From positions 6,541 to 70,540 of the forward strand of contig CABUHS010000010.1 of assembly GCA_902491535.1 (NCBI GenBank): DNA of 64,000 nucleotides, written 5' to 3'. The notes under the pieces were generated by a model, which worked only from the letters and a program-made list of their open reading frames with translations, did not search any database and was not told the origin of the DNA. A program made the translations under genes and the position numbers. The DNA is from an uncultured Eubacteriales bacterium (GTDB lineage: Bacteria > Bacillota > Clostridia > Oscillospirales > CAG-272). Shown piece by piece: positions 1-64,000 of the stretch (within the stretch, counting starts at the first letter, position 1; every line of letters starts with the position of its first letter).

Positions 1-2
1 CG

Positions 3-431
3 AATTTTGAAGCACGTCTGTCACGCAATTCTCCCGATGAAGTACTCGGAACATCTACCTCTGAAAGTCTTGCCGCAAGAGTAAACGCCGCAAATTCATG
101 GCCCGCAGATATTTTCATAAGTCTGCATGCAAATGCGTCCGATATAACCTCGGCAAGCGGAATTGAAGGGTATGTATACAGAACTCCGTCAACGGCATAC
201 ACACTGTCGGAGGATATTCTGCGCCAGCTCTCGCTCATAACCGGATTGCGCAACAGAGGAACTTCAGCACGTCCGGGACTATACGTTCTGAGAAAGACAA
301 CTATGCCTGCGGCGCTCATTGAACTCGGATACATAACAAATCCTGCAGATGCAGCACTTATGAATGATGATCCTTATATATTCGCACGCGGAGTTTATAA
401 CGGTATCAAAGAATTTTACGGTATGATATAA
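3..431 (+). CDS. N-acetylmuramoyl-L-alanine amidase (Amidase_3 family), C-terminal part; 5' end lies outside the window
   Basis: Frame 3 is open from the window edge. The translation ...ADIFISLHANAS...GIEGYVY...RKTTMPAALIELGYITNPADA carries typical Amidase_3 core motifs. Confidence 0.8.
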   Translation, partial: NFEARLSRNSPDEVLGTSTSESLAARVNAANSWPADIFISLHANASDITSASGIEGYVYRTPSTAYTLSEDILRQLSLITGLRNRGTSARPGLYVLRKTTMPAALIELGYITNPADAALMNDDPYIFARGVYNGIKEFYGMI

Positions 432-456
432 GACCCATGCAAGCACAATAATATGT

Positions 457-495
457 AAATACGGTACATATCTGTATCAGATATGTACCGTATTT
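457..495. terminator. Bidirectional intrinsic terminator between the convergent amidase and rqcH genes
   Basis: Perfect 18-bp inverted repeat aaatacggtacatatctg / cagatatgtaccgtattt with a 3-nt loop, flanked by A/T runs. Confidence 0.7.
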
Positions 496-578
496 ATTGT
501 GAAAAAACAAAGTTTCGGGGCACCCTCCGGACTCTTACTATAGTACAAGCTGAGCCTGTTTGTAAAAACAAAACGAGT

Positions 579-2327
579 CTACTTAACTCTCAGCGCAGAT
601 ATTCTGTCGGGATCCGGGGTAACATAAGCAGTCCAGTTTTTTGTATACGTCACAAATCCCGGCTTTGAACCTGCGGGCTTCTTGATATATCTTATCTGAG
701 TATAATCAACAGCGGTATTCTCGCCGCTTTCCGCCTTCGAATTAAATGCTGCTATCTCGGCAGCTTCGGTAAAATCGGAAACGTCCGGTTCGTTTTCTCC
801 GTCAGTAAACAATACAACATGAGAACCCGGCACATTCTTAGCATGAAACCACCAATCCGAGCGCTCCGCAGTCTTTGTTGTAAGTATATCATTCTGTATA
901 TTATTCCGTCCGCACAGTACACGGTAACCTCCCGACGTTCTGTATTCTATAGCACGGACACGGCGAACCTGTTTTTTCTGATTCTTTTTGTTTTTAATAT
1001 CCTTTGCCAAGCCCGTTTCGGCGAGTTCAGCGCGTATTTCATCTATATCCGATTCAGATTCGCATCTTGACAGCGCGTCAAGCACGGTGTCTATATATAC
1101 AAGTTCTGATTCGGCAAGCTTTATCTGTTCGGCAAGAACCTGCTCTGCGGTTTTCAGCTTTGAATATTTTCTGTAGTATTTCTGTGCATTCTGAGAGGGA
1201 GACATACGCGGATCGAGAGGAACAGTGACCTGCTCAAGTCCCTCGGAATAATAGTCGGTAAGCTCCGCCGACGTCATACCCTTGCTCACTGCCCATATAT
1301 TTGAAGTAATAAGATCACCGAAACGTTTAAGCTTCTCGCCGTCTGCACATCCTGCAAGCTCCTCGCGCTGAAGCACAAGCTTCCTGCGCAATCTTGCGTC
1401 GGCGTTTCCGAGCATATGCAGTATATCCGACTCGCGCTGCCTGATACGCTCCGCGCGGTCCCGTTCACCGAAAAATAGTTCAAGCAAAGCGGATATACCG
1501 GCAGGATGCTCAACAGACGCGGTGTCTCCGTAAACACCTACATCCGTAAAACAGTATTCGATCGGCTTTTTATCCGCATCGCGGACAAGTGTCGGCTGAT
1601 ATATACCGAGTTCAAGATCCTTCAGTATACCGGACATAACATCGAAAAGGCGCTCGCAGCTATCTGAAGCACGGTGTGCGATCTCCTTTGCGAGAAGCGA
1701 GGATATTCCAAGATAGTGCGCAGTTATAAATTTATCCGCACGCAAAGTTCCGCCGTCAAAAAGTCCTTCGGCACGGCATAGGGAAAGAAAATGCTTTCTG
1801 CTCTCTGTCCTCGGATCAAGCTTATCCTGAGGAGGCGGAAGCTCGTATTTCATTCCGGGCAGAACCTGTCTTTTCTGACTTGTCGTAAAATCCACAGTAC
1901 GGCATGCTCCGAGTATGCGGTGATCTCCGTCACAGAAAATAATATTGCTGTACTTTCCCATTATTTCGATGATAAGAGAACGTCTCGCGGAAAAACCCAT
2001 TTCGTCCGTTCCGTCAAAAACAAGCTCAAGCACCCGTTCAAATCCCGGCTGGATAATTTCAGTCAGCTTAGCGCCGGAAAGATGTTTTCGCAGAAGCATG
2101 CAGAACATCGGAGCGGTAAGCGGATTCTCCTTGACCGAGGAGGTAACATGTATTCTCGGCGAGCTTGGCGACGCCGATATAAGCAGTCTTTCACTGCTTC
2201 TGTCCCTGTGAAGGATCAGTATAAGTTCATCTTTTTCCGGTTGCTGCACCTTCTCAACGCGCGCTCCGGTAAAGCAGCGCCGCAATTCATCTGCGACCGC
2301 CGCGACCATTCCTGCATCAAATGCCAT
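579..2327 (-). CDS. rqcH: Ribosome quality-control protein RqcH (NFACT / fibronectin-binding protein A family, DUF814)
   Basis: 582-aa ORF. It has an NFACT-N-like N-terminus (MAFDAGMV...EKVQQPEKDELIL), a central coiled coil, and a C-terminal NFACT-R/DUF814 region (WWFHAKNVPGSHVVL). Confidence 0.9.
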   Translation of the reverse strand: MAFDAGMVAAVADELRRCFTGARVEKVQQPEKDELILILHRDRSSERLLISASPSSPRIHVTSSVKENPLTAPMFCMLLRKHLSGAKLTEIIQPGFERVLELVFDGTDEMGFSARRSLIIEIMGKYSNIIFCDGDHRILGACRTVDFTTSQKRQVLPGMKYELPPPQDKLDPRTESRKHFLSLCRAEGLFDGGTLRADKFITAHYLGISSLLAKEIAHRASDSCERLFDVMSGILKDLELGIYQPTLVRDADKKPIEYCFTDVGVYGDTASVEHPAGISALLELFFGERDRAERIRQRESDILHMLGNADARLRRKLVLQREELAGCADGEKLKRFGDLITSNIWAVSKGMTSAELTDYYSEGLEQVTVPLDPRMSPSQNAQKYYRKYSKLKTAEQVLAEQIKLAESELVYIDTVLDALSRCESESDIDEIRAELAETGLAKDIKNKKNQKKQVRRVRAIEYRTSGGYRVLCGRNNIQNDILTTKTAERSDWWFHAKNVPGSHVVLFTDGENEPDVSDFTEAAEIAAFNSKAESGENTAVDYTQIRYIKKPAGSKPGFVTYTKNWTAYVTPDPDRISALRVK

Positions 2328-2339
2328 TTTTATTCTTCC

Positions 2340-2760
2340 TTATTATATCATAAATCGTTGCGTGAAACGCAGCTGCGCCTCAAGGCGCGGGACTGCACAT
2401 CCGTCGATTTAGTCATTCAATGTTTTCTCAGACATCCGAAATCTCGCATAGCAAGGTTTCGGTTTACGTCGTGAGGTTATTATATCATAAATCGCTGCGT
2501 GAAACGCAGCAGCGCCGTATGGCGCGGGACGGCGAAGCTGTGATTTAGTCATTCAATGTTCTCTCAGACGTCCGAAATCTTGCATAGCGAGGTTTCGGTT
2601 TACGTCGTGAGGTTATTATATCATAAATCGCTGCGTGAAACGCAGCAGCGCCGTATGGCGCGGGACGGCGAAGCTGTGATTTAGTCATTCAATGTTCTCT
2701 CAGACGTCCGAAATCTTGCATAGCGAGGTTTCGGTTTACGTCGTGAGGTTATTATATCAT
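2340..2760. repeat. Three tandem copies (137, 136, 136 nt) of a hairpin-rich element plus a terminal 12-nt partial unit
   Basis: The unit start ttattatatcat recurs at 2340, 2477, 2613 and 2749. Units 2 and 3 look identical by eye, and unit 1 is diverged. Each unit holds several short GC-rich stem-loops. Confidence 0.9.
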
Positions 2761-2845
2761 ATTTACTTGAATTTCGCAATCCCGAAAAAATACCGGATAG
2801 TGTTATTTGGATGTAGTTGTATCGCGTTTCCGGTTTATGCAAGTG

Positions 2846-2874
2846 TTGACATTTTTTTTTAATTATGCTACAAT
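2846..2874 (+). promoter_or_regulatory. Sigma-A type promoter for valS
   Basis: TTGACA (2846-2851), an exact 17-nt spacer, then TACAAT (2869-2874), about 85 nt upstream of the valS ATG. Confidence 0.65.
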
Positions 2875-2959
2875 ATATCTATTATTATAAAATAAGATTT
2901 GTACCGGATCACAGCTGTTTACAAAAAACATATATCTGTCTGAAAGGAATGAAAATATA

Positions 2960-5605
2960 ATGAAAAAAGAGTTGGCAAAAACTTATGCCCCGTCTGAATT
3001 TGAGGATAAGTGGTATAAGTTTTGGGAGGAAAACGGTTATTTCAAACCGGATGACGACCGGAGCAAAGAGCCGTTTAATATAGTTATTCCGCCTCCGAAT
3101 GTTACCGGACAGCTTCACATGGGACATGCTCTCAACAATACACTTCAGGATATTCTTATCCGCACAAAGCGCATGCAGGGATACAATACCATGTGGATTC
3201 CCGGAACCGATCACGCGGGTATTGCAACGCAGATCAAGGTTGAGCAGATGCTCCGCGAAGAAAAAGGACTTTCCCGTCATGATATCGGACGCGAGGAATT
3301 TCTGAAGCTTGTATGGCAGTGGAAGGAAAAGTACGGTGACCGTATTATAAATCAGCTCAAGAAGATCGGATCGTCATGTGACTGGAGCCGCGAGTGCTTC
3401 ACTATGGACGATAATCTTTCTGCCGCTGTAAGAAAGACCTTTGTAAATCTTTATAACAAAGGACTTATATACCGCGGTTTCCGTATTATAAACTGGTGTC
3501 CGAGCTGTGCTACCGCGATCAGTGATGCGGAAGTAGAGCATAAGGAGCTTGAGGGAGCATTTTGGCATATCCGTTATAAACTGTCCGACTGCGACGAGTA
3601 TCTTACAGTTGCTACGACACGTCCGGAGACGATGCTCGGAGATACTGCTGTTGCAGTAAACCCCGAGGACGAGAGATATAAGAAATATATCGGAAAAATG
3701 CTTGTTCTGCCGCTTACAGGCAGACAGATTCCTGTCGTTGCCGACGAGCATGCGAAACCCGAATTCGGAACGGGATGCGTTAAGATCACTCCGTGTCATG
3801 ATCCGAACGACTTTGAAGTCGCACAGCGTCATGGCCTTCCGATGATACAGGTGCTTACGCCTGACGCAAAGATGAACGACGAATGCGGTGTTTACGCAGG
3901 ACTTGACCGCTACGAGGCGCGCAAACGCATAGTTGCGGATCTTGAAGCTTGCGGAGCGCTTGTTAAAATTGAAAAATGCACGCATGAGGTCGGTCATTGC
4001 TACCGCTGCGGAACGGTTCTTGAGCCGACTGCATCGCGCCAGTGGTTTGTTCGCATGAAGCCGCTTGCCGATCCGGCTATCAAGGTCGTTCGCGACGGTA
4101 CGGTAGACTATATTCCCGAAAGATTCTCCAAGCTTTACCTTAACTGGATGGAGAATATTCACGACTGGTGTATTTCGCGTCAGCTTTGGTGGGGACACCG
4201 TATCCCTGCTTATTACTGCGATGACTGTGGCGAAATGATCGTTTCAGAAGAAAATGTTGCAGTCTGCCCGAAGTGCGGTTCCGCACATGTTCATCAGGAC
4301 GAAGATGTTCTTGATACATGGTTTTCATCTGCGCTTTGGCCGTTCTCCACGCTCGGATGGCCGAACAATACAAAAGATCTCGAATATTTCTATCCTACTT
4401 CGGTTCTTGTTACCGCTTACGATATCATAACCTTCTGGGTATCTAAGATGATATTTATGGGACTTGAAAATATGAGCAGCGTATTTCCGGATGATGTGAA
4501 AAAACAGATTCCGTTCCCGCATGTCTTTATTCACGGACTTGTCCGTGACGCGCAGGGAAGAAAGATGTCAAAATCGCTCGGAAACGGTATCGATCCGCTC
4601 GAAGTTGTTGAAAAATACGGCGCTGACGCGCTTCGCTTTGCGCTTACGACAGGAAATTCTCCCGGAAATGACATGCGTTTTTCGGATGAGAAGATCGAGG
4701 CGGCGCGTAACTTTGCAAATAAGCTTTGGAATGCAGCTCGCTTTGTTCTTATGAATCTTACAACTGACGAGACAGGACTTCCATGTTCTGATGAACTTGC
4801 GCTCGAGGACAGATGGATACTGACGCGTTTTGAGCGTCTTACAGCTGAAGTTACAGAAAATATCGACCGCTATGAGCTTGGAGTTGCTCTCTCGAAGCTT
4901 TATGATTTCGTATGGGATGTATTCTGCGATTGGTATATCGAGCTTGTAAAGCCGAGACTTTCGTCAGGAGATACCAACGCTCAGCGCGTGATCGTGTTTG
5001 TTCTTTCGGAGACACTGAAACTTCTGCATCCGTTTATGCCTTTCATTACAGAGGAGATATGGCAGAGTCTGCCGCATGACGGCGAGAGCATTATGATCTC
5101 GGCATATCCGAAATATAATGAAGAGCTTGTATTCGGATCTGATGAGCAGAAGATGGGCCGCATTATTGCCTGTATACGTGCAATAAGAAATCGCCGTGCA
5201 GAGATGAACGTTCCTCCGTCAAAGAAGGCTGCGCTTTACATTGTTACCGCCGACAGGGAGACGTTTGAAGCGGGAAGCGGCTTTTTCGGAAAGCTTGCTT
5301 CGGCTTCTGAGGTGCATGTGGTTGACGGCTATCATGCCGACGATGCCGTTCAGATCGTTTCCGACGCAGCTACGATATATATTCCGCTTGCGGAGATGAT
5401 CGACTTTGAAAAAGAGCTTGCGAGACTTTCCGCCGACAGGGAAAAGACTCTCAGTGAGATCGCGCGTATTGAAAAGAAGCTTGCTAATGAAGGCTTCGTG
5501 TCAAAAGCTCCGGCGGCTGTCGTTGAAGGTGAACGCAAGAAGCTCGACGGATATCGCGATACGCTTGACAATATAGAAAAGGCTATCGCAAAGATCGCAA
5601 AATAA
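2960..5605 (+). CDS. valS: Valine--tRNA ligase
   Basis: 881-aa ORF with a class I HIGH-type motif ([12 protein letters not shown]), KMSKS ([10 protein letters not shown]) and the C-terminal coiled-coil typical of ValRS. Confidence 0.97.
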
Positions 5606-5651
5606 AAGCAGTAAATCAAATTCGCTGTATTAATAACAATTTATATTTATA

Positions 5652-5693
5652 ATAAAAAAATAAGGGAGGCTTTTCCTATGAAAAGCCTCCCTT
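5652..5693 (-). terminator. Intrinsic terminator-like hairpin (U-run on the minus strand)
   Basis: 13-bp stem aagggaggctttt / aaaagcctccctt, preceded on the plus strand by an A-run, in the convergent valS/HAD intergenic region. Confidence 0.5.
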
Positions 5694-5716
5694 TAAAAAT
5701 AATAAAGAATTTACAT

Positions 5717-5765
5717 AAAAATATCAGCATGGACATTTACTTATCTATCCTTGCTGATATTTTTT
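5717..5765. terminator. Bidirectional terminator-like hairpin
   Basis: 9-bp stem atatcagca / tgctgatat flanked by AAAA and TTTTT. It lies between convergent genes. Confidence 0.5.
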
Positions 5766-5881
5766 AGTCCTAAATATAAAAGATTTCTTTTTAACTTCGG
5801 TGTTGCCAATGCCTATTTTAGAAATCTTTTATTGAAGCGCTCGATAAACTGTAAAACACTCATGACGGTCGGCGACTGAAA

Positions 5882-6628
5882 CTATAAAAGATTTGCTTCG
5901 ATAAAGTGTGCCACACCGTCTTCGTCATTGCTGCCGGTAATATAATCCGCTGCATTCGTCACGGCTTCGATTGCATTGGAAACTGCAACTCCAATACCGC
6001 ACATCTGGATTGGTTCAATATCATCGTTATCATCGCCAAAATAGACAGTATTGGTTTGTAAAATATTCAGAGCTTCAAGTGCTACTTTAATTCCGTTCCA
6101 TTTTGTTGCATTTTTACTCATGATTTGCACAAGAGTGTTTTTTGCAATGGTATAATATACGTCCTTAGTTAATATGTGTTCAATTTTGGCGTATAAAGTA
6201 TCATTTGCGCTGCTTGCCAAAATCTTATACAAAGTTTCCTGAGCCGGCAAATTTGGGAAATCATCATAACAGGTGGAGTCCCATTCCGGAATTGCGACAT
6301 TGGAGTATATACCGTTACTTGTTTCAATAGAGATAAGTGTATCAGATATTGAAATCAGTGAGGACAAAACACATTCTCCGCTTAAACGTGGAATACTATT
6401 TTCAATTACCTCATTGGGCAAAATAATTTTGGCTCCATTCATGGTTATAGCTGCATCAAAGCCGACTTGCTCATGGTATATCAGTATGCTTCTTTCGGGT
6501 CTTGCCGTTGCTGCTATAATAGCAATACCTTCATTGTGACATTTTTTCAAGACATTAAGCGTGTATGCCGAAAGTGTCTTGTCAGTACGCAGCAGCGTTC
6601 TATCCAAGTCAACAATAATAGCTTTCAC
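5882..6628 (-). CDS. Cof-type HAD-IIB family hydrolase (sugar phosphatase-like)
   Basis: 248 aa. HAD motif I is DLDRTLL at the N-terminus and the C-terminal motif is GDDNDD. The length and cap region are typical of Cof/YidA-like phosphatases. Confidence 0.8.
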   Translation of the reverse strand: MKAIIVDLDRTLLRTDKTLSAYTLNVLKKCHNEGIAIIAATARPERSILIYHEQVGFDAAITMNGAKIILPNEVIENSIPRLSGECVLSSLISISDTLISIETSNGIYSNVAIPEWDSTCYDDFPNLPAQETLYKILASSANDTLYAKIEHILTKDVYYTIAKNTLVQIMSKNATKWNGIKVALEALNILQTNTVYFGDDNDDIEPIQMCGIGVAVSNAIEAVTNAADYITGSNDEDGVAHFIEANLL

Positions 6629-6843
6629 TTAAAGCTCCTCCACAAATTTTAGTTTATTGCCTTGCATTTTACCACAGGTGTTTGCAAAATTCAATTCACT
6701 TTCTTGAAATCACCGGAGTTTTAATCAGTAATACTTATTAAAAGAAGGAAATATAAAAGTTTCGGTCAAGCCTTTTTAAGGGGTTGCGGGTGTCCGAGGG
6801 CAGAGCCCTCGGAGTCCTTTTTCCCTAGGAATCTTTTCTCTGT

Positions 6844-7866
6844 TTATCGCTGAACTCTTCCCGAACCGTCGCCGCCTGCGAGTTTTTCAACCTCGGCAAC
6901 TGTTGCGTGATTGTAGTCTCCCTCTACTGCGTGCTTGAGTGCAGAAGCGGCTACAGCGAATTCAACAGCAGCTTGCGAATCTTTTCCAGATAGAAGTGCA
7001 TAGATAAGACCTGCACCGAAGCTGTCTCCGCCGCCTATACGGTCAACGATATGGAGATGATAAAGCTTTGAGAAACAGTATTCATTTCCGTCGTAAAGCA
7101 TTGCGCTCCAGTCGTTGTCGAATGCGGACTTACTCTCACGGAGAGTTATAGCGACCTTTTCAAATCCGAATTTCTCGGCAAGCTGTCTTGCGACAGACTT
7201 GTAACCTTCTTTGTTAAGCTCACCTGCGGTAATATCTGTTGCTTCTGCTTCTATACCGAATACGTCCTTTGCATCCTCTTCGTTGGAGATGCATACGTCA
7301 ACGTACTGACAAAGCTCGGTCATAGCCTCTCTTGCCTGTTCTCTTGTCCACAGCTTACCGCGGTAGTTCAGGTCGCATGATATCTTTATGTTTCTTGATT
7401 TTGCTGCGATACAAGCCTCGCGGCATATTTCAACGAGATTCGGTCCGAGTGCGGGCGTGATTCCCGTAAAGTGGAACCAATCGACACCGTCAAAGATCTT
7501 GTCCCAGTCAAAGTCGGAGGGCGCCGCTTCCTGAATAGCCGAATGAGCGCGGTCATAAATGCAAACGCTCGGACGCTGAGACGCACCTTTTTCATTGTAG
7601 TAGATACCGACACGGTCGCCTCCGCGAACGATAAGCGATGTGTCAACTCCGTAACGGCGGAGACTGTTTACAGCGCTCTGACCGATCGCGTGTGCGGGAA
7701 GTTTTGTAACATATGCGGCGTCAATGCCGTAGTTTGCGAGCGATACAGCGACATTTGCCTCGCCGCCGCCGAATGAAAATTGCAGGTGATCTGCCTGTAC
7801 AAACCGTTCGTAATTATAGGGCTGAAGGCGGACCATAAGCTCGCCGAATGTAATAACTTTAGCCAT
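6844..7866 (-). CDS. kdgK: 2-dehydro-3-deoxygluconokinase (PfkB family)
   Basis: 340 aa with PfkB signatures (GGGEANVA near the N-terminus, DRIGGGDSFGAG near the C-terminus). It overlaps eda by 8 nt within a hexuronate operon. Confidence 0.85.
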   Translation of the reverse strand: MAKVITFGELMVRLQPYNYERFVQADHLQFSFGGGEANVAVSLANYGIDAAYVTKLPAHAIGQSAVNSLRRYGVDTSLIVRGGDRVGIYYNEKGASQRPSVCIYDRAHSAIQEAAPSDFDWDKIFDGVDWFHFTGITPALGPNLVEICREACIAAKSRNIKISCDLNYRGKLWTREQAREAMTELCQYVDVCISNEEDAKDVFGIEAEATDITAGELNKEGYKSVARQLAEKFGFEKVAITLRESKSAFDNDWSAMLYDGNEYCFSKLYHLHIVDRIGGGDSFGAGLIYALLSGKDSQAAVEFAVAASALKHAVEGDYNHATVAEVEKLAGGDGSGRVQR

Positions 7867-8506
7867 TGTTTCTTGTCTCCTTTACAATTTCTACAGACTT
7901 TTTGCAGAGCTCTGTGATCTCATCCCATTTTCCGCCGTCGATAAGATCTGCGGTGACCATGTAGCTTCCTCCGCAAGCACAGATAACGGGGCAGGAGAGA
8001 TATTCTTTAAGGTTTTTAAGCGAGATTCCGCCTGTCGGCATTATCTTGAACATCGGGAAGGGCGCGGACATTGCTTTGATCTTGGAAAGACCGCCGGACT
8101 GCTCCGCAGGGAAGAATTTCAGAACTTCAAGTCCGAATTTAAGTGCCGCGTGGTAGTCGGTCGGGGTAGTGCATCCGGGATATATCGGAATGTTTTTTTC
8201 GACGCAGTATGCGACAAGCTCCGGATCGAATCCGGGAGTAACGATAAACTGAGCGCCGGCTTCTACTGCTTTGTCAAGCTGTTCCTTTGTAAGGATCGTG
8301 CCTGCACCTACAAGCATATCGGGATGTGTCTCCCGCATTATTTTTATAGCCTTGTCTGCTCCTGCGGCGCGGAAGGTAACCTCTGCGACGGGAACTCCTC
8401 CGGCGCACAGCGCAGCTGCAAGCGGTTCTGCATCTTTTTCGGGATTGTTAAGCTTGATGACCGGAACAACGCCGATCTGTGAAATTTTTTCATTAAAGGA
8501 ATTCAT
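7859..8506 (-). CDS. eda: 2-dehydro-3-deoxy-phosphogluconate (KDPG) aldolase
   Basis: 215 aa. Eda/KdgA-like sequence (VPVIKL...GGVPVAEVTFR...VGAGTILT...FKIMPTGGI) in an operon context with kdgK. Confidence 0.85.
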   Translation of the reverse strand: MNSFNEKISQIGVVPVIKLNNPEKDAEPLAAALCAGGVPVAEVTFRAAGADKAIKIMRETHPDMLVGAGTILTKEQLDKAVEAGAQFIVTPGFDPELVAYCVEKNIPIYPGCTTPTDYHAALKFGLEVLKFFPAEQSGGLSKIKAMSAPFPMFKIMPTGGISLKNLKEYLSCPVICACGGSYMVTADLIDGGKWDEITELCKKSVEIVKETRNNG

Positions 8507-8729
8507 TTTTTAACCTCATCTTTCTCCCGAAATCGTAATGTCGGGAAAAATTGATTTTAATTGGATCTGCTCCGTAGCAGATTTGTACGGGGATAATCAT
8601 TAGTTATGTATACACTTTGCTTAAAACAGCAGAACGCTGCTCTGCCTGAAGTGAATTGGCGAACATTCGGTATACGGCATGATTTTTATGCCGATATTGT
8701 TTATATAAAAATCCGTGAAAACAGTTGTC

Positions 8730-10313
8730 TCAGCGCTCGGAAACGTATTTGTGAAGTGTTTTACGTACTGCTCCGACACCGACAAACAGCTCTTCAGCCA
8801 TTTTTACGGTTCGCTCTCCGAGTCCTGCTTTATAAAGGTCGACGCCGAAAATGTCGGAGCGGCTGTAAAGTTTTTCAAGACAGCTCATATCCTGCTTGGA
8901 TTCAGTTATCTTCAGAGGAGCGACAATTGCCTGAAGCTCTTCGAGAAGCGGATCGGGAGATGGGGTAAATGTGTTTCCGCTGTCGTCAATACCCGTAAGA
9001 TAACGGGCATAGCCTGCCAGTACAAGCGGTATAAGCACAAGCTCATCGGTGTTAAGACCGCGCTCGAGATATGCTTTGATAGTTTCACCGAAGCGTATGG
9101 AAAGCTTTTGGGAAGTGTCGGTGGCGATTCTCTGCGGAGCATCGGGCATGAACGGATTCGGCAGGCGCTTTGTCAAAACCGCTCCGATAAAGTCAGCCGG
9201 TTTCAGTACGCCCGGATCTACAACGACAGGCATTGCTTCGGTATAACCTATCTTGGTTATCAGACTGCATATATCCTCATCCTTCATCTCGTCGGATATA
9301 AGGGTGTATCCGAGCATGCAGCCGAAGATCGACATTGCGGTGTGAAGGGGATTGAGGCATGTACATACCTTCATTTTTTCGACCTTGTCGACAGTTTCTC
9401 GGTCGGTGAAAAGAACGCCGCCGGCTTCGAGCGGAGGACGTCCGCAGGTGTAATTGTCCTCGATTACAAGGTATTCTGTTTCTTCTGCGTTGACGAATGC
9501 GGAAGTGTAGGTGTTTTTCGCAGTTACGATAACCTCGCTGTCCTCAAATCCGTCGCTGTCGAGAAGCGCCTTTATCTTTGCGTCAGGTCTCGGAGTTATC
9601 TTGTCGATCATGCTCCACGGGAAGGTGACCTTTGTTTCGTCGCGGAGATAATCGGCAAAGTTATTCGGGACGAGTCCGGCTGCTGTCCATGCGTCGGCAT
9701 ATGTGAGAACGGCGGATCTCACCTTGTCACCGTTATGCGAGCAGTTGTCCATGCTCTGAAGAGTGATCGGAAGCTGTCCTGCATTGAAGCGTGCGAGCAG
9801 GAGAAGTGTTATCTTACCCATAATCAGTGAGGGATCAAATCCTTTTGCCGTATCGTTTTCCGATACCGAGTAGCCCTTTTCAGTAATTGTAAAGCTTACC
9901 ATCTGAAGGGACGGCGCACGGAATATTTCGAGCAGGCGGTTCCAATCTTCGGTGAAGCTTTTGTCAGCTTTGAGACTTTCGGTGACCGATGCTATAACCT
10001 TTTTATCTGCCGTACCGTCCGATTTAAGAACGGCGAGAAGACTCAGATTGTCGAACGGACGGTATGCGCGGTCGATAATTTCGTAATCGAAGCCTTCGGC
10101 GACGATAACACCTTTATCGTAGATTCCTTCGTCAAGCGCTTTTTGCAGGACTGCCGCCGGAAAAGCGCGGAATATGTTTCCTGCGCCGAAATGGATCCAG
10201 GAAGGCTCTTTTTTTGTATTTTCCGTGACCTTTTTAATATCGAATTTCGGGAGAGCAATGTTTGCTTTATCCCATACGTCGCGGTCGCGGATTCCGTTTA
10301 AATTCAGTTTCAT
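8730..10313 (-). CDS. uxuB: Mannitol dehydrogenase-family oxidoreductase, probably fructuronate (D-mannonate) reductase
   Basis: 527 aa with an N-terminal Rossmann motif (IHFGAGNIFRAF) typical of long-chain mannitol dehydrogenases. It sits directly downstream of uxuA. The substrate assignment comes from context only. Confidence 0.6.
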   Translation of the reverse strand: MKLNLNGIRDRDVWDKANIALPKFDIKKVTENTKKEPSWIHFGAGNIFRAFPAAVLQKALDEGIYDKGVIVAEGFDYEIIDRAYRPFDNLSLLAVLKSDGTADKKVIASVTESLKADKSFTEDWNRLLEIFRAPSLQMVSFTITEKGYSVSENDTAKGFDPSLIMGKITLLLLARFNAGQLPITLQSMDNCSHNGDKVRSAVLTYADAWTAAGLVPNNFADYLRDETKVTFPWSMIDKITPRPDAKIKALLDSDGFEDSEVIVTAKNTYTSAFVNAEETEYLVIEDNYTCGRPPLEAGGVLFTDRETVDKVEKMKVCTCLNPLHTAMSIFGCMLGYTLISDEMKDEDICSLITKIGYTEAMPVVVDPGVLKPADFIGAVLTKRLPNPFMPDAPQRIATDTSQKLSIRFGETIKAYLERGLNTDELVLIPLVLAGYARYLTGIDDSGNTFTPSPDPLLEELQAIVAPLKITESKQDMSCLEKLYSRSDIFGVDLYKAGLGERTVKMAEELFVGVGAVRKTLHKYVSER

Positions 10314-10387
10314 AGTATTTTCCTGTATATGATTTCCGGGGACTGCTGTCTCTCGACAGAGACAGACATGTCTCCTGTTTTTTTATT

Positions 10388-11458
10388 TTATTTTGACTGT
10401 TTTTCAATTGCTTCCCAAAGTCCGCAGAGATAAGCGGCACCGAGCGCGCGGTCATACAGACCGTAACCGGGCATAGCCTTTTCTCCCCAGATCATGCGTC
10501 CGTGGTCAGGACGCATAGGACCGCAGAATCCTGTGTCGTAAAGCGCTTTCATGATCGCGTACATGTCGAATGTACCGTCCGCACTCAGATGTGCGCTTTC
10601 TTCAAAATCGCGGGAACCGTCATTGAAACGGAGATTCCTCACGTGAGCGAAATGTATACGGCCTTTGAGCATATGAATGGTGTCGACAATATTGTTTTCA
10701 AGATTTGTTCCGTATGAACCCGTGCAGAGTGCGATACCGTTGTGACGGTTCGGAACCATATCTATCATACGCTTCATTTTTGCCTGACTTGAGATGATTC
10801 TCGGAAGACCGAATATGCTCCAAGCGGGATCGTCGGGATGAACAGCCATATTGATGTCGTATTTATCACAAACAGGCATTATGGCTTCGAGGAAATATTT
10901 GAGATTAGCAAAAAGCTGTTCTTCTCCGATATCGCTGTACATTTCGAACAGTTCTTTTATCTTTGCCATACGTTCCGGCTCCCATCCGGGAAGTACCGCG
11001 CCGTTCATGTTGTCCTTGATAGAACCGAACATTTTTTCGGGATCCATGCCGTCGATCATATCCTGATTGTATGCCATAACGGTCGTTCCGTCTGCTCTGG
11101 GACGGTCAAGTTCTGTACGTGTCCAGTCGAATACAGGCATGAAGTTATAGCATACCATGTGTATATCGGCTTTTCCGAGATTTTCGAGAGTTTTTATATA
11201 TGCTTCGATGTCCTTGTCGCGGTCTGCCGATCCGGTTTTGATTGCATCGCTGACGTTGACGCTTTCGATACCGGAGATATGAAGTCCGGCGTCCTCAACT
11301 TCCTTTTTGATAGCGCCTATCTCGTCCTCTGTCCAGAGTTCGCCCGGCATCTTGTTCATGAGCGATGTGATTATTCCTTTTGTATAGCAGATCTGCCTGA
11401 TCTGTTCGAGGGTAACGGTATCGTAGCTTTTACCGTACCAACGCATTGTCATTTCCAT
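10388..11458 (-). CDS. uxuA: Mannonate dehydratase
   Basis: 356 aa. The N-terminus MEMTMRWYG and the overall sequence are typical of UxuA. Confidence 0.9.
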   Translation of the reverse strand: MEMTMRWYGKSYDTVTLEQIRQICYTKGIITSLMNKMPGELWTEDEIGAIKKEVEDAGLHISGIESVNVSDAIKTGSADRDKDIEAYIKTLENLGKADIHMVCYNFMPVFDWTRTELDRPRADGTTVMAYNQDMIDGMDPEKMFGSIKDNMNGAVLPGWEPERMAKIKELFEMYSDIGEEQLFANLKYFLEAIMPVCDKYDINMAVHPDDPAWSIFGLPRIISSQAKMKRMIDMVPNRHNGIALCTGSYGTNLENNIVDTIHMLKGRIHFAHVRNLRFNDGSRDFEESAHLSADGTFDMYAIMKALYDTGFCGPMRPDHGRMIWGEKAMPGYGLYDRALGAAYLCGLWEAIEKQSK

Positions 11459-11568
11459 GTTCTTGTCTCCTGAGTATATATGTAGTGATTTTACTTGTTT
11501 TTGACCGCTTTTTTCGGATGAATGGGCGGATTGTTATTATCTTCTATATTTTCGGTGTATTGGAATGT

Positions 11569-12423
11569 TCAGATTGATTCTATAAATTTCTTTATGAATC
11601 TGCCGTAAGGCCCGCGGACGCGTTCTGCCGTTTCGAGAACTTCGACGTGAGAGAGCGGCTGCTCAAGAACTCCTGCCGCCATATTGGTCATGCAGGAAAA
11701 TCCGGCAACACGCAGTCCCGCATGCTTTGCCACAATGACCTCCGGTACGGTCGACATTCCGACTGCGTCGGCACCGAGCGTGCGAAACATGCGGATCTCC
11801 GCAGGCGTTTCAAAGCTCGGCCCTGTAGACTGCAGATATACACCTGCATGAGCTGTTACATCACATTCCTTGGCGATATTCAGCGCAAGTTCTGAAAGAT
11901 TTTTATCGTATGCCGCGCTCATATCGGGAAAACGCGTTCCGAGACGGTCGTCATTTTCTCCGGTCAGAGGATTCTTCGCGGTAAAGTTGATGTGATCGGT
12001 TATTATCATCATGTCGCCTGCGGAATACGCGGTGTTTATTGCTCCGGCTGCATTTGTTACAACGACGGTTTCAATTCCGAGCATTTTCATGATATAGACT
12101 GGCATTACCACATCGCGCATGGAATGTCCCTCATACGGGTGAAGTCTTCCGCTCATCAGCAGAACGTCCTTTTTACCGATGCTTCCGCAGATCCATTCTC
12201 CCGCATGGCCGGGAACTGTAGATACAGCCATTCCGGGAACTTCGCGGTAGGGTATCCTTACGGGATTTTCTACCTGTCCGGCGATATCTCCCCAGCCTGA
12301 GCCAAGTATAAGAGCAGCGGACGGATTTCGGTCTCCGATCCTGCCGCGGATATACTCCGCAGCAGAGCATATCGTATCGTAGTAGTTGTTTTTGCTGTTC
12401 ATATCAGCGCCCGCCTTACTCAA
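11569..12423 (-). CDS. Purine nucleoside phosphorylase (trimeric PNP/MTAP class, inosine/guanosine type)
   Basis: 284 aa with the motifs GSGWG, SGRLHPYEGH, VTNAAGA, GPSFETPAE, GADAVGMSTVPE and TNMAAG. An alternative start at 12402 is possible. Confidence 0.85.
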   Translation of the reverse strand: MSKAGADMNSKNNYYDTICSAAEYIRGRIGDRNPSAALILGSGWGDIAGQVENPVRIPYREVPGMAVSTVPGHAGEWICGSIGKKDVLLMSGRLHPYEGHSMRDVVMPVYIMKMLGIETVVVTNAAGAINTAYSAGDMMIITDHINFTAKNPLTGENDDRLGTRFPDMSAAYDKNLSELALNIAKECDVTAHAGVYLQSTGPSFETPAEIRMFRTLGADAVGMSTVPEVIVAKHAGLRVAGFSCMTNMAAGVLEQPLSHVEVLETAERVRGPYGRFIKKFIESI

Positions 12424-13525
12424 AAAGTCCCGGATACGGATCGACGGTTACGAAATCTTCGTTATGCGCAGGAATACCGCGTTTTTTGTCGATGAAGTCC
12501 ATAAGCGCACGGAATTCGGGCAACTTGTGCCTGTGCCCTCCGGTGCGGTACCATGATTCCGCACGGTCGCTGACTCCGAGGAGATCGAACACCTTCTTTG
12601 CTGCGAGGAAAGAATAGTAGCTTCCGCGCGGATTCGACCATGTGTCGTCGTATCCGCTTGTTTCAAGCAGATAACGCGGCGCAACGAGCGCTTTGACAAA
12701 ATGCATATCGTAGGGAAGAGTATCCTCCTTGCCGGCGTACTTCTTCATTTCCGGTCCGAGCCAGTAGGGAACGATTCCGAGCAGATAGCAGAGCGGCTCG
12801 CTGCGTTTGTCGCCTTCTTCAAGCATGTCGTGTTCAATATAGCGGTAGCAGCCGCAGCCGTGAGTTCCGCTGCAGTTGGGGTTCGTATATTTAACGCGCT
12901 CGTCGAGCGCGCCTGCAAGAAGCACAGTTTTTCCGCCGCGGGAGTGGCCCGAGATCGCGATCTCGTCTGTGTCTATCATCGGGATCTGCATAAGCGCGTC
13001 GATACAGCGCATGTACGCCCACGCCCATGCGGATATTGCGCTGAAATGCATATCGGGATAAACAGTATATATACCGCTGTTGCGGCGCTCATGATACCCG
13101 TCGTGAGCGATCTCGGTGCGGTCGAACATTGCGATCGCATAACCGCGGCGCGAAGCCTCTTTAAGAACTTCGATATCGCAGTCCATCCAGCAGCCGTCTC
13201 CGGTTACGATCACAGGAAACTTCTCAATGTTCTTATTTTCCGGAGTTTCAGCAGGGATAAGCACGCGCATTGCAAAGCTGTACGGATTCGCCTTTGTACC
13301 CGTAGTGATACGGTATGTATCGAATTCACGGCGGTATCCGAGATTCATGTGGTCAATCTTCAGAAATTCAGGTTCTGGCGGCATTCCTCCGTACTCGGTT
13401 TCAATAACGAGGTCAAGTATTTCTTGACGTCTGCGTGCCCAGTCATCGGCTGTCTGAACTATACTTCCGTCGTTAAGCTTTAAAACGTCCGGAAGCTCGC
13501 TTGTGATTATATCATTGTTATACAT
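12416..13525 (-). CDS. Alpha/beta hydrolase resembling CE15 glucuronoyl esterases
   Basis: 369 aa. The motif GHSRGGK fits the CE15 G-x-S-R-x-G nucleophile signature, and a distal GGH is present. It lies next to hexuronate catabolism genes. Family assignment is by motif recall only. Confidence 0.5.
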   Translation of the reverse strand: MYNNDIITSELPDVLKLNDGSIVQTADDWARRRQEILDLVIETEYGGMPPEPEFLKIDHMNLGYRREFDTYRITTGTKANPYSFAMRVLIPAETPENKNIEKFPVIVTGDGCWMDCDIEVLKEASRRGYAIAMFDRTEIAHDGYHERRNSGIYTVYPDMHFSAISAWAWAYMRCIDALMQIPMIDTDEIAISGHSRGGKTVLLAGALDERVKYTNPNCSGTHGCGCYRYIEHDMLEEGDKRSEPLCYLLGIVPYWLGPEMKKYAGKEDTLPYDMHFVKALVAPRYLLETSGYDDTWSNPRGSYYSFLAAKKVFDLLGVSDRAESWYRTGGHRHKLPEFRALMDFIDKKRGIPAHNEDFVTVDPYPGLFE

Positions 13526-13598
13526 GTCGTCTTACCTTTCGGTTTTTATTTTTATATATAATTAAAAATGATAGAAACTGATTGATATGCTGAGTATT

Positions 13599-14753
13599 TC
13601 AGCCGCCAATGAGCGAAAGAAGCTTTTCTCCGTCATTTGACGCGGCGTCGAGTTCGCAGTATTTTTCAGCTGCTGCTCGGATACCGTTTTCCTTCGCAAA
13701 TGCTTTGACTTCAGCGGAGGAAGTGTCTCCGTCGGGAGCAAAATCGAATGCTGCGCGGATGCCGTCTACGATAAATTTCGGCTCGATTCCGTGTTTGATG
13801 CAGAGCAGAGCGGTTCCTGTCAGACGGTCGTTAGAAGCAAGCTTTCGGACAGTATCTCTTCCGACGCGGTCTACTGTGTCTCCGAGAAGCTTGTTGTCAA
13901 ATCGTGAAAGCAGCTCGTATGAGAAAGAGACAAGCTCTGTCATCGGTACTCCGTATTCCGCCGAAAGCGCGAGCGAAGCCTCGATAAGCGCGCCGAGAGC
14001 GGCATATCTGAGCTGATAATCGGCCGCTGCTTCCCATATGTATGTGTAGCCTTTTTTCTTTGCAAGATATGCGAGAACGGCGTGGCTCATGTTGTGCATA
14101 AACAGCTTGCGGCGTATATAGAAATCGAACGGAGCAAACGGCTTTATCGCATAAAGTTCGGGAATTTCTCCTACGAATGCGGAACTGTCGACCGGAAGCT
14201 CGCAGTACGGCTCTACGCAGACTGCGAGAGGATCGAGTGCCTTTATACGTTCGGGAGCGGCGGGAACCATGCGTCCGATCGTAGCTTCGGCAATACCTAC
14301 GCTGCTTTTAAGAAAATCCTTTGCACAGTCGGATATTTTTTCATCTATCAGAGAGCGCAGGTATTTGTCCGCGTCCATGAGATTTTCGCATACGATTATA
14401 TTGAGCGGACGGGCGGATGTCTCCATACGTTTTTCAATACCTGCCGCTATCGGAGCTGCGATAAATTTAAGAATATTTGCGCCTACCGCTGTCGCCATAA
14501 CATCGGCTTCGGCGATCTCTTTTGCAACTGCTTCGACGTCGTTTCCGTTTACAGCACGGACGTTTTTAACTGTGAAACGCTCGTAATCGTCCTTTCCGGT
14601 TATAAATATAGGATACTCTCCGCGCGAGTTCATATCGTCAACCAGCGACTGATTAACGTCTATAAATACCGTTTCATATCCGGTCAGACAGAAGAGCTGA
14701 GCAATAAATCCTCTGCCGATATTGCCGCCTCCGTACATTACCGCTTTTTTCAT
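13599..14753 (-). CDS. Mannitol-1-phosphate 5-dehydrogenase-like oxidoreductase
   Basis: 384 aa. The N-terminal motif GGGNIGRGFIAQLF is nearly the MtlD dinucleotide-binding signature, and the length is typical of MtlD. Confidence 0.7.
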   Translation of the reverse strand: MKKAVMYGGGNIGRGFIAQLFCLTGYETVFIDVNQSLVDDMNSRGEYPIFITGKDDYERFTVKNVRAVNGNDVEAVAKEIAEADVMATAVGANILKFIAAPIAAGIEKRMETSARPLNIIVCENLMDADKYLRSLIDEKISDCAKDFLKSSVGIAEATIGRMVPAAPERIKALDPLAVCVEPYCELPVDSSAFVGEIPELYAIKPFAPFDFYIRRKLFMHNMSHAVLAYLAKKKGYTYIWEAAADYQLRYAALGALIEASLALSAEYGVPMTELVSFSYELLSRFDNKLLGDTVDRVGRDTVRKLASNDRLTGTALLCIKHGIEPKFIVDGIRAAFDFAPDGDTSSAEVKAFAKENGIRAAAEKYCELDAASNDGEKLLSLIGG

Positions 14754-14789
14754 TTGTTATGTACCATTCCTTTCATTTGAAAAACGCAC

Positions 14790-15095
14790 TCAGTCTTTTT
14801 CTTCGTTTTCATTATCTTCATCGTCCTGAGCAAAGTCCTCGCTTATGCCGGACGGGAGTCCGGAATATTCGGCGAGCTTCAGAGCTGCTGCACCGACTGT
14901 TTTCATTCCGAGCAGTTCTTCATCGGTGATGTTTATCCCGAGGCGATCCTCTGCTTCGGAGAGCATTATGACAAGATCGAGTGAATTTGCTCCGATGTCC
15001 TCGATCAGGCGCGAGCTTTCGCATACCTGCGACTGATCTGTTCCGAGTCTCTCGGACAGTATTCCGAGAATGAGTGCGTATACCGTATTTTCCAT
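14790..15095 (-). CDS. Acyl/peptidyl carrier protein-like protein with an acidic C-terminal tail
   Basis: 101 aa. It has a phosphopantetheine-site-like motif IGANSLDLVIMLSEAEDRLG and a tail DDEDNENEEKD. Confidence 0.55.
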   Translation of the reverse strand: MENTVYALILGILSERLGTDQSQVCESSRLIEDIGANSLDLVIMLSEAEDRLGINITDEELLGMKTVGAAALKLAEYSGLPSGISEDFAQDDEDNENEEKD

Positions 15096-15454
15096 AATTA
15101 AAGCATACCCTTCCGTGTGATATCATAGGTAAAAATACACTTTTTTATCATCTATAAATATTATCACTTTTTTTGACGTTTGTCTATATCTTTTTGAAAA
15201 TTGCTTCCGAAAATTGCATTCAGAAGCATTTCCGGAAAATAAACGCGTTATGGGGATCACGTAAACAAGTATATATGCGTAAGAAAAACCTTTTTAATGA
15301 AAAATGAACGCAGAAAAATACGGAAAAACTGTGAAAAAGCGTTTTTTGTGTAAAACAGAGATACATAAAATGTGAGATTTGAAAAAATATATCAAAAAAA
15401 TTCCAAAGCAGACAGAAGAATATCTAAAATACACAAAAAAAATTCAAAATGATG

Positions 15455-15483
15455 TTGACAATGTGATTTAAATATGTTACAAT
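15455..15483 (+). promoter_or_regulatory. Sigma-A type promoter for the dockerin protein gene
   Basis: TTGACA (15455-15460), a 17-nt spacer, then TACAAT (15478-15483). Confidence 0.6.
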
Positions 15484-15600
15484 CAAAGTGTACCGAAGTA
15501 CATATTTTGTTCATTTTAATCATGTAATTAACTGACGCAGACAAGGAAAAGGGGCTTTGCCGCGGAAGTTAAAAATAAAAATCAATACAAGGAGAATGTT

Positions 15601-18600
15601 ATGAGAAAAACAACTAAAAAGCTGTTGTCCTCAGCGCTTGCTGGTCTGTTTGTACTCTCAAGCCTTCCTCTGATGGGTGCTGCGGAGGCAGAGGGCAATA
15701 CAGCTCTCGCTTACACACCTACTCTTGACGGAGTAAAGGATGAGGCGTATGACGCAAGCTACAGCCGAAAGATTGATACAGCATTCGGCAGTGTGGATTT
15801 CAGCTTCCTGTATGACAATGATTATATCTATGTTTACGCTGATTCTGTAGGATCGAGCGGATGGGACTGCTTTACGCTTGGCATGATGTTAACTGATTCA
15901 CCCAAAGATAATTGGGATGCAGTTAATGCAGCAGGTGTTTTCGGAAGCAATCCTCATCTTGATGGATTTGACCTTCGTCACTGGATCGACGTTATGGGAA
16001 CCGGTCATAAAAATCTTGGATGGAATATCGGATGGCAGGATGGAACAAAACCTGCCGATGATACAATGGAACTTGTAGATACAACTCCTGCAACCGAATA
16101 TAAGCTCGTTCGCGGCGAAGAAAAAGGTGCGGTTCTCGAATTTAGAATTGCATACAAGGGTATCACAAAGGAACAGAAGCATGGAGCGCACTCTGGGGCG
16201 GAACTGACTATGCAACTTTCGTACTCGGAGATGAGTATAAGGCAACAGTTCCTGATGATACATCAGCTCCTGTAACAGACGTTCCTACAGAACCCGCAAC
16301 AGAGACTCCTACAGAGCCTGAAACAGATGCTCCTGTAGATCCCCCTGTTGAAGATGCTGATTCTGCTCTCAAGTTTACCCCTGTTCTTGACGGCGTAAAG
16401 GATGAAGCGTATAATGACAGCTTTACCTATCATATCGACGCGACTGCAAATAATTGGGGAAGCGTTGATGCATCATTCCTTTATGATGCAGACTACATTT
16501 ATGTACTTGCTGACATAAAAGACACTGCAAAAGGTACGTTTGACAACTTTGACCTTGCAATCGCAGCAGGCGATGCTCATTGCCAGGTTGTATGTAATCA
16601 GGCATTTAAGGGTCAAGATGGTAGTACACTTTTCTGCCGCCTTTGGGAAGCTGCTGTCGGCGAGATCGGTACTAACCTTAATGTAGGTGCTGAGTCCGCG
16701 GCAACAGAGTTTGCTATAGTAGAAAACGAGGGCGGATACGTTCTTGAGTTCCGTGTTAAGTATGCAGGCAATACCGGAGATGAGATTACAATTAACGGTA
16801 CTGACTCACTTAACGGTTGGAATAACATTGCAGCAGACGGAAAGAAATTTGTTCTCGGCGAAGAGTACGCAGTTGCCCCTGCCGGCAACGAAGCTATCAA
16901 GTACACTCCTGTTCTTGACGGCGTAAAAGACGCAGCATATGATAAAAGCTATAATTTCCATATGGATGCTGCATATGGTGGAGTAGACGGAAGCTTCCTC
17001 TACGATGCTGATTATATTTATATGTATTTAGATGTAACTTCAGCAGAGAAGAGTTTATGGGATATTTTCGGTATCTCAATGATAGCTTCAGCTACACCTA
17101 ATAATGACATGGATGCAGCATGCAAAGCAGCAGTGCATCTGGTAAGCAATCCTTTTTATGAAGGAAACGAGATCAGAAACTGGCAGCAGGTAATGACAGG
17201 ATATCAGAATCTTGGATTTAATCTTGGCTGGCAGGAAGCTGTTCCTGAAGATGATACTTTAGAGCTTGTAAAGACAACTCCTGCGACGGAGTTCGCTGCT
17301 AATGCAACAGAAACCGGAACAGGACTTGAAATCAGAATTGCATATAAGAATCTTGTTAAAGGTGATGCAATTTCATTTGCAACAGATGCAGGAACGAATA
17401 GCTGGGGTAATGTTTGGAGTTCTGAGAACTACGAAACATTTATTCTCGGTGATGACTTCGGTCATACTCACGTATTTGATGAAGAGTACACAGTAGATGT
17501 AGCTCCTACATGTGTTTCTAAAGGTTCTGAGTCACGTCACTGCAAAGATTTTGCAGAATGCGGCGGAAAGACCGATGTAAGAGAGATCGCTATGATCGAT
17601 CACAACGTTGTCGACGGCACATGCACAATGTGCGGCAGACAGAACGTAAAGAAAGCTACACCTACACTTGACGGTGTACTTGATGACGCATACCTCTCTT
17701 CTGCTGTTTACAAGACTGTAGACAATGCAACAGCAGGTAAGGCTGAATTCGGATGGTCGGCGCCCGGCGCATCAAAGAGAATGGCACTTATAAGAGCCGG
17801 CATTATGGATACAGACGGCAAGTTTCTTACCGGTGGAGATTACAGCGTAAGCGCCTTTGCAAAATCAGAAACCTACTTCCTGTGGGATGATGATGCTATC
17901 TATGTATTCGCGAAAGTATACGATGACGCAATATTCCCGACTGCTGAGGAAGATGTAAACGCATGGATTGATGCCGGACAGAGAGATGTTCCGTGGATCA
18001 ATGACCTCGTTCAGCACAGCATATCTTTCCTCGGAGATGCTGCTAACAATATAACCGTTATGGCAAACGCAGGCGGAAACGCTGTATTTGCGCGCAATGC
18101 AAACGGTGTAACAACGATTGAACAGTATTTGACTTATGAAAACAATGCAAATGTTGCAGGTACGGTAGAAGACGGCTATTATACAGTCGAAGTTCGCCTC
18201 CCTGTAAACAATGACCTTAAGGAATACTTCCTTACCGAAGGATCAGATTTCGATTACGGTTACGGAATCTTTGATGTAAGTGCCGAAAAATCAGAAGACG
18301 GCGGCAATGGAATGAACCACGGTGAGTGGGTATGGATAAAGAACCAGGACAATGCAACAGGTTCGTTTATTCTTGTCGCAGATGATACTCCTGTTGATCC
18401 CGGCGATGATACGACGGCTCCTGATGTAAGCGATACAGCAGAGCCTCCTACAGAGTCTGAGACAGAAGCTCCGGTAGATCCTCAGCCTTCAAGTAATGTT
18501 ATCAAGAAGGGTACACCTGAGCTTGACGGCGTACTCGACGGCAAATATCTCGGTTCCGCAGTTTACAGAACAATTGACAGCGCAAAAGCAGGCAAGTCTG

Positions 18601-19676
18601 AGTTTGGATGGTCGAACCCCAGCGTAGCAAAGAGAATGGCACTTATCAGAGCAGGCGTTATGAAGATAAATGGTGATGCTTATGATCTTCTTCCTGACGG
18701 TGATTTCAGCGTAAGCGCTTTTGCAAAATCAGAGACCTACTTCCTGTGGGATGACGATGCACTCTACATCTTCTCAACGATATATGACAGCGATCCTCTC
18801 GCTATCGTAGGCGAAGATGCAGCAGCTAAGAATGACTGGGCATATAATGATATTCCGTGGCTTTCCGACAATATCGTACACAACATTTACACAGCAGCAG
18901 GCAATCTTGCTATTGAAGCAAATGCAGGCGGTGAACTTGTATACGACCGTTTGCTTAATGGTACACCTCTCGGTACTCCCACAGTATCCTCAATTGCCGG
19001 ACGCTGCACATGGGATAACAGCGATAACGTAAGAGGTGTTGTTGAATCAGACCGTTACACAATAGAGGTCCGCATTCCGATTCTTGATTCCGTAAAGGCT
19101 GATGTTCTTAAGGACGGAGCAACCTTCGATTACGGTTACTGGATTTTCGACGGTGACGGTGTTCCGAACGATACAAAGTGGACTTGGGTAAAGAATAAAG
19201 ATACCGAGCTTACTACATTCACTCTTTCCGCTGACGCAGCAATTGCTCCGGATACAACATCGCCTGATGTAAGCGATACAAGTGAACCGCCTACAGATAC
19301 ACCTGAAGTAAGCGACACAAATGAGCCGCCTACAGATACACCTGAAGTAAGCGACACAAATGAACCGCCTACAGATACACCTGAAGTAAGCGACACAAAT
19401 GAGCCGCCTACAGATACACCTGAAGTAAGCGACACAAATGAGCCGCCTACAGACACACCTGAAGTAAGCGATACCGACGAGCCTACTCCCGATAACCTCG
19501 GTGATGTAAACGGCGACGGTATTGTAAATGCTAAGGACCTTGTTCGTCTTATGAAGCGTGTAGCCGGCGATGAAACAATTGAAATTATCGGAACTGCTGA
19601 TATCAACGGCGACGGTGTTATCAACTCTAAAGACCTTGTTCGTCTTATGAAGATTATTGCTGAACAGACAGCATAA
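15601..19676 (+). CDS. Secreted multi-module dockerin (cellulosomal) protein with repeated CBM9-like/DOMON-like modules; reading frame broken once near 16167-16170
   Basis: It starts with a signal peptide (MRKTTKKLLSSALAGLFVLSSLPLMGAAEA). A P(T/V)LDGV(K/L)D..Y module start recurs at about 15720, 16380, 16905, 17650 and 18520. Pro/Thr/Glu linkers are present. The C-terminal type I dockerin duplicate is GDVNGDGIVNAKDLVRLMK / ADINGDGVINSKDLVRLMK. Frame 1 (15601-16275) continues without stops in frame 3 from 16146 to 19676. Confidence 0.8.
19263..19496 (+). repeat. Six in-frame tandem 39-nt repeats encoding the linker PEVSDTNEPPTDT
   Basis: Units start at 19263, 19302, 19341, 19380, 19419 and 19458. 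The inner four are near identical and the outer two are degenerate. Confidence 0.9.
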
Positions 19677-19760
19677 TTTAATCCAAGTTTAATACCTGTT
19701 TTCGTTCGTTATCCCCTGTCCGGAGTGATCCGGTACGAGCGAGAATAAGCAATTAAATAG

Positions 19761-19804
19761 TTGCCCTCCCGCAAAATTAATTTTGCGGGAGGGCAATGTT
19801 TTTG
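19761..19804 (+). terminator. Intrinsic terminator of the dockerin protein gene
   Basis: 16-bp stem ttgccctcccgcaaaa / ttttgcgggagggcaa followed by tgttttt. Confidence 0.85.
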
Positions 19805-20165
19805 TGAAATAACAAGGTTTATGGATATTCGCCTGTGATCTATGATTGCGTCGGTGGGATGGTTCTTATTGTTTAATGTGTATTATGCAGTCATGTATGT
19901 AAAAATATCAAAACGCTGTTAAAGCTGCTAATAGCGTGTACTCATTTATATATCTTTTATTAAGCTTTACGGCAACAGATCTTATTAAGGTTACATAAAT
20001 AAATGTATATACGCTTTAATATCGTTTATATTAAGGCTCAAAAGAAGGGGTTATATTAAGCACAGTATAAAATTTTTGTCTTACATAAGAAAATCCTATA
20101 ACGGTTTTATCCGGTCTTTAAAGTCAGAATTGCCGGTATACGTGAACTTGTTTTTCATAGTACTG

Positions 20166-20202
20166 AAAAAATCTCTCCGGGATAATTTCCGGAGAGATTT
20201 TT
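20166..20202 (-). terminator. Intrinsic terminator downstream of pyrP
   Basis: 12-bp stem aaatctctccgg / ccggagagattt with A/T runs on both sides, 30 nt past the pyrP stop. Confidence 0.8.
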
Positions 20203-20232
20203 GGCATTAAGTATTTATTTCTTAGTTATAGA

Positions 20233-21579
20233 TTACTCGCTTTTCTTTTTGCCGGAGGATACGATAAGATTTACTATAATACCTACGATAAGAGCGGTTG
20301 CGATATTTGTTACGGTTATCGGACCGAACTGAAGCTGAAGTCCGCCGATTCCGGTTACGAGAATAGCGCTTACAACGAAAAGATTTTTCGAATCTCCGAG
20401 GTCAACGTCCTGTATCATCTTGAGACCGCTGACTGCAATAAAACCGTACAGCGCAATGCAGATACCGCCGACAACGCATACCGGAATTGTATTTACGAAT
20501 TCAACAAACGGAGTAAAGAAGGAAAGAAGCATTGCAAATACTGCGGTGAGAGCAATGGTGTATACCGAGGCGTTTCCTGTAATGGCGATGCATCCGACGC
20601 TTTCGCCGTATGTTGTGTTTGGACATCCGCCGAAGAAAGAGCCGACGATAGATCCGATACCGTCGCCGAGAACTGTGCGGCAGAGGCCGGGCTCTTTGAT
20701 AAGGTCACGGTCTATTACAGACGAAAGGTTTTTGTGGTCTGCAATATGTTCTGCGAAAACTACAAGCGCTACAGGAGCGAACAGAACAAGTATCTGAGCA
20801 AAATCTGCCATGCCGCCTGCGAGGGATGCGCCGTCTTTAAACATTTCTACGAAGTTAAATTTCGGAACTGAGAAGAAGCTCTGTACTGTTATTGTTTTGA
20901 AATTCTCTGTCAGAGGTGTGAAGTCGACAAGTTTAAGCGATTCGATACCGGACGCATTTCCGATAAGAGTGCAGATGACCGCAGCAATATATCCTGCGAT
21001 TACTCCGATTATGAACGGTATAAGGCGAAGTGTTTTGTTACCCTTTACAGATGCAAGAACGATAGCTATGAAAGAGATCAGACCGCAGAGTATAGCTGCG
21101 AGGTTATAGTCGCCTGCGGAGGTATTGTTTACGTTTGAAATGGCCGATGTACAGAGAGTAAGTCCGATGAGTGCAACTGTCGGTCCGATTATTACTTTCG
21201 GCAGAAGCTTATCTACCCAGCCGATACCGACGAGTTTGATTATTACTGCAATTATAACATATACAAGACCTGCTATTACCGCGCCGAGGAATATTCCGAA
21301 ATATCCGAAAACGCATGCGCTCGCGAGCGGTGAAATGAATGCGAATGAGCTGCCGAGGAATACGGGGCTTTTCATCTTTGTGAAGAGCAGATAAACGACC
21401 GTTCCTGCACCGGCTCCGAAAAGTGCTGCCGCCTGGCTCATCATTTCCGTTTCCGAAATGTTGTTTACCAGTGTTGGTACGAGCAGTGTCGCCGCGATTA
21501 TCGCAAGCAGCTGCTGCAGCGCAAACACTACGTTTTCGCCGAATCTCGGCTTGTCCTCTACGTTGTAAATAAGTTTCAT
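20233..21579 (-). CDS. pyrP: Uracil permease (NCS2 / uracil-xanthine permease family)
   Basis: 448 aa, polytopic membrane protein with NCS2-like sequence, located downstream of pyrR. Confidence 0.85.
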   Translation of the reverse strand: MKLIYNVEDKPRFGENVVFALQQLLAIIAATLLVPTLVNNISETEMMSQAAALFGAGAGTVVYLLFTKMKSPVFLGSSFAFISPLASACVFGYFGIFLGAVIAGLVYVIIAVIIKLVGIGWVDKLLPKVIIGPTVALIGLTLCTSAISNVNNTSAGDYNLAAILCGLISFIAIVLASVKGNKTLRLIPFIIGVIAGYIAAVICTLIGNASGIESLKLVDFTPLTENFKTITVQSFFSVPKFNFVEMFKDGASLAGGMADFAQILVLFAPVALVVFAEHIADHKNLSSVIDRDLIKEPGLCRTVLGDGIGSIVGSFFGGCPNTTYGESVGCIAITGNASVYTIALTAVFAMLLSFFTPFVEFVNTIPVCVVGGICIALYGFIAVSGLKMIQDVDLGDSKNLFVVSAILVTGIGGLQLQFGPITVTNIATALIVGIIVNLIVSSGKKKSE

Positions 21580-21615
21580 GAGGATACCTCCGTGTAAAAT
21601 ATTAAATTTACAAAA

Positions 21616-21631
21616 CGGTGATTATTCACCG
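21616..21631 (-). terminator. Weak hairpin plus U-run between pyrR and pyrP (possible second attenuator)
   Basis: On the minus strand, cggtga-ataa-tcaccg is followed by ttttg. No clear PyrR box was seen next to it. Confidence 0.3.
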
Positions 21632-21661
21632 ATAATGTTCTGGGAAATATGCCTGTACAGA

Positions 21662-22201
21662 TTATTCTCCGTACAGCTCAACACCCGTGCGGTCGTCATA
21701 CGGGGGGAGCATTACTGCCACACGTTCGCTTGCTGCGGTCGGAATACTTTTACCGATATAGTCTGCACGGAACGGCAGCTCCCTGTGACCGCGGTCGATC
21801 AGAATGGCAAGCTTTATGGCTTTCGGTCTGCCGGATGAAAACAGTGCTTCTATTGCCGCGCGTACCGTCCGCCCGGTATACAGCACGTCGTCAACGAGAA
21901 CGATGCATTTATCGGCGACATCAAACGGGAGTTCAGTTCCGTTTACGATCGGATTCTCCTGTATCTTTCTGAGATCATCCCGATAGAATCCGACATCGAT
22001 CGCACCGCATGGAATGTCGGTTCCCTCTGATAGTCGAATGTTTTCGGCTATCATTTCGGCGAGGACCTCGCCGCGCCTTTTTATTCCTACTATACAAAGA
22101 TCCTGAGTCCCTTTGTTTTTTTCAACTATTTCATATGATATCCGCCTTACGGTGCGCCGCATTGTATCGCCGTCCATTATTGACGCTTTGAGTATGGACA
22201 T
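21662..22201 (-). CDS. pyrR: Bifunctional pyrimidine operon regulator / uracil phosphoribosyltransferase PyrR
   Basis: 179 aa with PRTase motif VLVDDVLYTGRT and a PyrR-like N-terminus (ILKASIMDGDTMRRTVRRISYEIVE). Confidence 0.9.
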   Translation of the reverse strand: MSILKASIMDGDTMRRTVRRISYEIVEKNKGTQDLCIVGIKRRGEVLAEMIAENIRLSEGTDIPCGAIDVGFYRDDLRKIQENPIVNGTELPFDVADKCIVLVDDVLYTGRTVRAAIEALFSSGRPKAIKLAILIDRGHRELPFRADYIGKSIPTAASERVAVMLPPYDDRTGVELYGE

Positions 22202-22280
22202 CGGTGTTCTCCTTTCGCTGTGACGGGTGTCAGCGTTTTATCAGTTTGTTTCGTCTGATTTCTAAGTATTTATATTAAAT

Positions 22281-22405
22281 AAAAAATCTTACCTTTTATA
22301 TAAACAGGTAAGATGGGATCGCATTTTTAACTGTAAGTACACCTTCCTGTGTCTTACGGAATAATATATTGTATATCTTCGTAAATCTTGCGGTCTCTCT
22401 GTACC
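22281..22405 (-). promoter_or_regulatory. PyrR-responsive transcription attenuator (leader of pyrR-pyrP)
   Basis: On the minus strand the leader has GGUACAGAGAGACCGCAAG (plus-strand 22391-22405), which resembles the PyrR-binding loop core CAGAGAG. Next comes a terminator hairpin atcttacc...ggtaagat plus a U-run (plus-strand 22281-22314), upstream of the pyrR RBS. Confidence 0.6.
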
Positions 22406-22431
22406 AATATTAAAGATTCAATTACGTCCAA

Positions 22432-22460
22432 AGTATAACATTTCTTTTACAAAATGTCAA
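22432..22460 (-). promoter_or_regulatory. Sigma-A type promoter for pyrR-pyrP
   Basis: On the minus strand, TTGACA (22455-22460), a 17-nt spacer, then TATACT (22432-22437). Confidence 0.6.
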
Positions 22461-22792
22461 CCTTTTCGACAAAAAAAGATAACTTTTTAATATTTATAAT
22501 AAACGGACAATAAAATTGTTGCAAATGGCTGACGAATATGATAAAATAAAACTCAGACAAGAGTTCCTAGTTTGGGAAGAATGTCGCGTTATATTGGCAG
22601 CGGATTATATTATCGCAGGTCTGATATAAATCTGCAGAGGTCTGTTTTTGACGCGTCAGATGATGTGTCAGCTTCTTTACTGAACTCCAATCGGGAATAT
22701 TTTATAGCGGAATTACTGCCATACAGTTTGTTTTTCGTTATGTTATTACGTGTGAATAAAAATTATCAAAATATATAAAAGGAGTACATATT

Positions 22793-23677
22793 ATGATCTA
22801 TACACTCGAAAACGATTTTATTGCTATTGAAGTAAACGACATTGGTGCGGAGCTTTTTTCTCTTAAAACCAAGTCGGACGGTTTTGAATATCTTTGGCAG
22901 GGCGATCCCGAATATTGGTCGGGACGTGCGTACAATCTTTTTCCCATATGCGGACGTTTGACTGAAGGAAAGTACACATATCGTGGTAAGACATACGAAA
23001 TGAATCTGCACGGATTTGCGCGCAAGACTAAATATACGTATGTAGGAAAAACAGATAACACAATGACATTTGAACTTGTTTCTGACGATGTGTCGCGTGC
23101 TGTTTACCCGTTTGATTTCAGGCTCGTTATCAGATATGAGCTTGACGGATCGACGGTTAAGACAGTATTTGAAGTATACAATACCGGTTCAGATGAGCTT
23201 ATATATGCCATAGGCGGTCACCCGGGATTCAATCTTCCTCTGGGCGGCGGAGAATCTTTTGAAGATTATGTACTTGATTTCGGTGAGTCACGCACGGATG
23301 TAAAAAAGAATGTCATGAGTGAGACCTGCTATTTATTGCCTGAATCTGAAGACTTTTCGCTTGAGGACGGACATCTGCTTCCGCTCAGACACAGCATGTT
23401 TGATAATGATGCTATCTTTTTATATAACACTACCGGAGATGTTACACTGCGTTCTGTAAATGGAATCGGCAAATCGGTAAATGTTCATTTTCCGGAAATG
23501 AAATATGTCGGATTCTGGCACAAGCCTCTTACATCTGCACCTTATGTGTGCATAGAGCCGTGGACGAGTGTACCTGCATATGACGGAGTTATAGATGATT
23601 TTGATACGAAACGCGATATGATGCGTCTTGCTCCCGGCGGTTGCTATAAATCGGATTTTACCGTTACTGTTAAATAA
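22793..23677 (+). CDS. Aldose 1-epimerase family protein (LacX-like)
   Basis: 294 aa with galactose-mutarotase-like motifs (NLFPICGRL, GGHPGFNLPL, EPWT). Confidence 0.8.
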   Translation: MIYTLENDFIAIEVNDIGAELFSLKTKSDGFEYLWQGDPEYWSGRAYNLFPICGRLTEGKYTYRGKTYEMNLHGFARKTKYTYVGKTDNTMTFELVSDDVSRAVYPFDFRLVIRYELDGSTVKTVFEVYNTGSDELIYAIGGHPGFNLPLGGGESFEDYVLDFGESRTDVKKNVMSETCYLLPESEDFSLEDGHLLPLRHSMFDNDAIFLYNTTGDVTLRSVNGIGKSVNVHFPEMKYVGFWHKPLTSAPYVCIEPWTSVPAYDGVIDDFDTKRDMMRLAPGGCYKSDFTVTVK

Positions 23678-23769
23678 TAGATTCCTGAAAAAAATTATCT
23701 GCCGCGCACTTATCCGGTGCGCGGTCAGATTACAGTCATGTACGAATCAGTATTTTTAAGGAAGGTAAA

Positions 23770-24771
23770 ATGAATAATCGCAGAATTACTATAGTTCTTA
23801 TCATATTTATTATTGCAGTGATTGCTGTAGCGGCGTTATTCGCAGGGATATTATCAGGTCGCGGATCGGATATTCCGACTGTTGCGGAAACTGACCGCAA
23901 TTTAGGTATGCAGACCGAACGTATTCCCGAAAGACCGATTAAAATAACAGAGCCGGCGGATGATTCAACCGGAATTACTGCGACCGACATTCCTGATATT
24001 ACAACCGCCGAGACTAAAACTCCGTTGCCGCCCGTTACAGAGCCGGATACAACTGCTCAGCATATATCAAAGCCGCCTGTATATACAGCGGTGTATCCTC
24101 CCGCTGAACCTATTGTAATTGTTGACGCCGGACACGGATTCGGCGATCCCGGATGTATACCTGAGCTTCTCGGAGGACTTACCGAAAAGGAGCTTACTCT
24201 TGATATGGCAGGCGTGCTTTGCAGAAAGCTTGAGGCTAAAGGATTTAAGACGCTGATGGTTCATAACGGGAAAGATTTCCCGTCATTCTCGAGGCTTTGC
24301 AGACTTGCTGACAGCCTCGGTATTGAATATGAAGTCGAAAAATTTGAAGATAATAATGTATTCAGTCCGTATGAAAGATCGATTTACGCGAACTGCCTTG
24401 CAGCTCAGCACGGCGGCGCTGCCGTCTATATATCGATTCATGTGAACACAATAGAAAATAATCCCGATTATTCCGGATTTGAGATAGATTACTGTGTTGA
24501 TAATCCTTATTCTGACTTTTCAAAGCAGTATTTTGACGGCATAATTTCCGAAATAAAGAAAAATTATCCCGCTGACAGGATAAAAGCGTTTGAGGACAGC
24601 TGGGAAATGGGATTTGTCGTAACAAAGCATACCCGAATGCCGTCGGTTTTGTTCGAAACAGGATTTGCAACGAATAAGTCTGATGCTGCACGGCTGTTAG
24701 ATGCCGGCGAGCGGGATAAGCTTATGCAGTCGCTTGCCGATGCGATCGGTAAGGTTTGGAAAAGTTTTTAA
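23770..24771 (+). CDS. Membrane-anchored N-acetylmuramoyl-L-alanine amidase (Amidase_3)
   Basis: 333 aa with an N-terminal TM helix, a Pro/Thr-rich linker, then an Amidase_3 core (IVIVDAGHGFGDPG ... ISIHVN ... PSVLFETGFATNKSDA). Confidence 0.85.
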   Translation: MNNRRITIVLIIFIIAVIAVAALFAGILSGRGSDIPTVAETDRNLGMQTERIPERPIKITEPADDSTGITATDIPDITTAETKTPLPPVTEPDTTAQHISKPPVYTAVYPPAEPIVIVDAGHGFGDPGCIPELLGGLTEKELTLDMAGVLCRKLEAKGFKTLMVHNGKDFPSFSRLCRLADSLGIEYEVEKFEDNNVFSPYERSIYANCLAAQHGGAAVYISIHVNTIENNPDYSGFEIDYCVDNPYSDFSKQYFDGIISEIKKNYPADRIKAFEDSWEMGFVVTKHTRMPSVLFETGFATNKSDAARLLDAGERDKLMQSLADAIGKVWKSF

Positions 24772-24987
24772 GGAACACAAGAGAATATAGTTTTAAATTA
24801 TATTTCGGCGGTAAATTGGCTGTTTTAGGGAGTTTTGACGTTTTTGTTCGACAAAATTCATTATTTTCCTTTACAATACGACATATATGTGTTATACTTC
24901 TTTCATCGAAAGTAATAAAAACGTTTTTTTTTGACAGGGAACTGTTTCAGACAATAAAATAAAGCAAACGAATCGGAGGGATTCTGC

Positions 24988-27360
24988 GTGAAAAGATTGT
25001 TGTCTTTGCGTCCCGCGTGCTTCGTTTGCTTATTCTATATTGTATCGTCTTTCGTTACTGCCGCGTTATTTATCCTCTCTGATTTTTATTATGCTAAAAT
25101 ACTTTTGGCGGCTTCTGCCGCCGTTTTTCTTTTAACGGTAATTTTGTATATTGCGAATCGTTTTATATTATGCGATTTTTCAGTTTCAAATGTTATCGTA
25201 TGTGCTGTGGGTGCTGCTGCTTTGGGTGTTATGCTTTCGTCGTGGCAATTCGGTATTCGTGCCGATATGATCGTATCAAATTATTCCGGAGAAAATCAAA
25301 CGGTTGAATTTACAGTCAAAAATGTAAACAGTAGGACTCCGTACAGATCGGTTTATGATATAGAAATAATTTCGATAAGCGGAGACCGTGTATCTTTGGA
25401 CGCTGTTCTTAAAACTTCCGGAGACGGCATGCTATCAGTGGGTGATATTGCAGTTGCAACCGGTAATATTTCAGAAAATATCAGACACGGTGATACTGTC
25501 GCAGCAAAGCTGTCATATGCCGCTGATAAAAAAATTGTTGAATTCAGTATACCGGAGCAGTCGAATTCCGGTACCGGAAATATTATCGTAAAAGGAGAAG
25601 ATACTTCGATTTTATCGTTGCCTGACAGACTGCGCAGTCATTTCTCCGATATTTTAAAAATTCGTATCGGAAAAGCTGCTCTCGGATTGCCTTCGGCGGT
25701 ACTTCTCGGCGACAAAAGCAGTCTTTCTGCGTCGGTCAGACGGGATTTCTCCGCAGTCGGAGCATCTCATCTGCTTGCAGTCAGCGGAACGCATCTTTCG
25801 GTAATAATCGGTTCTCTTGATATTATTATTAAGAAGGTCAAAGTCGATAGGAGAATAAGAAATGTAACGGTGATAGCGGCGGCATTTTTCTTTGCCGCGC
25901 TTACCGGATGTTCCGCATCGGCGCTCCGCGCTGCGGCAATGCTGACGTTTACGAGACTTGCACCCATGTTCGGAAGAAGGAGCGATCCGGCTACTTCGCT
26001 TTGTACAGCGGTCGCTGCTATTTTACTTTTTGACCGTTCAGCTGCTGCTGATATTGGTTTGCTTTTGTCATTTTGTTCAACACTCGGTATAGTTACGGTA
26101 GGAACAAAACTTGGAATTATTCTTGAATTGTTCTGTAAGCGGATTGAAGGTATAAAAGAAAATGTCCCTTTTTCTTTTGTACGCACGGTGTTATCGGGAA
26201 CTGTCTCATATTTTGGCTCTATTACGGTTATGAGTATATCTGCAACAGTATTTTCGTTGCCTATTGTTGCGGTGCTTTTCGGGTTTCCGTTGGCTTCGGC
26301 TCTTGTTGCGAATTTATTGCTTGTACCTCTTATTACTGTTATTATTTCTGTAACGCCGCTTGCCCTTTTGACCGGAATTTTTGCTCCGGTCGGAAATATC
26401 GCAGCATCACTTTCCACATCTGTTTCTGTACTTTCCATATCGGCGGCGCGCTTTATGGCTGATATTGGTAATAGCAGAGTGTATTTGGCGGTATCTCTTT
26501 CTGTTATTTCCGTAATAGCGGTTTTGGTATGTGTTAGTATATTCAGAAATCAGCATATTGACCGCAACTCTCGTAAAAAGATCGCAATCTCGCTTGCAGC
26601 ATACGCCATGGCTGTTTGCATTACGGTTTCGGGAGTAGTTGCTCAGTATGTCGGATATTCTGACGGATGTCACGCTGTATTTGTATCTGACGGAGAAAAT
26701 GACGGGTTCGTTATTTCGGACAGTGGAACCGATATCCTTATTGATATATCGGACGGAAGCAAGTCTGCTGCCGAGAGGACTATGTCGGCTGTTTCAGACG
26801 GAGTTCCGGAGGTGATCGTGCTTACACAGATTAAAAGTAAGCATATTTCGACGATCGGAGATATCTTATCGAAAAAACAGGTACAAACACTTTTTATTCC
26901 GTCAGACTGTCCTTCATCGGATAGAAATACTCTGGCTTTGCTTGTCCGCGCAGCAGAAAATGCAGGAACTGAAGTTGTTTTTTATCAGGGAGGAGAGCAG
27001 GTTGAATTCGGAAGAACCGGACTTATTATGCCGTTGCTGAGGTATGACGGCGAATCAGATTCCGGATATGAGGCGATGCTCGGTATAATGTGCGACGGCG
27101 AAGCGGCGATCGAATATATATCCGGAGCATTGCAGAACGTCAATTTTATTGACGGTATTCCGTTTATGCCACGATACGCTGTTATCGGTTCTTACAGATC
27201 AGCGCACGAAGCTCCGCTTTATTATCATAAGGCGGGAATCGAAACAATTGTATTTGCATCAGGAAATATAAAATATTATAACACGAATGCCGGAGATACC
27301 GAAACAGCGCATGTTGTACTCGGAAAAGCTATTGATCGGTATATGTTTGATCTTGATTAG
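24988..27360 (+). CDS. comEC: ComEC/Rec2 family DNA internalization channel protein
   Basis: 790 aa with a GTG start. It has many TM helices and a Competence-domain motif (GASHLLAVSGTHLSVI). The C-terminal beta-lactamase-like region appears to lack a clear HxHxDH motif. Confidence 0.85.
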   Translation: MKRLLSLRPACFVCLFYIVSSFVTAALFILSDFYYAKILLAASAAVFLLTVILYIANRFILCDFSVSNVIVCAVGAAALGVMLSSWQFGIRADMIVSNYSGENQTVEFTVKNVNSRTPYRSVYDIEIISISGDRVSLDAVLKTSGDGMLSVGDIAVATGNISENIRHGDTVAAKLSYAADKKIVEFSIPEQSNSGTGNIIVKGEDTSILSLPDRLRSHFSDILKIRIGKAALGLPSAVLLGDKSSLSASVRRDFSAVGASHLLAVSGTHLSVIIGSLDIIIKKVKVDRRIRNVTVIAAAFFFAALTGCSASALRAAAMLTFTRLAPMFGRRSDPATSLCTAVAAILLFDRSAAADIGLLLSFCSTLGIVTVGTKLGIILELFCKRIEGIKENVPFSFVRTVLSGTVSYFGSITVMSISATVFSLPIVAVLFGFPLASALVANLLLVPLITVIISVTPLALLTGIFAPVGNIAASLSTSVSVLSISAARFMADIGNSRVYLAVSLSVISVIAVLVCVSIFRNQHIDRNSRKKIAISLAAYAMAVCITVSGVVAQYVGYSDGCHAVFVSDGENDGFVISDSGTDILIDISDGSKSAAERTMSAVSDGVPEVIVLTQIKSKHISTIGDILSKKQVQTLFIPSDCPSSDRNTLALLVRAAENAGTEVVFYQGGEQVEFGRTGLIMPLLRYDGESDSGYEAMLGIMCDGEAAIEYISGALQNVNFIDGIPFMPRYAVIGSYRSAHEAPLYYHKAGIETIVFASGNIKYYNTNAGDTETAHVVLGKAIDRYMFDLD

Positions 27361-27405
27361 ATAACGGTAAACTCTTTGTTTTTCTGATAAATTTCAGAAA
27401 AACAA

Positions 27406-27434
27406 TTGACAAAACACGAAAAAGCACTTATAAT
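27406..27434 (+). promoter_or_regulatory. Consensus sigma-A promoter far upstream of the polyamine operon
   Basis: TTGACA (27406-27411), a 17-nt spacer, then TATAAT (27429-27434), 460 nt before the speA ATG. Confidence 0.7.
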
Positions 27435-27439
27435 AGAAT

Positions 27440-27819
27440 ACGGATTGCATCTCCATATAGAGTCTTTCCAAGCGATTATTACGGACCACTCATTCAGAGT
27501 TGAGGCCATACGGACAGCCGGGTCCACTGCCGATTGGCGGTATCTGCCGCCTTATTGATTGAGTTAAAAGCTCAAATTTTATAAGTTGGTTACTTTATAA
27601 CCGAAATGCGTATTTACGCAGACTTGTGAAACGGTCAATAAAGAGTAGTAAAAGTTTTATTGCTATATAGACTCTATAAACCCGCATATCCGTTATGGCA
27701 TTATACCTTATTATAGGTCAATTATGTCACTGTTTTGAATTTTGTAATAATTACAGTCAAAATCAATGTTATAGGATATTAACGCAAGCTGTGTAAAAGC
27801 AGCCTGCGTTTTTATTTTT
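27440..27819 (+). promoter_or_regulatory. Long structured 5' leader / candidate cis-regulatory RNA ending in an intrinsic terminator
   Basis: A long-range helix pairs 27440-27465 with 27669-27693 (acggat/atccgt, tgc/gca, tatagagtct/agactctata). Internal hairpins lie at 27483-27525, 27536-27551, 27559-27575, 27588-27602 and 27607-27620. The terminator at 27781-27819 has an 11-bp stem and tttttattttt. Confidence 0.5.
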
Positions 27820-27893
27820 GATTCGGATACAGTCAGACTAAGACAAAATTTATTACATTCTGCAGCTGGACGCATGGCAGAACGGAGATTGAT

Positions 27894-29354
27894 ATGGAAA
27901 AGAAAAAATTTGAACTCGACCAAAAAAGAGCGCCGATCTATGAAGCGCTGCAAACATTTCGTCACATGCGTGTTGTTCCGTTTGACGTTCCGGGACACAA
28001 ACACGGAAGGGGCAATCCTGAGCTGACGGCGTTTCTGGGAGAGCAATGTGTCAGCATAGACGTAAACAGCATGAAACCGCTTGATAACCTGTGCCATCCG
28101 ATCTCTGTTATAAAAGAAGCGGAGGTTCTCGCAGCCGATGCTTTCGGAGCAGCTCATGCCTTCTTAATGGTCGGTGGAACAACAAGCTCTGTTCAAAGTA
28201 TGGTACTGTCTACCTGTAAAAGAGGAGATAAGATCATATTGCCGAGAAATGTCCACCGAAGCGTTATAAACGCCCTTGTTCTCTGCGGAGCTATACCGGT
28301 ATATGTCAATCCCGAAGTAGATCTCCGTCTCGGAATTTCTCTGGGAATGCGGCGCGAACAAGTCGCAAAAGCTATTGCCGAAAATCCTGATGCGGTAGCG
28401 GTTCTTGTGAATAATCCTACCTATTACGGTATTTGCAGTGATATTAAAGAGATTGTAAAAATGGCGCACGGTGCAGGAATGTACTGCCTCGCCGACGAGG
28501 CTCACGGTACACATTTCTATTTCGGAGACAGCATGCCTGTTTCCGCTATGGAAGCCGGAGCAGATATGGCGGCAGTGTCGATGCATAAAAGCGGAGGCAG
28601 TCTCACGCAGTCAAGCCTGCTTCTTATAGGCCCGAATGTAAATTCAGGTCATGTAAGACAGATAATAAATCTGACGCAAACCACGTCCGGCAGCTATCTT
28701 TTGATGTCGAGCCTTGATATAAGCAGACGTAATCTTGCGCTGAGAGGAAAAGAAGTATTTTTGTCAGTTATCCGTATGGCGGATTATGCCCGTGAGGAAA
28801 TAAATGCGCTCGGCGGATATTACGCTTTCGGAAAAGAGCTTATAAACGGTAATTCAGTATTCGATTTTGATCCGACAAAGCTAAGTGTTCATACGCGTGA
28901 CATCGGACTTGCAGGTATTGAGGTCTATGATATTCTCAGAGACGAATATGATATCCAGATCGAGTTCGGAGATATCGGAAATATACTTGCGTATCTGTCT
29001 ATAGGCGACCGTCCGCAGGAGCTTGAGAGACTTGTAAGTGCGCTTGCGGAGATCAGACGGAGATATCAGAGAAGCACAAGCGGACTGCTGAGTCAGGAAT
29101 ATATCGATCCGGAAGTCGTTACAAGCCCTCAGGAAGCATTTTATGCCGATAAGAAAAGCATTCCGATAAAAGAGAGCGCAGGCTATGTATGCAGTGAATT
29201 TGTAATGTGCTATCCTCCGGGGATCCCGATTCTTGCTCCCGGTGAAAAGATCACTGCAGATATACTTGATTACATCGAATATGCAAAAATAAAAGGATGT
29301 TCTATGACCGGACCTGAAGATCCCGACATTCTGAATATCAATGTTTTGCAGTAA
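27894..29354 (+). CDS. speA: PLP-dependent Orn/Lys/Arg decarboxylase, probably arginine decarboxylase (Bacillus SpeA type)
   Basis: 486 aa. The fold-type I decarboxylase major domain carries SMHKSGGSLTQSS (PLP lysine). It is first in an operon with agmatinase and spermidine synthase. Confidence 0.7.
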   Translation: MEKKKFELDQKRAPIYEALQTFRHMRVVPFDVPGHKHGRGNPELTAFLGEQCVSIDVNSMKPLDNLCHPISVIKEAEVLAADAFGAAHAFLMVGGTTSSVQSMVLSTCKRGDKIILPRNVHRSVINALVLCGAIPVYVNPEVDLRLGISLGMRREQVAKAIAENPDAVAVLVNNPTYYGICSDIKEIVKMAHGAGMYCLADEAHGTHFYFGDSMPVSAMEAGADMAAVSMHKSGGSLTQSSLLLIGPNVNSGHVRQIINLTQTTSGSYLLMSSLDISRRNLALRGKEVFLSVIRMADYAREEINALGGYYAFGKELINGNSVFDFDPTKLSVHTRDIGLAGIEVYDILRDEYDIQIEFGDIGNILAYLSIGDRPQELERLVSALAEIRRRYQRSTSGLLSQEYIDPEVVTSPQEAFYADKKSIPIKESAGYVCSEFVMCYPPGIPILAPGEKITADILDYIEYAKIKGCSMTGPEDPDILNINVLQ

Positions 29355-29364
29355 GGAGATAGAA

Positions 29365-30216
29365 ATGGAACTTTGGTTCAGTGAATTTCACACAAAGGAC
29401 GTAAAGCACAGCATACGCGTAAACCGGCATCTGTATTCGCACAAAAGCGATTACCAGCAAATAGATATCTTTGACACTCCCGAATTCGGAAGAGTTTTAA
29501 CCCTTGACAATAATGTCATGCTTACCGAACGCGATGAATTTATATATGACGAGATGATCACACATGTTCCTATGGCAGTACATCCCAATATACAGGACGT
29601 ACTGGTAATAGGTGCAGGAGACGGCGGCGTTGTCCATGAGCTTGCACGGTATGAAAAGGTAAGAAGGATCGACCTTGTTGAGATGGATCCTCAGGTTATA
29701 GAAGCCTGCCGTACTTATCTTCCCGAAAATGCCTGCCGTCTTGACGATAAGCGTGTTCATATCTATTTTGACAACGCGCTGCGTTTTATAAGGCGGTGCA
29801 AAGATCAGTACGACCTGATAATTGTTGATTCGACCGATCCTTTCGGTCCTTCCGAAGGATATTTTACCCGCGAATTTTACGGGATATGCTATAATGCTCT
29901 TCGAGAAGACGGTATTATGGTCAATCAGCAGGGAAGTCCTTTTTATAAGCATGACGCGGAAGCTATGCAGAGAAGCCACCAAAGGATCGCAAGTACATTT
30001 CCGATAAGCCGTGTATATCAGGCTCATATCCCGACATACGCCGCAGGATACTGGCTTTTCGGCTTTGCAAGTAAAAAGTATCATCCGATAGATGATCTGA
30101 ATACGGAAAGTTGGCTGGCTTTGAATTTACAAACACAGTATTATACAACAAAATTACATGTCGGAGCATTTTATCTTCCCGCTTTTCTCGAAAAAATGCT
30201 TAAGGAGGTCGAATAA
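29365..30216 (+). CDS. speE: Spermidine synthase (polyamine aminopropyltransferase)
   Basis: Start chosen at MELWFSEFHT, after an AAGGAG RBS. Motifs are VLVIGAGDGGVVHEL and IIVDSTDPFGPSE. Confidence 0.85.
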   Translation: MELWFSEFHTKDVKHSIRVNRHLYSHKSDYQQIDIFDTPEFGRVLTLDNNVMLTERDEFIYDEMITHVPMAVHPNIQDVLVIGAGDGGVVHELARYEKVRRIDLVEMDPQVIEACRTYLPENACRLDDKRVHIYFDNALRFIRRCKDQYDLIIVDSTDPFGPSEGYFTREFYGICYNALREDGIMVNQQGSPFYKHDAEAMQRSHQRIASTFPISRVYQAHIPTYAAGYWLFGFASKKYHPIDDLNTESWLALNLQTQYYTTKLHVGAFYLPAFLEKMLKEVE

Positions 30217-30222
30217 AGAACC

Positions 30223-31080
30223 ATGCTTACACACAATATTGAAACTTTTATCGGATGCGACAGCGAATATGACAAAGCAGGGACCGTGCTTTTCGGCGCT
30301 CCGTTTGATTCGACAACAAGCTTCCGTCCCGGAGCAAGATTTGCCTCATCATATATACGGCATGAAAGCTTCGGAATCGAAACATACAGTCCGTATCAGG
30401 ATAAAGATCTGACCGATCTTAATGTTTTTGACAGCGGAGATCTCGAGCTTTGCTTCGGAAAAGCAGAATTCGCTCTTTCAGATATAGAGGGCCGTACATC
30501 GGAAATACTCATGGACGGTAAATTCCCGCTTATGATCGGAGGAGAACATCTTGTGACGCTCGGAGCTTTGAGAGCCGTGATGAAACGGTTTCCCGATCTT
30601 CATATAATTCAGTTTGATGCGCACGCAGATCTCAGAAACGATTATCTCGGAGCAGAGCTTAGCCACGCCTGCGTAATGCGTCGCGCACACGATCTGCTCG
30701 GAGACGGGCGTATCCATCAGTTCTGTATCAGGAGCGGAGAAAAAGAAGAATTCAGATTTGCAAAAGCTCATACGGATATGCATCTGTTTGGCTTCAATGG
30801 ACTTTCAGAGCTTACGAGCGCGCTTAAAGCATCGGGAACTCCGGTATATTTTACAATAGATCTCGACTGCCTGGATCCGTCCGCTTTTCCTGGAACAGGA
30901 ACTCCCGAGGCAGGAGGAATAAGCTTCACAGATCTGCTCCATGCCATTATAGAAGTATGCAAAACCGATGTTGTCGGCGCAGATATAAATGAGCTTGCTC
31001 CGATGCTTGATACAAGCGGCGTTTCTACCGCAACAGCCTGCAAGGTACTCAGAGAACTGATCCTTGCGTTAAACAAATAA
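30223..31080 (+). CDS. speB: Agmatinase (ureohydrolase family)
   Basis: 285 aa with arginase-family metal-binding motifs (GGEHLVT, QFDAHADL, TIDLDCLDPS). Confidence 0.85.
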   Translation: MLTHNIETFIGCDSEYDKAGTVLFGAPFDSTTSFRPGARFASSYIRHESFGIETYSPYQDKDLTDLNVFDSGDLELCFGKAEFALSDIEGRTSEILMDGKFPLMIGGEHLVTLGALRAVMKRFPDLHIIQFDAHADLRNDYLGAELSHACVMRRAHDLLGDGRIHQFCIRSGEKEEFRFAKAHTDMHLFGFNGLSELTSALKASGTPVYFTIDLDCLDPSAFPGTGTPEAGGISFTDLLHAIIEVCKTDVVGADINELAPMLDTSGVSTATACKVLRELILALNK

Positions 31081-31105
31081 GTTACCGGATAAAGGAGATA
31101 AAATA

Positions 31106-32365
31106 ATGAGCAAAGTTTTAGTTATAGGATGCGGCGGAGTTGCTTCGGTTGCTATAAGAAAATGCTGTCAGGTAAGCGAAGTTTTTTCAGAGCTTTGCAT
31201 CGCAAGCAGAACCAAAGCAAAGTGCGACAGCTTGGCGGACTCTCTTAAGGGAAAAACAGCGACAAAAATAACAACAGCACAGGTAGATGCAGACAGCGTA
31301 CAGCAGCTGACTGATCTGATAAATTCATACAAGCCCGATCTTGTTATGAACATTGCACTTCCTTATCAGGATCTTACAATTATGGACGCATGTCTTGCAT
31401 GCGGAGTAAACTATATGGATACCGCAAACTATGAACCGGAAGATACCGACGATCCTAAGTGGCGCGCGATCTATGAAAAGCGGTGCAAGGAACAGGGATT
31501 TTCGGCTTATTTCGACTACAGCTGGCAGTGGGCATACCGTGAGAAGTTTGAAAAGGCAGGCCTTACCGCCCTTCTCGGCTGCGGATTTGATCCCGGAGTC
31601 ACTCAGGCTTACTGCGCTTATGCTAAAAAGCATGAATTTGATACTATAGATACAATCGACATTCTGGACTGTAACGGAGGCGATCACGGATATCCTTTTG
31701 CCACAAACTTCAATCCGGAAGTAAATCTGCGCGAAGTTTCGGCTCCCGGAAGCTACTGGGAAAACGGACACTGGGTGGAGATTCCCGCAATGAGTATCAA
31801 GCGCGAATATACATTTGATTCGGTCGGAGAAAAAGATATGTATCTTTTGCACCACGAAGAAATAGAGTCCCTGGCTCTTAATATTCCGGAAGTCCGGAGA
31901 ATACGTTTCTTTATGACTTTCGGACAGAGCTATCTTACTCATATGAAATGTCTTGAAAATGTCGGAATGCTTTCCACGACGCCCGTAAACTACGAAGGAA
32001 AAGAAATAGTTCCGATAAAATTTCTGAAAGAGCTGCTTCCCGATCCGGCAAGTCTCGGTCCGCGCACGCACGGCAAGACAAATATCGGATGTATTTTCAC
32101 CGGAAAGAAAAACGGAGAGGATAAAGCTTATTATATTTACAATGTATGCGATCATCAGGAATGTTACCGCGAAGTGGAGAGTCAGGCTATCAGCTATACA
32201 ACAGGCGTACCTGCCATGTGCGGAGCATTGATGCTTCTCACGGGAAAGTGGAACAGGACAGGCGTACACACCGTTGAAGAATTTGATCCCGATCCTTTTC
32301 TTGACGCACTCGATAAATACGGTCTACCGTGGAGAGAAAACCGTACTCCGGCATTGGTAGACTGA
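31106..32365 (+). CDS. Carboxy(nor)spermidine dehydrogenase (saccharopine dehydrogenase family)
   Basis: 419 aa with an N-terminal Rossmann motif (VLVIGCGGVASV), followed directly by a carboxynorspermidine decarboxylase gene. Confidence 0.8.
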   Translation: MSKVLVIGCGGVASVAIRKCCQVSEVFSELCIASRTKAKCDSLADSLKGKTATKITTAQVDADSVQQLTDLINSYKPDLVMNIALPYQDLTIMDACLACGVNYMDTANYEPEDTDDPKWRAIYEKRCKEQGFSAYFDYSWQWAYREKFEKAGLTALLGCGFDPGVTQAYCAYAKKHEFDTIDTIDILDCNGGDHGYPFATNFNPEVNLREVSAPGSYWENGHWVEIPAMSIKREYTFDSVGEKDMYLLHHEEIESLALNIPEVRRIRFFMTFGQSYLTHMKCLENVGMLSTTPVNYEGKEIVPIKFLKELLPDPASLGPRTHGKTNIGCIFTGKKNGEDKAYYIYNVCDHQECYREVESQAISYTTGVPAMCGALMLLTGKWNRTGVHTVEEFDPDPFLDALDKYGLPWRENRTPALVD

Positions 32366-33569
32366 TGGCTGTAACAGATAAAAGGCCGCCGTTTGAAGCA
32401 CTCGGCGGAAAAACGCCGGAGGAGCTGTTTTCGGAGCTTCCTACACCCTGCTATATTATAGATGAAGGTCAGCTTCATAAAAACGGAAGAATTCTTGCGT
32501 CTGTTGCCGAAAATACGGGTTGCAAAATACTGCTTGCACAAAAGGCATTCTCAAACTATGACTTTTATCCCCTTTTATCCGATTATCTTGCGGGAACAGA
32601 GGCAAGCGGTTTTTTTGAAGCGCGGCTCGGTGCGGAAGAAATGCCCGGAAAAGAAGTTCATGTATTCTGTGCGGCATATACGGACAGCGACTTTGATTCG
32701 ATTCTGAATTATGCAGATCATATAGTATTCAATTCTCCGGGACAGCTGAAAAGATTCGGAGCCAAAGCAAAAAAATGCAAAAAAAACATAGGTCTCAGAA
32801 TCAATCCCGAATGTTCAACCCAGGAAGGCCATGAGATATATGATCCGTGTTCAGCGGGAAGCAGACTCGGTACTACACGTGAACAATGGGATATTCAAAT
32901 GACTGATGAAACGGTGTCTATGCTGGACGGTCTGCACTTTCATACGCTTTGCGAGCAGGATGCAGATGCACTGGAGACAACGCTTAAGGCAGTCGAAGAA
33001 AAATTCGGCGATATTCTTCCGAAAATGAAATGGCTCAATATGGGCGGAGGTCATCATATTACGCGCGACGGATACGACATACAGACGCTCGAAAAATCAT
33101 AAGCGCAAAGCAAAAGTGGAATACCGAAATTTACCTTGAGCCGGGAGAGGCATGCGCTCTGAACGCAGGATATCTTGCATGCCGCGTTCTTGACATTGTA
33201 AAAAACGGAAAATTCCGCATTGCCGTACTCAATACAAGCGCTGCATGCCACATGCCCGATGTTATCGAAATGCCGTATATGCCTCCGTTATACGGAGCAA
33301 TGGAGGGAAGTGTGTCTCAGTACGTTTACCGCCTCGGAGGACCTACCTGTCTTGCAGGAGATATCATCGGAGATTACAGCTTTGACTGCGAACTTAAAAC
33401 CGGAGATCTTTTGCTGTTTGGCGATATGGCTATCTACTCAACCTGCAAAACCAATACTTTTAACGGAATGCCTTTGCCGAATATATGGAAAAGAACTGTA
33501 AACGGACGGCTTGAACAGTTGACAGATTTCGGATACGACGATTTTAAAATGAGACTCGGAAGAATTTGA
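32365..33569 (+). CDS. nspC: Carboxy(nor)spermidine decarboxylase, interrupted by a 1-nt frameshift in an A5 run (33092-33096)
   Basis: The two ORFs (32329-33102 in frame 1, 33030-33569 in frame 3) together give a full NspC-like protein. The join is ...NMGGGHHITRDGYDIQTLEK / IISAKQKWNTEIYLEPGEA...HMPDVIEMPY. The ATG at 32365 overlaps the upstream stop (TGATG). Confidence 0.8.
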
Positions 33570-33679
33570 TTAAATAAATTCTTTATATGTCATGACTCTG
33601 ATAAAAAGTATATCTGAATTATTTCTTACAATTATAGTAAGAATCAGGCGGGTGCCCCGGAACCTTGTTGTTTCACAAT

Positions 33680-33716
33680 AAAAATCCTGAACTATATATT
33701 ATAGCTCAGGATTTTT
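33680..33716. terminator. Bidirectional terminator between nspC and the MATE gene
   Basis: The stem aatcctgaac / gctcaggatt has one mismatch and is flanked by AAAA and TTTTT. Confidence 0.6.
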
Positions 33717-33737
33717 GTTTTATATTTTTACCGTTTT

Positions 33738-35147
33738 TTATTTAATATCATTATTTTCGGTAACATTCTTTCTTCCGATCGAGCGCATAAACGATACTGT
33801 AAGCACAATAACAACAATTGCAGCTACAAAATCGGCTATCGGGGCAGCAAAGAGTATACCTTCGATTCCGAAAAATACAGGAAGAATTAAAATAAGCGGA
33901 ATGAAGCAAATAATATCGCGTATAAGAGAAGCAAGTACCGCCTGAACAGGTTTTCCGGACGCCTGGAAGAAGATCGAAGTCATTTTTATTGTGCATGTAA
34001 GTACGACAAGAGAAAGGAAAATGCGAAATGTTTTCTCGGCAAAAATCCAATAATCGTCGGGATTCGGAATGTTAGTCGGATTTCCGAAAATACCTACAAC
34101 CGCTCTCGGCGCGAATTCAAAAAGTGCAGTTGATGCAAGTCCGATAACAAGGGTACATGTCAGAATACTAAAATACAGTTTTCTGACTCTGCCGTAATTT
34201 TGGGCGCCCATATTATATCCGATAATCGGCTGACATCCGAGTACAATTCCGACAACAAGATTTATTACAACGGTAAATACCTTGCTCTCAATTCCGATAA
34301 TTGCAATCGGAATATCAACGCCGTACTGTGATACAGCACCGTATTTCGCAAGCATGATATTGCACACTAAAGATATTATAACAATAGTCATCTGAGTAAT
34401 AAACGACGACGCTCCAAGCTTCAGTGCATTACCGAACGCTTTAAAGTCAGGTATAAAGCTTTTAAGCGTAAGCTTAAACGTCTTTGTACGGAAGAAGTAA
34501 ACAAAGCTGATAACAAACGAAACGCACTGTCCGATGATCGTTGCAAGCGCCGCGCCTGTCATTCCGCGGTGTAAAACAAAAATGAATACCGGATCGAGAA
34601 TAATATTTGTAATAGCACCGGTAAGCATTGAAGCCATCGACCATGCAGGACTTCCGTCCGCACGTATAACTGCATTCATCATATTCATCAACATATAGAT
34701 CGGGAAAAACATAAGAATGATATTGAAATATTCAACAGCCATACCTATGCTGTTTTCAGATGCGCCGAACAATGTTAAAAGCTGAGTTTTGATCGGAAAG
34801 AACACAGCCATAAGTACAATACTTGCCAAAAGAGTGATTGAAATTCCTGTTCCGATAGCCTTATGTGCAGACCCCGTATCCTTTCTTCCCTGACATATGT
34901 TCAGATAAGCGGCACAGCCGTCGCCAAAGCACCATGCAAATGCCTGAGCAATAATAAATATCGGGAATACAACACCGGTCGCCGCATTTCCGAGTGTACT
35001 CAGTTCACTGTTGCCTATAAATATCTGGTCTACAATATTGTAAAGTGCGCTGACTAAAAGAGAGAGTACACAGGGAATCGAAAATTTAAGCATAAGCTTT
35101 GGGATTTTCTCCGTTCCCAATATTCCACCTGCTTCTGATTGATTCAT
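33738..35147 (-). CDS. MATE family efflux transporter
   Basis: It has about 12 TM segments and an N-terminus KIPKLMLKFSIPCVLSLLVSALYNIVDQIFIG typical of MATE/NorM. The start at 35147 follows a GGAGG RBS; the longest ORF would start at 35234. Confidence 0.85.
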   Translation of the reverse strand: MNQSEAGGILGTEKIPKLMLKFSIPCVLSLLVSALYNIVDQIFIGNSELSTLGNAATGVVFPIFIIAQAFAWCFGDGCAAYLNICQGRKDTGSAHKAIGTGISITLLASIVLMAVFFPIKTQLLTLFGASENSIGMAVEYFNIILMFFPIYMLMNMMNAVIRADGSPAWSMASMLTGAITNIILDPVFIFVLHRGMTGAALATIIGQCVSFVISFVYFFRTKTFKLTLKSFIPDFKAFGNALKLGASSFITQMTIVIISLVCNIMLAKYGAVSQYGVDIPIAIIGIESKVFTVVINLVVGIVLGCQPIIGYNMGAQNYGRVRKLYFSILTCTLVIGLASTALFEFAPRAVVGIFGNPTNIPNPDDYWIFAEKTFRIFLSLVVLTCTIKMTSIFFQASGKPVQAVLASLIRDIICFIPLILILPVFFGIEGILFAAPIADFVAAIVVIVLTVSFMRSIGRKNVTENNDIK

Positions 35148-35549
35148 AAAATCCTCCTGAAAAATTAAATAATTCGGAGTCTTTATCAGAGAGAAAGCTG
35201 CCTGAAAACTACGAAGAACAAAAAAGAAAAGCACAGAATCGCCGTGATTCTACGCTTTTAAGCTGTTCGACAAGATTATTATATCAAATTCCGGACAATT
35301 TGTCAAGGCAAACCTGTATATAAAAAATTTAACGGCCGATTTCTAAGAAGACGTGAACTGCACATCCGGCACACGGTCTATTTCATACGCCGTCCTATTC
35401 TTATACAAAAGGGACAGAGGCGTTATTTCCCTCGGCATCGAATTTTGCTGTTAATTGTGAAAACACTTTTCTTGCCACGCGCGCACCCAGTACAAATAGT
35501 ATTCCGTTTTTCGGGTACACTATTCTGTATAAAGAAACGGGGTGTTTGA

Positions 35550-37541
35550 ATGGCAAACAGACTTTCAAATGAAAAATCACCGTATCTCTTGCAGCATAAG
35601 GACAATCCCGTAAACTGGTATCCTTGGTGCAGAGACGCTTTTGAAAAAGCTGATGCGGAAGATAAACCTATCTTTTTGAGTATCGGTTATTCTACTTGTC
35701 ACTGGTGCCATGTGATGGCGCATGAATCCTTTGAGGATAACGAAATTGCTGAATTACTTGATGATTATGTGTGTATCAAAGTCGACCGTGAAGAACGGCC
35801 TGATATTGATTCTGTCTATATGTCGGTTTGCCAGGCGCTGACAGGATCGGGCGGTTGGCCCCTGACGATTTTTATGACACCGAAGCAGAAACCGTTTTTT
35901 GCCGGAACCTATTTCCCTAAAACGAACAGATACGGTCAGCAGGGACTTTCCGATCTGCTTCGGCAGATTTCATATCTTTGGAGAGAAGAACGCGATAAAC
36001 TTTTGGATTCAAGTGAAAAAATCATATCTGTACTAAAGCAGGTTCGCTCGTCGGAGTCGAGCGAACCTGACAAAACTATTCTGCATCGAGGGTATAGTTT
36101 GCTCTCACGATCCTTTGACCCTTACTTTGGCGGATTCGGTATAGCTCCGAAATTTCCGACTCCGCATAATCTGCTCTTTTTGATGCGACTGTATGAAGCA
36201 GAGAAGAAACCGGAAGCTCTGCAAATGGCTGAAATTACATTGCAGTCAATGGCACGCGGCGGGATATTCGATCATATCGGCGGCGGTTTTTCGCGTTATT
36301 CTACTGACCAAAAGTGGCTTGTTCCTCACTTTGAGAAAATGCTGTACGACAATGCATTGCTGATATTAGCATATTTGGAAGCGTATCAGCTTACTAAAAA
36401 TTCATTTTATGCCGATGTTGCCAGGCGGACTTCTGACTATATTTTGGATGAACTGACCGATCAAAGCGGCGGTTTTTATTGCGGACAGGACGCGGACAGC
36501 GACGGTATTGAGGGGAAATATTATGTTTTTACCCCTGATGAGGTTTTAAGAGTACTCGGAGAAAAAGACGGAATGAAATTCTGTGCGGAATATGGTATTA
36601 CACAGCGCGGCAATTTTGAAGGAAAAAATATTCCGAACCGGATAGGAAAATCAGATAAATCATGGGATGAGGGTGATCCCCGTTTGAAGAATCTCTGTGA
36701 ATACAGAAAAGCGAGAACACGCCTTCACCTTGACAACAAAATTTTGCTTTCATGGAATGCATGGGCGATCATCGCACTGACAAGAGCCGGATTGATTCTT
36801 GACGATTTACGATATACGAGTGCCGCGGTAAAAGCTCAAAAATTTATCCGTGAAAAAATGACAGATGAAAACAATCGGCTTTTTCTTCGTTACTGTGACA
36901 GAGAAGCTGCCAATAACGGTCAGCTTGACGATTACGCCGTATATGCGCTTGCCCTGACTGAGTTATACCGCTCTACATTTGAGGTCGGCTATCTGAATGA
37001 GGCGGTACTTCGAACAAGGCAGATGATAGATTTGTTTGAAGATAGAGGGAGCGGAGGATATTATCTGACCGCTCATGACTCTGAAGCGCTGATTACACGT
37101 CCAAAAGAGACCTATGACGGAGCGATCCCCTCCGGAAACTCTGTTGTTGAGATGGTATTAGAAACGCTTGCATCACTCACGGGTGAAACGTTATTTTGTG
37201 AAGCGGCAGACCGTCAGCACAGGTTTATGGCGGGACAGATCAAGGAATATCCGGCGGCGCATTGCTTCTCTTTGATGGCAATGACAAAAGCACTTTACCC
37301 GCACAGAGAGCTGATTTGTGCAGGATCCGAAGTACCGGAAGAGCTTTACGCCTATTTGAGGGAGTACCCGGCGCACGACCTGAGTATATTGTTCAAGTCA
37401 GAGGAAAACGGAACGGCGCTGTCGATAGCCGCGCCGTTTACAGCAGATTATCCTGTATCCGGAAATACTGTATGGTATCTTTGCGAAAACGGAACCTGTC
37501 ATGCTCCGCAGACAGACTTTGATAAACTTAATTTATCCTAA
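35550..37541 (+). CDS. Thioredoxin-domain protein of the YyaL / DUF255 family
   Basis: 663 aa. The N-terminus [24 protein letters not shown]...STCHWCHVM is characteristic, followed by a six-hairpin glycosidase-like C-terminal region. Confidence 0.85.
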
Positions 37542-37581
37542 AGGAGCGAAAATTTATGAAAGAAATTGATTGTGGTATATT

Positions 37582-38928
37582 ATGAGCGGTAAATATGATG
37601 TCATTGTGGTAGGGGCAGGTCTTGCGGGATTGTCATGTGCCTATGAACTTTCTGCAAAAGGGAAAAGAGTATTGGTTCTTGAAGCTCACGGATATGCAGG
37701 CGGCAGAGCATCTTCCTTTAATGATAACGGTATGGGGGTCGAATCGGGACTTCACCGATATATAGGGTACTATTCGGCATTGCCAAGGCTTTTGAAAAAT
37801 TGCGGGGTGAAAATAGAAGATATCGTTACATGGGAGGAGAAAGCCGACATTATTGTTAAGAATAAAAACCAAAAGCTTGTCCTTGGCTTGGCACCCTTTT
37901 TTGCTCCTGTAAAAACACTCAGAGGGATTCTTGGAAATAAAGATATTTTGACAGTTCGCGATAAGCTGTCGTTAGTCCCTTTTTTCGTCAGTGGTTTTCT
38001 GAGTTATATGTTTTGTAATAAACTTGATAATTTTTCGGTCAGTGAATATGCTTGCAGAAAAGGTGTTTCTGAAAAAAGCAAACGCTTGATCCTTGAACCC
38101 CTGAGCAGCGGTATCTTCTTTTTACCGCCTGAAAATTATTCTGCCTATGCATTTTTCGGTTTGTTTGCACCTGCAATTCCAAAGTTTTATAAAATGCGGA
38201 TAGGTGCTTTTCTTGGCGGTATGACCGATGTAATGTGCAGCCCTATCGTAAGAAAAATTGAGGAGCTTGGCGGAAAAATATCCTATCACACTCCTGTTAA
38301 AAGCGTTATAAGCAAGAATGACAGAGTAATAGGAGTAAAATCGGAGAATGGGAATGTATACAGTGCAGATCAGATCGTAATTGCTTCAACACTTTCCTCG
38401 GCAAAGAAAATTTTAACGCCGCTAAAGAACAGAGAATGTCTGAAAAACTTTTTTTCTTTAAAGACGATGTCGGCCTGCACTATCCAATTTGAATTGAAAA
38501 GACCGGCGCTCGAAAAGGATATTACAGCTTTCGGACCGTCAACCGATGCGGTAAGCTTTGCAGAGCAGTCACGTTCGACCTTCAGAGGAAAAAAAGGACG
38601 TCTGTCGGTCATTTTAGGCAATGCCGGGGAGTATTGTAAAAAATCACCGCAGGATATTTTAAAGACGGTTGTTCATCAGTTAGGTGAACTCGGTATTAAT
38701 ATCAGTGACAGTATTGTAAGTTATAGAAAAATTGCAGAGGAAGATGAATTTTATTCGTTGGATAAAGGCAATCAGCATCTGAGACCAAAGCAGAAAACAG
38801 GAATTAAAGGTTTGACACTTGCGGGAGATTACACACTCACTTCTTCTTTTGCAACAATGGAGGGCGCCGTTCTGTCAGGCAAAAAAGCGGCTAAAGAGGT
38901 TCTGATCAATATCGGTAACTTGAGATAA
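37582..38928 (+). CDS. FAD-dependent oxidoreductase (amine oxidase / phytoene desaturase-like)
   Basis: It has the dinucleotide-binding motif DVIVVGAGLAGLSCA and a C-terminal LAGDYT motif. The substrate is unknown. Confidence 0.7.
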   Translation: MSGKYDVIVVGAGLAGLSCAYELSAKGKRVLVLEAHGYAGGRASSFNDNGMGVESGLHRYIGYYSALPRLLKNCGVKIEDIVTWEEKADIIVKNKNQKLVLGLAPFFAPVKTLRGILGNKDILTVRDKLSLVPFFVSGFLSYMFCNKLDNFSVSEYACRKGVSEKSKRLILEPLSSGIFFLPPENYSAYAFFGLFAPAIPKFYKMRIGAFLGGMTDVMCSPIVRKIEELGGKISYHTPVKSVISKNDRVIGVKSENGNVYSADQIVIASTLSSAKKILTPLKNRECLKNFFSLKTMSACTIQFELKRPALEKDITAFGPSTDAVSFAEQSRSTFRGKKGRLSVILGNAGEYCKKSPQDILKTVVHQLGELGINISDSIVSYRKIAEEDEFYSLDKGNQHLRPKQKTGIKGLTLAGDYTLTSSFATMEGAVLSGKKAAKEVLINIGNLR

Positions 38929-39052
38929 TTTAGTTTTTGAAAAATGATTCGGTATAAATTAGATGAATATCTTTTGAATTGAGCAATGAAAGCTTTCTGT
39001 CGGATAGCAGAGATTCGCTTTAAATGTCAGCTACTTATTTTGTAACTGAATT

Positions 39053-39085
39053 AAAAAACTACAAGTTTCAACTTGTAGTTTTTTG
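39053..39085. terminator. Bidirectional intrinsic terminator
   Basis: aaaaactacaagt / acttgtagttttt with A and T runs, between convergent genes. Confidence 0.8.
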
Positions 39086-39199
39086 TCGGTGGGCTACGAA
39101 AATATATTTCACTTTCAATGCGTGCCCTTGAACCATTACATGGTTTTAGTCAAACAACTCTATCGTTTCTGAACATTAATTTTATTTTCGTAAACGATG

Positions 39200-40342
39200 T
39201 TATATCTTTAAATTGCATATATTTTCGTACAGGTCTTGAAAGCGTTTGTATTTACTAAGCGGTTGTATTTCCTCGGCTGATAATTTTTCAATCAGTCTGT
39301 TCTTTATTGTTGACTTAGTGGTACACGCGGTCAATTCGCTTTCCTGTACCAATGGTGATTTCATTAGCGAGTTATGTGTGATTACATTACCTGCGCAACG
39401 TTCAATCAAATTCAGATAATACATGATGGAGTTTTCAACGGCGTTCATGGCTTGGTCAGTATCGCCGATTGCCAAATATGCCTGAGCTAGCAGGATATAA
39501 CAATCACCAGAATCAAAATCGTGATACGGCGGGTGATAACATTCCTTGAAGATCACTTTCAGGATATTCAAGAATGTTTGATATACATCGATCGCGTTGT
39601 TGTATTTCCCGGTTTTATAATATGCCTTTCCCAATCGGACTGTATTGTTCTCAAGTGTTTGTAGAGCATAGTCGATATCACTACACAGACATGTGATTTC
39701 GCGTGCATGATTTCCCATATATTCGTTTACTTTTGCCATATTGGAATATAGGGTGAGATCTGTACGTGCTGGAAAATTTAGAGCCTCGACAGTTGCTTTA
39801 TCATACCTGCCTTCCGATGAATATAAAAATATCAGAGCCTGACGCGCATTCATAATGTCCGATATATTTTTTGAGTATGATATAATAAGATTTGCCTGTC
39901 GGATAGTTTCATCGCAAATTTCTTTTGCGCGTTCGGCGGAGTACAGATAACTGTTTTCGGGCAGAGCCAGTGCAAGACCGAGCCGGATACAGTTATTCAA
40001 CAGAATCATATTATTCGGGTATTTTTTTAACCCCTCAATCATCATATCATATGCGTGCAGATAAGTGTCCTGTTTACCGTATTCTTTTATTGCATCTGCT
40101 TTTTGAACGATTCTCAACGCTTCGTCATTTTCGCTTGCCCCCTCGATTCCGAACAAAATATCTGTGCTTACACCGAAAACGCTCGCTAGCGGTATAATCT
40201 GTGAAATATCCGGTAGGCCGGTTTCATTTTCCCATTTCGATACCGCTTGCGCGGTTACATTAAGTTGTTCGGCTAATTCATCCTGTGTCAGATTTCTTTC
40301 CTTGCGAAGTTTTTTTATTGTTTGTCCTATGGAATTAGTCAT
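39200..40342 (-). CDS. XRE-family HTH regulator with a C-terminal TPR-like domain (RRNPP-like architecture)
   Basis: 380 aa. The N-terminal HTH is IKKLRKERNLTQDELAEQLNVTAQAVSKWENE, followed by a roughly 300-aa helical repeat region. Confidence 0.75.
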   Translation of the reverse strand: MTNSIGQTIKKLRKERNLTQDELAEQLNVTAQAVSKWENETGLPDISQIIPLASVFGVSTDILFGIEGASENDEALRIVQKADAIKEYGKQDTYLHAYDMMIEGLKKYPNNMILLNNCIRLGLALALPENSYLYSAERAKEICDETIRQANLIISYSKNISDIMNARQALIFLYSSEGRYDKATVEALNFPARTDLTLYSNMAKVNEYMGNHAREITCLCSDIDYALQTLENNTVRLGKAYYKTGKYNNAIDVYQTFLNILKVIFKECYHPPYHDFDSGDCYILLAQAYLAIGDTDQAMNAVENSIMYYLNLIERCAGNVITHNSLMKSPLVQESELTACTTKSTIKNRLIEKLSAEEIQPLSKYKRFQDLYENICNLKI

Positions 40343-40382
40343 TGTTTTTCCTCCATCAATTATAATTTCTGTACTGTGTCTA

Positions 40383-40525
40383 TATTATAACATAAATCTA
40401 AGGCGAAGCCTTGTAAGCGGCAAAGCCGATAGGACGTAAGTCCTAATTTATGCTTCAATGTTCTCTCAGATGTCCAAAGGTTTGCTCAGCAAAGCTTCGG
40501 TATACATCGTGAGGTTATTATAACA
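40383..40525. repeat. Single diverged copy of the 136-nt hairpin-rich element seen at 2340-2760
   Basis: It shares the core attcaatgttctctcaga.gtcc.aa and the 3' end cgtgaggttattata. It is bounded by the direct repeat tattataaca (40383-40392 and 40516-40525). Confidence 0.8.
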
Positions 40526-40597
40526 CTCAAACAGCCATATGTGAAGCGACATAAAGGTTAGTTCAATCCAACGGAGCGTTGTGTTTTGGAAAAAGCA

Positions 40598-40720
40598 TCA
40601 CATAACTGTATGTAATGCATAGCTGTCAGAACTGTCGACCGGCATGCCGAACTGATACTGCGTAAGGCTTTTACGTGTTCTAAGTTCATGCAGAAAATTA
40701 CCAAAACTATAGTCTCTCAT
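40598..40720 (-). pseudogene. Truncated XRE-type HTH gene remnant (40 codons)
   Basis: A GGAGG RBS is followed by MRDYSFGNFLHELRTRKSLTQYQFGM..., the start of an HTH_3 domain. A stop follows after 40 aa, before the domain is complete. Confidence 0.4.
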
Positions 40721-41000
40721 AATATCCTCCGTTTGCTTGCTGTCTATATTATACAGTAACTTTAATATCCGTTCAAGATACAAGTTATCTACCGCAAGTA
40801 GAAGATATCCTATCAATGATAAGTTTGTTTTGCTGAGATGCTTGGCGAAGGGGTTCAAGCACATAATCTGTCCGATACACCACAAAGTACATGCCAGATA
40901 CTTGAATAATTTAAACAGATTAATAAAATTTCATTGCTTATTGAAAGTATAGCACCAAAATATGATTTTCAGCTGATTGAATACATCCTTTAAATGCAAG

Positions 41001-41041
41001 AAAAACGACAAGCTTCTTTTTATCGAAACTTGTCGTTTTTT
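41001..41041. terminator. Bidirectional intrinsic terminator
   Basis: aaaacgacaag / cttgtcgtttt with flanking A/T runs, downstream of the 41180-42112 gene. Confidence 0.7.
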
Positions 41042-41179
41042 GAAAAGGCAGTATAAAATAGATGCTTGTCGTGTACAAGTTCAAAACCTTGTGAATTTGT
41101 CCTCAAAAATCTAATTTTGATACTATGCGTATTGAAATTAGGCTTTTTATTTTTCTGAAAAGACTTAAAATCAAGGTTT

Positions 41180-42112
41180 TTATGGTTTATTGCTTTTACT
41201 TAAAATTTCATCTATATTTTGCGTGTAAAATTCTGAGAACGTTACGCCGCTGTTTTCAAACACCTTTAACATATCGACAAAATCATCTATAAAAATAAAA
41301 CTTTCACGTTGACGTTCATATTCAGCAGAGATATCAAATTTGGAAAACAGCATATGGTTTGCCTCCATAAATCGTATCTGAAACGCCCTGACAAAATATT
41401 CGTTTATCACTGCATAATCCACGTTATAACTTTTGGGCATATTCTTGTGAACTTCAAAAAAGCGTGTGTGATTTTTTAGCAGTTCCTTGTTTGCCTCAAC
41501 AATCGGATTTACAAAGCAGTGCGCATATTCGTGCGCGATTCCCTTGGCAAAAAAATCAAACATCCAGTAAGGCTTGCCGTTTTCATCATAATATGGCATA
41601 TAGCGAACTGTATAAGCAATTTTCTTTTCTCCCAACGCAATATTAAATCCATAGTTTCCTGCAATGGGGCATATTATTAAATGAAATTCATTAGCATTAC
41701 TTTTGAAATAGTTTTCAATATATGATATCCAAGTATCTAAATCACAGGAATTTATGTATTCGAGTATGCTTGCGTAATATGTGTTTTGTGTATGGAAGAA
41801 ATCGTCAAAGCAGCTTTCCTCTGCGAATTGCGTCGTTTTTACCGCCCATAAATGCAGTTCGTGCGAATCATCTTTAAGTATATTTTCCAAATTTAGAATT
41901 GCTTTCAGTGGACGGATATGAAAAAAATAATTTTCCGTTATTAATTCCTTCGTGATTTGCACTGCGGCATGATCTTTATATGTCTCAAACCAATCGGATA
42001 TATTTTTTAAATATGTCTTATTATTAAGGCATTGCACGGTCTTTTCCTGTTCACCTGCAAGATATAACAAAATTTGTACAAGCTCTATTTGCTTATTTAT
42101 TTCAGCTTTCAT
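41180..42112 (-). CDS. Hypothetical protein with an HExxH motif (possible zinc metallopeptidase-like, DUF4932-like)
   Basis: 310 aa with a single HEYAH motif (GIAHEYAHCF). No signal peptide or TM segment was seen. The family name is from memory and needs an HMM check. Confidence 0.4.
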   Translation of the reverse strand: MKAEINKQIELVQILLYLAGEQEKTVQCLNNKTYLKNISDWFETYKDHAAVQITKELITENYFFHIRPLKAILNLENILKDDSHELHLWAVKTTQFAEESCFDDFFHTQNTYYASILEYINSCDLDTWISYIENYFKSNANEFHLIICPIAGNYGFNIALGEKKIAYTVRYMPYYDENGKPYWMFDFFAKGIAHEYAHCFVNPIVEANKELLKNHTRFFEVHKNMPKSYNVDYAVINEYFVRAFQIRFMEANHMLFSKFDISAEYERQRESFIFIDDFVDMLKVFENSGVTFSEFYTQNIDEILSKSNKP

Positions 42113-42464
42113 GTTATCACCGTAAATTAGTTTTATGGCACAGAAATTTGCCGGATTTCAATCTGTGTTTTAAACATTATAATATACAAATATGAAAAAA
42201 ATTATCATACCATAATATATCATTCCACAAAGACTGTAAATTGCTATTTTATTAAAAGTATCCTCTTGATCGTATCCATAGTATTATTTCACATTGAGTA
42301 GAGCAAATACATTTAATTAAATGTGTGATAATATTTTAAGTGGTAAATTGTAATGGTTCTAAGTCCTCCGTCGAAAACGTAAAAACATCTTTTCTATTGT
42401 TCTTAGACATGATACAAAATTATATCATAATTTCTCCTGCAATTCAACGCTTTGCGGAGTAAAG

Positions 42465-44042
42465 TTAACTCTTTTCTTCTCTATTTTCTCCGGAAATGAC
42501 AATTTGAGAGAAAAGAGAAAATACAAAAAAAGAGACGACAACTTTCTGTCGAAAATTGCCGTTTACTGGTGCGCTTGAGCATTCTATAATCGAACCGTTT
42601 ACTTCATCCAGTGTAACGGTAGTATTTGCTTCGTTGTAGTTAAAGGTCAAAACTAGCTTATCGTCATATACATACACTGCATTCACAAAGCTGTCAATAA
42701 GTCTTTCCTTGTGTTCTTTCTTTGTTACTTCCATACTGCGAAATCTCTGCAGCCAGAAAATCAATCCCTCTTTGGTAAGAGGAGGGCGTTTCAGTTCTTC
42801 TTTAATAATCTTTAATTCCAATTCTTCCTTAGTGCTCTCAAGCTCGATCATACGCTGCTTTGTAGTAGCCGTGATGATCCCCCGTTCGATAGCATTCATC
42901 AGATTTGCTATCGCTCTTTCAGTTTCGCTCAACTGCTGTTTCAGAAGGATAACAGATGTGTTTTCGGTGCTGGCTACACGGAGTACGATGTTTGCAATAT
43001 CTTCAATTACATCGTCCTGCATCAGTACCTCTTTGGTATAGCGAACAACAATATCTTCAATCCATTCTTTCTTTACGGTCTTCTTATCACAGGTATGCTT
43101 GTACTTCACGTTATTGCATTTATAGTACCGATGCACCGTGCCGTTCCTGCCCGTACCGCTTTCACCTGTCATAAAAACACCACATTTACCACAGAACAAT
43201 TTGGTTGTCAGCAGATATTCGTCCTCGGCCTTGTGCCTTGCGGCGGCTTTTTTGTTTTTCTGTAATTGTTCCTGCACCTTGTTGAATAAATCCGTTGGAA
43301 CGATCTGTGGTATACCGTTTTCGTGAACAATGTCTCTAAACCTATATTCACCGATGTAACGCCTATTTTTCAGCATATCCGTTACAATATTGATGGATAT
43401 TTTTGTACCAAGTGATGTTGTTAATCCTTTGGCATTTAACAGGGTTACGATCTCCTTAATGGTCTTGCCTTTGGCGTACCACTTGAATGCTTCTAATACC
43501 CACGGAGCTTTCAGTGGGTCAATCTCAAATAACTGTTCTTTGTTAATAACATATCCGATAGGAACCGTACCACCGTTGAATTTGCACTTTAAGGCATTTT
43601 CCGTAAGACCTCTTGTGACCTTTTCAGCAAGCTCTGCGGAGTAGTATTCCGCCATTCCTTCAAGCACGGATTCAAGCAGTATGCCCTCTGAACCATCGGA
43701 TATGTGCTCCGTTGCCGAGACCACTCTGACATTGTTCTTTTTAAGCACATTCTTATAACGAGCTGAGTCGTAACGATTTCTTGCGAAACGGTCTAACTTC
43801 CATACGATGATTACATCAAACTTCTGTTTTGAACTGTCTTTAATCATCTTTTGGAATTGCGGTCGGTTATCCGTCTTGGCCGACAAGGCTCTGTCAATGT
43901 ACATATCCAGAATGGTAATGCCTTGCCGTTGGGCAAATGCTGTGCATTCACGCACCTGACCGTCGATGCTTTCCTCGCGTTGGCTGTCCGAGGAATATCT
44001 TGCATAAATCACTGCTGTCATTCGCGGTTCACCTCCTGCCAA
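42465..44042 (-). CDS. Large serine recombinase (resolvase/invertase N-domain, recombinase domain and zinc ribbon)
   Basis: 525 aa. The catalytic N-terminus is AVIYARYSSDSQ. It also has DRFARN, a Cys-rich ribbon (CGKCG...YYKCNN) and a C-terminal coiled coil. Confidence 0.9.
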   Translation of the reverse strand: MAGGEPRMTAVIYARYSSDSQREESIDGQVRECTAFAQRQGITILDMYIDRALSAKTDNRPQFQKMIKDSSKQKFDVIIVWKLDRFARNRYDSARYKNVLKKNNVRVVSATEHISDGSEGILLESVLEGMAEYYSAELAEKVTRGLTENALKCKFNGGTVPIGYVINKEQLFEIDPLKAPWVLEAFKWYAKGKTIKEIVTLLNAKGLTTSLGTKISINIVTDMLKNRRYIGEYRFRDIVHENGIPQIVPTDLFNKVQEQLQKNKKAAARHKAEDEYLLTTKLFCGKCGVFMTGESGTGRNGTVHRYYKCNNVKYKHTCDKKTVKKEWIEDIVVRYTKEVLMQDDVIEDIANIVLRVASTENTSVILLKQQLSETERAIANLMNAIERGIITATTKQRMIELESTKEELELKIIKEELKRPPLTKEGLIFWLQRFRSMEVTKKEHKERLIDSFVNAVYVYDDKLVLTFNYNEANTTVTLDEVNGSIIECSSAPVNGNFRQKVVVSFFVFSLFSQIVISGENREEKS

Positions 44043-44255
44043 TATTCCGTTTTCTTTTGTACCATAGTTTTATCACGCCCTTTCAATTTGATTGAATGCA
44101 ATATTATAAAATTTCCACCTTATCCCAATAAACTCCACCTTTCTGTTTTCAAGAATGCGGAGTTAATATAAAAAGCAAGGTTTTATTTGGCAAGAAAAAA
44201 TGCAAATCAATCTAATGTTCTGCTTATCTAAAAGATATTTTGCTTGTTAGAGATA

Positions 44256-47200
44256 TTATCCAATGCCGAAAAATCTTTCAAAAAATGCTTGCAATTTTTG
44301 GATCACGCTCTGCTTCTTTTCAGCACGGTTTCCACCGCCAAAGCGGGACATCGGCGGCATAAGCTTATCAATTGCCGTACCGCTTGTCTTTACCGAACCT
44401 TCACGGAATGCCACATCAATAAATTTTCGTGTTTCCTCTTCTTTTAGATTTTCTTCTTTAATAATAGTAACAAGCTGCCTTTCTTTTTCCTCGGCTACAT
44501 AGCTGCGCCACTCAATCATTACATCGGAAACCTCGTTAATACCGGCAATGAAGTTCTCGATAAGCGCCTTTTTGCTGCGCAGTTCAGGACTGGCATCGAC
44601 AGCCTTGCGGATTGTGATAAGCACTTCCTTATCATCGCAATGGGAATCGTGATACTTCTTGACAAGCATCAGGATATAGTCAATATTGATTTCAATTTGC
44701 TTTATCAGCTCGATTTCAAAAACAATATCGTCTGTGATGTCCTCTTTTTCTCCTCCGGGCTTGCGATTCTTCCATTCATCACGGAGATCCTGATATCTGC
44801 CGAGATAATCCTGCAAGTCACGCTCGGAAAGAATTTCGTTCCCTGCAAACTCATCGAATGATGTCAGCAGATTACGCATACGAAGGATAGCACCGAACAG
44901 AACGATAAATTCCTTCTGTTTTTGTTCTCCAATAATGCGCTCATCTGAAAGAGGAAACTTTGTTGTCAGTTCTTCTATCATATCTGCATAGCCGGGATGA
45001 TATTTTTCGTCACTATCCTCGTAACCGAAATAATAGTCCCTGTATCCGCGCATCAGCACAATGCCGCCCGCTTTTTTGTCACCGAAAAGCGAGATAGCGT
45101 CATCAGTACGCTTTTGCAGATTGCGAAAACAAACAATATTACCGAATGTTTTAATAGAATTGAGAATGCGGTTGGTACGGGAATACGCCTGAATCAATCC
45201 GTGCATTTTCAGGTTTTTATCTACCCACAGTGTGTTAAGCGTAGTTGCGTCAAAGCCTGTCAGGAACATATTGACCACAATGAGCAAATCAAGCTCCTTG
45301 TTCTTCATTCGCAGTGACACATCTTTATAGTAGTTTTGGAATTTGTCGCCGTCTGTGGAATAGTTGGTATGGAACATCTCGTTGTAATCGGCAATAGCTG
45401 TGTCAAGAAAATCACGGGAGGTTGCGTCAAGTGAGGAAGTATCTTCGGGATTTTCCTCGTCAAGAAGTCCGTCTGTTTCCGCTTCGTTTGCTCCGTAACT
45501 GTAAATAAGGGCTACCTTTAACCGCCGTTGCGGATTTTCAGCCATCTGACGCTTAAATTCCGCATAATACAGCTTAGCGGCGTCCACAGACGAAACCGCA
45601 AAAATGGAGTTGAAACCGCTGACACGCTGTTTTTGCTTGATTTCCTCAATAGTTGCTTTTCCGCTTGCAGACGCAACATCAGCTATATTTTGCAAAACAT
45701 TGAATGTATATGTTTTATCCCTACGGTAAGTTTTTTGATCAAAATGAGTTAGTATGTAATCCGTCACCAAGCGAATGCGTTCGGGAGATTGAAACGCCTT
45801 TTCACGGTTAATATCCCAAACCTCTTTATCATCAATATCAGGCTCTTTATCCATCGTTTTGATATAGTCCACACGGAACGGCAGCACGTTTTTATCATTG
45901 ATAGCATCTACGATAGTATAAGTGTGTAATTGATCGCCGAAAGCCTGCTCTGTTGTGCGAAGTGTGGGATTTTTGCTTACCCCTGCATTAACTGCAAAGA
46001 TAGGTGTTCCCGTAAATCCGAATAAGTGATATTTTTTGAAATATTTCGTAATTGCTAAGTGCATATCACCGAATTGACTGCGGTGACATTCGTCAAAGAT
46101 AATGACCACACGCTTATCAAAAACGCTGTGACCTGCGTTCTTTTTGATAAAGGTAGCAAGCTTTTGAATGGTAGTAATAATAATTTTTGCGTTATCGTCT
46201 TCAAGCTGTTTTTTCAGTATCGCAGTAGAGGAATTGCTGTTCGCCGCGCCTTTTTCAAAGCGGTCATATTCCTTCATCGTCTGATAGTCAAGGTCTTTTC
46301 GGTCTACCACAAACAGAACCTTGTCGATATAGTCCAGCTTAGACGCAAGCCGCGCCGTCTTAAACGAAGTCAGCGTTTTACCGCTGCCTGTTGTATGCCA
46401 AATATAACCGCCGCCTGCAACACTGCCGTACTTCTTATAATTGTTTGCAATCTCAATACGGTTCAAGATACGCTCTGTGGCAACAATTTGATAAGGACGC
46501 ATAACAAGCAGCATATTTTCTGCCGTAAAGACGCAGTAACGGGTTAATATGTTAAGCACGGTATGCTTGCAGAAAAAGGTCTTTGTAAAGTCCACAAGGT
46601 CAGGAATAATGCGGTTGTTCGCATCCGCCCAAAAAGAGGTAAATTCAAAGCTGTTGCTGGTTTTCTCTTTTTTCGCCTTATGAGAATAGGCGTCTTTTAT
46701 ATGATTGAAACGGGTGGTATTGGAATAATATTTTGTGTTCGTGCCGTTAGATACCACAAATATCTGCACAAATTCGTACAAACCGCTTGCCGCAGGGAAG
46801 CTGTCACGCTGATAACGGTCTATCTGATTGAACGCCTCGCGTATCGGCACACCACGACGCTTTAACTCAATATGTATAAGCGGCAGCCCATTTACAAGAA
46901 TTGTCACATCGTAACGGTTATCGTGCGCAGCGCCCTCATCGGCGGAAACGGCATATTGATTGATGACTTGCAGCGTATTGTTATGAATATTCTTTTTATC
47001 AATCAGCGTGATATTTTTACTTTCTCCGTTATCACGCCTCAGTACCTGCACATGGTCTTCCTGAATAAGGCGTGTTTTTTCCGCTATGCCGTCTTTGGAA
47101 TTGGCAAGCACCTCATGAAAAAAGCGATTCCACTCATCATCGGAAAAACGATAATTATTTAGCTTTTCAAGCTGTACACGCAAATTATCAATCAAATCCT

Positions 47201-47369
47201 TTTCTTTATGAAGGGTCAGATATTCATAGCCTAAATCTTTCAGCAGGCGGATAAATTCTTTTTCAAGCTCCGCTTCGCTTTGATAAGCATCCGAACGTTT
47301 TTCCTGCGGCTTGTATTCGGTTACAACAGTGCTTTCGCTGCTTTGGGCAACAATATTGAAATACGGCAT
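44256..47369 (-). CDS. hsdR: Type I restriction enzyme, R subunit
   Basis: 1037 aa with an SF2 helicase core (HTTGSGKT, DECHRSQ) and a type I HsdR N-terminal nuclease region. It is last in the hsd operon. Confidence 0.92.
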   Translation of the reverse strand: MPYFNIVAQSSESTVVTEYKPQEKRSDAYQSEAELEKEFIRLLKDLGYEYLTLHKEKDLIDNLRVQLEKLNNYRFSDDEWNRFFHEVLANSKDGIAEKTRLIQEDHVQVLRRDNGESKNITLIDKKNIHNNTLQVINQYAVSADEGAAHDNRYDVTILVNGLPLIHIELKRRGVPIREAFNQIDRYQRDSFPAASGLYEFVQIFVVSNGTNTKYYSNTTRFNHIKDAYSHKAKKEKTSNSFEFTSFWADANNRIIPDLVDFTKTFFCKHTVLNILTRYCVFTAENMLLVMRPYQIVATERILNRIEIANNYKKYGSVAGGGYIWHTTGSGKTLTSFKTARLASKLDYIDKVLFVVDRKDLDYQTMKEYDRFEKGAANSNSSTAILKKQLEDDNAKIIITTIQKLATFIKKNAGHSVFDKRVVIIFDECHRSQFGDMHLAITKYFKKYHLFGFTGTPIFAVNAGVSKNPTLRTTEQAFGDQLHTYTIVDAINDKNVLPFRVDYIKTMDKEPDIDDKEVWDINREKAFQSPERIRLVTDYILTHFDQKTYRRDKTYTFNVLQNIADVASASGKATIEEIKQKQRVSGFNSIFAVSSVDAAKLYYAEFKRQMAENPQRRLKVALIYSYGANEAETDGLLDEENPEDTSSLDATSRDFLDTAIADYNEMFHTNYSTDGDKFQNYYKDVSLRMKNKELDLLIVVNMFLTGFDATTLNTLWVDKNLKMHGLIQAYSRTNRILNSIKTFGNIVCFRNLQKRTDDAISLFGDKKAGGIVLMRGYRDYYFGYEDSDEKYHPGYADMIEELTTKFPLSDERIIGEQKQKEFIVLFGAILRMRNLLTSFDEFAGNEILSERDLQDYLGRYQDLRDEWKNRKPGGEKEDITDDIVFEIELIKQIEINIDYILMLVKKYHDSHCDDKEVLITIRKAVDASPELRSKKALIENFIAGINEVSDVMIEWRSYVAEEKERQLVTIIKEENLKEEETRKFIDVAFREGSVKTSGTAIDKLMPPMSRFGGGNRAEKKQSVIQKLQAFFERFFGIG

Positions 47370-47372
47370 TGA

Positions 47373-48005
47373 TTAAGCCCCCTTTACAATAGCGATAACG
47401 GCAATAATAATTGAAACAAGAGAAGCAATAGAAGCAAACAGACCGAAAAGATAATTGCGATTATAAAACCTGTCGACCTCTATACTTGCCATTCGGAACA
47501 AACGAGACAAAATAAAAGCAATGAAACCATATAAAATTAAAAATATGTTTTGATACCACGGCAATTGAATCATGTTTATCATTATAAATTGTGTAGGTAC
47601 AACTGCAATAAATAATATAGAAAGAATCAATAAACACCATTTCATTAGCCGAAAGAATAATGAAATGAATGATTTTAACAGTGCTAAAGAAGCTCTATCT
47701 CCCTTTATATCTTTTTTGGGCAAGAACAATATTTTTATGAATACCTTTATCTCATTAAAAAACTTTTTGATTTTGCTCGTATGCTCCTTGTATCCTATTT
47801 TATCACGCCATTCTGCAAGAGTAGCTTTGCGTTGCTCTTCCTCTTTTTGCACTTTTATTTCTTCAGCCTCTACAATAGCGCAAGCAATGATGTGCTGTAT
47901 TTCTTCCGCACTCATATTTTCCGGCAGATTCATATTGACCGATTGCAAAGGTTTTGAAGCAGTATTTTGTTTTGCTTTTTTCTTGTTTTTGCCTTTTCCC
48001 ATCAA
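47373..48005 (-). CDS. Unknown membrane protein embedded between hsdS and hsdR
   Basis: 210 aa with a Lys/Glu-rich N-terminal 75 aa, then 3-4 hydrophobic helices. A 4-nt ATGA overlap joins it to hsdS, and a 3-nt gap separates it from hsdR. Confidence 0.6.
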   Translation of the reverse strand: MMGKGKNKKKAKQNTASKPLQSVNMNLPENMSAEEIQHIIACAIVEAEEIKVQKEEEQRKATLAEWRDKIGYKEHTSKIKKFFNEIKVFIKILFLPKKDIKGDRASLALLKSFISLFFRLMKWCLLILSILFIAVVPTQFIMINMIQLPWYQNIFLILYGFIAFILSRLFRMASIEVDRFYNRNYLFGLFASIASLVSIIIAVIAIVKGA

Positions 48006-49180
48006 CTTGTTTTCTCCTTAAAAGTCAATAGCTTGTTTCTGTAATATTCATATTGTTTTTGCCTTGCTTCGATTTCGGCGGGTATACCAATTTTGAGATC
48101 AGTGCAAATCGCCTCAAAATTATCAAGGACATTAACAAGGCGTTCCTGTACATCTAATGGCGGAATTGATATAAATATCCTACCTATGTCATCTTTGTTG
48201 ATTTTTGTTGGAGTTGCATTCCAAAGTATGCGCTTTGCCAGTTCTGATCTGCCGATACCGCTTTCTAAGTAATGCTTTAAATATTTACTGCTTAAAATAC
48301 TATGGTTAGGGCGTAACAAAGCAAGCGAAACATAATACGCCAAATCATTGTCATTTTCCACAATTGCACATTTACCAATAACACCTGCCGTAATCCTTGT
48401 CATAAATAAATCACCAGTATGTGGTTTTATTTTGAACTTTGCAAACGCCTCTGTGGAAATGAATTTTTTTGTAGCATAAAGATTGTCTATATCTTCAACA
48501 CTTACAAAAGGTACGCCGTTTTCAGTATATTCTGGAGTCTGATGCGTTCCGTCATACACCTCGCATACCGCTCCAAGTGTTACCTTTTCTACAGGCATAT
48601 TTTGTTCAAGCAATGTATCTCTATAATACTCATACTGTTTTTTTCTTGCCGTAAGCTCTGCCGTAAGCTCTGCCGTAAGCTCTGTGAAATTGTCCAATAT
48701 ACGGACAATTTCACGCTGTACAGGCAGCGGTGGAACAGGAATTATAAAATCCTCTGTAATTGATAAAGATATTTGTGGTAACGATCCCATTCCAGAAGCC
48801 GCAGTTCGGAAGTATTCCATATTATTCTTTAATACATAATAAAGATATTTAACCGAGGTTATTTCATCGGAAGTATACGCCCACATCTCATTTTTAAAAG
48901 TAAAGGATTTATCATAAAACACAGCATCAATCACACCACGAGACTGAACTAAAACTGCAGGAACTCTTGTTATATTTGCATTTGAGATATCTTTTTCGAC
49001 AGCATTAATAACTGTCTTTCCTCCTGCAAACACCCGAATTTCTCCATTAGGATTCTCTATTTGCTTCATTTTGGCGGCTGTTATGGGTGTACCCTTGAGC
49101 CTTTTATACACTTCTTTGATTTTTTTATATTCCACGCCGTTCGGACAAAATTCCTGCAACAATTTTTCAAGGTTGCTCAT
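48002..49180 (-). CDS. hsdS: Type I restriction enzyme, S (specificity) subunit, IC-like with a TAEL repeat spacer
   Basis: It has two target-recognition halves separated by the conserved FTELTAELTAELTARKKQYEYY, and the C-terminus repeats ...ARQKQYEYYRNKLL. The start at 49180 (MSNLEKLL) follows a GGAG RBS; the longest ORF would start at 49246. Confidence 0.9.
   Translation of the reverse strand: MSNLEKLLQEFCPNGVEYKKIKEVYKRLKGTPITAAKMKQIENPNGEIRVFAGGKTVINAVEKDISNANITRVPAVLVQSRGVIDAVFYDKSFTFKNEMWAYTSDEITSVKYLYYVLKNNMEYFRTAASGMGSLPQISLSITEDFIIPVPPLPVQREIVRILDNFTELTAELTAELTARKKQYEYYRDTLLEQNMPVEKVTLGAVCEVYDGTHQTPEYTENGVPFVSVEDIDNLYATKKFISTEAFAKFKIKPHTGDLFMTRITAGVIGKCAIVENDNDLAYYVSLALLRPNHSILSSKYLKHYLESGIGRSELAKRILWNATPTKINKDDIGRIFISIPPLDVQERLVNVLDNFEAICTDLKIGIPAEIEARQKQYEYYRNKLLTFKEKTS
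48648..48683 (-). repeat. Three tandem 12-nt repeats inside hsdS encoding (TAEL)n
   Basis: gccgtaagctct occurs three times on the plus strand (48648, 48660, 48672). Confidence 0.9.
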
Positions 49181-50081
49181 GACCTTCTCCTTTTTCAGTA
49201 ACTTCCGGAATAGTGATGTTATATAACGATTCCATATTACTAACACACATCGGATATATAATATAGTCCCACGGCAACAATTTTATCAGATATGGTATGT
49301 TTTCTGTCCGAATGACCTCATACCTCTCTTGATTAATAAAAATCACATACTTTATTTCGTCTCTGAATTGATAAACATATTCCAAAAAATTTTTATCCCT
49401 ACTGAGCCGATACTCTTTAAATTCTTCTTGTTCCCGCATATCACCGTGTGACATACCGTCTATCCAGTCGTGATAAACATTTTCGCACATTGCAAGAGCA
49501 AATTCTGAATATTCGATCATAAATATACCGATTTCTTTTGAACCGGTATATTGTTTGCAACTCTCCAAATGATGTTTCCAGTTGCTTTTTAATGACTTAA
49601 CTAAAAACTCATAAGTATGTACTGGATTTGTATGTGCCCACGATTTTGAACGCACCTCATCAAAGCTCGGAGTTTCATTCCACTCTTGCATAATCTTTTC
49701 TGTTTCTGACTCTACTTTTGATATAAATATACTTTCTTCCTTTTTGTGAACAGAGCCTTTTCTGTTGGTTTGAGACGAGGTTATCTGAAAATGTTCTATA
49801 AATCCATTGTCAAAAACAAAATCAGGAAACTTGCTTAAATTAGAATTAGCTTTAGCTATTCGCAAAATATTTTCAAATTCTTTCCGATCGCGCTCCAAAA
49901 GACCGAAATATGATTTACGGCAATCTGAATTAACAAAATAAGTTCTTTCATTTTTGAACTCGTCATCTGACACATCTAAATAAGTTTTATGTGTAAATGG
50001 ATTCTTCATAGGTTGACCGTTTTTGCAGAATATTGCTTCTTTAAGAATATTCAGACACTTTAATTCTTGATCACCACGCAT
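49167..50081 (-). CDS. Unknown protein embedded between hsdM and hsdS
   Basis: 304 aa with no motif I can assign, no TM segment and no P-loop. A 3-nt gap follows hsdM, and it overlaps the hsdS start by 14 nt. Confidence 0.6.
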   Translation of the reverse strand: MRGDQELKCLNILKEAIFCKNGQPMKNPFTHKTYLDVSDDEFKNERTYFVNSDCRKSYFGLLERDRKEFENILRIAKANSNLSKFPDFVFDNGFIEHFQITSSQTNRKGSVHKKEESIFISKVESETEKIMQEWNETPSFDEVRSKSWAHTNPVHTYEFLVKSLKSNWKHHLESCKQYTGSKEIGIFMIEYSEFALAMCENVYHDWIDGMSHGDMREQEEFKEYRLSRDKNFLEYVYQFRDEIKYVIFINQERYEVIRTENIPYLIKLLPWDYIIYPMCVSNMESLYNITIPEVTEKGEGHEQP

Positions 50082-50084
50082 AAT

Positions 50085-51677
50085 TTACCCCTCAATCTCC
50101 TTAATAATCCTATCAATCTCGTCCCGTAACACTTGTTCCCGTGCTACGATTTCAGCAATTTCCGCATTCAGTTTCACAATATCGATTTTCTCACGGGTAT
50201 CCTCTGCCTCTACATAGGTGGAAACCGAAAGGTTATAGGCGTTCTGCTCGTTGCCTACCTCATCGTTTGGCACAAGACGGCTGAAATACTGCTCGTCCTT
50301 TCTTTCCGCGGCGGCAGTAACGATACGCTGAATGTTCGCTTCGGAAAGTCGGTTATTTTTCGTCACCTTTACAAATTCCCGTGAAGCGTCTATAAACAGA
50401 ATGGAATTATCCGTTTTGTTCTTTTTCAAAAGCATAATATCAACAGATATGGTGACATTGAGGAAAAGATTTGACGGCAGTTGAATGATAGCGTCCACAT
50501 AGTTGTTATCCACAAGGTATTTGCGGATTTTCTGCTCTGCGCCGCCGCGGTACATGATGCCTGGGAAACAGACGATCGCCGCCGCTCCGTTGTTAGCAAG
50601 CCATGAAAGGCTATGCATAATAAACGCCATATCGCCTTTGGACGCAGGCGCAAGCACCCCGGCGGGAGAAAATCGAATATCGTTTATTAACAGCGAATTT
50701 TTATCCCCCTCCCACGGAACAGAGAACGGCGGATTGGAAACGATCAGCTCAAAAGGCTGGTCGTCCCAGTGCTGTGGGCTGAGCAGCGTATCTTCACGCA
50801 CAATGCTGAATTTATCGAAATCAATGTTATGTAAAAACATATTGATACGGCAAAGGTTATAGGTAGTCAGGTCGATCTCCTGCCCGAAAAATCCCTGTTC
50901 AATATTTTCTTTACCCAAAACCTTTTCAACCTTCAACAGAAGCGAACCCGAACCGCAGGCAGGGTCATATACCTTGTTGATTCTTGTCTTTCCGATTGTG
51001 CCGAGTCGGGCAAGCAGTTCGGAGACATCCGCAGGAGTAAAATACTGGCCGCCCTTTTTGCCTGCGTTGGCGGCATACATACCCATCAGATATTCGTATG
51101 CGTCGCCGAACAGATCGGGGTTGATACCGTCCGCCTGAAACAACGGCATTTTTTCTACGCCGTTCAAAAGCTCTGCAAGCACCTTGTTTCTCTTGGCTAC
51201 TGTTTCTCCGATGGATTTGCTGTTTACATCGAAATCGTCAAACAGTCCGGCAAAATCATTTTCCGCTTCACCGCTGGCGGCGCTGCTCTCAATATGGTTA
51301 AAAACGCGTTCTAAGGTTTCGTTTAGGTTTTCGTCCTTATCCGCACGGGCACGTACATTGCAGAAAAGCTCGCTCGGCAAGATGAAAAATCCCTTTTCCT
51401 GCACCAGTCCCTCGCGGGCAGATTCTGCCTCCTCATCGGACATCTTTGCATAATCAAAATCGGGGTTGGGTTCTCCTCTTGCAATAGCAGCGGCTCGCTC
51501 ACCTTTGTTGATATAGGCGGCAAAATTTTCGGAAATATAGCGGTAAAACATTGTACCTAAAACATAGGACTTGAAATCCCACTCGGACACATGCCCCGCG
51601 TGAACAAGGTCGGTAGCAATTTTATATATCGTGCGGAACAGCTCGTCCCGCTCCTGATCTTTCTTTATGTCAGCCAT
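50085..51677 (-). CDS. hsdM: Type I restriction enzyme, M subunit (N6-adenine DNA methyltransferase)
   Basis: 530 aa with SAM motif VYDPACGSGSLL and catalytic motif IVSNPPFS, plus an HsdM N-terminal domain. Confidence 0.93.
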   Translation of the reverse strand: MADIKKDQERDELFRTIYKIATDLVHAGHVSEWDFKSYVLGTMFYRYISENFAAYINKGERAAAIARGEPNPDFDYAKMSDEEAESAREGLVQEKGFFILPSELFCNVRARADKDENLNETLERVFNHIESSAASGEAENDFAGLFDDFDVNSKSIGETVAKRNKVLAELLNGVEKMPLFQADGINPDLFGDAYEYLMGMYAANAGKKGGQYFTPADVSELLARLGTIGKTRINKVYDPACGSGSLLLKVEKVLGKENIEQGFFGQEIDLTTYNLCRINMFLHNIDFDKFSIVREDTLLSPQHWDDQPFELIVSNPPFSVPWEGDKNSLLINDIRFSPAGVLAPASKGDMAFIMHSLSWLANNGAAAIVCFPGIMYRGGAEQKIRKYLVDNNYVDAIIQLPSNLFLNVTISVDIMLLKKNKTDNSILFIDASREFVKVTKNNRLSEANIQRIVTAAAERKDEQYFSRLVPNDEVGNEQNAYNLSVSTYVEAEDTREKIDIVKLNAEIAEIVAREQVLRDEIDRIIKEIEG

Positions 51678-51682
51678 TGATA

Positions 51683-51904
51683 TTACTCCTTATCTTTAAG
51701 CCATTCAGACTCTATTTCTTCAAAAGGGAAACCCCTGCTTTCGCAATAAGCCTTGATTTTCTTCATAGCCGTAATATTCGGCTTGGTTTTTCCGTTTTCC
51801 CAGCGATTTATCGTACCCACAGATACATTCAGCAGTTTAGCAAACTCTTCTTGTGATAGAAGCGCCCTTTTACGCATATTCCGTATCAACTCACCTAATG
51901 ACAT
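51683..51904 (-). CDS. Small XRE-family HTH protein, first gene of the R-M operon (controller-like)
   Basis: 73 aa with HTH LSQEEFAKLLNVSVGTINRWENG. It ends 5 nt before the hsdM start. Confidence 0.8.
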   Translation of the reverse strand: MSLGELIRNMRKRALLSQEEFAKLLNVSVGTINRWENGKTKPNITAMKKIKAYCESRGFPFEEIESEWLKDKE

Positions 51905-51926
51905 TGTTCTGCCGTTCTCCTTTCAA

Positions 51927-51976
51927 AAGGTTGCTACTATTATAACATAAACCTATCATTTTTTCAAGGTTGCTGC
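51927..51976 (-). promoter_or_regulatory. Promoter of the HTH-hsd operon flanked by a direct-repeat operator candidate
   Basis: On the minus strand, TTGAAA (51962-51967), a 17-nt spacer, then TATAAT (51939-51944). The repeat aaggttgct(a/g)c occurs at 51927-51937 and 51966-51976, bracketing the promoter. Confidence 0.55.
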
Positions 51977-52470
51977 TCATTCTTATATTTACTTGCATTT
52001 TATCGGTACGCCTGCAATATTGTAGGCGTACCTTTTGATATATACAAAGGTGGAATCTGTAATAAAGTAAGGAGGAATTTCAATGCTCAGAAAAGCAATA
52101 TCAGAAAGTGATTGAGCAAAACAGCATTCGGCTCACGAGGCTGTGTGTGACCGAAAGAGTGCAGATTTAGATGGAAAAAGAATGTACAAGAAGAATCTGC
52201 AAGCAGCCAACCGTCAGCGATAGACGGACATTTATCGTACCTCCACCGTACAGGAGCTTTGTACGGCAATGTTTCCGGGATTTCCGTTGTAAGAACAAAT
52301 CCCTGCCGAACGCTTACTATACAAGCGGCAGATTTATGATCTGTATCGGCATTGCGCAGTCAGCTTTGTCTGACGCTCTGTTATTCAGAGTTGCGCTGGG
52401 GCAGTCTTCACTAATGGGAAGATGAGTCCATAGTCCTAACCTCTTTTACAAATGAATAGTAGTTCTCTGC

Positions 52471-53060
52471 GATGAAATGAATGACCAGCTTTTCGGAATG
52501 ATACCATCTTTTCGATATGATAATGATTATCTTTCCGATATGATGTATGACCTTCCTTTTGTCGCCGTTTCTATCGGGCGACAGCAAGATAGAAACGGCG
52601 GCGAGGAATCGTCCGAGAGGCCGTGCGGCAAGGCATTCAGGGATTACAAGAAATGAAAACGGGAGAAACGGCAGGTAAAGTCGCTGAAACTGCCAATGGG
52701 TAAACTATGCCTTGCCGCGTTATGATATGCCGTTTCATGTGATAAATGAATCTATACTTCGGAATGATAATTTAATATGACATACTTTTCGGAAGTCACT
52801 CAGGATTTATCATAGATTTGTATTTGCACGCCTGCGGCGCGTTCCGGCTGTTTGATGTTCAATGATAAGCATGCAAAGAGAACCCGTCATTAAACATCAA
52901 ACTGTCGGCTGAAAATATCCCTCTTAAAGATTCGTATCAGATTGCAAACCCTTCATTTCGATATGATTTATGACCGTCCTTTCAGAATGATGCGTTTTCA
53001 AAATACATACCGTTTTGGAAGAATATGATTTCATTTCGGAATGATCGCAAAAATATGACC
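52471..53060 (+). repeat. Iteron-like field: at least 8 same-orientation copies of TTCG(G/A)(A/T)ATGAT, often followed by TATGAC(C)
   Basis: Copies lie at 52492, 52511, 52533, 52758, 52957, 52981 and 53035, with variants at 52788 and 53015. TATGACC-like half sites lie at 52481, 52546, 52775, 52969 and 53053. No credible ORF is present. Confidence 0.75.
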
Positions 53061-53072
53061 TTCAATTTCAAA

Positions 53073-53116
53073 GGCGGCGACAGGAGATTTTTTTCTGTCG
53101 CCGCCGAATTTTTTTG
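53073..53116 (+). terminator. Intrinsic terminator-like hairpin upstream of the tyrosine recombinase gene
   Basis: 11-bp GC-rich stem ggcggcgacag / ctgtcgccgcc followed by gaattttttt. Confidence 0.6.
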
Positions 53117-53212
53117 CTTTGCAAAAATTCGCTCTATTTTTTACTTGCCAAAATAGATACTCCTTTTCATATTCTTTTTGCCTGAATCAAAAAGGCAAAA
53201 AATTATGAAGGA

Positions 53213-54280
53213 GTGATGCCAATGAGAGAAATCTCAAAAAAGATGGACATTGTAACCGACATTTTGGACACCGCCTTCGACAAGCCGTGGGAAAAGTATT
53301 CTGCTGAAGAATACAAAATCCAGCTTGAAGAAACAAAGTCCAAAGTCCGGGAACTAACGCCCGAACAAGAGCTGAAATTGATGAATAAGCGTATGAATCT
53401 GCGAATACAGGTGACCGCCATTTACAAAAAGGACAGACATGGCAGCCAAGCAACCCGCAAGCGATACTATCAAGCCGCCTGCTATGCCTGTGATTATATT
53501 GCCGGCACCTGTAATTTACAGAAATTCGCAAACTTTCATCCAAAGCATTTCCGTGAAGTTGCAGAGTATTGGAAAACAACAAAAGAACTAAATACGGTTT
53601 ATACCGAGCTTACAGGTTTGCGCAAATATTGTGAGTATGCAGGGTGTAAATACAAGATGCCTGAAAACAAGGAACTGAATCTGCCGAAGCGCGAACCGAC
53701 AAAATATAACCGCGCATGGCTACCTCACGAAATTCAGAAAGCAAAAGAACTTGCTGAAACAATGGGTAGATTCGATGTCCGGGATGCTATTGAACTCGGA
53801 GAAAAATTGGGTCTTCGGATTATCGAAGCCTGTCAGTTCAAGGTCGGAGATGTGAAATCCGCACTCGGTTGGGGCGGTTTGGAAATCAAGAGTAAGGGCG
53901 GTCAGATACGGTTTGTCCCGATTGAAACTGAAGAACAGAAGGAGCTTCTGCAACGCCTGTATCGTGAAGCAAAAGAAAAAGGGTTAATGGACGACGATTT
54001 TATTCTGAGCAAGACAATCAAATACGGTCCGCGTATGGAAAAGAAGTCTATCGAAAACTGGATATACAATCATCGCAAAAAGTTTACAGACCCAAATCGA
54101 GAGCAAACGATAAAGCGCGGTAAAAAGCCGCGGGTTAAAAACATTGTCTTCCACGGGCTTCGCCACAGCTACACACAGGAACGGGGCAAACATTTGCAAG
54201 GCGATCCTAGAAGACAGCAGAAGCTCAGCGAGGGCTTGGGTCATCATCGGTTGTCGGTGACGAATATTTACAAAGAATAA
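53213..54280 (+). CDS. Tyrosine recombinase / phage-integrase family protein
   Basis: About 352-355 aa. It has C-terminal catalytic motifs HGLRHSY and LGHHRLSVTNIY (the Tyr nucleophile sits near the end). The likely start is ATG 53222, 8 nt after AAGGAG. Confidence 0.8.
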   Translation: MMPMREISKKMDIVTDILDTAFDKPWEKYSAEEYKIQLEETKSKVRELTPEQELKLMNKRMNLRIQVTAIYKKDRHGSQATRKRYYQAACYACDYIAGTCNLQKFANFHPKHFREVAEYWKTTKELNTVYTELTGLRKYCEYAGCKYKMPENKELNLPKREPTKYNRAWLPHEIQKAKELAETMGRFDVRDAIELGEKLGLRIIEACQFKVGDVKSALGWGGLEIKSKGGQIRFVPIETEEQKELLQRLYREAKEKGLMDDDFILSKTIKYGPRMEKKSIENWIYNHRKKFTDPNREQTIKRGKKPRVKNIVFHGLRHSYTQERGKHLQGDPRRQQKLSEGLGHHRLSVTNIYKE

Positions 54281-54291
54281 GGAGGAGATAA

Positions 54292-54459
54292 GTGGGCAAA
54301 GAGGTTAAAATCGTTCTCAAATCCCATATACCTGAAGATGAAATCGAAGCATTAGCGAAATGCTTCCTGCCGGACATATTAGACTTTTTTGAATCCGAAG
54401 AAGGCAGACAAGAATTTGAACAGTGGAAAAAGAAACAATCTGAAAAAAGCAATAAATAG
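54292..54459 (+). CDS. Small hypothetical protein (55 aa) coupled to the recombinase gene
   Basis: An AAGGAGGA RBS overlaps the recombinase stop and the start is GTG. The translation is VGKEVKIVLKSHIPEDEIEALAKCFLPDILDFFESEEGRQEFEQWKKKQSEKSNK, followed by a terminator. It is not in the ORF track because it is under 60 aa. Confidence 0.55.
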   Translation: MGKEVKIVLKSHIPEDEIEALAKCFLPDILDFFESEEGRQEFEQWKKKQSEKSNK

Positions 54460-54462
54460 ATA

Positions 54463-54505
54463 ACGACGGTACGAAGACTAATCCTCGTACCGTCGTCATT
54501 TTCTT
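54463..54505 (+). terminator. Intrinsic terminator
   Basis: 12-bp stem acgacggtacga / tcgtaccgtcgt followed by cattttcttt. Confidence 0.8.
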
Positions 54506-54524
54506 TAACTACGCAGTTTCATTG

Positions 54525-54575
54525 AAAAAAACAACAAACCCGAACGTTTCACCGATTGGTAAAAGGTTCGGGTTT
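54525..54575 (-). terminator. Terminator downstream (minus strand) of the tRNA-Leu 3' fragment
   Basis: 9-bp stem aacccgaac / gttcgggtt; on the minus strand it is followed by gttgttttttt. Confidence 0.65.
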
Positions 54576-54583
54576 GAATGCTT

Positions 54584-54642
54584 TGGTGCGGGTAAAAGGA
54601 CTTGAACCTTCACGAAGTTGCCCCCACTAGAACCTGAATCTA
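54584..54642 (-). other. 3' fragment (about 59 nt) of a tRNA-Leu(CAG)-like gene; probable att-site remnant, not a functional tRNA
   Basis: The minus strand reads TAGATTCAGGTTCTAGTGGGGGCAACTTCGTGAAGGTTCAAGTCCTTTTACCCGCACCA. This gives an anticodon loop, a long variable arm, a T-arm GGTTCAAGTCC, the acceptor 3' strand and an encoded CCA. No matching 5' acceptor strand or D-arm follows. Confidence 0.7.
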
Positions 54643-55107
54643 AATTGTATATTATTAAAAGGGAAGGAAAGCTCTGAATTATCGCAAATTAATGCAAAAT
54701 ACCCTATAAATTGCTTAATTATATAATAATAAGGACGTTTCGATTTTATTGTGTGTTAGAATTTCCTGTGATTTCGTTAGAAAAATCGTTAGACAGACAA
54801 TCACCGTTTTAGCCCCGTTTTTACTACGCTTAATTTTATCATTGACGTAACAGAAGATCAACTTATTTATACTGTTTTTATAAAAAAGAAATACCAAGTA
54901 TAATAGCTTTGCCAGATATTTTTGGTGTAACAAAACAATTAGCGTATATTTATTCGTTCCTGAAATCTTGCAAGACAGCGATACTACATACATGTCAGAG
55001 ATATTCATGCGGAGACATATATACTCCCTAAATGCAGAAAAAATAAAAACAGTACTGTTTATGTGAATTGTTGAATAAAAAATAATAAATATTTTTTTGT
55101 AAATATA

Positions 55108-55136
55108 TTGACATAGTTTGGCTAATATGTTAAAAT
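55108..55136 (+). promoter_or_regulatory. Strong sigma-A promoter with an extended -10 at the head of the island
   Basis: TTGACA (55108-55113), a 17-nt spacer ending in TGT, then TAAAAT (55131-55136). Confidence 0.55.
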
Positions 55137-55716
55137 ACAAACAAGATAAAGTCAGATTAATAAATCTAACGATATCTTATATATAATACCCAGTTTAATA
55201 TTTCTCAGGAATTACCTTTTAATAAGAACAGGACATCCCCCTAACGTATCACTTGATTTTTTCAGTATAAGGTATGAGGCTTGTTATGAAAAACTGTTTT
55301 TCCAAGGCGTGTATATCCCTTAATGAAATAACGGTATCAGACTGCAAAAATGATGCAATAAATGCTATTGCTATGTCCAAATTTAATATGTGCGTAAACA
55401 GCGCATTGCTTGCTTGATAGAGGCTTGCTTTGCGCTGTTTTGTCATATAATACTCTATCATGTGCTTGATTATATTTTTATAACAAAACATTAATTATAC
55501 TAGAAATAATTGGAGTGTTTTATGATATTGTTGATTATTATGAAGAAAAGGATTAATATGTGGGGTTAGAAATTCAAAAAAATCAATACTGAATATTCAA
55601 TATTCTAATCCAATTTAATATACAATTTTTTTAGTACGATGTCATAGGTATTGAATAGCATAAGCGTATTAAACAGAAACATTAAGAAGTATAAAACTTG
55701 CGGAGGAAATAAAAAA

Positions 55717-57117
55717 ATGTCAAGGAACTTAAAAATGTCTAAGTATAACTTTATCTGTTTAGATAAAGAAGGAGATTTAATTTTATATAATTTTCTAAAT
55801 GGAATATCAAGTTTAACTAAGATAAAAAAATCTGATATTGATAGTTTCACTAATGGATTTTTGACGAATTCTGAGAAACTTTATGCGGCTTGTAATGAAT
55901 ACAAAGAAATGGCTAATACATTGCTTAAGTTAGGTATATTAGTAGATGATGACACAGACGAAAGTGTTTTATATGATGCAAAACAGTATAGCGAAATTTA
56001 TGATACAAAGCTATACCTTACTATTTTCCCAACAGGAAAGTGTAATTTTAGATGCCCATACTGTTTCGAAACCTCACAAGATTTTAGTCGAGATACAATG
56101 ACGAGTGATTCGCAGGATGCAATACTTAAATTTGTTCAAAAGACAATATCTAATCATAGAATGCTTCATGTATCTTGGTTCGGTGGTGAACCGTTAGTAG
56201 CATCCGAAGTAGTTGAAAATTTATCCGATAAATTTATCCAAATTTGCAATGTAAGACATATACCCTATTCTGCTGATATGGTAACAAACGGCTTTTTACT
56301 TGATTCTAATATGTTTGATACACTTTATAAATTACAGGTATATGATTATATGATTACTATTGATGGATTTAAAAAACAGCATGATAAAAGGAGATTTACA
56401 TATGATGGTAAGGGTTCATATGATACAATTATGGATAACTTGTTAAAGATACGAAATAATAAGCAGTATAAATTTGCTAATATAATGATTCGTGTCAACA
56501 TGTCAACTGGATTTTTGGAAATGCTTGACGAATTTGTGAATTTTCTTGGTTCATCATTTGCCGATGATCCGCGATTCAAATTCATGTTTGTGCCTGTAGT
56601 CAAGTTTTCTAGTTCTCATTTTTCAAATGAAATTATCTATTCTAATCATAAAGAATTGTACATGCGTCTTTCTAAAAATGATGTTTATACGAATAAACTA
56701 TATCCTAATATGCTAAAATTAACTTCAATACTTCCGCAGCAAAAGTGCCCGGCATGCTTAAAAAATTCATATGTTATTACTTCCGATTTGAGTGTGTATA
56801 AATGTAATGCTCACTATGATTTTGATATCAATAAAATCGGGCGAGTAAATTTAAATGGTGATCTATTAATTGATGAAACTCTTCATAGAAGGTGGTACTT
56901 AATGAAAAAGTCTATTCAGAGAATACCCGAATCTTGTAATGACTGTTTCTACTCTCCTTGTTGTCTAAATATCGATTCTGGTTGTCCAGTCAGCTATCTT
57001 AAAACGAATCCAGATGTAACATTATGTCCGTTGAAAGATGAAAATAAAAAAAATAATATTGTTGAAACAATTTTATACGCTGCTGATATATATCCCTGTA
57101 CGACACTTGCATTATAA
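55717..57117 (+). CDS. Radical SAM / SPASM-domain peptide maturase
   Basis: The start at 55717 follows a GGAGGA RBS. It has a CxxxCxxC cluster (GKCNFRCPYCFE) and a roughly 100-aa N-terminal extension (possible RiPP recognition element). The C-terminal Cys-rich SPASM region is CPACLKN...YKCNAH...CNDCFYSPCCLNIDSGCP. Confidence 0.88.
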   Translation: MSRNLKMSKYNFICLDKEGDLILYNFLNGISSLTKIKKSDIDSFTNGFLTNSEKLYAACNEYKEMANTLLKLGILVDDDTDESVLYDAKQYSEIYDTKLYLTIFPTGKCNFRCPYCFETSQDFSRDTMTSDSQDAILKFVQKTISNHRMLHVSWFGGEPLVASEVVENLSDKFIQICNVRHIPYSADMVTNGFLLDSNMFDTLYKLQVYDYMITIDGFKKQHDKRRFTYDGKGSYDTIMDNLLKIRNNKQYKFANIMIRVNMSTGFLEMLDEFVNFLGSSFADDPRFKFMFVPVVKFSSSHFSNEIIYSNHKELYMRLSKNDVYTNKLYPNMLKLTSILPQQKCPACLKNSYVITSDLSVYKCNAHYDFDINKIGRVNLNGDLLIDETLHRRWYLMKKSIQRIPESCNDCFYSPCCLNIDSGCPVSYLKTNPDVTLCPLKDENKKNNIVETILYAADIYPCTTLAL

Positions 57118-57284
57118 TTTTATGTATATATAATTATAATCATAAAATCAAACTACTTTTCAATTTAAATATTGTAACTTTAAAATGGTATTATATCGTA
57201 AATTTCAAAATTTTGTTACAAAAGATTTATATAAATATTAGTATAATTGTTTTTAAAATTTGATTTAGAGGAGGTAAATAGTAT

Positions 57285-57542
57285 ATGATATTTACATATC
57301 AAATGCTTGTCAAAATATTAGTTGATAAATTAGGCTTTGTTCTTCTTGATGGTAGACAAGATGATTTTGCTATTAATGAATACGTTACTGATTCTGTAAC
57401 GTTTATCAAATTAATTATTGCTATAGAAGAGACTATTGGAAAAGAATTAACAGATGACTTTCTTGATTACGAAATGTTGAGTTCCGCAAAAGGCTTTGCG
57501 GCAAAAATAGATTGTTTCATTGATTCTTCTAAGGATCAATAA
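57285..57542 (+). CDS. Acyl carrier protein-related small protein
   Basis: 85 aa. TDSVTFIKLIIAIEETIGKELTDDFL matches the ACP helix II region with a DS(L/V) phosphopantetheine-site-like serine. A good RBS (GAGGAGG) precedes it. Confidence 0.7.
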   Translation: MIFTYQMLVKILVDKLGFVLLDGRQDDFAINEYVTDSVTFIKLIIAIEETIGKELTDDFLDYEMLSSAKGFAAKIDCFIDSSKDQ

Positions 57543-57605
57543 ATACTATTAAATACTGGGATTAATTAATTTTGAGCGTTACTATAGTTTTTATAAAAGA
57601 ACTAA

Positions 57606-57620
57606 AAACGCGACGCGTTT
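57606..57620. promoter_or_regulatory. Perfect 15-bp palindrome AAACGCG-A-CGCGTTT just upstream of the precursor RBS (operator candidate)
   Basis: It is a GC-rich dyad in an otherwise AT-rich stretch, and it ends 4 nt before AAGGAGG. Confidence 0.4.
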
Positions 57621-57640
57621 AAGAGAAGGAGGTGAATACT

Positions 57641-57775
57641 TTGAAAAAGATCTTAAAAAAGAAGATAAAATTTTCATCGAATGCTATTCGTTATTTTTCC
57701 GGTGAACTTGTTCAATATTGGAAACCAGAGAATTTTCCAGATGGTACTTCTGGTACTTGTCATTATACGTGTTAA
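57641..57775 (+). CDS. Candidate RiPP precursor peptide (44 aa), not in the ORF track
   Basis: An AAGGAGGTG RBS lies 7 nt before a TTG start. The translation is MKKILKKKIKFSSNAIRYFSGELVQYWKPENFPDGTSGTCHYTC, with a basic leader-like N-terminus and a Gly/Ser/Thr/Cys C-terminus. It lies between the ACP-like and protease genes. Confidence 0.6.
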   Translation: MKKILKKKIKFSSNAIRYFSGELVQYWKPENFPDGTSGTCHYTC

Positions 57776-58111
57776 CTATAATAATACCGTTATAAATTAT
57801 AGTAATATTGATAGTTATTCACTATGTTAAACGAAGTAATGAATGATTAGAAATGTTATAGCAGTTTTTAATCATCGCGTTATTCTCCTAATTTTAGAAG
57901 ATTGATTTTTTTGCTATGTGTATGTAGAAACTATGGTAACGCTAAGTTTTTACATATTTTGATTATTTCTTCACTGAAATAAAATTTATATATAGTATGC
58001 AGCAATAGTATATTGTTTCGTATGGGTTTGTTTTTGATAAGCGTTATTCACCCAAAAGAATAATATAATCTGCATTAACAAGTACTTTGAGAAATGAGGT
58101 GAAATAACATT

Positions 58112-59902
58112 ATGTATTATGATGTAGTAATTATTGATAGTGGAATTAATGTGAGCAATGATTTTAACATGAATGGAATTTGTATAGAAAAAAATAGTGA
58201 AGGTTTTTTGATTGATAATAATTTGAAGGATGAATTCGGACATGGAACTATTATTTACTCTATAATAAGTAAATGTATAGATCCAAGCAAAATTTACATT
58301 ATTAAACTACCTGCCAATCGCGTAGAGCTTGACGATTCTTGTTTAATTGCTGCATTGGAATATATAAAAAAGAATATTAAATGTAAAATTATTAACATTA
58401 GTTTAGGTGTAAAAAGTGGTGAAAATATAGATAAATTATATAATATATGTGCCGAAATATCAGCAATGGGGATCGTAATAGTTTCTGCTTTTGATAATGA
58501 AGGGTGTCATTCATATCCAGCTGCGTTTGATTGTGTAATTGGAGTTGATAATAAATATGATTTTAAAATTTCTACAGAATTTGATTTTGTAGAAAATAGT
58601 CCCGTAAATATCTTAGCAAAAGGAGATATACAACGTCTAACCGTTCAAGATGGCAAAATACTATTAGTCGGCGGAGCGAGTATATCGTGCGCACATATAA
58701 CTTCTATTTTAACTAAAAAAATAATTGGTAATTTAAATCTTCAAGGCGCGTTGTCATATTTAAAGTCAAAATCTAGGCATATTTATTCTTCTCATAAATT
58801 AGAGGGCGTTATAGAAACACCTCTTTTTAAGATTACAAATGCAGCGGTCTTTCCGTTTACAAAAGAGGCGCATGCATTTGTTAGATTTGCTGATATGTTG
58901 AAATTTAATATACAGTGCTATTATGATATTAAGCGTTCTGGAAAAGTAGGAAGAAAGATATCTAGTTATTATGAAGGTGTAAAGACTGAAGAATGTATTA
59001 AAGATATTAATAAAATTGATTTTTCGAATATAGACACTATTATACTTGGACACTTGGATGAATTAAATGCAGTTTCTAAACGAGATTACAAGATGGAATT
59101 AATAAGAAATGCTATTGTGAATGGTGTTAACGTTTATTCATTTGATCCTCTGGATTCGTATAGTGAGATACTAAACAATTCAGGAATAAAATATTATTAT
59201 CCAAGTGTAACAAATAACAATATACCGAAAAATACATTTGGAAAGTTATATAAAATTTCCAAACCAGTTGTTGGTATTTTTGGGACATCGTCACGACAGG
59301 GAAAATTTTCTCTGCAATTAACATTAAAGAGAGAATTGGAATCACATGGTTACGATGTAGGAACAGTTGGCACAGAGCCGCATTCGCCATTGTTCGATTT
59401 TGATGTTGTTTTTCCAATGGGATATAATTCTACTGTACGCTTGTATAATAACGAAATTGTATTATATTTGAATAATGAAATTAACAAATTATGTTTGAAT
59501 GGTAAGGAAATTATATTAGCTTCTACACAAGCACAAATTATACCTTATTATTGTAATAATTTGCTTGAATATCCGTCAATGCAATACCATTTTGCATTAG
59601 GAATAAATCCGGATGCAATAGTAATGTGCATTAACTATCATGATGAAATACAATATATTAAAAACTCTATATATGCGCTGATGGGATTAACGGATGCGAA
59701 TGTAATTGCATTTGTAATATATCCGATAACATACTCTAGTGATTGGAATGGAATATATGGTAACACAAAACATAAAATAACATATGAAGAATACAAACAG
59801 AAAGCAGACTCTTTGCTAAAAGAATTTCAAATTCCGGTTTATATGTTAGGTGATAAAGAACACATAAATGAATTGTATCAAACAATAATTAATTTCTTTT
59901 AA
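58112..59902 (+). CDS. Fusion protein: N-terminal subtilisin-like (S8) serine peptidase domain plus a roughly 370-aa C-terminal domain of unknown function (DUF1611-like by motif)
   Basis: The Asp-His-Ser triad order is VVIIDSGIN, GHGTIIYS, GGASISCAHITS. The C-terminal GIFGTSSRQGKFSLQLTLKRELESHGYDVGTVGTEPHS resembles the Gly-rich GTD..GK..T loop of DUF1611-type proteins (from memory). Confidence 0.7.
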   Translation: MYYDVVIIDSGINVSNDFNMNGICIEKNSEGFLIDNNLKDEFGHGTIIYSIISKCIDPSKIYIIKLPANRVELDDSCLIAALEYIKKNIKCKIINISLGVKSGENIDKLYNICAEISAMGIVIVSAFDNEGCHSYPAAFDCVIGVDNKYDFKISTEFDFVENSPVNILAKGDIQRLTVQDGKILLVGGASISCAHITSILTKKIIGNLNLQGALSYLKSKSRHIYSSHKLEGVIETPLFKITNAAVFPFTKEAHAFVRFADMLKFNIQCYYDIKRSGKVGRKISSYYEGVKTEECIKDINKIDFSNIDTIILGHLDELNAVSKRDYKMELIRNAIVNGVNVYSFDPLDSYSEILNNSGIKYYYPSVTNNNIPKNTFGKLYKISKPVVGIFGTSSRQGKFSLQLTLKRELESHGYDVGTVGTEPHSPLFDFDVVFPMGYNSTVRLYNNEIVLYLNNEINKLCLNGKEIILASTQAQIIPYYCNNLLEYPSMQYHFALGINPDAIVMCINYHDEIQYIKNSIYALMGLTDANVIAFVIYPITYSSDWNGIYGNTKHKITYEEYKQKADSLLKEFQIPVYMLGDKEHINELYQTIINFF

Positions 59903-59947
59903 ATATTTGCTGATAATAAGGAATGGTAAAAAGGAGATTATATTAAT

Positions 59948-60352
59948 ATGGAAGAAAAAATTAAACTTTTGTCAATAGGAAAAAAAAGGGCAAAAAAGAC
60001 GAATTTAGAGGGATGGGCGAAAATTGTAGAAAGATACGCTCCGGATATGTATGATTTGTTGTATGGAGCTGGGGAGAAGGATGCATTAAAAAAAGTTCGC
60101 GAACTCAGACCTGAGATAATATTGATATTGCCAAGTATATTGCAAAATGACTTAAAAGATGGTTTGAGTTTATTAAAAAAAATAAAGGAACTGCATCCTG
60201 AAGCAGCTGTATTTGTATGTATGGGTATGGTGGATGATGAGCAGGATGCGTTTGACGAATATAAAGCTTGTGGTGCATATAAATGCTATTCAGCACCTGT
60301 AAGTATGGATGCATTATTTCATGATATGTATGTAGCATTAAATTTGGAATGA
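59948..60352 (+). CDS. Stand-alone receiver-like (CheY-fold) protein with a degenerate phospho-acceptor site
   Basis: 134 aa. A REC-like pattern (KVRELRPEIILILPS...GLSLLKKIKELHPEAAVFVCMG...GAYKCYSAPVSMDAL) is present. However, the acidic pocket, the acceptor Asp and the conserved Lys appear replaced. Confidence 0.5.
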   Translation: MEEKIKLLSIGKKRAKKTNLEGWAKIVERYAPDMYDLLYGAGEKDALKKVRELRPEIILILPSILQNDLKDGLSLLKKIKELHPEAAVFVCMGMVDDEQDAFDEYKACGAYKCYSAPVSMDALFHDMYVALNLE

Positions 60353-60378
60353 TTAAACATGGGAGGACAATAGAAACC

Positions 60379-62164
60379 ATGAAAAGAGTAAAAAACATAC
60401 AGTTAGACAATTTGTTACTTTCCTTTAAAGAAATATGGAATTATGATAAGAGACTTATATTTCTTTTACTTGCTGATGTTTTTATAAGTGCGATACGACC
60501 GTTTCCCAACATTATTCTTTCTGGACGTATTGTTGATAGTATCGCTTATGGAAAGAATTTTTTGTCGGTTATCTTTTATATGGTTTTGATGTTTGGTATA
60601 AATTACTTTATAACAGCCATAGGTACTTTTTTGTCAAGATATAGAGAATATTTATTTATTAAGTTAAGTAACAAATTGGATAATGATGTAAATGAAAAAT
60701 GTTGATTTTGAACAGTTTAACGATTCTTCCGTTCAAGATCGTATCATGATGGTTAACCAAGCAATACGTGGAAATAATTTTTTTACTAGCCTTACTATCG
60801 TTTTTTCTACAATTTCTCAATTTGTAACCCTTATTGGAATAGTATATGTAATGACAATTTTAAATATATGGTTGTTAGCTATTGCGTTGATAGTTATTGT
60901 TTTACAGACAATATTGCATTATATGAACCTTAGGTATGATAGAAAGTATATGGAAGATTCTGTGAGCGAACGCAGGAAAATTGCTTATGTATCACAATTA
61001 ATTAAGGATATACAAAGTAAAAAAGATATTGTAATGTTTGGGATGGGTGATTACATATTAAAAAAAATCAAATCTTTTCAACAGACAATGCTAATATTCG
61101 ATAAGCGCCGAATACGGTGGGGTGGATTTATTGAGATGACTACTTATTCTTTAAACGTAGCCTTTCAAATTTTTGCTTATATATTGATTGGAATTAACGC
61201 TTTTAATAAAGATATTTCTATTGGTGATTTTACAATTGGTATTGCTTCTTTGATGAATTTTATGTCTGCATCTTCCTTTGTAACTAATAACATACTTACC
61301 TTTAACGATAATTTTTTTTATATTAGGCAGTATAAATCCTTTAATAAGCTCAGAAGCAAGTTTGATAAATCATCTTCTAATATTACGTTAAACAGCATAG
61401 ATAAAAACAAAATTGAAATAGAGTTTCGCAATGTTTCTTTTCGATATCCTAATAGTACTGCATTCGTATTAAAAAATATAAATTTGACAATAAAGAATAA
61501 TGAACGTCTTGGGATTGTGGGATATAATGGCGCAGGCAAGACAACATTCACTCTTTTGTTAACTCGTATGTACGATCCTACAGAAGGATCGATATATTTG
61601 AATGGCATAGATATTAGAAATATTGATTATAAAGAATACCAAAAGATTATTTCATCGGTTAATCAGGACTTTTCTCTTTTGGCTTTTTCTTTGTTGGAAA
61701 ATATCGCTATTACAGATATAGCATCTCAAGATGAAAGAAAAAAAGTATTGGGACTTTTAAATGATAATGGTTTACAAGAAAGAATGAGGAAGCTTTATAG
61801 AGGACTTGATACGCCGATTACAAAGACGTTGTCTGCATCAGGTGTTGATTTATCAGGGGGAGAACGTCAAAAAATCGCGGTAGTACGCGCACTTTATAAG
61901 GATTCTCCAATTCTGATACTAGATGAGCCTACATCGGCACTTGATCCAGTTGCTGAACACGAAATATTTCAGAAATTTTCAGAAATGTCCGAAGGAAAAA
62001 CAACTCTTCTTATCTCTCATAGAATATATAGCACTCGTTTTTGTGATAAAATTGCAGTTTTTGATAAGGGTGAGATAAAAGAATATGGAACGTTCGAAGA
62101 GCTAATGGGATTGAAAGGCTTATATTATGAGTTCTTTCAACAACAAGCGGAATACTTTAAATAA
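60379..62164 (+). CDS. ABC exporter, fused permease/ATPase; reading frame broken by a 1-nt shift in an A5 run (60695-60699)
   Basis: ORF 60349-60705 carries TM helices 1-2. ORF 60692-62164 carries the rest of the TMD and the NBD, with Walker A GYNGAGKTT, signature LSGGERQ and Walker B ILILDEPTS. The two ORFs are contiguous parts of one exporter. An RBS (GGGAGGA) precedes ATG 60379. Confidence 0.8.
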
Positions 62165-62375
62165 TAATAATTAGAATTTAATTTGTTAATGCAATACTGC
62201 AATATATAAACATATGACCGTCATTGCAAGAAATGAATAGTAAAGAGTAAATATTATTATCAGAATTAAGTTTATAATATTATATTTCAATGAATGGTTT
62301 AAATATTGTGTTGGTTGGTAAATACATTATAAAAATTAATTGCTTTTAAGCGGGCGGAAAGGTGTTATAATACTT

Positions 62376-63401
62376 ATGAATAAGATACTTCCTATTGAAA
62401 TATCTCCAATTATCAAAGCATATGTTAATCACGCATATCCGTTTGGAATTATAGAAGCAAATTTCAGTGAGCAGATTTTATTACGCTTGTTATGTGATAA
62501 ATATGTAAATTGTATATATAGCAAAAATGATAGAAATAAATTTTATATATATGAAGCCGATAGTTGGTTTGAACAATCGGGTGCAATAACGCATCAAAAC
62601 CTTATGTGTAAAGAAAAAGATATAGTATGTGTACGTGAAGCTATTGAGGAAGCACGTCGAAGAATTGTTAAAGGAGAATATGTTTATTCTTCTCCTAATG
62701 AAGGAAAAATATCCGCAATTAGTCAGGGACGAATATATGATTTTGATCACGAATGTTTGATATATGGATTTAATGATGATGAAAGATTTTATCAATCTAT
62801 TGGATATATAAGACCACCAGAATATGTAAATTATTATACCCCATATAAAATTACATATGATGAATATGAAGAAGCCTTGTTAAATGTTCAAATCGGTGTA
62901 GTAGAGTTGTTATTTTACAAAGTAAATAAAGATTTTGTATTACCGAGCATTGATTTGGAAAATGTTTTAATGTTGTTTAGACAATACCTTGACTCTGATA
63001 TTCCAAAGTTTTCAACCAACTATGACTTGCGTGGAATTATTGATGCCGGAGAATTGAAATTTGGTATATCTGCATGGAACGAACTCGCTATGTATATTGA
63101 ATACATTGATGTTGATAAAAAAATTGATATGCGGTATGTCAGAAGTTATATGGAACATAAATATTTAATGAAGAAGCGAATTTTATATATTTTAGAGTAT
63201 TTGAGTATTTTCAATTCATCTATAATCGAAAAGGTTTCTAAAATTTATCGTGAATCGCAAGATATAATGTTGCTTTCGTTAAAATATAATTTTACAGGAA
63301 GTAATATATTATTGAAACGTATTTCCGATAAAATCAAAATAAATAATATGAATGAAGTTGAATACTTATCGAAAGTAATCGATTATATAATCGCTTTTTA
63401 A
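62376..63401 (+). CDS. Hypothetical protein (341 aa), last gene of the cluster
   Basis: It is an AT-rich ORF with no recognisable motif, no TM segment and no signal peptide. The start was chosen at MNKILPIE; the longest ORF starts at 62340 (TTG). Confidence 0.5.
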   Translation: MNKILPIEISPIIKAYVNHAYPFGIIEANFSEQILLRLLCDKYVNCIYSKNDRNKFYIYEADSWFEQSGAITHQNLMCKEKDIVCVREAIEEARRRIVKGEYVYSSPNEGKISAISQGRIYDFDHECLIYGFNDDERFYQSIGYIRPPEYVNYYTPYKITYDEYEEALLNVQIGVVELLFYKVNKDFVLPSIDLENVLMLFRQYLDSDIPKFSTNYDLRGIIDAGELKFGISAWNELAMYIEYIDVDKKIDMRYVRSYMEHKYLMKKRILYILEYLSIFNSSIIEKVSKIYRESQDIMLLSLKYNFTGSNILLKRISDKIKINNMNEVEYLSKVIDYIIAF

Positions 63402-63415
63402 ATGTTTGAATATTT

Positions 63416-63844
63416 TTATAACCCTGTGCAGAGAAAATCCTCGATAATATCGTACATATGAATTGTGTTGATATTAAGGAGGTTACACAGAGCGGTAAGA
63501 TTTTGAACTGCTGTAAAGTTTACGCTTATATCTTCAAAAAATATTCCGTCTCCCTTAATGCCATAGCCGATATACTTGATTCCGTCAAGTGTGTAAGTTT
63601 CGTTATGCACCGAATAAATTTCAGGATTAAGCATATATTCAATCTCAGACAAAGTTGTTCCGTATTTTTCCCACAAAATCATAGCAGTACTCAGTTTGAT
63701 ATCGGATTTTCCGGACTCGATATTTCGTATTTGACGATCGCTGTATTCTATTGATTCAGCAACTTCCTCCTGCGTCAGTCGGTTCAGTGTTCTTAATTTC
63801 TGCATAAGTTTTCCGTAGTCAGCTGACTTTTCATGTTTTTTCAT
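63416..63844 (-). CDS. XRE-family HTH transcriptional regulator
   Basis: 142 aa with HTH LTQEEVAESIEYSDRQIRNIESG and a C-terminal domain of unknown function. It converges on the cluster end. Confidence 0.8.
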   Translation of the reverse strand: MKKHEKSADYGKLMQKLRTLNRLTQEEVAESIEYSDRQIRNIESGKSDIKLSTAMILWEKYGTTLSEIEYMLNPEIYSVHNETYTLDGIKYIGYGIKGDGIFFEDISVNFTAVQNLTALCNLLNINTIHMYDIIEDFLCTGL

Positions 63845-64000
63845 ATTCTTGATAGAGTATCTTGTTGGTGTTGTGCCAACAAAAACCTGAAGGAATTAAA
63901 AAATATCTATTTGTACTTGCCTGCTTACTGGGAAAAATTAAAGGAACTTCAATCTAAAACAGACAGACCTATGAAACAGAGCGGGTCTGTTTTTGATTTA

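Follow-up and report, generated by a model that had tools for sequence, protein, structure and literature searches.

The CLI_3235-type system, defined in silico, comprises a precursor (TIGR04065), a TIGR04066 protein, the radical SAM enzyme CcpM (TIGR04068) and an ACP-related protein (TIGR04069). Examples are a cluster in Roseburia intestinalis L1-82 and that of SacP23 in Paenibacillus polymyxa. The product of the latter was blocked at its N-terminus to Edman degradation, and its mass was not the expected one (PMC10731318). In canonical clusters of this type, the subtilase is encoded by a separate gene, whereas in the locus described here the protease is fused to the TIGR04066-type protein.

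A second related system matures quinohemoprotein amine dehydrogenase by means of the radical SAM/SPASM enzyme QhpD, the protease QhpE and an ABC exporter. QhpE-type proteases are compact cytoplasmic subtilisins that cut the leader off a Cys-containing peptide cross-linked by a radical SAM enzyme, prior to ABC export, and the S8 protease considered here would act alike. Neither a carrier protein nor a DUF1611-type or CtaG-like component is known to take part in quinohemoprotein amine dehydrogenase maturation. The same concept of giving a ribosomal peptide an acyl group from a carrier protein is found in the goadvionins and lipolanthines, made by systems that rely on FAS/PKS modules and GNAT-type transferases. 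These modules and transferases are missing from the present cluster. Two enzyme folds also bear on the comparison. The N-acetyltransferase DgcN (DUF1611) uses acetyl-CoA. The CtaG fold family has been defined as carrier-protein-dependent ligases (PMC12865890).

The present operon shares with the CLI_3235 type a radical SAM/SPASM enzyme, a TIGR04066-type protein, a small carrier-like protein, a subtilase, one or more ABC exporters and a Cys-containing precursor. The sequence-only reading had described it as an uncharacterised RiPP operon of radical SAM/SPASM type with a carrier component, a description upheld by the maturase scores, by conservation as a unit and by the precursor leader. It had also proposed a member or relative of the CLI_3235 class. 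Kinship holds, with TIGR04066 aligned end to end and a leader, M(K/R)KLxKK...(L/A)(Y/F)xxE, that resembles that of SacP23 (MRKLVKR...IEAF). Membership does not: TIGR04066 and TIGR04068 score 86.5 and 86.4 against cut-offs of 200 and 500, respectively, and TIGR04069 gives no match. Because no component reaches its NCBIfam cut-off, the operon is placed as an uncurated sister of the CLI_3235 type (TIGR04065-TIGR04069). It also differs in a radical SAM enzyme nearer to TIGR04463, CefB and Clo7bot than to the CLI_3235 radical SAM model, in a frequent extra gene of CtaG/BtrH fold and in cores that are often short.

Genomic setting of the operon

The features of the locus are collected in Table 1, with positions in the window, the whole 64,000-nucleotide stretch of DNA that was analysed. 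The reading frames proposed earlier were confirmed, except that of the exporter.

Table 1. Features of the locus (positions in the window) and the evidence for each
Feature	Position	Strand	Evidence or detail
tRNA-Leu(CAG) 3' fragment, 57 nt	54584-54640	-	distal direct repeat (att) of integrative island
Promoter-like site	55108-55136	+	TTGACA, 17 nt spacer, TG-n-TAAAAT (TG-extended)
Radical SAM/SPASM peptide maturase, 466 aa	55717-57117	+	PF04055, 47.6 bits; RiPP maturase models
Carrier-protein-like protein, 85 aa	57285-57542	+	presumed phosphopantetheine attachment at Ser37
Precursor peptide, 44 aa, MKKILKKKIKFSSNAIRYFSGELVQYWKPENFPDGTSGTCHYTC	57641-57775	+	TTG start; AGGAGG 9 nt upstream
S8/DUF1611 fusion protein, 596 aa	58112-59902	+
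S8 subtilisin-like protease domain, aa 1 to ~230	58112-58800	+	QhpE model; subtilisin profile and fold
DUF1611/TIGR04066-like domain, aa ~239-596	58826-59902	+	P-loop GTSSxQGKF; TIGR04066, PF07755, Foldseek
Pseudo-receiver, 134 aa	59948-60352	+	PF00072, 18.1 bits (cut-off 30.2)
ABC exporter, permease and ATPase	60379-62164	+	MsbA, HlyB and bacteriocin ABC model matches
CtaG/BtrH-fold protein, 341 aa	62376-63401	+	AF2 model, Foldseek, family Pfam matches
XRE-type HTH regulator, 142 aa, convergent	63416-63844	-	PF01381, 35.8 bits

The block of reading frames at 55-64 kb is AT-rich, as had been seen before (GC 0.255-0.318, compared with 0.41-0.49 in the flank at 50-54.5 kb), and it begins at the tRNA-Leu(CAG) fragment. 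This broken tRNA-Leu, also recognised earlier, is real. In another assembly, L001, an intact tRNA-Leu(CAG) occupies 18254-18340, and its 3'-terminal 57 nt correspond to the fragment, with the first 30 nt identical and 86% identity over the 57 nt. Neither ARAGORN nor Rfam calls a tRNA at the fragment; the window contains its identical 30-mer a single time, whereas shuffled sequences never do. In L001, the intact tRNA stands at the far end of the island. An island of about 11.8 kb, integrated into tRNA-Leu(CAG), carries the block as its cargo; its integrase and intact tRNA lie outside the window. The same island is found in two other assemblies (L001 and L004).

An extended -10 promoter had been proposed in front of the operon. 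The site is present and is the top-scoring match in the 54.6-64 kb region (11 of 12 positions plus the TG), but the region holds 68 promoter-like sites against 65.3 +/- 9 in shuffles. Because this count equals the shuffle expectation, the site carries no evidential weight alone. The XRE-type regulator also gives a weak match to DUF6514.

The exporter, which lacks a C39 peptidase domain, had been read as a single gene. In the window it consists of two reading frames (60349-60705 and 60692-62164), because 8 bp (TAAATATG) that L001 and L004 retain have been deleted after position 60703; in those two assemblies the gene is whole and encodes 597 aa. Because of this frameshift, the cluster may be inactive in the present copy. 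Aligned with CheY, the pseudo-receiver has lost the DD pair, Asp57 and Lys109, and its gene occurs in only 11 of 86 related loci. It is an accessory restricted to the close clade. The S8 domain, earlier taken as an extra, is not one, since canonical CLI_3235 clusters have a subtilase of their own.

Maturase, precursor and fusion protein

The protease/TIGR04066-type fusion is the hallmark of a large family, with members in 202 species genomes. Within 9 kb of the fusion gene, 86 loci were compared, of which 69 encode the radical SAM enzyme, 72 the carrier, 77 an ABC transporter and at least 48 a CtaG-like protein; the gene set is kept together in dozens of genomes. The radical SAM protein has its top NCBIfam matches among RiPP maturases (TIGR04463, 194.6 bits; CefB, 162.9; Clo7bot, 159.9), each score falling under the cut-off of its model. 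Its CX3CX2C motif (C109/C113/C116) is present in all 59 homologues, and eight further Cys residues, kept in 92-98% of them, are predicted to serve auxiliary clusters.

In the precursor, a leader rich in Lys precedes a core with CxxxC at the C-terminus. Small reading frames in L005, L008 and L009 carry the same leader (MKKxLKK...RYFSGE) and the C-terminal CxxxC, with varying cores. The pattern M(K/R)K-L-x-K-K...(L/A)(Y/F)xxE followed by a Cys-containing core occurs in 44 of 4731 small reading frames on the same strand, compared with 5 of 6911 on the opposite strand, a strand-specific enrichment of about 13-fold. Precursors with the Lys-rich leader are present in at least 36 related loci, and the leader is common to homologues across genera. 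Many cores are short, extending a median of 13.5 residues past the YxxE-type motif (range 5-39), and the number of Cys in them varies from 1 to 5, with 2 as the median.

The S8 domain matches subtilisins by profile (E 1e-14) and by fold. Among protein families it comes closest to QhpE, with scores of 88.6-116 bits that do not reach the cut-off (165). The two systems differ in product: a free small peptide here, an enzyme subunit in quinohemoprotein amine dehydrogenase maturation. The triad is intact, with Asp9, His44, Asn129 and Ser190 invariant in 65 homologues, and neither a signal peptide nor a propeptide is present in the domain, which is predicted to be a cytoplasmic leader peptidase.

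The C-terminal 350 aa of the fusion protein match TIGR04066 over profile positions 3-357 of 361 (86.5 bits; cut-off 200), and PF07755 scores 29.2 bits, over its gathering threshold of 25. The AF2 model of this domain (pLDDT 88.2, pTM 0.89) retrieves in Foldseek 2g0t, 2obn and 7xrj, the last titled 'N-acetyltransferase DgcN', at TM 0.63-0.73 normalised by target length. In the predicted structure, the likeness to DgcN lies at the level of the fold only, over about 390 columns with 9-16% identity; unlike DgcN, the present domain is joined to a protease in a RiPP operon that encodes a carrier protein. The P-loop GTSSxQGKF is invariant in 65 homologues, and its G-x5-GK spacing is presumably that of the DUF1611 consensus; the domain also has about 20 invariant polar residues.

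Carrier-linked components

The carrier-like protein scores 19.6 bits against PF00550, just under the cut-off of 20.8, with weak matches to ACP models and to that of AsbD, the petrobactin carrier from the pathway of the CtaG homologue AsbE. Across 68 homologues, Ser37 and Glu48 are fully conserved and Asp36 is conserved in 93%. The gene mostly lies directly 3' of the radical SAM gene, often overlapping it, an arrangement that would also fit a role as partner of the radical SAM enzyme. A second genuine PP-binding gene adjoins the CtaG-like gene in L005 and L024, another is present in L050, and L055 may contain a fusion of PP-binding and CtaG-like genes.

The 341-aa protein had been called an ORFan. 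It belongs instead to a conserved family of CtaG/BtrH fold, although its gene was not found in about 40% of loci; L005-L007 have an extra divergent copy. It gives no sequence-level match to solved structures, and its AF2 model (pLDDT 79.9) matches CtaG (E 3.7e-7, TM 0.50-0.57), AziU3/U2 and CcbD, including the CcbD-PCP complex. Pfam BtrH_N is matched by 9 of 36 family members (best E 9.4e-9). As in the papain-like thiotemplated ligases CtaG, BtrH, AsbE and CcbD, a papain-like N-terminal domain precedes a helical C-terminal domain and a carrier protein is encoded alongside; the context here is a ribosomal peptide pathway, whereas theirs is non-ribosomal or aminoglycoside. The Cys of their Cys-His-Asp triad is missing here and in most of the family, which has no conserved N-terminal Cys: the 341-aa protein has Ala20 at the helix N-terminus, and a nearby Cys occurs in only about 4 of 36 relatives. 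His125, within an HxxLIYGYD motif, is 92% conserved. By analogy with AziU3/U2, the protein may have a role other than acyl transfer or act as a scaffold alone. As a second carrier-linked component, it strengthens the earlier proposal of carrier-protein involvement.

Proposed pathway and alternatives

We consider it likely that the operon is a RiPP system carried as cargo of the tRNA-Leu(CAG) island, in which radical SAM cross-linking, transfer of a carrier-borne acyl or aminoacyl unit, S8 cleavage and ABC export are combined. The radical SAM enzyme would bind the leader and install at least one thioether-type cross-link from a core Cys, while the holo carrier protein would bear the acyl or aminoacyl unit. 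The DUF1611-like domain, by analogy with DgcN, would handle the thioester-bound unit, either loading the carrier or transferring the unit. The CtaG/BtrH-like protein would dock the carrier and pass the unit to a peptide amine, as suggested by CtaG, BtrH, AsbE and CcbD. The most economical acyl target would be the new N-terminus freed by the fused S8 leader peptidase, after which the ABC transporter would export the product. Against this reading, the cluster encodes no obvious candidate for an acyl-activating enzyme or a phosphopantetheinyl transferase, the CtaG-like protein has no catalytic Cys and the resemblance to DgcN is confined to the fold.

That missing acyl-activating enzyme is also what would be expected of a plain sactipeptide or ranthipeptide cluster, in which the radical SAM enzyme cross-links, the S8 protease cleaves and the ABC transporter exports, with the carrier-like, DUF1611-like and 341-aa proteins as non-catalytic helpers (peptide chaperones, scaffolds or immunity) and no acyl chemistry. 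The carrier gene is commonly translationally coupled to the radical SAM gene, like RRE or PqqD-like partners, the 341-aa protein lacks a Cys nucleophile, and the authors of the SacP23 paper guessed at an immunity role for the TIGR04066 protein. However, without phosphopantetheine the conservation of Ser37 and Asp36 would be difficult to account for, the P-loop and polar residues of the DUF1611-like domain are invariant, and three separate carrier-linked folds occur together. Moreover, about 108 residues precede CX3CX2C in the radical SAM protein, room for a putative N-terminal peptide-binding domain of its own. We regard this explanation as unlikely.

Less probable still is that the DUF1611-like P-loop domain is an ATP-using kinase or ligase which activates either a small acid or the peptide. 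In that case, the carrier would receive this unit, or else the peptide, in thioester linkage, and the outcome would be cyclisation or modification of the C-terminus, not N-acylation. The P-loop is Walker-A-like, 2g0t is annotated 'putative nucleotide binding protein' and a separate adenylating enzyme is missing; yet sequence does not tell ATP from CoA binding, and the sole DUF1611 fold match with a function in its PDB title is the N-acetyltransferase 7xrj. There is very little chance that the radical SAM protein is a non-peptide maturase, such as an anaerobic sulfatase maturase, beside a small reading frame that arose by chance. Its match to the sulfatase maturase model TIGR03942 is weak (72.6 bits, far below the cut-off of 349), six RiPP maturase models score higher, up to 194.6 bits, and no sulfatase gene was found nearby. 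The small frame has a consensus ribosome-binding site, besides its shared leader and strand enrichment. As far as sequence evidence goes, the non-peptide maturase is refuted.

Carrier-dependent acylation of the peptide is the best-supported, though putative, mechanism. The pairing of a carrier protein with two carrier-linked enzyme folds in one operon suggests a mix of ribosomal and carrier-protein chemistry.

Components of the probable RiPP operon

The gene set is very probably a RiPP operon of a kind related to CLI_3235, the TIGR04065-69 "peptide maturation system". Its parts are present, their motifs are intact and the components are co-conserved. The open reading frames listed by the sequence-only reading are all found in the window, except that the ABC exporter, taken there as a single frame, is divided in two.

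The best NCBIfam models for the 466-aa radical SAM/SPASM enzyme (rSAM), whose gene is preceded by a GGAGG site, are all RiPP maturases (TIGR04463, 194.6 bits against a cut-off of 525; CefB, 162.9; Clo7bot, 159.9; PapB, 104.8), and no score reaches a curated cut-off. TIGR04068 (CcpM), the rSAM of the CLI_3235 system, aligns partially at 86.4 bits, below its cut-off of 500. Identity as an anaerobic sulfatase maturase was rejected on the scores (72.6 bits vs 194.6 for TIGR04463). Across 59 homologues, the CX3CX2C motif (C109, C113, C116) is 100% conserved, and C177, C344, C363, C407, C410, C416, C423 and C437 are 92-98% conserved. The features expected of a RiPP maturase are thus combined here: CX3CX2C, C-terminal Cys ligands for auxiliary clusters and an adjoining Cys-containing precursor with a conserved leader.

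This 44-aa precursor, MKKILKKKIKFSSNAIRYFSGE-LVQYWKPENFPDGTSGTCHYTC, starts at a TTG with AGGAGG 9 nt upstream; an alternative GTG at 57632 lies inside the ribosome-binding site. Peptides from the closely related loci L005 (...RYFSGENPVSTPRGTHPDYGQLTCTVGCAI), L008 (...RYFSFESGSTYVSISTSTINTVNVCEEWCPQ) and L009 (...HYFSGENSTSTPQGTHPWYGQLTCTVGCSS) share the window leader and differ in their cores, and all four end in CxxxC. Family-wide, the leader follows M(K/R)K-L-x-K-K...(L/A)(Y/F)xxE and precedes a short core with 1-5 Cys, a pattern found in 44 of 4731 same-strand small ORFs from 36 loci vs 5 of 6911 from the other strand. With cores this short, the peptides might act in signalling and not as antibiotics. 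In a check for TIGR04065, NCBIfam gave no match to the window peptide at E <= 0.01 and none to three other family peptides at E <= 1. The leader of SacP23, a CLI_3235-family precursor from Paenibacillus polymyxa (MRKLVKRSTNVGDTIEAFGCGC...), is of the same style, a likeness judged by eye only. A perfect palindrome, AAACGCGACGCGTTT, stands between the carrier and peptide genes, immediately 5' of the precursor ribosome-binding site, and could form a processing or attenuation hairpin.

The 85-aa carrier-like protein scores marginally against Pfam PF00550 (19.6 bits; gathering threshold 20.8), and its relatives score at most 34 bits with the ACP models of NCBIfam, under the cut-offs of those models. 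Ser37, at the phosphopantetheine attachment position, is present in 68 of 68 homologues, preceded by Asp36 (93%) and followed by Glu48 (100%); it fits the (D/E)S attachment pattern expected at the start of helix 2 in PF00550. TIGR04069, the ACP-related family of the CLI_3235 system (cut-off 70 bits), does not match the window protein at E <= 0.01, and a homologue from the related locus L026 scores 17.8 bits.

The 596-aa protein is a fusion. The first 230 residues or so make up a compact subtilisin, which begins at the catalytic Asp9 and has neither signal peptide nor propeptide. The Asp-His-Ser triad (Asp9, His44, Ser190) and the oxyanion Asn129 are invariant in 65 homologues; the fold also agrees with that of subtilisins, and profile matches to these reach E 1e-14. 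The closest family model is the QhpE leader peptidase (88.6 bits, under the cut-off of 165).

Residues from about 239 to 596 align with positions 3-357 of the 361 in TIGR04066 at 86.5 bits (89-100 bits in distant family members; cut-off 200) and exceed the gathering threshold of Pfam DUF1611 (PF07755; 29.2 vs 25 bits). With a confident AlphaFold model (pLDDT 88.2, pTM 0.89), Foldseek returned the DUF1611 structures 2g0t, 2obn and 7xrj, the last titled "N-acetyltransferase DgcN", with E from 1e-11 to 1e-8 and target-length-normalised TM-scores of 0.63-0.73. When the C-terminal domain by itself was used for a PDB profile search, 2g0t was a marginal match (E 0.094) and DgcN did not align. By fold and score, this domain belongs with DUF1611/DgcN. 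The homologues all preserve a P-loop, GTSSxQGKF, together with many invariant polar residues. The PDB title of 7xrj is the one pointer to acyl-CoA N-acyltransferase activity for the DUF1611 fold, which would extend to the present domain by analogy; the literature searched mentions DgcN only indirectly. The DUF1611-like part also occurs alone, without the S8 domain (about 360-436 aa), in the related locus L012 and in the relatives P0083, P0086 and P0088, and locus L032 carries a stand-alone 357-aa TIGR04066-like gene in addition to the fusion. Consequently, the fusion was made or broken more than once.

The exporter gene is broken in this copy: 8 bp (TAAATATG) are missing after 60703, as alignment to L001 and L004 shows, two further assemblies of this island (99.35% and 99.89% identical to the window, respectively); in L001 the gene is intact and encodes 597 aa. 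Two independent metagenome contigs of the island, L002 and L003, end exactly at 60703, which together with the deletion suggests that natural populations contain two alleles or that the assembly is faulty here. Alignments to bacteriocin ABC models begin at profile position 278; the exporter therefore lacks a C39 peptidase domain. The 134-aa pseudo-receiver scores 18.1 bits against PF00072 (cut-off 30.2) and is without equivalents of the CheY acidic pair D12/D13, the phospho-acceptor D57 and the conserved K109, making it at best a receiver-like fold.

Coordinates of features in the window and in related loci
Feature	Sequence	Coordinates	Strand	Remark
HTH_3 plus TPR protein, 380 aa	window	39200-40342	-	
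Serine recombinase	window	42465-44042		left block
HsdR, type I R-M	window	44256-47369		left block
HsdS, type I R-M	window	48002-49246		left block
HsdM, type I R-M	window	50085-51677		left block
Tyrosine integrase	window	53213-54280		left block
tRNA-Leu fragment	window	54584-54640		direct repeat
Promoter-like site	window	55108-55136		
Stretch between promoter-like site and rSAM	window	55137-55716		
Antisense ORF, 80 aa	window	55249-55491	-	
rSAM maturase, 466 aa	window	55717-57117		
Carrier-like protein, 85 aa	window	57285-57542		
Palindrome	window	57606-57620		
Precursor, 44 aa	window	57641-57775		TTG start
S8 protease/DUF1611-like fusion, 596 aa	window	58112-59902		
ABC exporter, first part	window	60349-60705		
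ABC exporter, second part	window	60692-62164		
341-aa protein	window	62376-63401		
Tyrosine integrase, 377 aa	L001	17076-18209		
Intact tRNA-Leu(CAG)	L001	18254-18340	-	
tRNA-Leu 5' part, two copies	L001	18300-18344, 18465-18509		45 nt each
Region with second carrier gene next to CtaG/BtrH-like gene	L005	6475-7882		
DUF1611-like part alone	L012	9995-11305		
Region with second carrier gene next to CtaG/BtrH-like gene	L024	11804-13105		
Second carrier gene	L050	12718-12963		
373-aa ORF	L055	11740-12861		

Relation to the CLI_3235 system and distribution

Published CLI_3235-type clusters comprise an rSAM (TIGR04068), TIGR04066 and TIGR04069 proteins, a separate subtilase and an ABC transporter (PMC4573289, PMC10731318). 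The window cluster shares the subtilase and the ABC exporter but differs in having the subtilase fused to the TIGR04066-like domain. Because a separate subtilase is listed in the published clusters, the S8 protease is a standard part of the system and not the extra domain that had been proposed. The same reading placed the locus as a member or relative of the CLI_3235 class. Relative is the fitting term: no window protein reaches the curated cut-offs, and neither do those of distant members in Roseburia and Paenibacillus, so that the system, as judged by profile scores, is best regarded as a sister family and not a member.

Neither published chemistry for the CLI_3235/TIGR04065-69 or window-type system nor a published function for TIGR04066 or TIGR04069 proteins was found. 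Literature searches on DUF1611, on BtrH with radical SAM RiPPs and on TIGR04463/Clo7bot/CefB likewise returned no paper on a window-type gene system. The TIGR04066 and TIGR04069 families date from about 2011, and to our knowledge the TIGR04065-69 system has been known for over a decade solely as a bioinformatic pattern.

Full-length homologues of the fusion protein form more than 100 clusters with 40-74% identity to it. At E <= 1e-30 the protein matches 976 clusters defined at 50% identity, and the best 150 of these are all full length. It occurs in 202 species-level genomes, mostly Clostridia (Lachnospiraceae, Oscillospiraceae, Roseburia, Acetatifactor), with Paenibacillus, Tumebacillus, Sutcliffiella and a few others outside that class. 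NCBI labels the homologues only as "DUF1611 domain-containing protein". The expectation that the genes would be conserved as a unit held in dozens of genomes. Of 86 loci examined within 9 kb of the fusion-protein gene, 69 have an rSAM, 72 the carrier, 77 ABC exporters (frequently two) and 48 a CtaG-like gene. The pseudo-receiver gene is confined to 11 of the 86, all in a close clade.

A tRNA-Leu island and its flanks

The marked AT-richness described for the block is borne out, with a GC content of 0.255-0.318 over 55-64 kb vs 0.41-0.49 at 50-54.5 kb. ARAGORN called no tRNA anywhere in the window, and an E-value scan of 54.3-55.8 kb with Rfam was also empty; the supposed broken tRNA-Leu was settled by comparison with the intact tRNA-Leu(CAG) of L001, which reaches beyond the window end. 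The fragment repeats, in direct orientation, the 57 nt at the 3' end of that gene (86% match over all 57 nt, the first 30 identical), and the broken tRNA is accordingly the distal att repeat of an island. A 377-aa tyrosine integrase directly adjoins the intact tRNA, both lying past the window end. Since a tRNA 3'-end repeat at the distal border is paired with an integrase beside the intact tRNA, as in tRNA-targeting islands, the AT-rich block is the cargo of an island of about 11.8 kb integrated into tRNA-Leu. Past base 64000, the remainder of the island holds a 155-aa ORF, a dUTPase, the integrase and the tRNA. In L001, a second 45-nt copy of the tRNA-Leu 5' part (93% identical) lies 165 nt from the intact gene; an earlier integration could have left it behind, or it could belong to a second tRNA gene.

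The promoter-like site that the gene set was said to follow exists and is the best in its region (11/12 positions plus TG). It carries no evidential weight, because such sites are as frequent in shuffles (68 observed vs 65.3 +/- 9); a statistically special status was ruled out on the same count. The rSAM gene starts about 580 nt beyond the site, and the intervening stretch, which could be a long leader or regulatory element, contains an 80-aa antisense ORF annotated by two gene callers and without a family match.

A second mobile or defence block (42465-54280) lies directly to the left of the tRNA fragment and also includes an HTH gene. Its tyrosine integrase was rejected as that of the island: it lies outside the tRNA repeat, adjoining the type I restriction-modification system, and the island integrase stands beside the intact tRNA. 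Homology between the window and L001 stops left of 50092. The hsdS region therefore differs between strains, possibly because the specificity subunit is variable. The HTH_3 plus TPR protein, about 15 kb from the cluster, has the architecture of RRNPP-type peptide-sensing regulators; in L005, a 634-aa HTH protein is encoded divergently from the cluster.

Carrier-linked proteins and the proposed maturation route

The 341-aa protein, earlier called an ORFan, has 15 database homologues, and an iterated profile finds relatives in the 48 loci counted above as CtaG-like. Its AlphaFold model (pLDDT 79.9) pairs an alpha/beta N-terminal domain with a C-terminal domain of five helices, and the sole significant PDB fold matches are CtaG (E 3.7e-7, TM 0.50-0.57), AziU3/U2 and CcbD, the latter including a complex of CcbD with a PCP domain. 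PDB sequence searches with family profiles A4 and A6 yielded nothing meaningful. The family is thus placed solely by fold search and by Pfam scans of relatives, in which BtrH_N matches 9 of 36 members (best E 9.4e-9) and Peptidase_C39_2 matches 6 of 36. CtaG, recently described, is a papain-like thiotemplated ligase that has a Cys11-His128-Asp144 triad and moves acyl groups from one carrier protein to another. Its homologues are AsbE, BtrH and MllDE, whereas AziU2/U3 is related to it in structure and differs in function (PMC12865890).

The 341-aa protein has the two-part CtaG/BtrH fold, a papain-like N-terminal and a helical C-terminal domain. His125, in the motif HxxLIYGYD, is 92% conserved in the family. 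No conserved Cys occurs at the helix N-terminus, where the window protein has His19-Ala20, and the Cys-His-Asp triad accordingly appears incomplete. The protein therefore has the fold and the carrier-protein context in common with CtaG, but not the triad. Some related loci (L005, L024 and L050) carry a second, genuine PP-binding carrier gene, which in L005 and L024 adjoins a CtaG/BtrH-like gene; in L005-L007, a divergent CtaG-like copy has its own genuine PP-binding neighbour. A 373-aa ORF in locus L055 combines a BtrH-like signature motif with a weak PP-binding match at its C-terminus and is a candidate ligase-carrier fusion of the MllDE kind. This is only suggestive, because the hhalign match to the 341-aa family is weak (probability 1.25%), though the signature motif is aligned.

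These components suggest an order of events. The rSAM would form thioether-type cross-links from the core Cys, and the S8 domain would remove the leader in the cytoplasm. The holo-carrier might then deliver an acyl or aminoacyl unit, to be joined to a peptide amine by the DgcN-fold domain, the CtaG-fold protein or both, with ABC export coming last. Because the leader peptidase is fused to the DgcN-fold domain, the newly exposed N-terminus would be the most economical acceptor. The SacP23 product, which is active against MRSA, has a mass of 3.4 kDa where 4.46 kDa was predicted, and the N-terminus proved refractory to Edman degradation (PMC10731318); this fits an N-terminal modification without proving it.

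Carrier-dependent decoration of the peptide is a serious possibility that nevertheless falls somewhat short of probable. The cluster encodes neither an acyl-activating enzyme nor a phosphopantetheinyl transferase, the CtaG-like protein has no Cys nucleophile, and its gene was not found in about 40% of the 86 loci. The carrier would also fit as a partner of the rSAM, as the frequent translational coupling of the two genes indicates; the invariant attachment Ser and the neighbouring DgcN- and CtaG-fold proteins are the features that speak for delivery of an acyl unit. The full form of the decoration proposal is more tentative still: a widespread family of ribosomal/thiotemplated hybrids in gut Clostridia and Paenibacillus, in which carrier delivery follows cross-linking and leader removal and attachment is carried out by the protease-fused DgcN-fold domain and the Cys-less CtaG/BtrH-fold protein.

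If true, two enzyme types, DgcN-fold and CtaG/BtrH-fold, would be tied to RiPPs for the first time, the recently defined CtaG class of thiotemplated ligases would extend into RiPP biosynthesis, and a new RiPP tailoring logic would assign a function to the TIGR04066 and TIGR04069 proteins. The finding itself is real and well conserved and resides on a mobile island; it adds a new variant, not yet curated, to a system described so far in silico only. The window locus falls within a much larger sister family that NCBIfam has left uncurated, in which three carrier-linked components (an invariant-Ser carrier, a DgcN-fold domain and a CtaG/BtrH-fold protein) are joined to a radical SAM RiPP core. 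The role of a carrier in a ribosomal pathway can now be framed as a concrete hypothesis, testable by co-expression. Most producers are Clostridia of the gut and rumen, and their products may therefore have a bearing on microbiome competition or signalling.

Follow-up and report, generated by a model that had tools for sequence, protein, structure and literature searches.

The closest described relatives of the locus analysed here are the gene cassettes annotated as a 'peptide maturation system', which combine CcpM with TIGR04066 and TIGR04069 proteins. A TIGR04069 (ocin_ACP_rel) cassette has been annotated in Roseburia intestinalis L1-82 (PMC4573289) and another in the SacP23 cluster of Paenibacillus polymyxa (PMC10731318), and neither paper reports a test of the function of the ACP-related protein. 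Literature searches on DUF1611, the TIGR0406x families and CcpM yielded annotations only and no biochemistry. The presence of an ACP-like protein in such clusters is already known at the level of annotation.

Carrier proteins with an established chemistry provide the second point of reference. Stand-alone type-II carriers (the aminoacyl carriers, PDB 4h2w and 2jq4; AsbD, DltC and AmcB) have their loading enzyme encoded nearby, and the aminoacyl carrier proteins are loaded by amino-acid:[carrier protein] ligases. Lipolanthines and goadvionins are the precedent for a carrier protein that delivers an acyl group to a ribosomal peptide, and their clusters encode parts of a fatty-acid or polyketide synthase together with a GNAT transferase. 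During butirosin biosynthesis (BtrI/BtrJ/BtrH), a small dedicated ACP is loaded via an acyl-phosphate route and not by adenylation, and the BtrH-type transferase unloads it by passing the acyl group to the aminoglycoside.

The locus compared with these systems occupies the distal part of a 64-kb window, by which we mean the whole stretch of DNA that was analysed (64,000 nucleotides). Its features are as follows.

55108-55136, + strand: promoter-like site ahead of the cluster (TTGACA, 17 nt, TG-TAAAAT)
55651-57117, + strand: radical SAM/SPASM peptide maturase, 488 aa, TTG start at 55651 with an alternative ATG at 55717
57270-57274, + strand: Shine-Dalgarno sequence GGAGG of the carrier gene, 10 nt upstream, read from the sequence
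57285-57542, + strand: gene of the carrier protein (predicted ACP/PCP fold), 85 aa, ATG start, pI 4.2
57390-57395, + strand: codons of Asp36-Ser37 at the helix II N-cap, where 4'-phosphopantetheine is predicted to be attached
57606-57620, no strand assigned: 15-bp GC-rich palindrome AAACGCGACGCGTTT in the carrier-precursor intergenic region
57641-57775, + strand: precursor peptide gene, 44 codons from a TTG, product Cys-containing and ending in ...GTSGTCHYTC
58112-59902, + strand: gene of the 596-aa protein, a fusion of a subtilase and a P-loop domain
58112-58816, + strand: subtilase (S8, QhpE-like) domain
58817-59902, + strand: TIGR04066-like/DUF1611_C P-loop domain, the C-terminal 360 residues and proposed partner of the carrier
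59282-59311, + strand: Walker-A-like loop GTSSRQGKFS, residues 391-400
59948-60352, + strand: receiver-like protein, 134 aa
60349-60705 and 60692-62164 (together 60349-62164), + strand: ABC exporter in two overlapping ORFs
62376-63401, + strand: accessory protein, 341 aa, without a curated family
63416-63844, - strand: convergent XRE-type HTH regulator

All genes from the radical-SAM gene through the 341-aa gene are co-directional. The promoter-like site ahead of them has 11 of 12 matches and an extended -10 element, and is a consensus match only. The maturase matches Radical_SAM with 47.4 bits; its best NCBIfam models are TIGR04463 (194 bits), CefB and Clo7bot, all three matched far below their cut-offs. 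The precursor peptide and the receiver-like protein (Response_reg 18.1 bits, below threshold) are both conserved in two related loci, L001 and L005, and the convergent regulator matches HTH_3 with 35.8 bits. The window precursor lacks a C-terminal DD(I/V)LF; the paper on flm/ohk (PMC12703449) is concerned with peptide arginases and makes no reference to a carrier protein. The exporter is split at an A-rich stretch (...aatgaaaaatgttga...) into ORFs in different frames, and in L001 and L005 it is a single ORF of about 600 aa. If the split is not due to faulty assembly, it is a genuine frameshift and would abolish export. Positions 55000-64000 form an AT-rich island with 25-31% GC as against 36-46% in the preceding 10 kb, and a tyrosine-recombinase-like gene (53213-54280) lies just upstream of the cluster; these two features together suggest that the cluster was acquired horizontally.

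The ORF at 57285-57542 is a real gene. The sequence-only reading had noticed an ACP-like helix-II signature with a candidate serine, and the peptide it quoted, VTDSVTFIKLIIAIEETIGKELTDDFL, is present in the 85-aa product, where the serine is residue 37 (codon tct, 57393-57395). The Pfam model PP-binding (PF00550) aligns with residues 8-71 at 19.6 bits (E 1e-3) and thus misses the gathering score of 20.8 bits by a marginal shortfall that is specific to the window sequence. Since 41 of the 50 syntenic homologues described below also match PP-binding (E<=0.01, best 4e-10), the match of the window protein is more than chance. Among the NCBIfam models, weak generic ACP models alone respond to the protein, with 13-17 bits against cut-offs of 71-106. 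The fatty-acid AcpP equivalog models (TIGR00517/PRK00982) give 14-15 bits in this range of cut-offs, so that the protein does not belong to them. With its acidity, fold and D-S-(L/I/V) motif, the protein resembles the stand-alone type-II carriers, which also give its best sequence matches, both among proteins of known structure and among curated models. It differs from them by its setting in a ribosomal-peptide cluster and by the lack of a recognisable loading enzyme gene nearby.

Predicted from the single sequence without an alignment, the AlphaFold2 (AF2) model was poor (pLDDT 56). A profile search of 1.84 billion representative proteins returned 220 relatives (E<=1e-3), and an alignment of 150 of them raised the model to a pLDDT of 88.7 and a pTM of 0.80. 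This model contains helices at residues 2-15, 37-51, 57-66 and 68-83, and Ser37 opens helix II. The 50 best matches listed by Foldseek against the PDB were all acyl, peptidyl or aminoacyl carrier proteins, with query-normalised TM scores of 0.53-0.68, and the profile of the carrier family retrieved 57 carrier proteins among the PDB sequences, two aminoacyl carrier proteins being on top. The 85-aa protein is thus predicted to have the four-helix ACP/PCP fold; a non-ACP fold would have spoken against the carrier assignment proposed from the sequence. The all-helical model has no strands and does not correspond to a RiPP recognition element, which is a PqqD-like winged helix.

The second feature by which the carrier assignment could be judged is the conservation of the serine, which aligns with Ser36 of E. 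coli AcpP. Among the profile hits, Ser37 is present in 155/155 sequences, Asp36 in 144/155 and Glu48 in 154/155, in a set that was gathered with a motif-containing profile and is therefore partly selected for the DS motif. For this reason a second set of homologues was built via the neighbouring gene. An alignment of the fused protease/P-loop protein yielded 69 loci, with one genome per species, from Lachnospiraceae, Oscillospiraceae, Paenibacillus, Sutcliffiella, Lutispora and others, and ACP-like ORFs in these loci were detected with two models, one of the window carrier family and one of a serine-less family. All 50 ACP-like ORFs that were found score higher with the model of the window carrier family. 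They retain Ser37 (50/50), Glu48 (50/50) and in most cases Asp36 (46/50) at a median identity of 21% to the window protein, and the D-S-(L/I/V) motif and the helix-II Glu persist in homologues down to about 13-20% identity. The candidate serine thus passed the conservation check in both sets, the second of which was independent of its own motif.

Several other ACP-like proteins were observed in and around these loci. In three closely related loci, the radical-SAM gene is preceded by an additional ACP-like gene (L001 6274-6555, L002 4302-4592, L003 4203-4493), which has D-P for D-S at the attachment site, so that serine-less and serine-bearing copies occur within one cluster. Some more distant serine-bearing relatives of the carrier adjoin AMP-binding enzymes (L036), which favours a true carrier. 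Others, in L033 and L038, have paired ABC exporters and genes of PF14907 ('uncharacterised nucleotidyltransferase') as neighbours; in L033 a Sfp-type phosphopantetheinyl transferase (PPTase) is also encoded on the same strand. The window itself contains an unrelated second stand-alone PP-binding protein (14790-15095, - strand, 100 aa, 34.6 bits, above cut-off). Its neighbours are sugar-acid genes (mannitol dehydrogenase-like, UxuA and glucuronyl esterase-like), with no loading enzyme nearby.

The census of the 69 related loci shows the company that the carrier keeps. The fused protease/P-loop protein was counted in 67 loci, ABC exporters in 56, the radical-SAM maturase in 46, a family of about 346 aa that includes the 341-aa protein of the window in 18, transglutaminase-core proteins in 11, LytTR regulators in 7 and GHKL kinases in 6, and extra radical-SAM enzymes are scattered among the loci. 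The carrier and the fused protease/P-loop gene are inherited together in 49/69 loci. A radical-SAM gene was detected in 46 loci, and in 42 of them it has the carrier gene as a same-strand neighbour; in 38 of these 42 the carrier gene lies directly downstream. The intergenic distances are mostly -31 to +48 nt and suggest that the two genes are coupled in translation. The order of genes is kept in dozens of genomes from several families, and the core of the cassette, which is uncurated, is a radical-SAM/SPASM maturase followed by the carrier, the precursor, the subtilase-P-loop fusion and the ABC exporter.

The N-terminal domain of the 596-aa protein resembles QhpE (NF049966, 88.6 bits, below cut-off), and its Asp9, His44 and Ser190 are invariant in the alignment of the subtilase/P-loop proteins; it is probably the leader peptidase. 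The C-terminal domain, which the sequence-only reading had considered unknown, can be placed: it matches DUF1611_C (PF07755) with 29.2 bits, above the cut-off of 25, and is TIGR04066-like, reaching 86.5 bits with this model ('peptide maturation system protein'), below the cut-off of 200. A PDB sequence search with the P-loop domain gave no match. Its loop is kept as GT(S/T)SxQGKF(S/T) in the fused proteins and resembles the GT-x-x-x-x-GK loops of BioD/CobQ-type enzymes. P-loop enzymes of the BioD/CobQ type activate carboxylates as acyl phosphates. DgcN, which we take to be a DUF1611 enzyme and an acetyl-CoA-dependent N-acetyltransferase, would by its use of acetyl-CoA bind a pantetheine-linked acyl donor. 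A published account names dgcN as the key gene of a D-glutamate pathway.

From its sequence relationships, we place the window cassette in a branch that is sister to the CcpM/TIGR04066/TIGR04069 'peptide maturation system' and is itself uncurated. Both share a small protein of (predicted) ACP fold in the context of a radical-SAM/SPASM enzyme, a TIGR04066-type protein, a subtilase and an ABC exporter, and both lack biochemical characterisation; in the window the subtilase and the TIGR04066-like part are fused. The carrier itself is not a TIGR04069 protein. The TIGR04069 model (cut-off 70 bits) gave no match at E<=1 by hmmscan, nor one at E<=10 at this locus in a whole-genome search, and a model built from 17 canonical TIGR04069 members also left the window protein unmatched. 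The canonical cassettes used in this comparison were gathered from 399 genomes of the same class by reading the ACP-like ORFs beside TIGR04066 genes, and these ORFs are true TIGR04069 proteins (88 and 100 bits). Their genes mostly lie directly downstream of the TIGR04066 gene, whereas the window carrier gene follows the radical-SAM gene and is separated from the TIGR04066-like domain by the precursor gene; it is not immediately downstream of a TIGR04066 gene. As a side observation, one genome contains three canonical TIGR04066 plus TIGR04069 pairs within about 16 kb (G125:C1:454185-470524; L071, L072), two of which are preceded by a detected radical-SAM gene.

The two branches also differ at the residues on which carrier chemistry would depend. 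At the position of AcpP Ser36, TIGR04069 proteins have Pro or Ala (Thr once) within a conserved x-P-R-D-L motif, and serine was found in 0/17 canonical proteins and in 0/2 from a phylum-wide sample (together 0/19); the window protein has Ser37 at the same position. The canonical TIGR04066 partners are free-standing proteins of about 375 aa, most of which read G-(I/L/V)-x-E-R-T-N-K-F-E where the fused proteins read G-T-(S/T)-S-x-Q-G-K-F-(S/T), and the window domain, fused to the subtilase, has GTSSRQGKFS. In the canonical loop (L067-L083), the Gly before the Lys and the hydroxyl residue after it are replaced, so the nucleotide-binding loop of these proteins looks degenerate by comparison. The serine-bearing carrier therefore pairs with an intact GTSSxQGKF(S/T) loop and the serine-less ACP-like protein with a degenerate loop. 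This pairing is the strongest sign obtained here of a joint function of the carrier and the P-loop domain, with the window version as the chemically active one. The contrast distinguishes just two clades, however, so that it could stem from one evolutionary event.

One further locus bears on the same partnership. In L156 (540-1750), the carrier ORF reads through, in frame, to the first ~15 residues of the TIGR04066-like domain before a frameshift; the subtilase domain and the precursor gene that would otherwise separate the two are missing. L156 is a metagenome contig with 1.9x coverage and frameshifts. Either a fusion of carrier and P-loop domain or decay of the locus may explain it, and we give it little weight. 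Of the proposals made in the sequence-only reading, the one in which the 596-aa protein, through its C-terminal domain, would load or use the carrier is thus favoured by co-inheritance (49/69), by the pairing of loop and serine and by the joined frames of L156, all of which fall short of biochemical proof.

The cluster had also been described as containing no synthase, adenylation or acyltransferase gene, and this holds for all cluster ORFs in the window when compared with Pfam and NCBIfam, and for the recurrent families of the 69 loci. Adenylation, ATP-grasp, ketosynthase and acyltransferase families do not recur in these loci, and a loading enzyme of a known class is found neither in the 64-kb window (Pfam, NCBIfam) nor recurrently in the 69 loci. 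The absence of a classical loader from the cluster family points to an unrecognised loader or to a new use of the carrier. The parts that accompany the lipolanthine and goadvionin carriers are absent here, and the candidate partner is instead the DUF1611-like P-loop domain. As a candidate for activating the carrier, the genome (88% complete) contains a single PPTase, a 230-aa Sfp-type ORF on contig C15. When the 69 loci were screened for PPTase genes with phmmer and HMMs, the one hit was in L117 (ACPS 44.2 bits, Sfp-type, 9821-10459, inside a co-directional operon). This locus, from a Bacilli MAG, is a tight co-directional operon (287-12068) that includes a transglutaminase-like gene, the radical-SAM gene, the carrier gene (its product matches PP-binding with 32.1 bits), the fused protease and two ABC genes. 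A SAM synthetase (10434-11594) and a 373-aa protein with a C-terminal second ACP-like domain (8740-9861) are encoded in it as well.

The 341-aa accessory protein, earlier called an ORFan, has 14 database homologues with 39-83% identity, and members of its wider family are encoded in 18 or more of the related loci. Tyr102, His125, Gly131, Gly230 and Arg268 are invariant in the family, and there is no invariant Cys. The BtrH_N model matches none of the 15 family members of the window protein, and hhalign gave E values of 0.16, against a BtrH_N-like relative, and 0.23. Accessory proteins in related loci do reach sub-threshold BtrH_N scores (26.5, 25.8, 18.8 and 15.9 bits; the 25.8 bits belong to the relative L005_322), and others are transglutaminase-core proteins above the Pfam cut-off. 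L034 has a second ACP after a 313-aa protein. As in the butirosin system, BtrH_N-like proteins recur, below threshold, in the related loci, whereas an ATP-grasp ligase is missing here and the 341-aa protein has no significant BtrH_N similarity. The acceptor, which is an aminoglycoside in butirosin, would be a peptide in the window system.

In our preferred reading, the window protein would be a dedicated type-II carrier that has the P-loop domain of the 596-aa protein as its enzyme partner, and to this full model we assign a probability of about 0.45. The part of it that concerns the cofactor is likely in its own right, namely that the 85-aa protein becomes a phosphopantetheinylated holo-carrier. 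Ser37 would be modified by the single Sfp-type PPTase of the genome, and the holo-protein would then bear a thioester-bound acyl or aminoacyl group. The P-loop domain could load a carboxylate onto the pantetheine thiol via an ATP-dependent acyl phosphate, as BioD/CobQ-type ligases do, or it could transfer the carried group to the peptide, as DgcN would transfer acetyl from CoA. Given the fusion of the P-loop domain with the leader peptidase, the thioether-cross-linked core peptide would most likely be the acceptor, at or after removal of the leader. A bolder version, which we consider rather improbable, sees in the carrier and the DUF1611-like P-loop domain an adenylation-independent module for loading and transfer, which would add a non-ribosomal group to the radical-SAM-cross-linked ribosomal peptide as its leader is removed. 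The TIGR04066/TIGR04069 pair would descend from this module as a pseudo-enzyme with a degenerate P-loop and a pseudo-carrier without the serine.

The position of the gene raises a different possibility, since the carrier gene is coupled to the radical-SAM gene and not to the P-loop gene. The carrier might serve the maturase, whose chemistry could involve a pantetheine-tethered group, or the 341-aa accessory protein acting as a BtrH-like transferase, in place of the P-loop domain. The coupling in 38/42 loci would fit such a role, as would the repeated sub-threshold BtrH_N matches among accessory proteins, the transglutaminase-core proteins above the Pfam cut-off, and the arrangements in L117 (a 373-aa protein with an ACP-like end) and L034 (a 313-aa protein followed by a second ACP). 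Against it, the window 341-aa protein has no BtrH_N match (hhalign E 0.16) and its family no invariant Cys, and the related loci have accessory proteins from several unrelated families or, in many cases, none. To our knowledge, no radical-SAM/SPASM peptide maturase needs a carrier protein, and we consider this assignment unlikely. It would leave the holo-carrier itself in place, in contrast to a cofactor-independent adaptor or chaperone that works through protein contacts alone, holding the precursor or bridging the maturase and the protease/P-loop protein, with Ser37 as an N-cap or interface residue. The sister system shows that an ACP-fold protein can serve such a cassette without the cofactor, as canonical TIGR04069 proteins lack the serine (0/19) and are yet strictly kept next to TIGR04066. 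An adaptor would also agree with the extra serine-less copy with its 'DP' motif in L001-L003, with the lack of a loader, and with the place of the gene right after the radical-SAM gene, where small chaperone genes stand in other radical-SAM peptide systems. However, the invariance of the serine, the preceding Asp and the helix-II Glu at 13-50% identity is the pattern of true carriers, 41/50 homologues match PP-binding, and the related operon L117 has a PPTase of its own. In addition, the serine-less family has a different conserved motif, xPRD, which suggests a changed function and not the same one. We hold an adaptor of this kind to be rather improbable for the window protein.

It is very improbable that the gene encodes a stray or housekeeping ACP of fatty-acid synthesis or that the ORF lies in the island by chance. 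The best curated matches are indeed generic ACP models, but their scores are far below the cut-offs, a separate and better ACP candidate is encoded on contig C3 of the same genome, and the gene has a strong ribosome binding site. The synteny, with a gene order kept in dozens of genomes of several families, effectively refutes a stray housekeeping ACP. Taken together, and as far as sequence comparison can tell, the window carrier is most likely a holo-carrier served by the fused P-loop domain.

Carrier proteins are a hallmark of non-ribosomal, fatty-acid or polyketide chemistry, and here one belongs to the core of a ribosomal-peptide cassette that is present in many gut and rumen Clostridia and in Paenibacillus. 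A fixed serine-bearing carrier in a peptide cassette hints at a carrier-delivered chemical group on ribosomal peptides. As the carrier has no known loader, the system would involve either an unrecognised loading enzyme, for which the DUF1611-like P-loop domain is the candidate, or a new use of the carrier fold. The paired contrast between the two branches, one with the serine and an intact P-loop and the other with neither, is a natural experiment on the function of either system.

Follow-up and report, generated by a model that had tools for sequence, protein, structure and literature searches.

A conserved, unannotated 44-codon gene beside a radical SAM/SPASM enzyme in gut Clostridia encodes a probable RiPP precursor

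The 44-codon ORF at positions 57641–57775 of the window (the whole 64,000-nucleotide stretch of DNA analysed here) is a real, conserved gene that is annotated in no record, and it belongs to a peptide family from gut Clostridia that has neither a name nor a curated model. We consider it highly probable that its product is a ribosomally made RiPP precursor that is modified by the adjacent radical SAM (rSAM) enzyme, cleaved by an S8 protease and exported by an ABC transporter. The gene and its surroundings comprise the following features:

55717–57117, plus strand: radical SAM/SPASM peptide maturase, 466 aa, predicted from NCBIfam matches below cut-off, an AF2 model and a fold match
57285–57542, plus strand: acyl-carrier-protein-like (ACP-like) gene, 85 aa (PP-binding, E 1.1e-3, narrowly below the Pfam cut-off)
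57606–57620, no strand: GC-rich palindrome AAACGCG-A-CGCGTTT upstream of the ribosome-binding site (RBS), its 7-nt arms separated by a single nucleotide; no function assigned
57626–57634, plus strand: Shine-Dalgarno sequence AAGGAGGTG, read directly; an equally spaced GGAGG-type RBS occurs in 25 homologous loci
57641–57775, plus strand: candidate precursor peptide gene, 44 codons plus stop, TTG start, from translation
57641–57706, plus strand: leader region, residues 1–22, MKKILKKKIKFSSNAIRYFSGE, with a predicted boundary drawn from conservation
57707–57772, plus strand: core region, residues 23–44, LVQYWKPENFPDGTSGTCHYTC, with C40 and C44 as CxxxC
57775–57803, no strand: AT-rich inverted repeat of 8 bp after the stop codon; terminator role not supported
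58112–59902, plus strand: 596-aa fusion of an S8 subtilisin-like protease with a C-terminal TIGR04066/DUF1611 P-loop domain, from profile matches and alignment A3
59948–60352, plus strand: stand-alone receiver-like protein, 134 aa, from a weak Response_reg match (E 3e-3)
60349–62164, plus strand: ABC exporter (permease plus ATPase), from NCBIfam and Pfam ABC matches
62340–63401, plus strand: conserved cluster protein, 341–353 aa, possibly a distant BtrH_N/C39-like papain-fold protein

The ORF translates as L(M)KKILKKKIKFSSNAIRYFSGELVQYWKPENFPDGTSGTCHYTC followed by a stop codon, and six bases (aatact) separate AAGGAGGTG from the TTG at 57641. The initial annotation had described a 44-codon ORF with a TTG start and a strong RBS, all of which are present, the ORF and its RBS both being above chance; the spacing of 7 nt that it gave is off by one at most. 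Its placement of the ORF between a carrier-like gene and a protease gene agrees with the flanking ACP-like and protease genes, and the CxxxC that it saw at the extreme C-terminus corresponds to C40 and C44. That the ORF is unannotated also holds: two near-identical public contigs (99.4% and ~100%) carry an identical peptide ORF with no gene called there, and neither the 44-aa product nor a 47-aa, GTG-started one is found in ~15 billion predicted proteins. An exact look-up of the peptide in the gene-position index gave no match; this bears out the lack of annotation but does not imply that sequence data lack the ORF. Pfam and NCBIfam contain no curated precursor family that matches the peptide, even at E ≤ 10. 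That gene callers passed over the ORF, that its product is in no protein database and that short ORFs are common at 29% GC speak for an open frame that arose by chance in AT-rich intergenic DNA, with some other small ORF as the true precursor; the comparative data given below leave this reading with next to no probability.

Neither a promoter nor a terminator signal distinguishes the ORF. Promoter-like matches in the region number 30, within the 25.4 ± 5.2 expected from shuffles, and we rejected a promoter of its own. The palindrome that had been noticed ahead of the ORF is indeed there, folds at −4.9 kcal/mol (z = −1.4), resembles a terminator on the minus strand only and is not conserved in the closest homologue (L001); with this z value and its absence from L001 it was rejected as a structured element. 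As for the AT-rich repeat after the stop codon, described earlier as 7 bp long, the repeat exists and its length is 8 bp, its arms being ACTATAAT (57775–57782) and ATTATAGT (57796–57803). Its proposed role as a partial terminator setting the precursor:enzyme stoichiometry is not supported, because it folds no better than shuffled sequence (−7.2 kcal/mol, z = −0.75, equalled by 48 of 200 shuffles). The repeat has no T tract, a terminator scan of the plus strand found none, the repeat is not conserved in L001, and its candidacy as a terminator was rejected. Altogether, both hairpins are not above chance.

The gene order rSAM/SPASM enzyme, ACP-like gene, small ORF and S8 protease is kept in related clusters, whose rSAM enzymes and proteases are 37–67% and 33–74% identical to those of the window, and a small ORF with the same start position and RBS is present in nearly all the clusters in which this slot is in view. 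More specifically, the slot is filled in L001, L002, L006, L084–L093 and most of L094–L151, with rSAM identities to the window of 62% (L084), 60% (L086), 52% (L088), 48% (L090), 45% (L002), 39% (L092) and 37% (L006), and the metagenome loci reached via the protease gene likewise have a small ORF at this place. The scan of genome contigs from the rSAM alignment relied on generic rSAM motifs and consequently returned only L002 and L006 as close relatives, its other 78 loci being distant SPASM enzymes. A few of those 78 (L007, L013 and L043) turned out to carry related clusters. The start position recurs in 25 related loci together with a GGAGG-type RBS 5–9 nt upstream, the start codon being ATG in 19 of them, GTG in four and TTG in two. 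A profile of the leader recovers the homologous small ORFs at E 1e-13 to 2e-7 among 41,070 six-frame fragments, and weaker Cys-rich relatives in more distant clusters at E 0.008–0.02, clearly unrelated fragments appearing in the same set from about E 0.05–0.4. Searched against 1.84 billion representative proteins, the profile matched 49 clusters (50% identity) at E ≤ 1e-3, 47 of which are small proteins of 38–76 aa, almost all of them aligned to the full profile or to most of it. The check proposed in the initial annotation, a search beside related rSAM genes for homologues that keep the leader and have a C-terminal core with Cys, was positive.

The precursor gene is under strong purifying selection. 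Its dN/dS is 0.05 between the window and L001 and 0.03 between L084 and L086, with 19 of 28 and 18 of 21 differences, respectively, at third codon positions; between the window and L001 the ORF stays aligned while the flanks diverge. We also tested whether some other small ORF could be the conserved partner and rejected this possibility: of the 99 small ORFs in 54281–63500, only the ACP-like gene and the precursor ORF are both intergenic and conserved, the latter matched by tblastn in 26 loci. The remaining conserved matches are shadow frames inside large genes, and the ORF pair 55249–55491 matches L007 only; neither was retained as a precursor candidate. Low dN/dS, a start codon and RBS conserved in 25 loci, the tblastn matches with no competing intergenic ORF apart from the ACP-like gene, and the 49 protein clusters all argue against a chance frame, a reading that can be regarded as already refuted by these sequence comparisons.

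What is conserved within the peptide differs between its two halves. In the leader (alignments A4 and A6), M1, K2, K3, L5 and K7 never vary and E22 hardly does, with the consensus MKKxLKKKxKxSxNA[VI]RYFSxE, and only five of the 87 unique family peptides have a Cys there. The core is hypervariable across the family, with at least eight distinct types, and Cys near the C-terminus is the only feature common to all: at least two Cys are found in the core of 86 of the 87 unique peptides and exactly two in 53, CxxxC occurs in 50, and the last Cys lies 0–6 residues from the C-terminus in 86. The leader-like N-terminal half and core-like C-terminus recognized in the initial annotation are borne out by this division; its GTCHYTC-like core is conserved within one subfamily (EL[IV]x[YF]xx[PT]xxFx[DN]GxxGxCx[YW][ST]C, about 15 relatives), but only the C-terminal Cys are kept family-wide. 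Window-type cores accompany the rSAM enzymes closest to that of the window, and other core types go with more distant ones. Judged from these alignments, the leader/core conservation pattern is that of a RiPP precursor, as are the conserved slot beside a co-oriented maturase, protease and exporter and the purifying selection on the gene.

A real small protein that is no substrate of the cluster enzymes, such as a bacteriocin left unmodified apart from a disulfide, a peptide with an immunity or regulatory function, or a pro-peptide for signalling that only the protease processes, seems to us very unlikely. The basic amphipathic N-terminus could double as an export or processing signal, and homologous clusters have regulatory genes of Agr-like type next to them, encoding a LytTR regulator and an HATPase_c_5 kinase. 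Against such a role, linkage of the ORF to the rSAM enzyme, the ACP-like gene and the protease is strict across the whole 37–67% range of rSAM identity, the combination of a conserved leader with a core that is hypervariable around its Cys characterizes RiPP precursors, not immunity or regulatory proteins, and the rSAM enzyme has an RRE-like N-terminal domain, of the leader-binding type.

The rSAM open frame starts with a TTG at 55651, and the ATG at 55717 agrees with a database protein (P0002). Its CxxxCxxC motif and SPASM cysteines are invariant in the rSAM alignment. The AF2 model of the enzyme is confident (pLDDT 91) and has an N-terminal beta3-helix domain. CteB (5WGG) heads its fold matches, with E 2.6e-17 and 476 columns aligned, the full length, and is followed by anSME, TigE, ChlB and SuiB. 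CteB, a thioether-forming SCIFF maturase with an RRE, is also the best sequence match in the PDB (E 2.7e-15). In this model, the enzyme has a CteB-like fold that includes an RRE-like N-terminal domain. This architecture of a SPASM domain and an RRE, together with core cysteines C40 and C44, is what is found in sactipeptide and ranthipeptide systems. The best NCBIfam models for the enzyme are TIGR04463, CefB and Clo7bot, all under cut-off; TIGR04463, which scores highest both for the window rSAM and for those of related clusters, gives 194.4 bits against a cut-off of 525 and 153–233 bits for the related clusters, and none of 12 rSAM enzymes from the window's clade and its neighbours reaches that cut-off. 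TIGR04463 is itself an in-silico family on which we found no literature. Membership in curated families (TIGR04065, TIGR04066, TIGR04068, TIGR04069, TIGR04463, CefB, Clo7bot, PapB and SCIFF) was rejected, matches being absent or short of the cut-offs, and because the rSAM enzyme lies under every curated family cut-off, its chemistry is not transferable from an equivalog.

In the pathway that we propose, the ~22 N-terminal residues MKKILKKKIKFSSNAIRYFSGE would serve as a leader bound by the RRE-like N-terminal domain of the adjacent rSAM/SPASM enzyme, which would then modify the 22-residue core at C40 and C44. Judging solely from the relatives of the rSAM enzyme, the most likely product carries thioethers, namely one or two intramolecular crosslinks of the sactionine/ranthionine type to upstream residues. 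The expectation, already voiced from the two Cys, that only one or two crosslinks could form is consistent with the cores of the family, most of which have just two. The 596-aa protein encoded downstream would remove the leader with its S8 protease domain, and the ABC transporter would export the product. We infer the action of the rSAM enzyme on the precursor peptide, the cleavage site and the order of the steps, and likewise a biological role as a bacteriocin or a signal. A CxxxC motif could simply form a disulfide.

The peptide could also be the substrate of the rSAM enzyme and undergo a modification other than a Cys thioether: a C–C or C–O crosslink, epimerisation, Cys oxidation (with CxxxC as a disulfide or as a ligand of an auxiliary cluster) or carrier-protein-dependent acylation. 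We hold this to be rather unlikely, on evidence that points both ways. No equivalog cut-off is passed by the rSAM enzyme, and the fold neighbours anSME, SuiB, ChlB and EpeE catalyse other chemistries, SPASM enzymes of the same fold making formylglycine (anSME), a C–C crosslink (SuiB) or an epimer (EpeE); moreover, classical sactipeptide and ranthipeptide pathways have no place for an ACP-like protein (here with an invariant Ser), a DUF1611 P-loop domain or the weakly matched BtrH_N-like protein. However, the best match in both sequence and fold is CteB, a thioether former, the top NCBIfam relatives (TIGR04463, CefB, Clo7bot, PapB, CcpM and the SCIFF maturase) all act on Cys-rich peptides, and Cys is the sole residue kept in all core types.

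The ACP-like gene is conserved in 38 loci, and S37, its phosphopantetheine-site Ser, is invariant in 10 homologues that are 24–58% identical. In the 596-aa fusion protein, residues 5–207 are QhpE-like (E 3.7e-25), with D9, H44 and S190, the presumed catalytic triad, invariant in eight aligned sequences; residues 244–594 match TIGR04066 over profile positions 3–357 of 361 (E 1.7e-24, 86.5 bits against a cut-off of 200), and the DUF1611 match scores 29.2 bits against a cut-off of 25. A homologue of the receiver-like gene lies at the equivalent place in L002, L084, L086, L088 and L092. The window copy of the protein encoded at 62340–63401 has no Pfam match; four of its six homologues match BtrH_N (best E 4.7e-4) and one of the six Peptidase_C39_2, and a profile search of PDB sequences with this protein gave nothing significant (best E 0.077). 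The exporter is split into ORFs of 118 and 490 aa by an 8-bp deletion at about 60704 and is intact, with 597 aa, on a near-identical contig (L082); the frameshift may cripple the pathway in the window strain, unless the deletion is an assembly error.

The ACP-like, DUF1611/TIGR04066 and BtrH_N-like proteins may contribute a carrier-protein-dependent step; neither the curated family names nor the literature that we consulted assigns a function to the ACP-related or the TIGR04066/DUF1611 proteins. It is conceivable, if doubtful, that two modifications are combined, the two-Cys core being crosslinked by the rSAM enzyme and then, after leader removal, acylated or aminoacylated from the phosphopantetheinylated carrier. 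For the acylation step, the candidates are the ACP-like protein, whose Ser is invariant, the protease-fused DUF1611/TIGR04066 P-loop domain and the papain-fold protein that resembles BtrH_N. This combination of crosslinking and acylation, if true, would define a new RiPP subclass and give the TIGR04066 and TIGR04069 accessories of CcpM-type systems a first function.

We found no literature on the peptide family of the window. Our analysis names a substrate candidate for a sizeable group of uncharacterised rSAM clusters in gut and rumen Clostridia and Lachnospiraceae, one family member being found on 894 contigs and another on 81. Such precursors are often skipped by gene callers, and databases label them only ‘hypothetical protein’; the leader profile (MKKxLKK...[LY][YF]xxE) is a tool for finding and annotating further members. 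With its 22-residue, two-Cys core, the window peptide is about the simplest substrate with which to establish what this rSAM clade does.

The closest known system is the uncharacterised CcpM/CLI_3235 ‘Cys-rich peptide’ system, which comprises a TIGR04065 precursor, the TIGR04068 rSAM enzyme CcpM, a TIGR04066 protein, a TIGR04069 ACP-related protein, an S8 subtilase and an ABC exporter, and which is exemplified by the SacP23 cluster of Paenibacillus polymyxa #23 (PMC10731318) and by a cluster of Roseburia intestinalis L1-82 (PMC4573289). The parts are the same in the window: an rSAM/SPASM enzyme, an ACP-related protein, a TIGR04066-type protein, a subtilase, an ABC exporter and a small Cys-containing precursor. 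However, the window rSAM matches TIGR04068 over residues 80–283 only, with 86.5 bits against a cut-off of 500, and is nearer to TIGR04463, CefB and Clo7bot than to CcpM. The TIGR04066 domain is homologous over the full profile, yet reaches 86.5 bits against 200, and it is fused to the subtilase in one 596-aa protein. TIGR04065 is unmatched by the window peptide and two of its relatives, and TIGR04069 by the ACP-like protein, even at E ≤ 10, generic ACP models matching the latter at E 3e-3 or weaker. The window core has two Cys, compared with the Cys-rich 42-aa core of SacP23 (PMC10731318), and the window cluster has additional BtrH_N-like and receiver-like proteins.

In the SCIFF system CteA–CteB (thermocellin), the maturase shares its fold with the modelled window rSAM over the full length of the latter, an RRE-like N-terminal domain and a SPASM domain included, and both the SCIFF and the PapA–PapB ranthipeptide systems have a short precursor with Cys in its C-terminal part. 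The window rSAM is nevertheless only about 16% identical to CteB, scores 81.6 bits with the SCIFF maturase model (cut-off 425) and 104.6 bits with the PapB model (cut-off 340), and its partner peptide has an unrelated leader. These two systems are not known to have ACP-like, DUF1611 or S8 partners.

Finally, in the biogenesis of quinohemoprotein amine dehydrogenase, QhpE is a subtilisin-like protease that removes a polypeptide leader after the rSAM/SPASM enzyme QhpD has made Cys thioethers. The window S8 domain, whose best family match is QhpE (E 3.7e-25), scores 88.6 bits against a cut-off of 165, and the window rSAM 68.7 bits against the QhpD cut-off of 453; the window cluster also differs from QhpC/QhpD/QhpE in that it has no dehydrogenase context and its product would be a free peptide. 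The logic that we propose for the window is nonetheless the same, with the rSAM enzyme acting on Cys first and S8 removal of the leader coming second.

The small ORF put forward as a precursor gene lies, as the initial annotation stated, between a carrier-like gene and a protease gene, and a perfect palindrome precedes it. These elements and the other genes of the cluster are as follows:

55717-57117 (+), radical SAM/SPASM enzyme (rSAM)
57285-57542 (+), 85-aa ACP-like protein
57606-57620, palindrome AAACGCG-A-CGCGTTT
57626-57634 (+), RBS AAGGAGGTG, six bases ahead of the TTG start
57641-57775 (+), candidate precursor ORF, TTG start, translation (M)KKILKKKIKFSSNAIRYFSGELVQYWKPENFPDGTSGTCHYTC
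57775-57782 and 57796-57803, 8-bp AT-rich inverted repeat directly 3' of the stop
58112-59902 (+), 596-aa protein with an S8 subtilisin-like protease as its N-terminal third and a TIGR04066/DUF1611 P-loop domain as its C-terminal part
neighbour gene (+), 134-aa receiver-like protein
60349-62164 (+), ABC exporter, split into ORFs of 118 and 490 aa
62340-63401 (+), 341-353-aa protein without assigned function, last gene of the cluster

The RBS and the TTG described initially are both present, the spacing being six bases instead of 7 nt; likewise, the inverted repeat after the stop exists and measures 8 bp, not 7. A GTG in the same frame, at 57632, coincides with part of the RBS and is unlikely to be the start.

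Among 5.8 billion protein clusters searched, the sole relative of the window peptide was P0001 (45 aa, 84% identical), encoded by a metagenome contig of 746 nt. In the DNA alignment, the ORF, the RBS and the start position (ATG in P0001) align, and the flanks, i.e. the region upstream of the RBS and the stretch from the stop to the protease gene, are barely alignable. Third codon positions account for 19 of the 28 differences between the ORF and its closest homologue (pS 0.69, pN 0.09, dN/dS 0.05) and for 18 of 21 between the small ORFs of two other homologous loci, L084 and L086 (dN/dS 0.03). This codon-position bias and these ratios mark the ORF as protein-coding and as subject to strong purifying selection; it is almost certainly a real gene.

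The position of the ORF within the cluster is conserved. About 90 relatives of the rSAM reach at least 38% identity; they come mainly from Lachnospiraceae and Clostridia MAGs and from metagenomes. All the loci retrieved, for relatives at 62, 60, 52, 48, 45, 39 and 37% identity, keep the order rSAM, ACP-like gene, small ORF and S8/TIGR04066 fusion, and in all of them the small ORF starts with MKKxLKK, in line with the translated homologues expected beside related rSAM genes. Seeding a scan of metagenomes with the protease fusion brought in 63 further loci. An ORF combining an MKK-type leader and a Cys-containing core is found just 5' of the protease gene in nearly all loci where protease identity is at least 50% and the slot is visible; two loci depart from this, L095, which has the ORF at another place, and L097, in which no small ORF of precursor type was found. 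The small ORF is also seen in many loci with a protease at 33-43% identity, and it is sometimes doubled, as in L136 (80-196 and 301-441) and L151 (720-896 and 938-1123), where the tandem copies share the same leader and differ in their Cys-repeat cores (e.g. GTNC or TCTNSG repeats). When a 22-residue leader profile was run on the 41,070 six-frame fragments of all loci, homologous small ORFs scored E values of 1e-13 to 2e-7 and Cys-rich relatives from more distant clusters 0.008-0.02, clearly unrelated fragments appearing from about 0.05-0.4. The start codon position is identical in 25 loci (19 ATG, 4 GTG and 2 TTG), all with GGAGG 5-9 nt upstream.

If a different small ORF were the conserved partner of the rSAM, it should emerge from an unbiased comparison. 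All 99 small ORFs of window 54281-63500 were therefore compared with the other loci by tblastn. Of the intergenic ORFs, just two are conserved, the ACP-like gene (38 loci) and the candidate precursor ORF (26 loci), the other matches being shadow frames of large genes and an ORF pair at 55249-55491 with a match in L007 only; a rival partner is rejected on this basis.

The peptide family comprises 38 clusters in a profile search of a clustered protein database and 49 matches at E <= 1e-3 when 1.84 billion representatives were searched exhaustively with HMMER; 47 of the 49 are proteins of 38-76 aa, nearly all aligned across most or all of the profile. In the clustered-database and protein-collection searches, no match bears a name beyond 'hypothetical protein [Lachnospiraceae bacterium]'. 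Among 87 unique peptides, the leader (17-25 residues) has a basic N-terminus, ends with [LY][YF]xxE and contains Cys in five cases, and the core (12-41 residues) comes in eight or more sequence types that are unrelated to each other. At least two Cys are present in 86 cores, the remaining one being a frameshifted variant; CxxxC occurs in 50, and the last Cys lies 0-6 residues from the C-terminus in 86. The combination of leader conservation, a hypervariable core and a single retained reactive residue is the classical sequence signature of a RiPP precursor. The expectation of a conserved leader and a GTCHYTC-like core thus holds for the leader, that core type being limited to the window peptide's own subfamily, which has about 15 members and the consensus EL[IV]x[YF]xx[PT]xxFx[DN]GxxGxCx[YW][ST]C. 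Window-type cores accompany the rSAMs nearest to the window's and other types more distant ones, a pattern predicted by enzyme-substrate co-evolution. Altogether, slot conservation and the leader/core pattern support the main reading of the initial annotation, that the ORF encodes the precursor peptide, and its product is very probably the substrate of the rSAM.

Across 32 homologues, the rSAM has an invariant CxxxCxxC motif and invariant SPASM cysteines. Its best NCBIfam relatives (TIGR04463, CefB, Clo7bot, FlmE/OhkG, geopeptide maturase, PapB, CcpM and SCIFF maturase) are all maturases of Cys-rich peptides, and it scores below the curated cut-off of each, as do the rSAMs of related clusters. 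An AlphaFold2 model built from the homologue alignment is confident (pLDDT 91, pTM 0.88) and predicts an N-terminal domain of three strands plus helices, of the RRE type. Its top structural match is CteB, the thioether-forming SCIFF maturase (E 2.6e-17, 476 aligned columns), also the best PDB sequence match, followed by anSME, TigE, ChlB and SuiB. The protease domain retains a presumed catalytic triad (D9, H44 and S190), and its best family match is QhpE, which removes the leader from a polypeptide after its cysteines have been cross-linked by an rSAM. From these parts and their conservation, we infer the chemistry and step order of the most likely pathway: the leader would be bound by the rSAM, one or two Cys-to-carbon thioethers would be formed in the core, the S8 domain would cut off the leader and the ABC transporter would export the product. 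A thioether is the modification that we favour, by a modest measure.

Other proteins of the cluster leave room for a second modification. The phosphopantetheine-attachment Ser (S37) of the ACP-like protein is kept in 10 of 10 homologues that are 24-58% identical (alignment A7), which suggests a working carrier protein within a RiPP cluster; in L088, an additional ACP-like gene (4676-4966) stands 5' of the rSAM gene. In the protease fusion, the C-terminal domain exceeds the Pfam DUF1611 P-loop threshold. The last-gene protein has a conserved Cys...His pair; its window copy (62340-63401) has no Pfam match, and among six homologues in other clusters, four match BtrH_N weakly (best E 4.7e-4) and one a C39-like peptidase family. 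The homologues include:

L084 12222-13235
L086 12174-13178
L088 3593-4582
L007 7634-8758
L002 8081-9871, fused to a polysaccharide deacetylase-like domain

BtrH is an acyltransferase that takes its acyl group from a carrier protein. To our knowledge, ACP-like, DUF1611-domain and BtrH_N-like proteins play no role in textbook thioether-peptide pathways. A second, carrier-protein-dependent modification, for which these three proteins leave room, is possible, at a low probability.

The proposal that the repeat after the stop acts as a partial terminator did not hold: its fold is no more stable than that of shuffled sequence (z -0.75), it has no T tract and a terminator scan found none on the + strand. 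Attenuation setting precursor:enzyme stoichiometry is thus unsupported. The palindrome folds weakly (z -1.4), and the DNA alignment shows no counterpart of it in the closest homologue. Promoter-like matches in the region are at background level only; the best, at 55108-55136 (+) (TTGACA, 17 nt, TAAAAT, TG extension, 11/12 matches), some 580 nt 5' of the rSAM start, is by its consensus match a candidate promoter for the operon. Agr-like regulatory genes lie directly upstream of three homologous clusters: a LytTR response regulator and an HATPase_c_5 histidine kinase in L092 (1747-3791) and L093 (512-2556) and, as read from ORF translations only, a large multi-pass-membrane kinase-like ORF and a 188-aa AgrB-resembling membrane protein in L006 (4440-6967). 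These genes hint that the peptides are under quorum-sensing control or are themselves signals.

The peptide cluster looks like a horizontally acquired island: its GC content is 29-32% (window 54001-64000) versus about 39-51% for the rest (1-52000), it begins just after a tyrosine recombinase gene (integrase, 53213-54280), and type I restriction-modification genes lie upstream. In L002, an integrase is likewise directly upstream of the cluster. Ahead of the rSAM gene, a stretch of 255 nt (window 55194-55441), overlapping small ORFs 55249-55491 (minus strand) and 55274-55417 (plus strand), is 79% identical in DNA to L007 1633-1881, which lies between an ISL3-like transposase gene and a homologous cluster whose proteins are only about 30% identical to the window's; the stretch is probably left over from an IS end or a regulatory element common to both loci. 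The exporter split is caused by an 8-bp deletion at about 60704 (window AAAATGT^TGATTTTGA versus AAAATGTTTAAATATGGATTTTGA in L082, a contig 99.4% identical to the window, on which the gene is intact and encodes 597 aa), either a true inactivating mutation of this strain or an assembly error. Elsewhere, window 27483-27533 (+) matches the Rfam SpF59 sRNA (ldcC RNA, RF02440; 65.2 bits versus a gathering score of 37.2), which is unrelated to the precursor finding.

An unannotated precursor beside an rSAM is what a RiPP specialist would expect and comes as no surprise; what makes the cluster interesting is an uncharacterised family common in gut Clostridia, a very simple two-Cys substrate and accessory enzymes without assigned function. 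The nearest described system is the CcpM/CLI_3235 NCBIfam set (precursor TIGR04065, rSAM TIGR04068, TIGR04066 and ACP-related TIGR04069, plus a subtilase and an ABC exporter), known only from bioinformatic reports or from production of the peptide, unmodified, in a heterologous host (PMC10731318, PMC4573289). Its inventory of parts matches that of the window cluster. However, every window component is below the corresponding cut-off or has no model match, a single protein carries both the subtilase and the TIGR04066 domain, the rSAM has its closer relatives in TIGR04463, CefB and Clo7bot, and the precursor belongs to a different sequence family. Since the components miss the cut-offs and a literature search found no paper on this peptide/rSAM family, we place the cluster beside the curated families: it would work like a CcpM-type or ranthipeptide-type cluster, yet lies outside every one of them.
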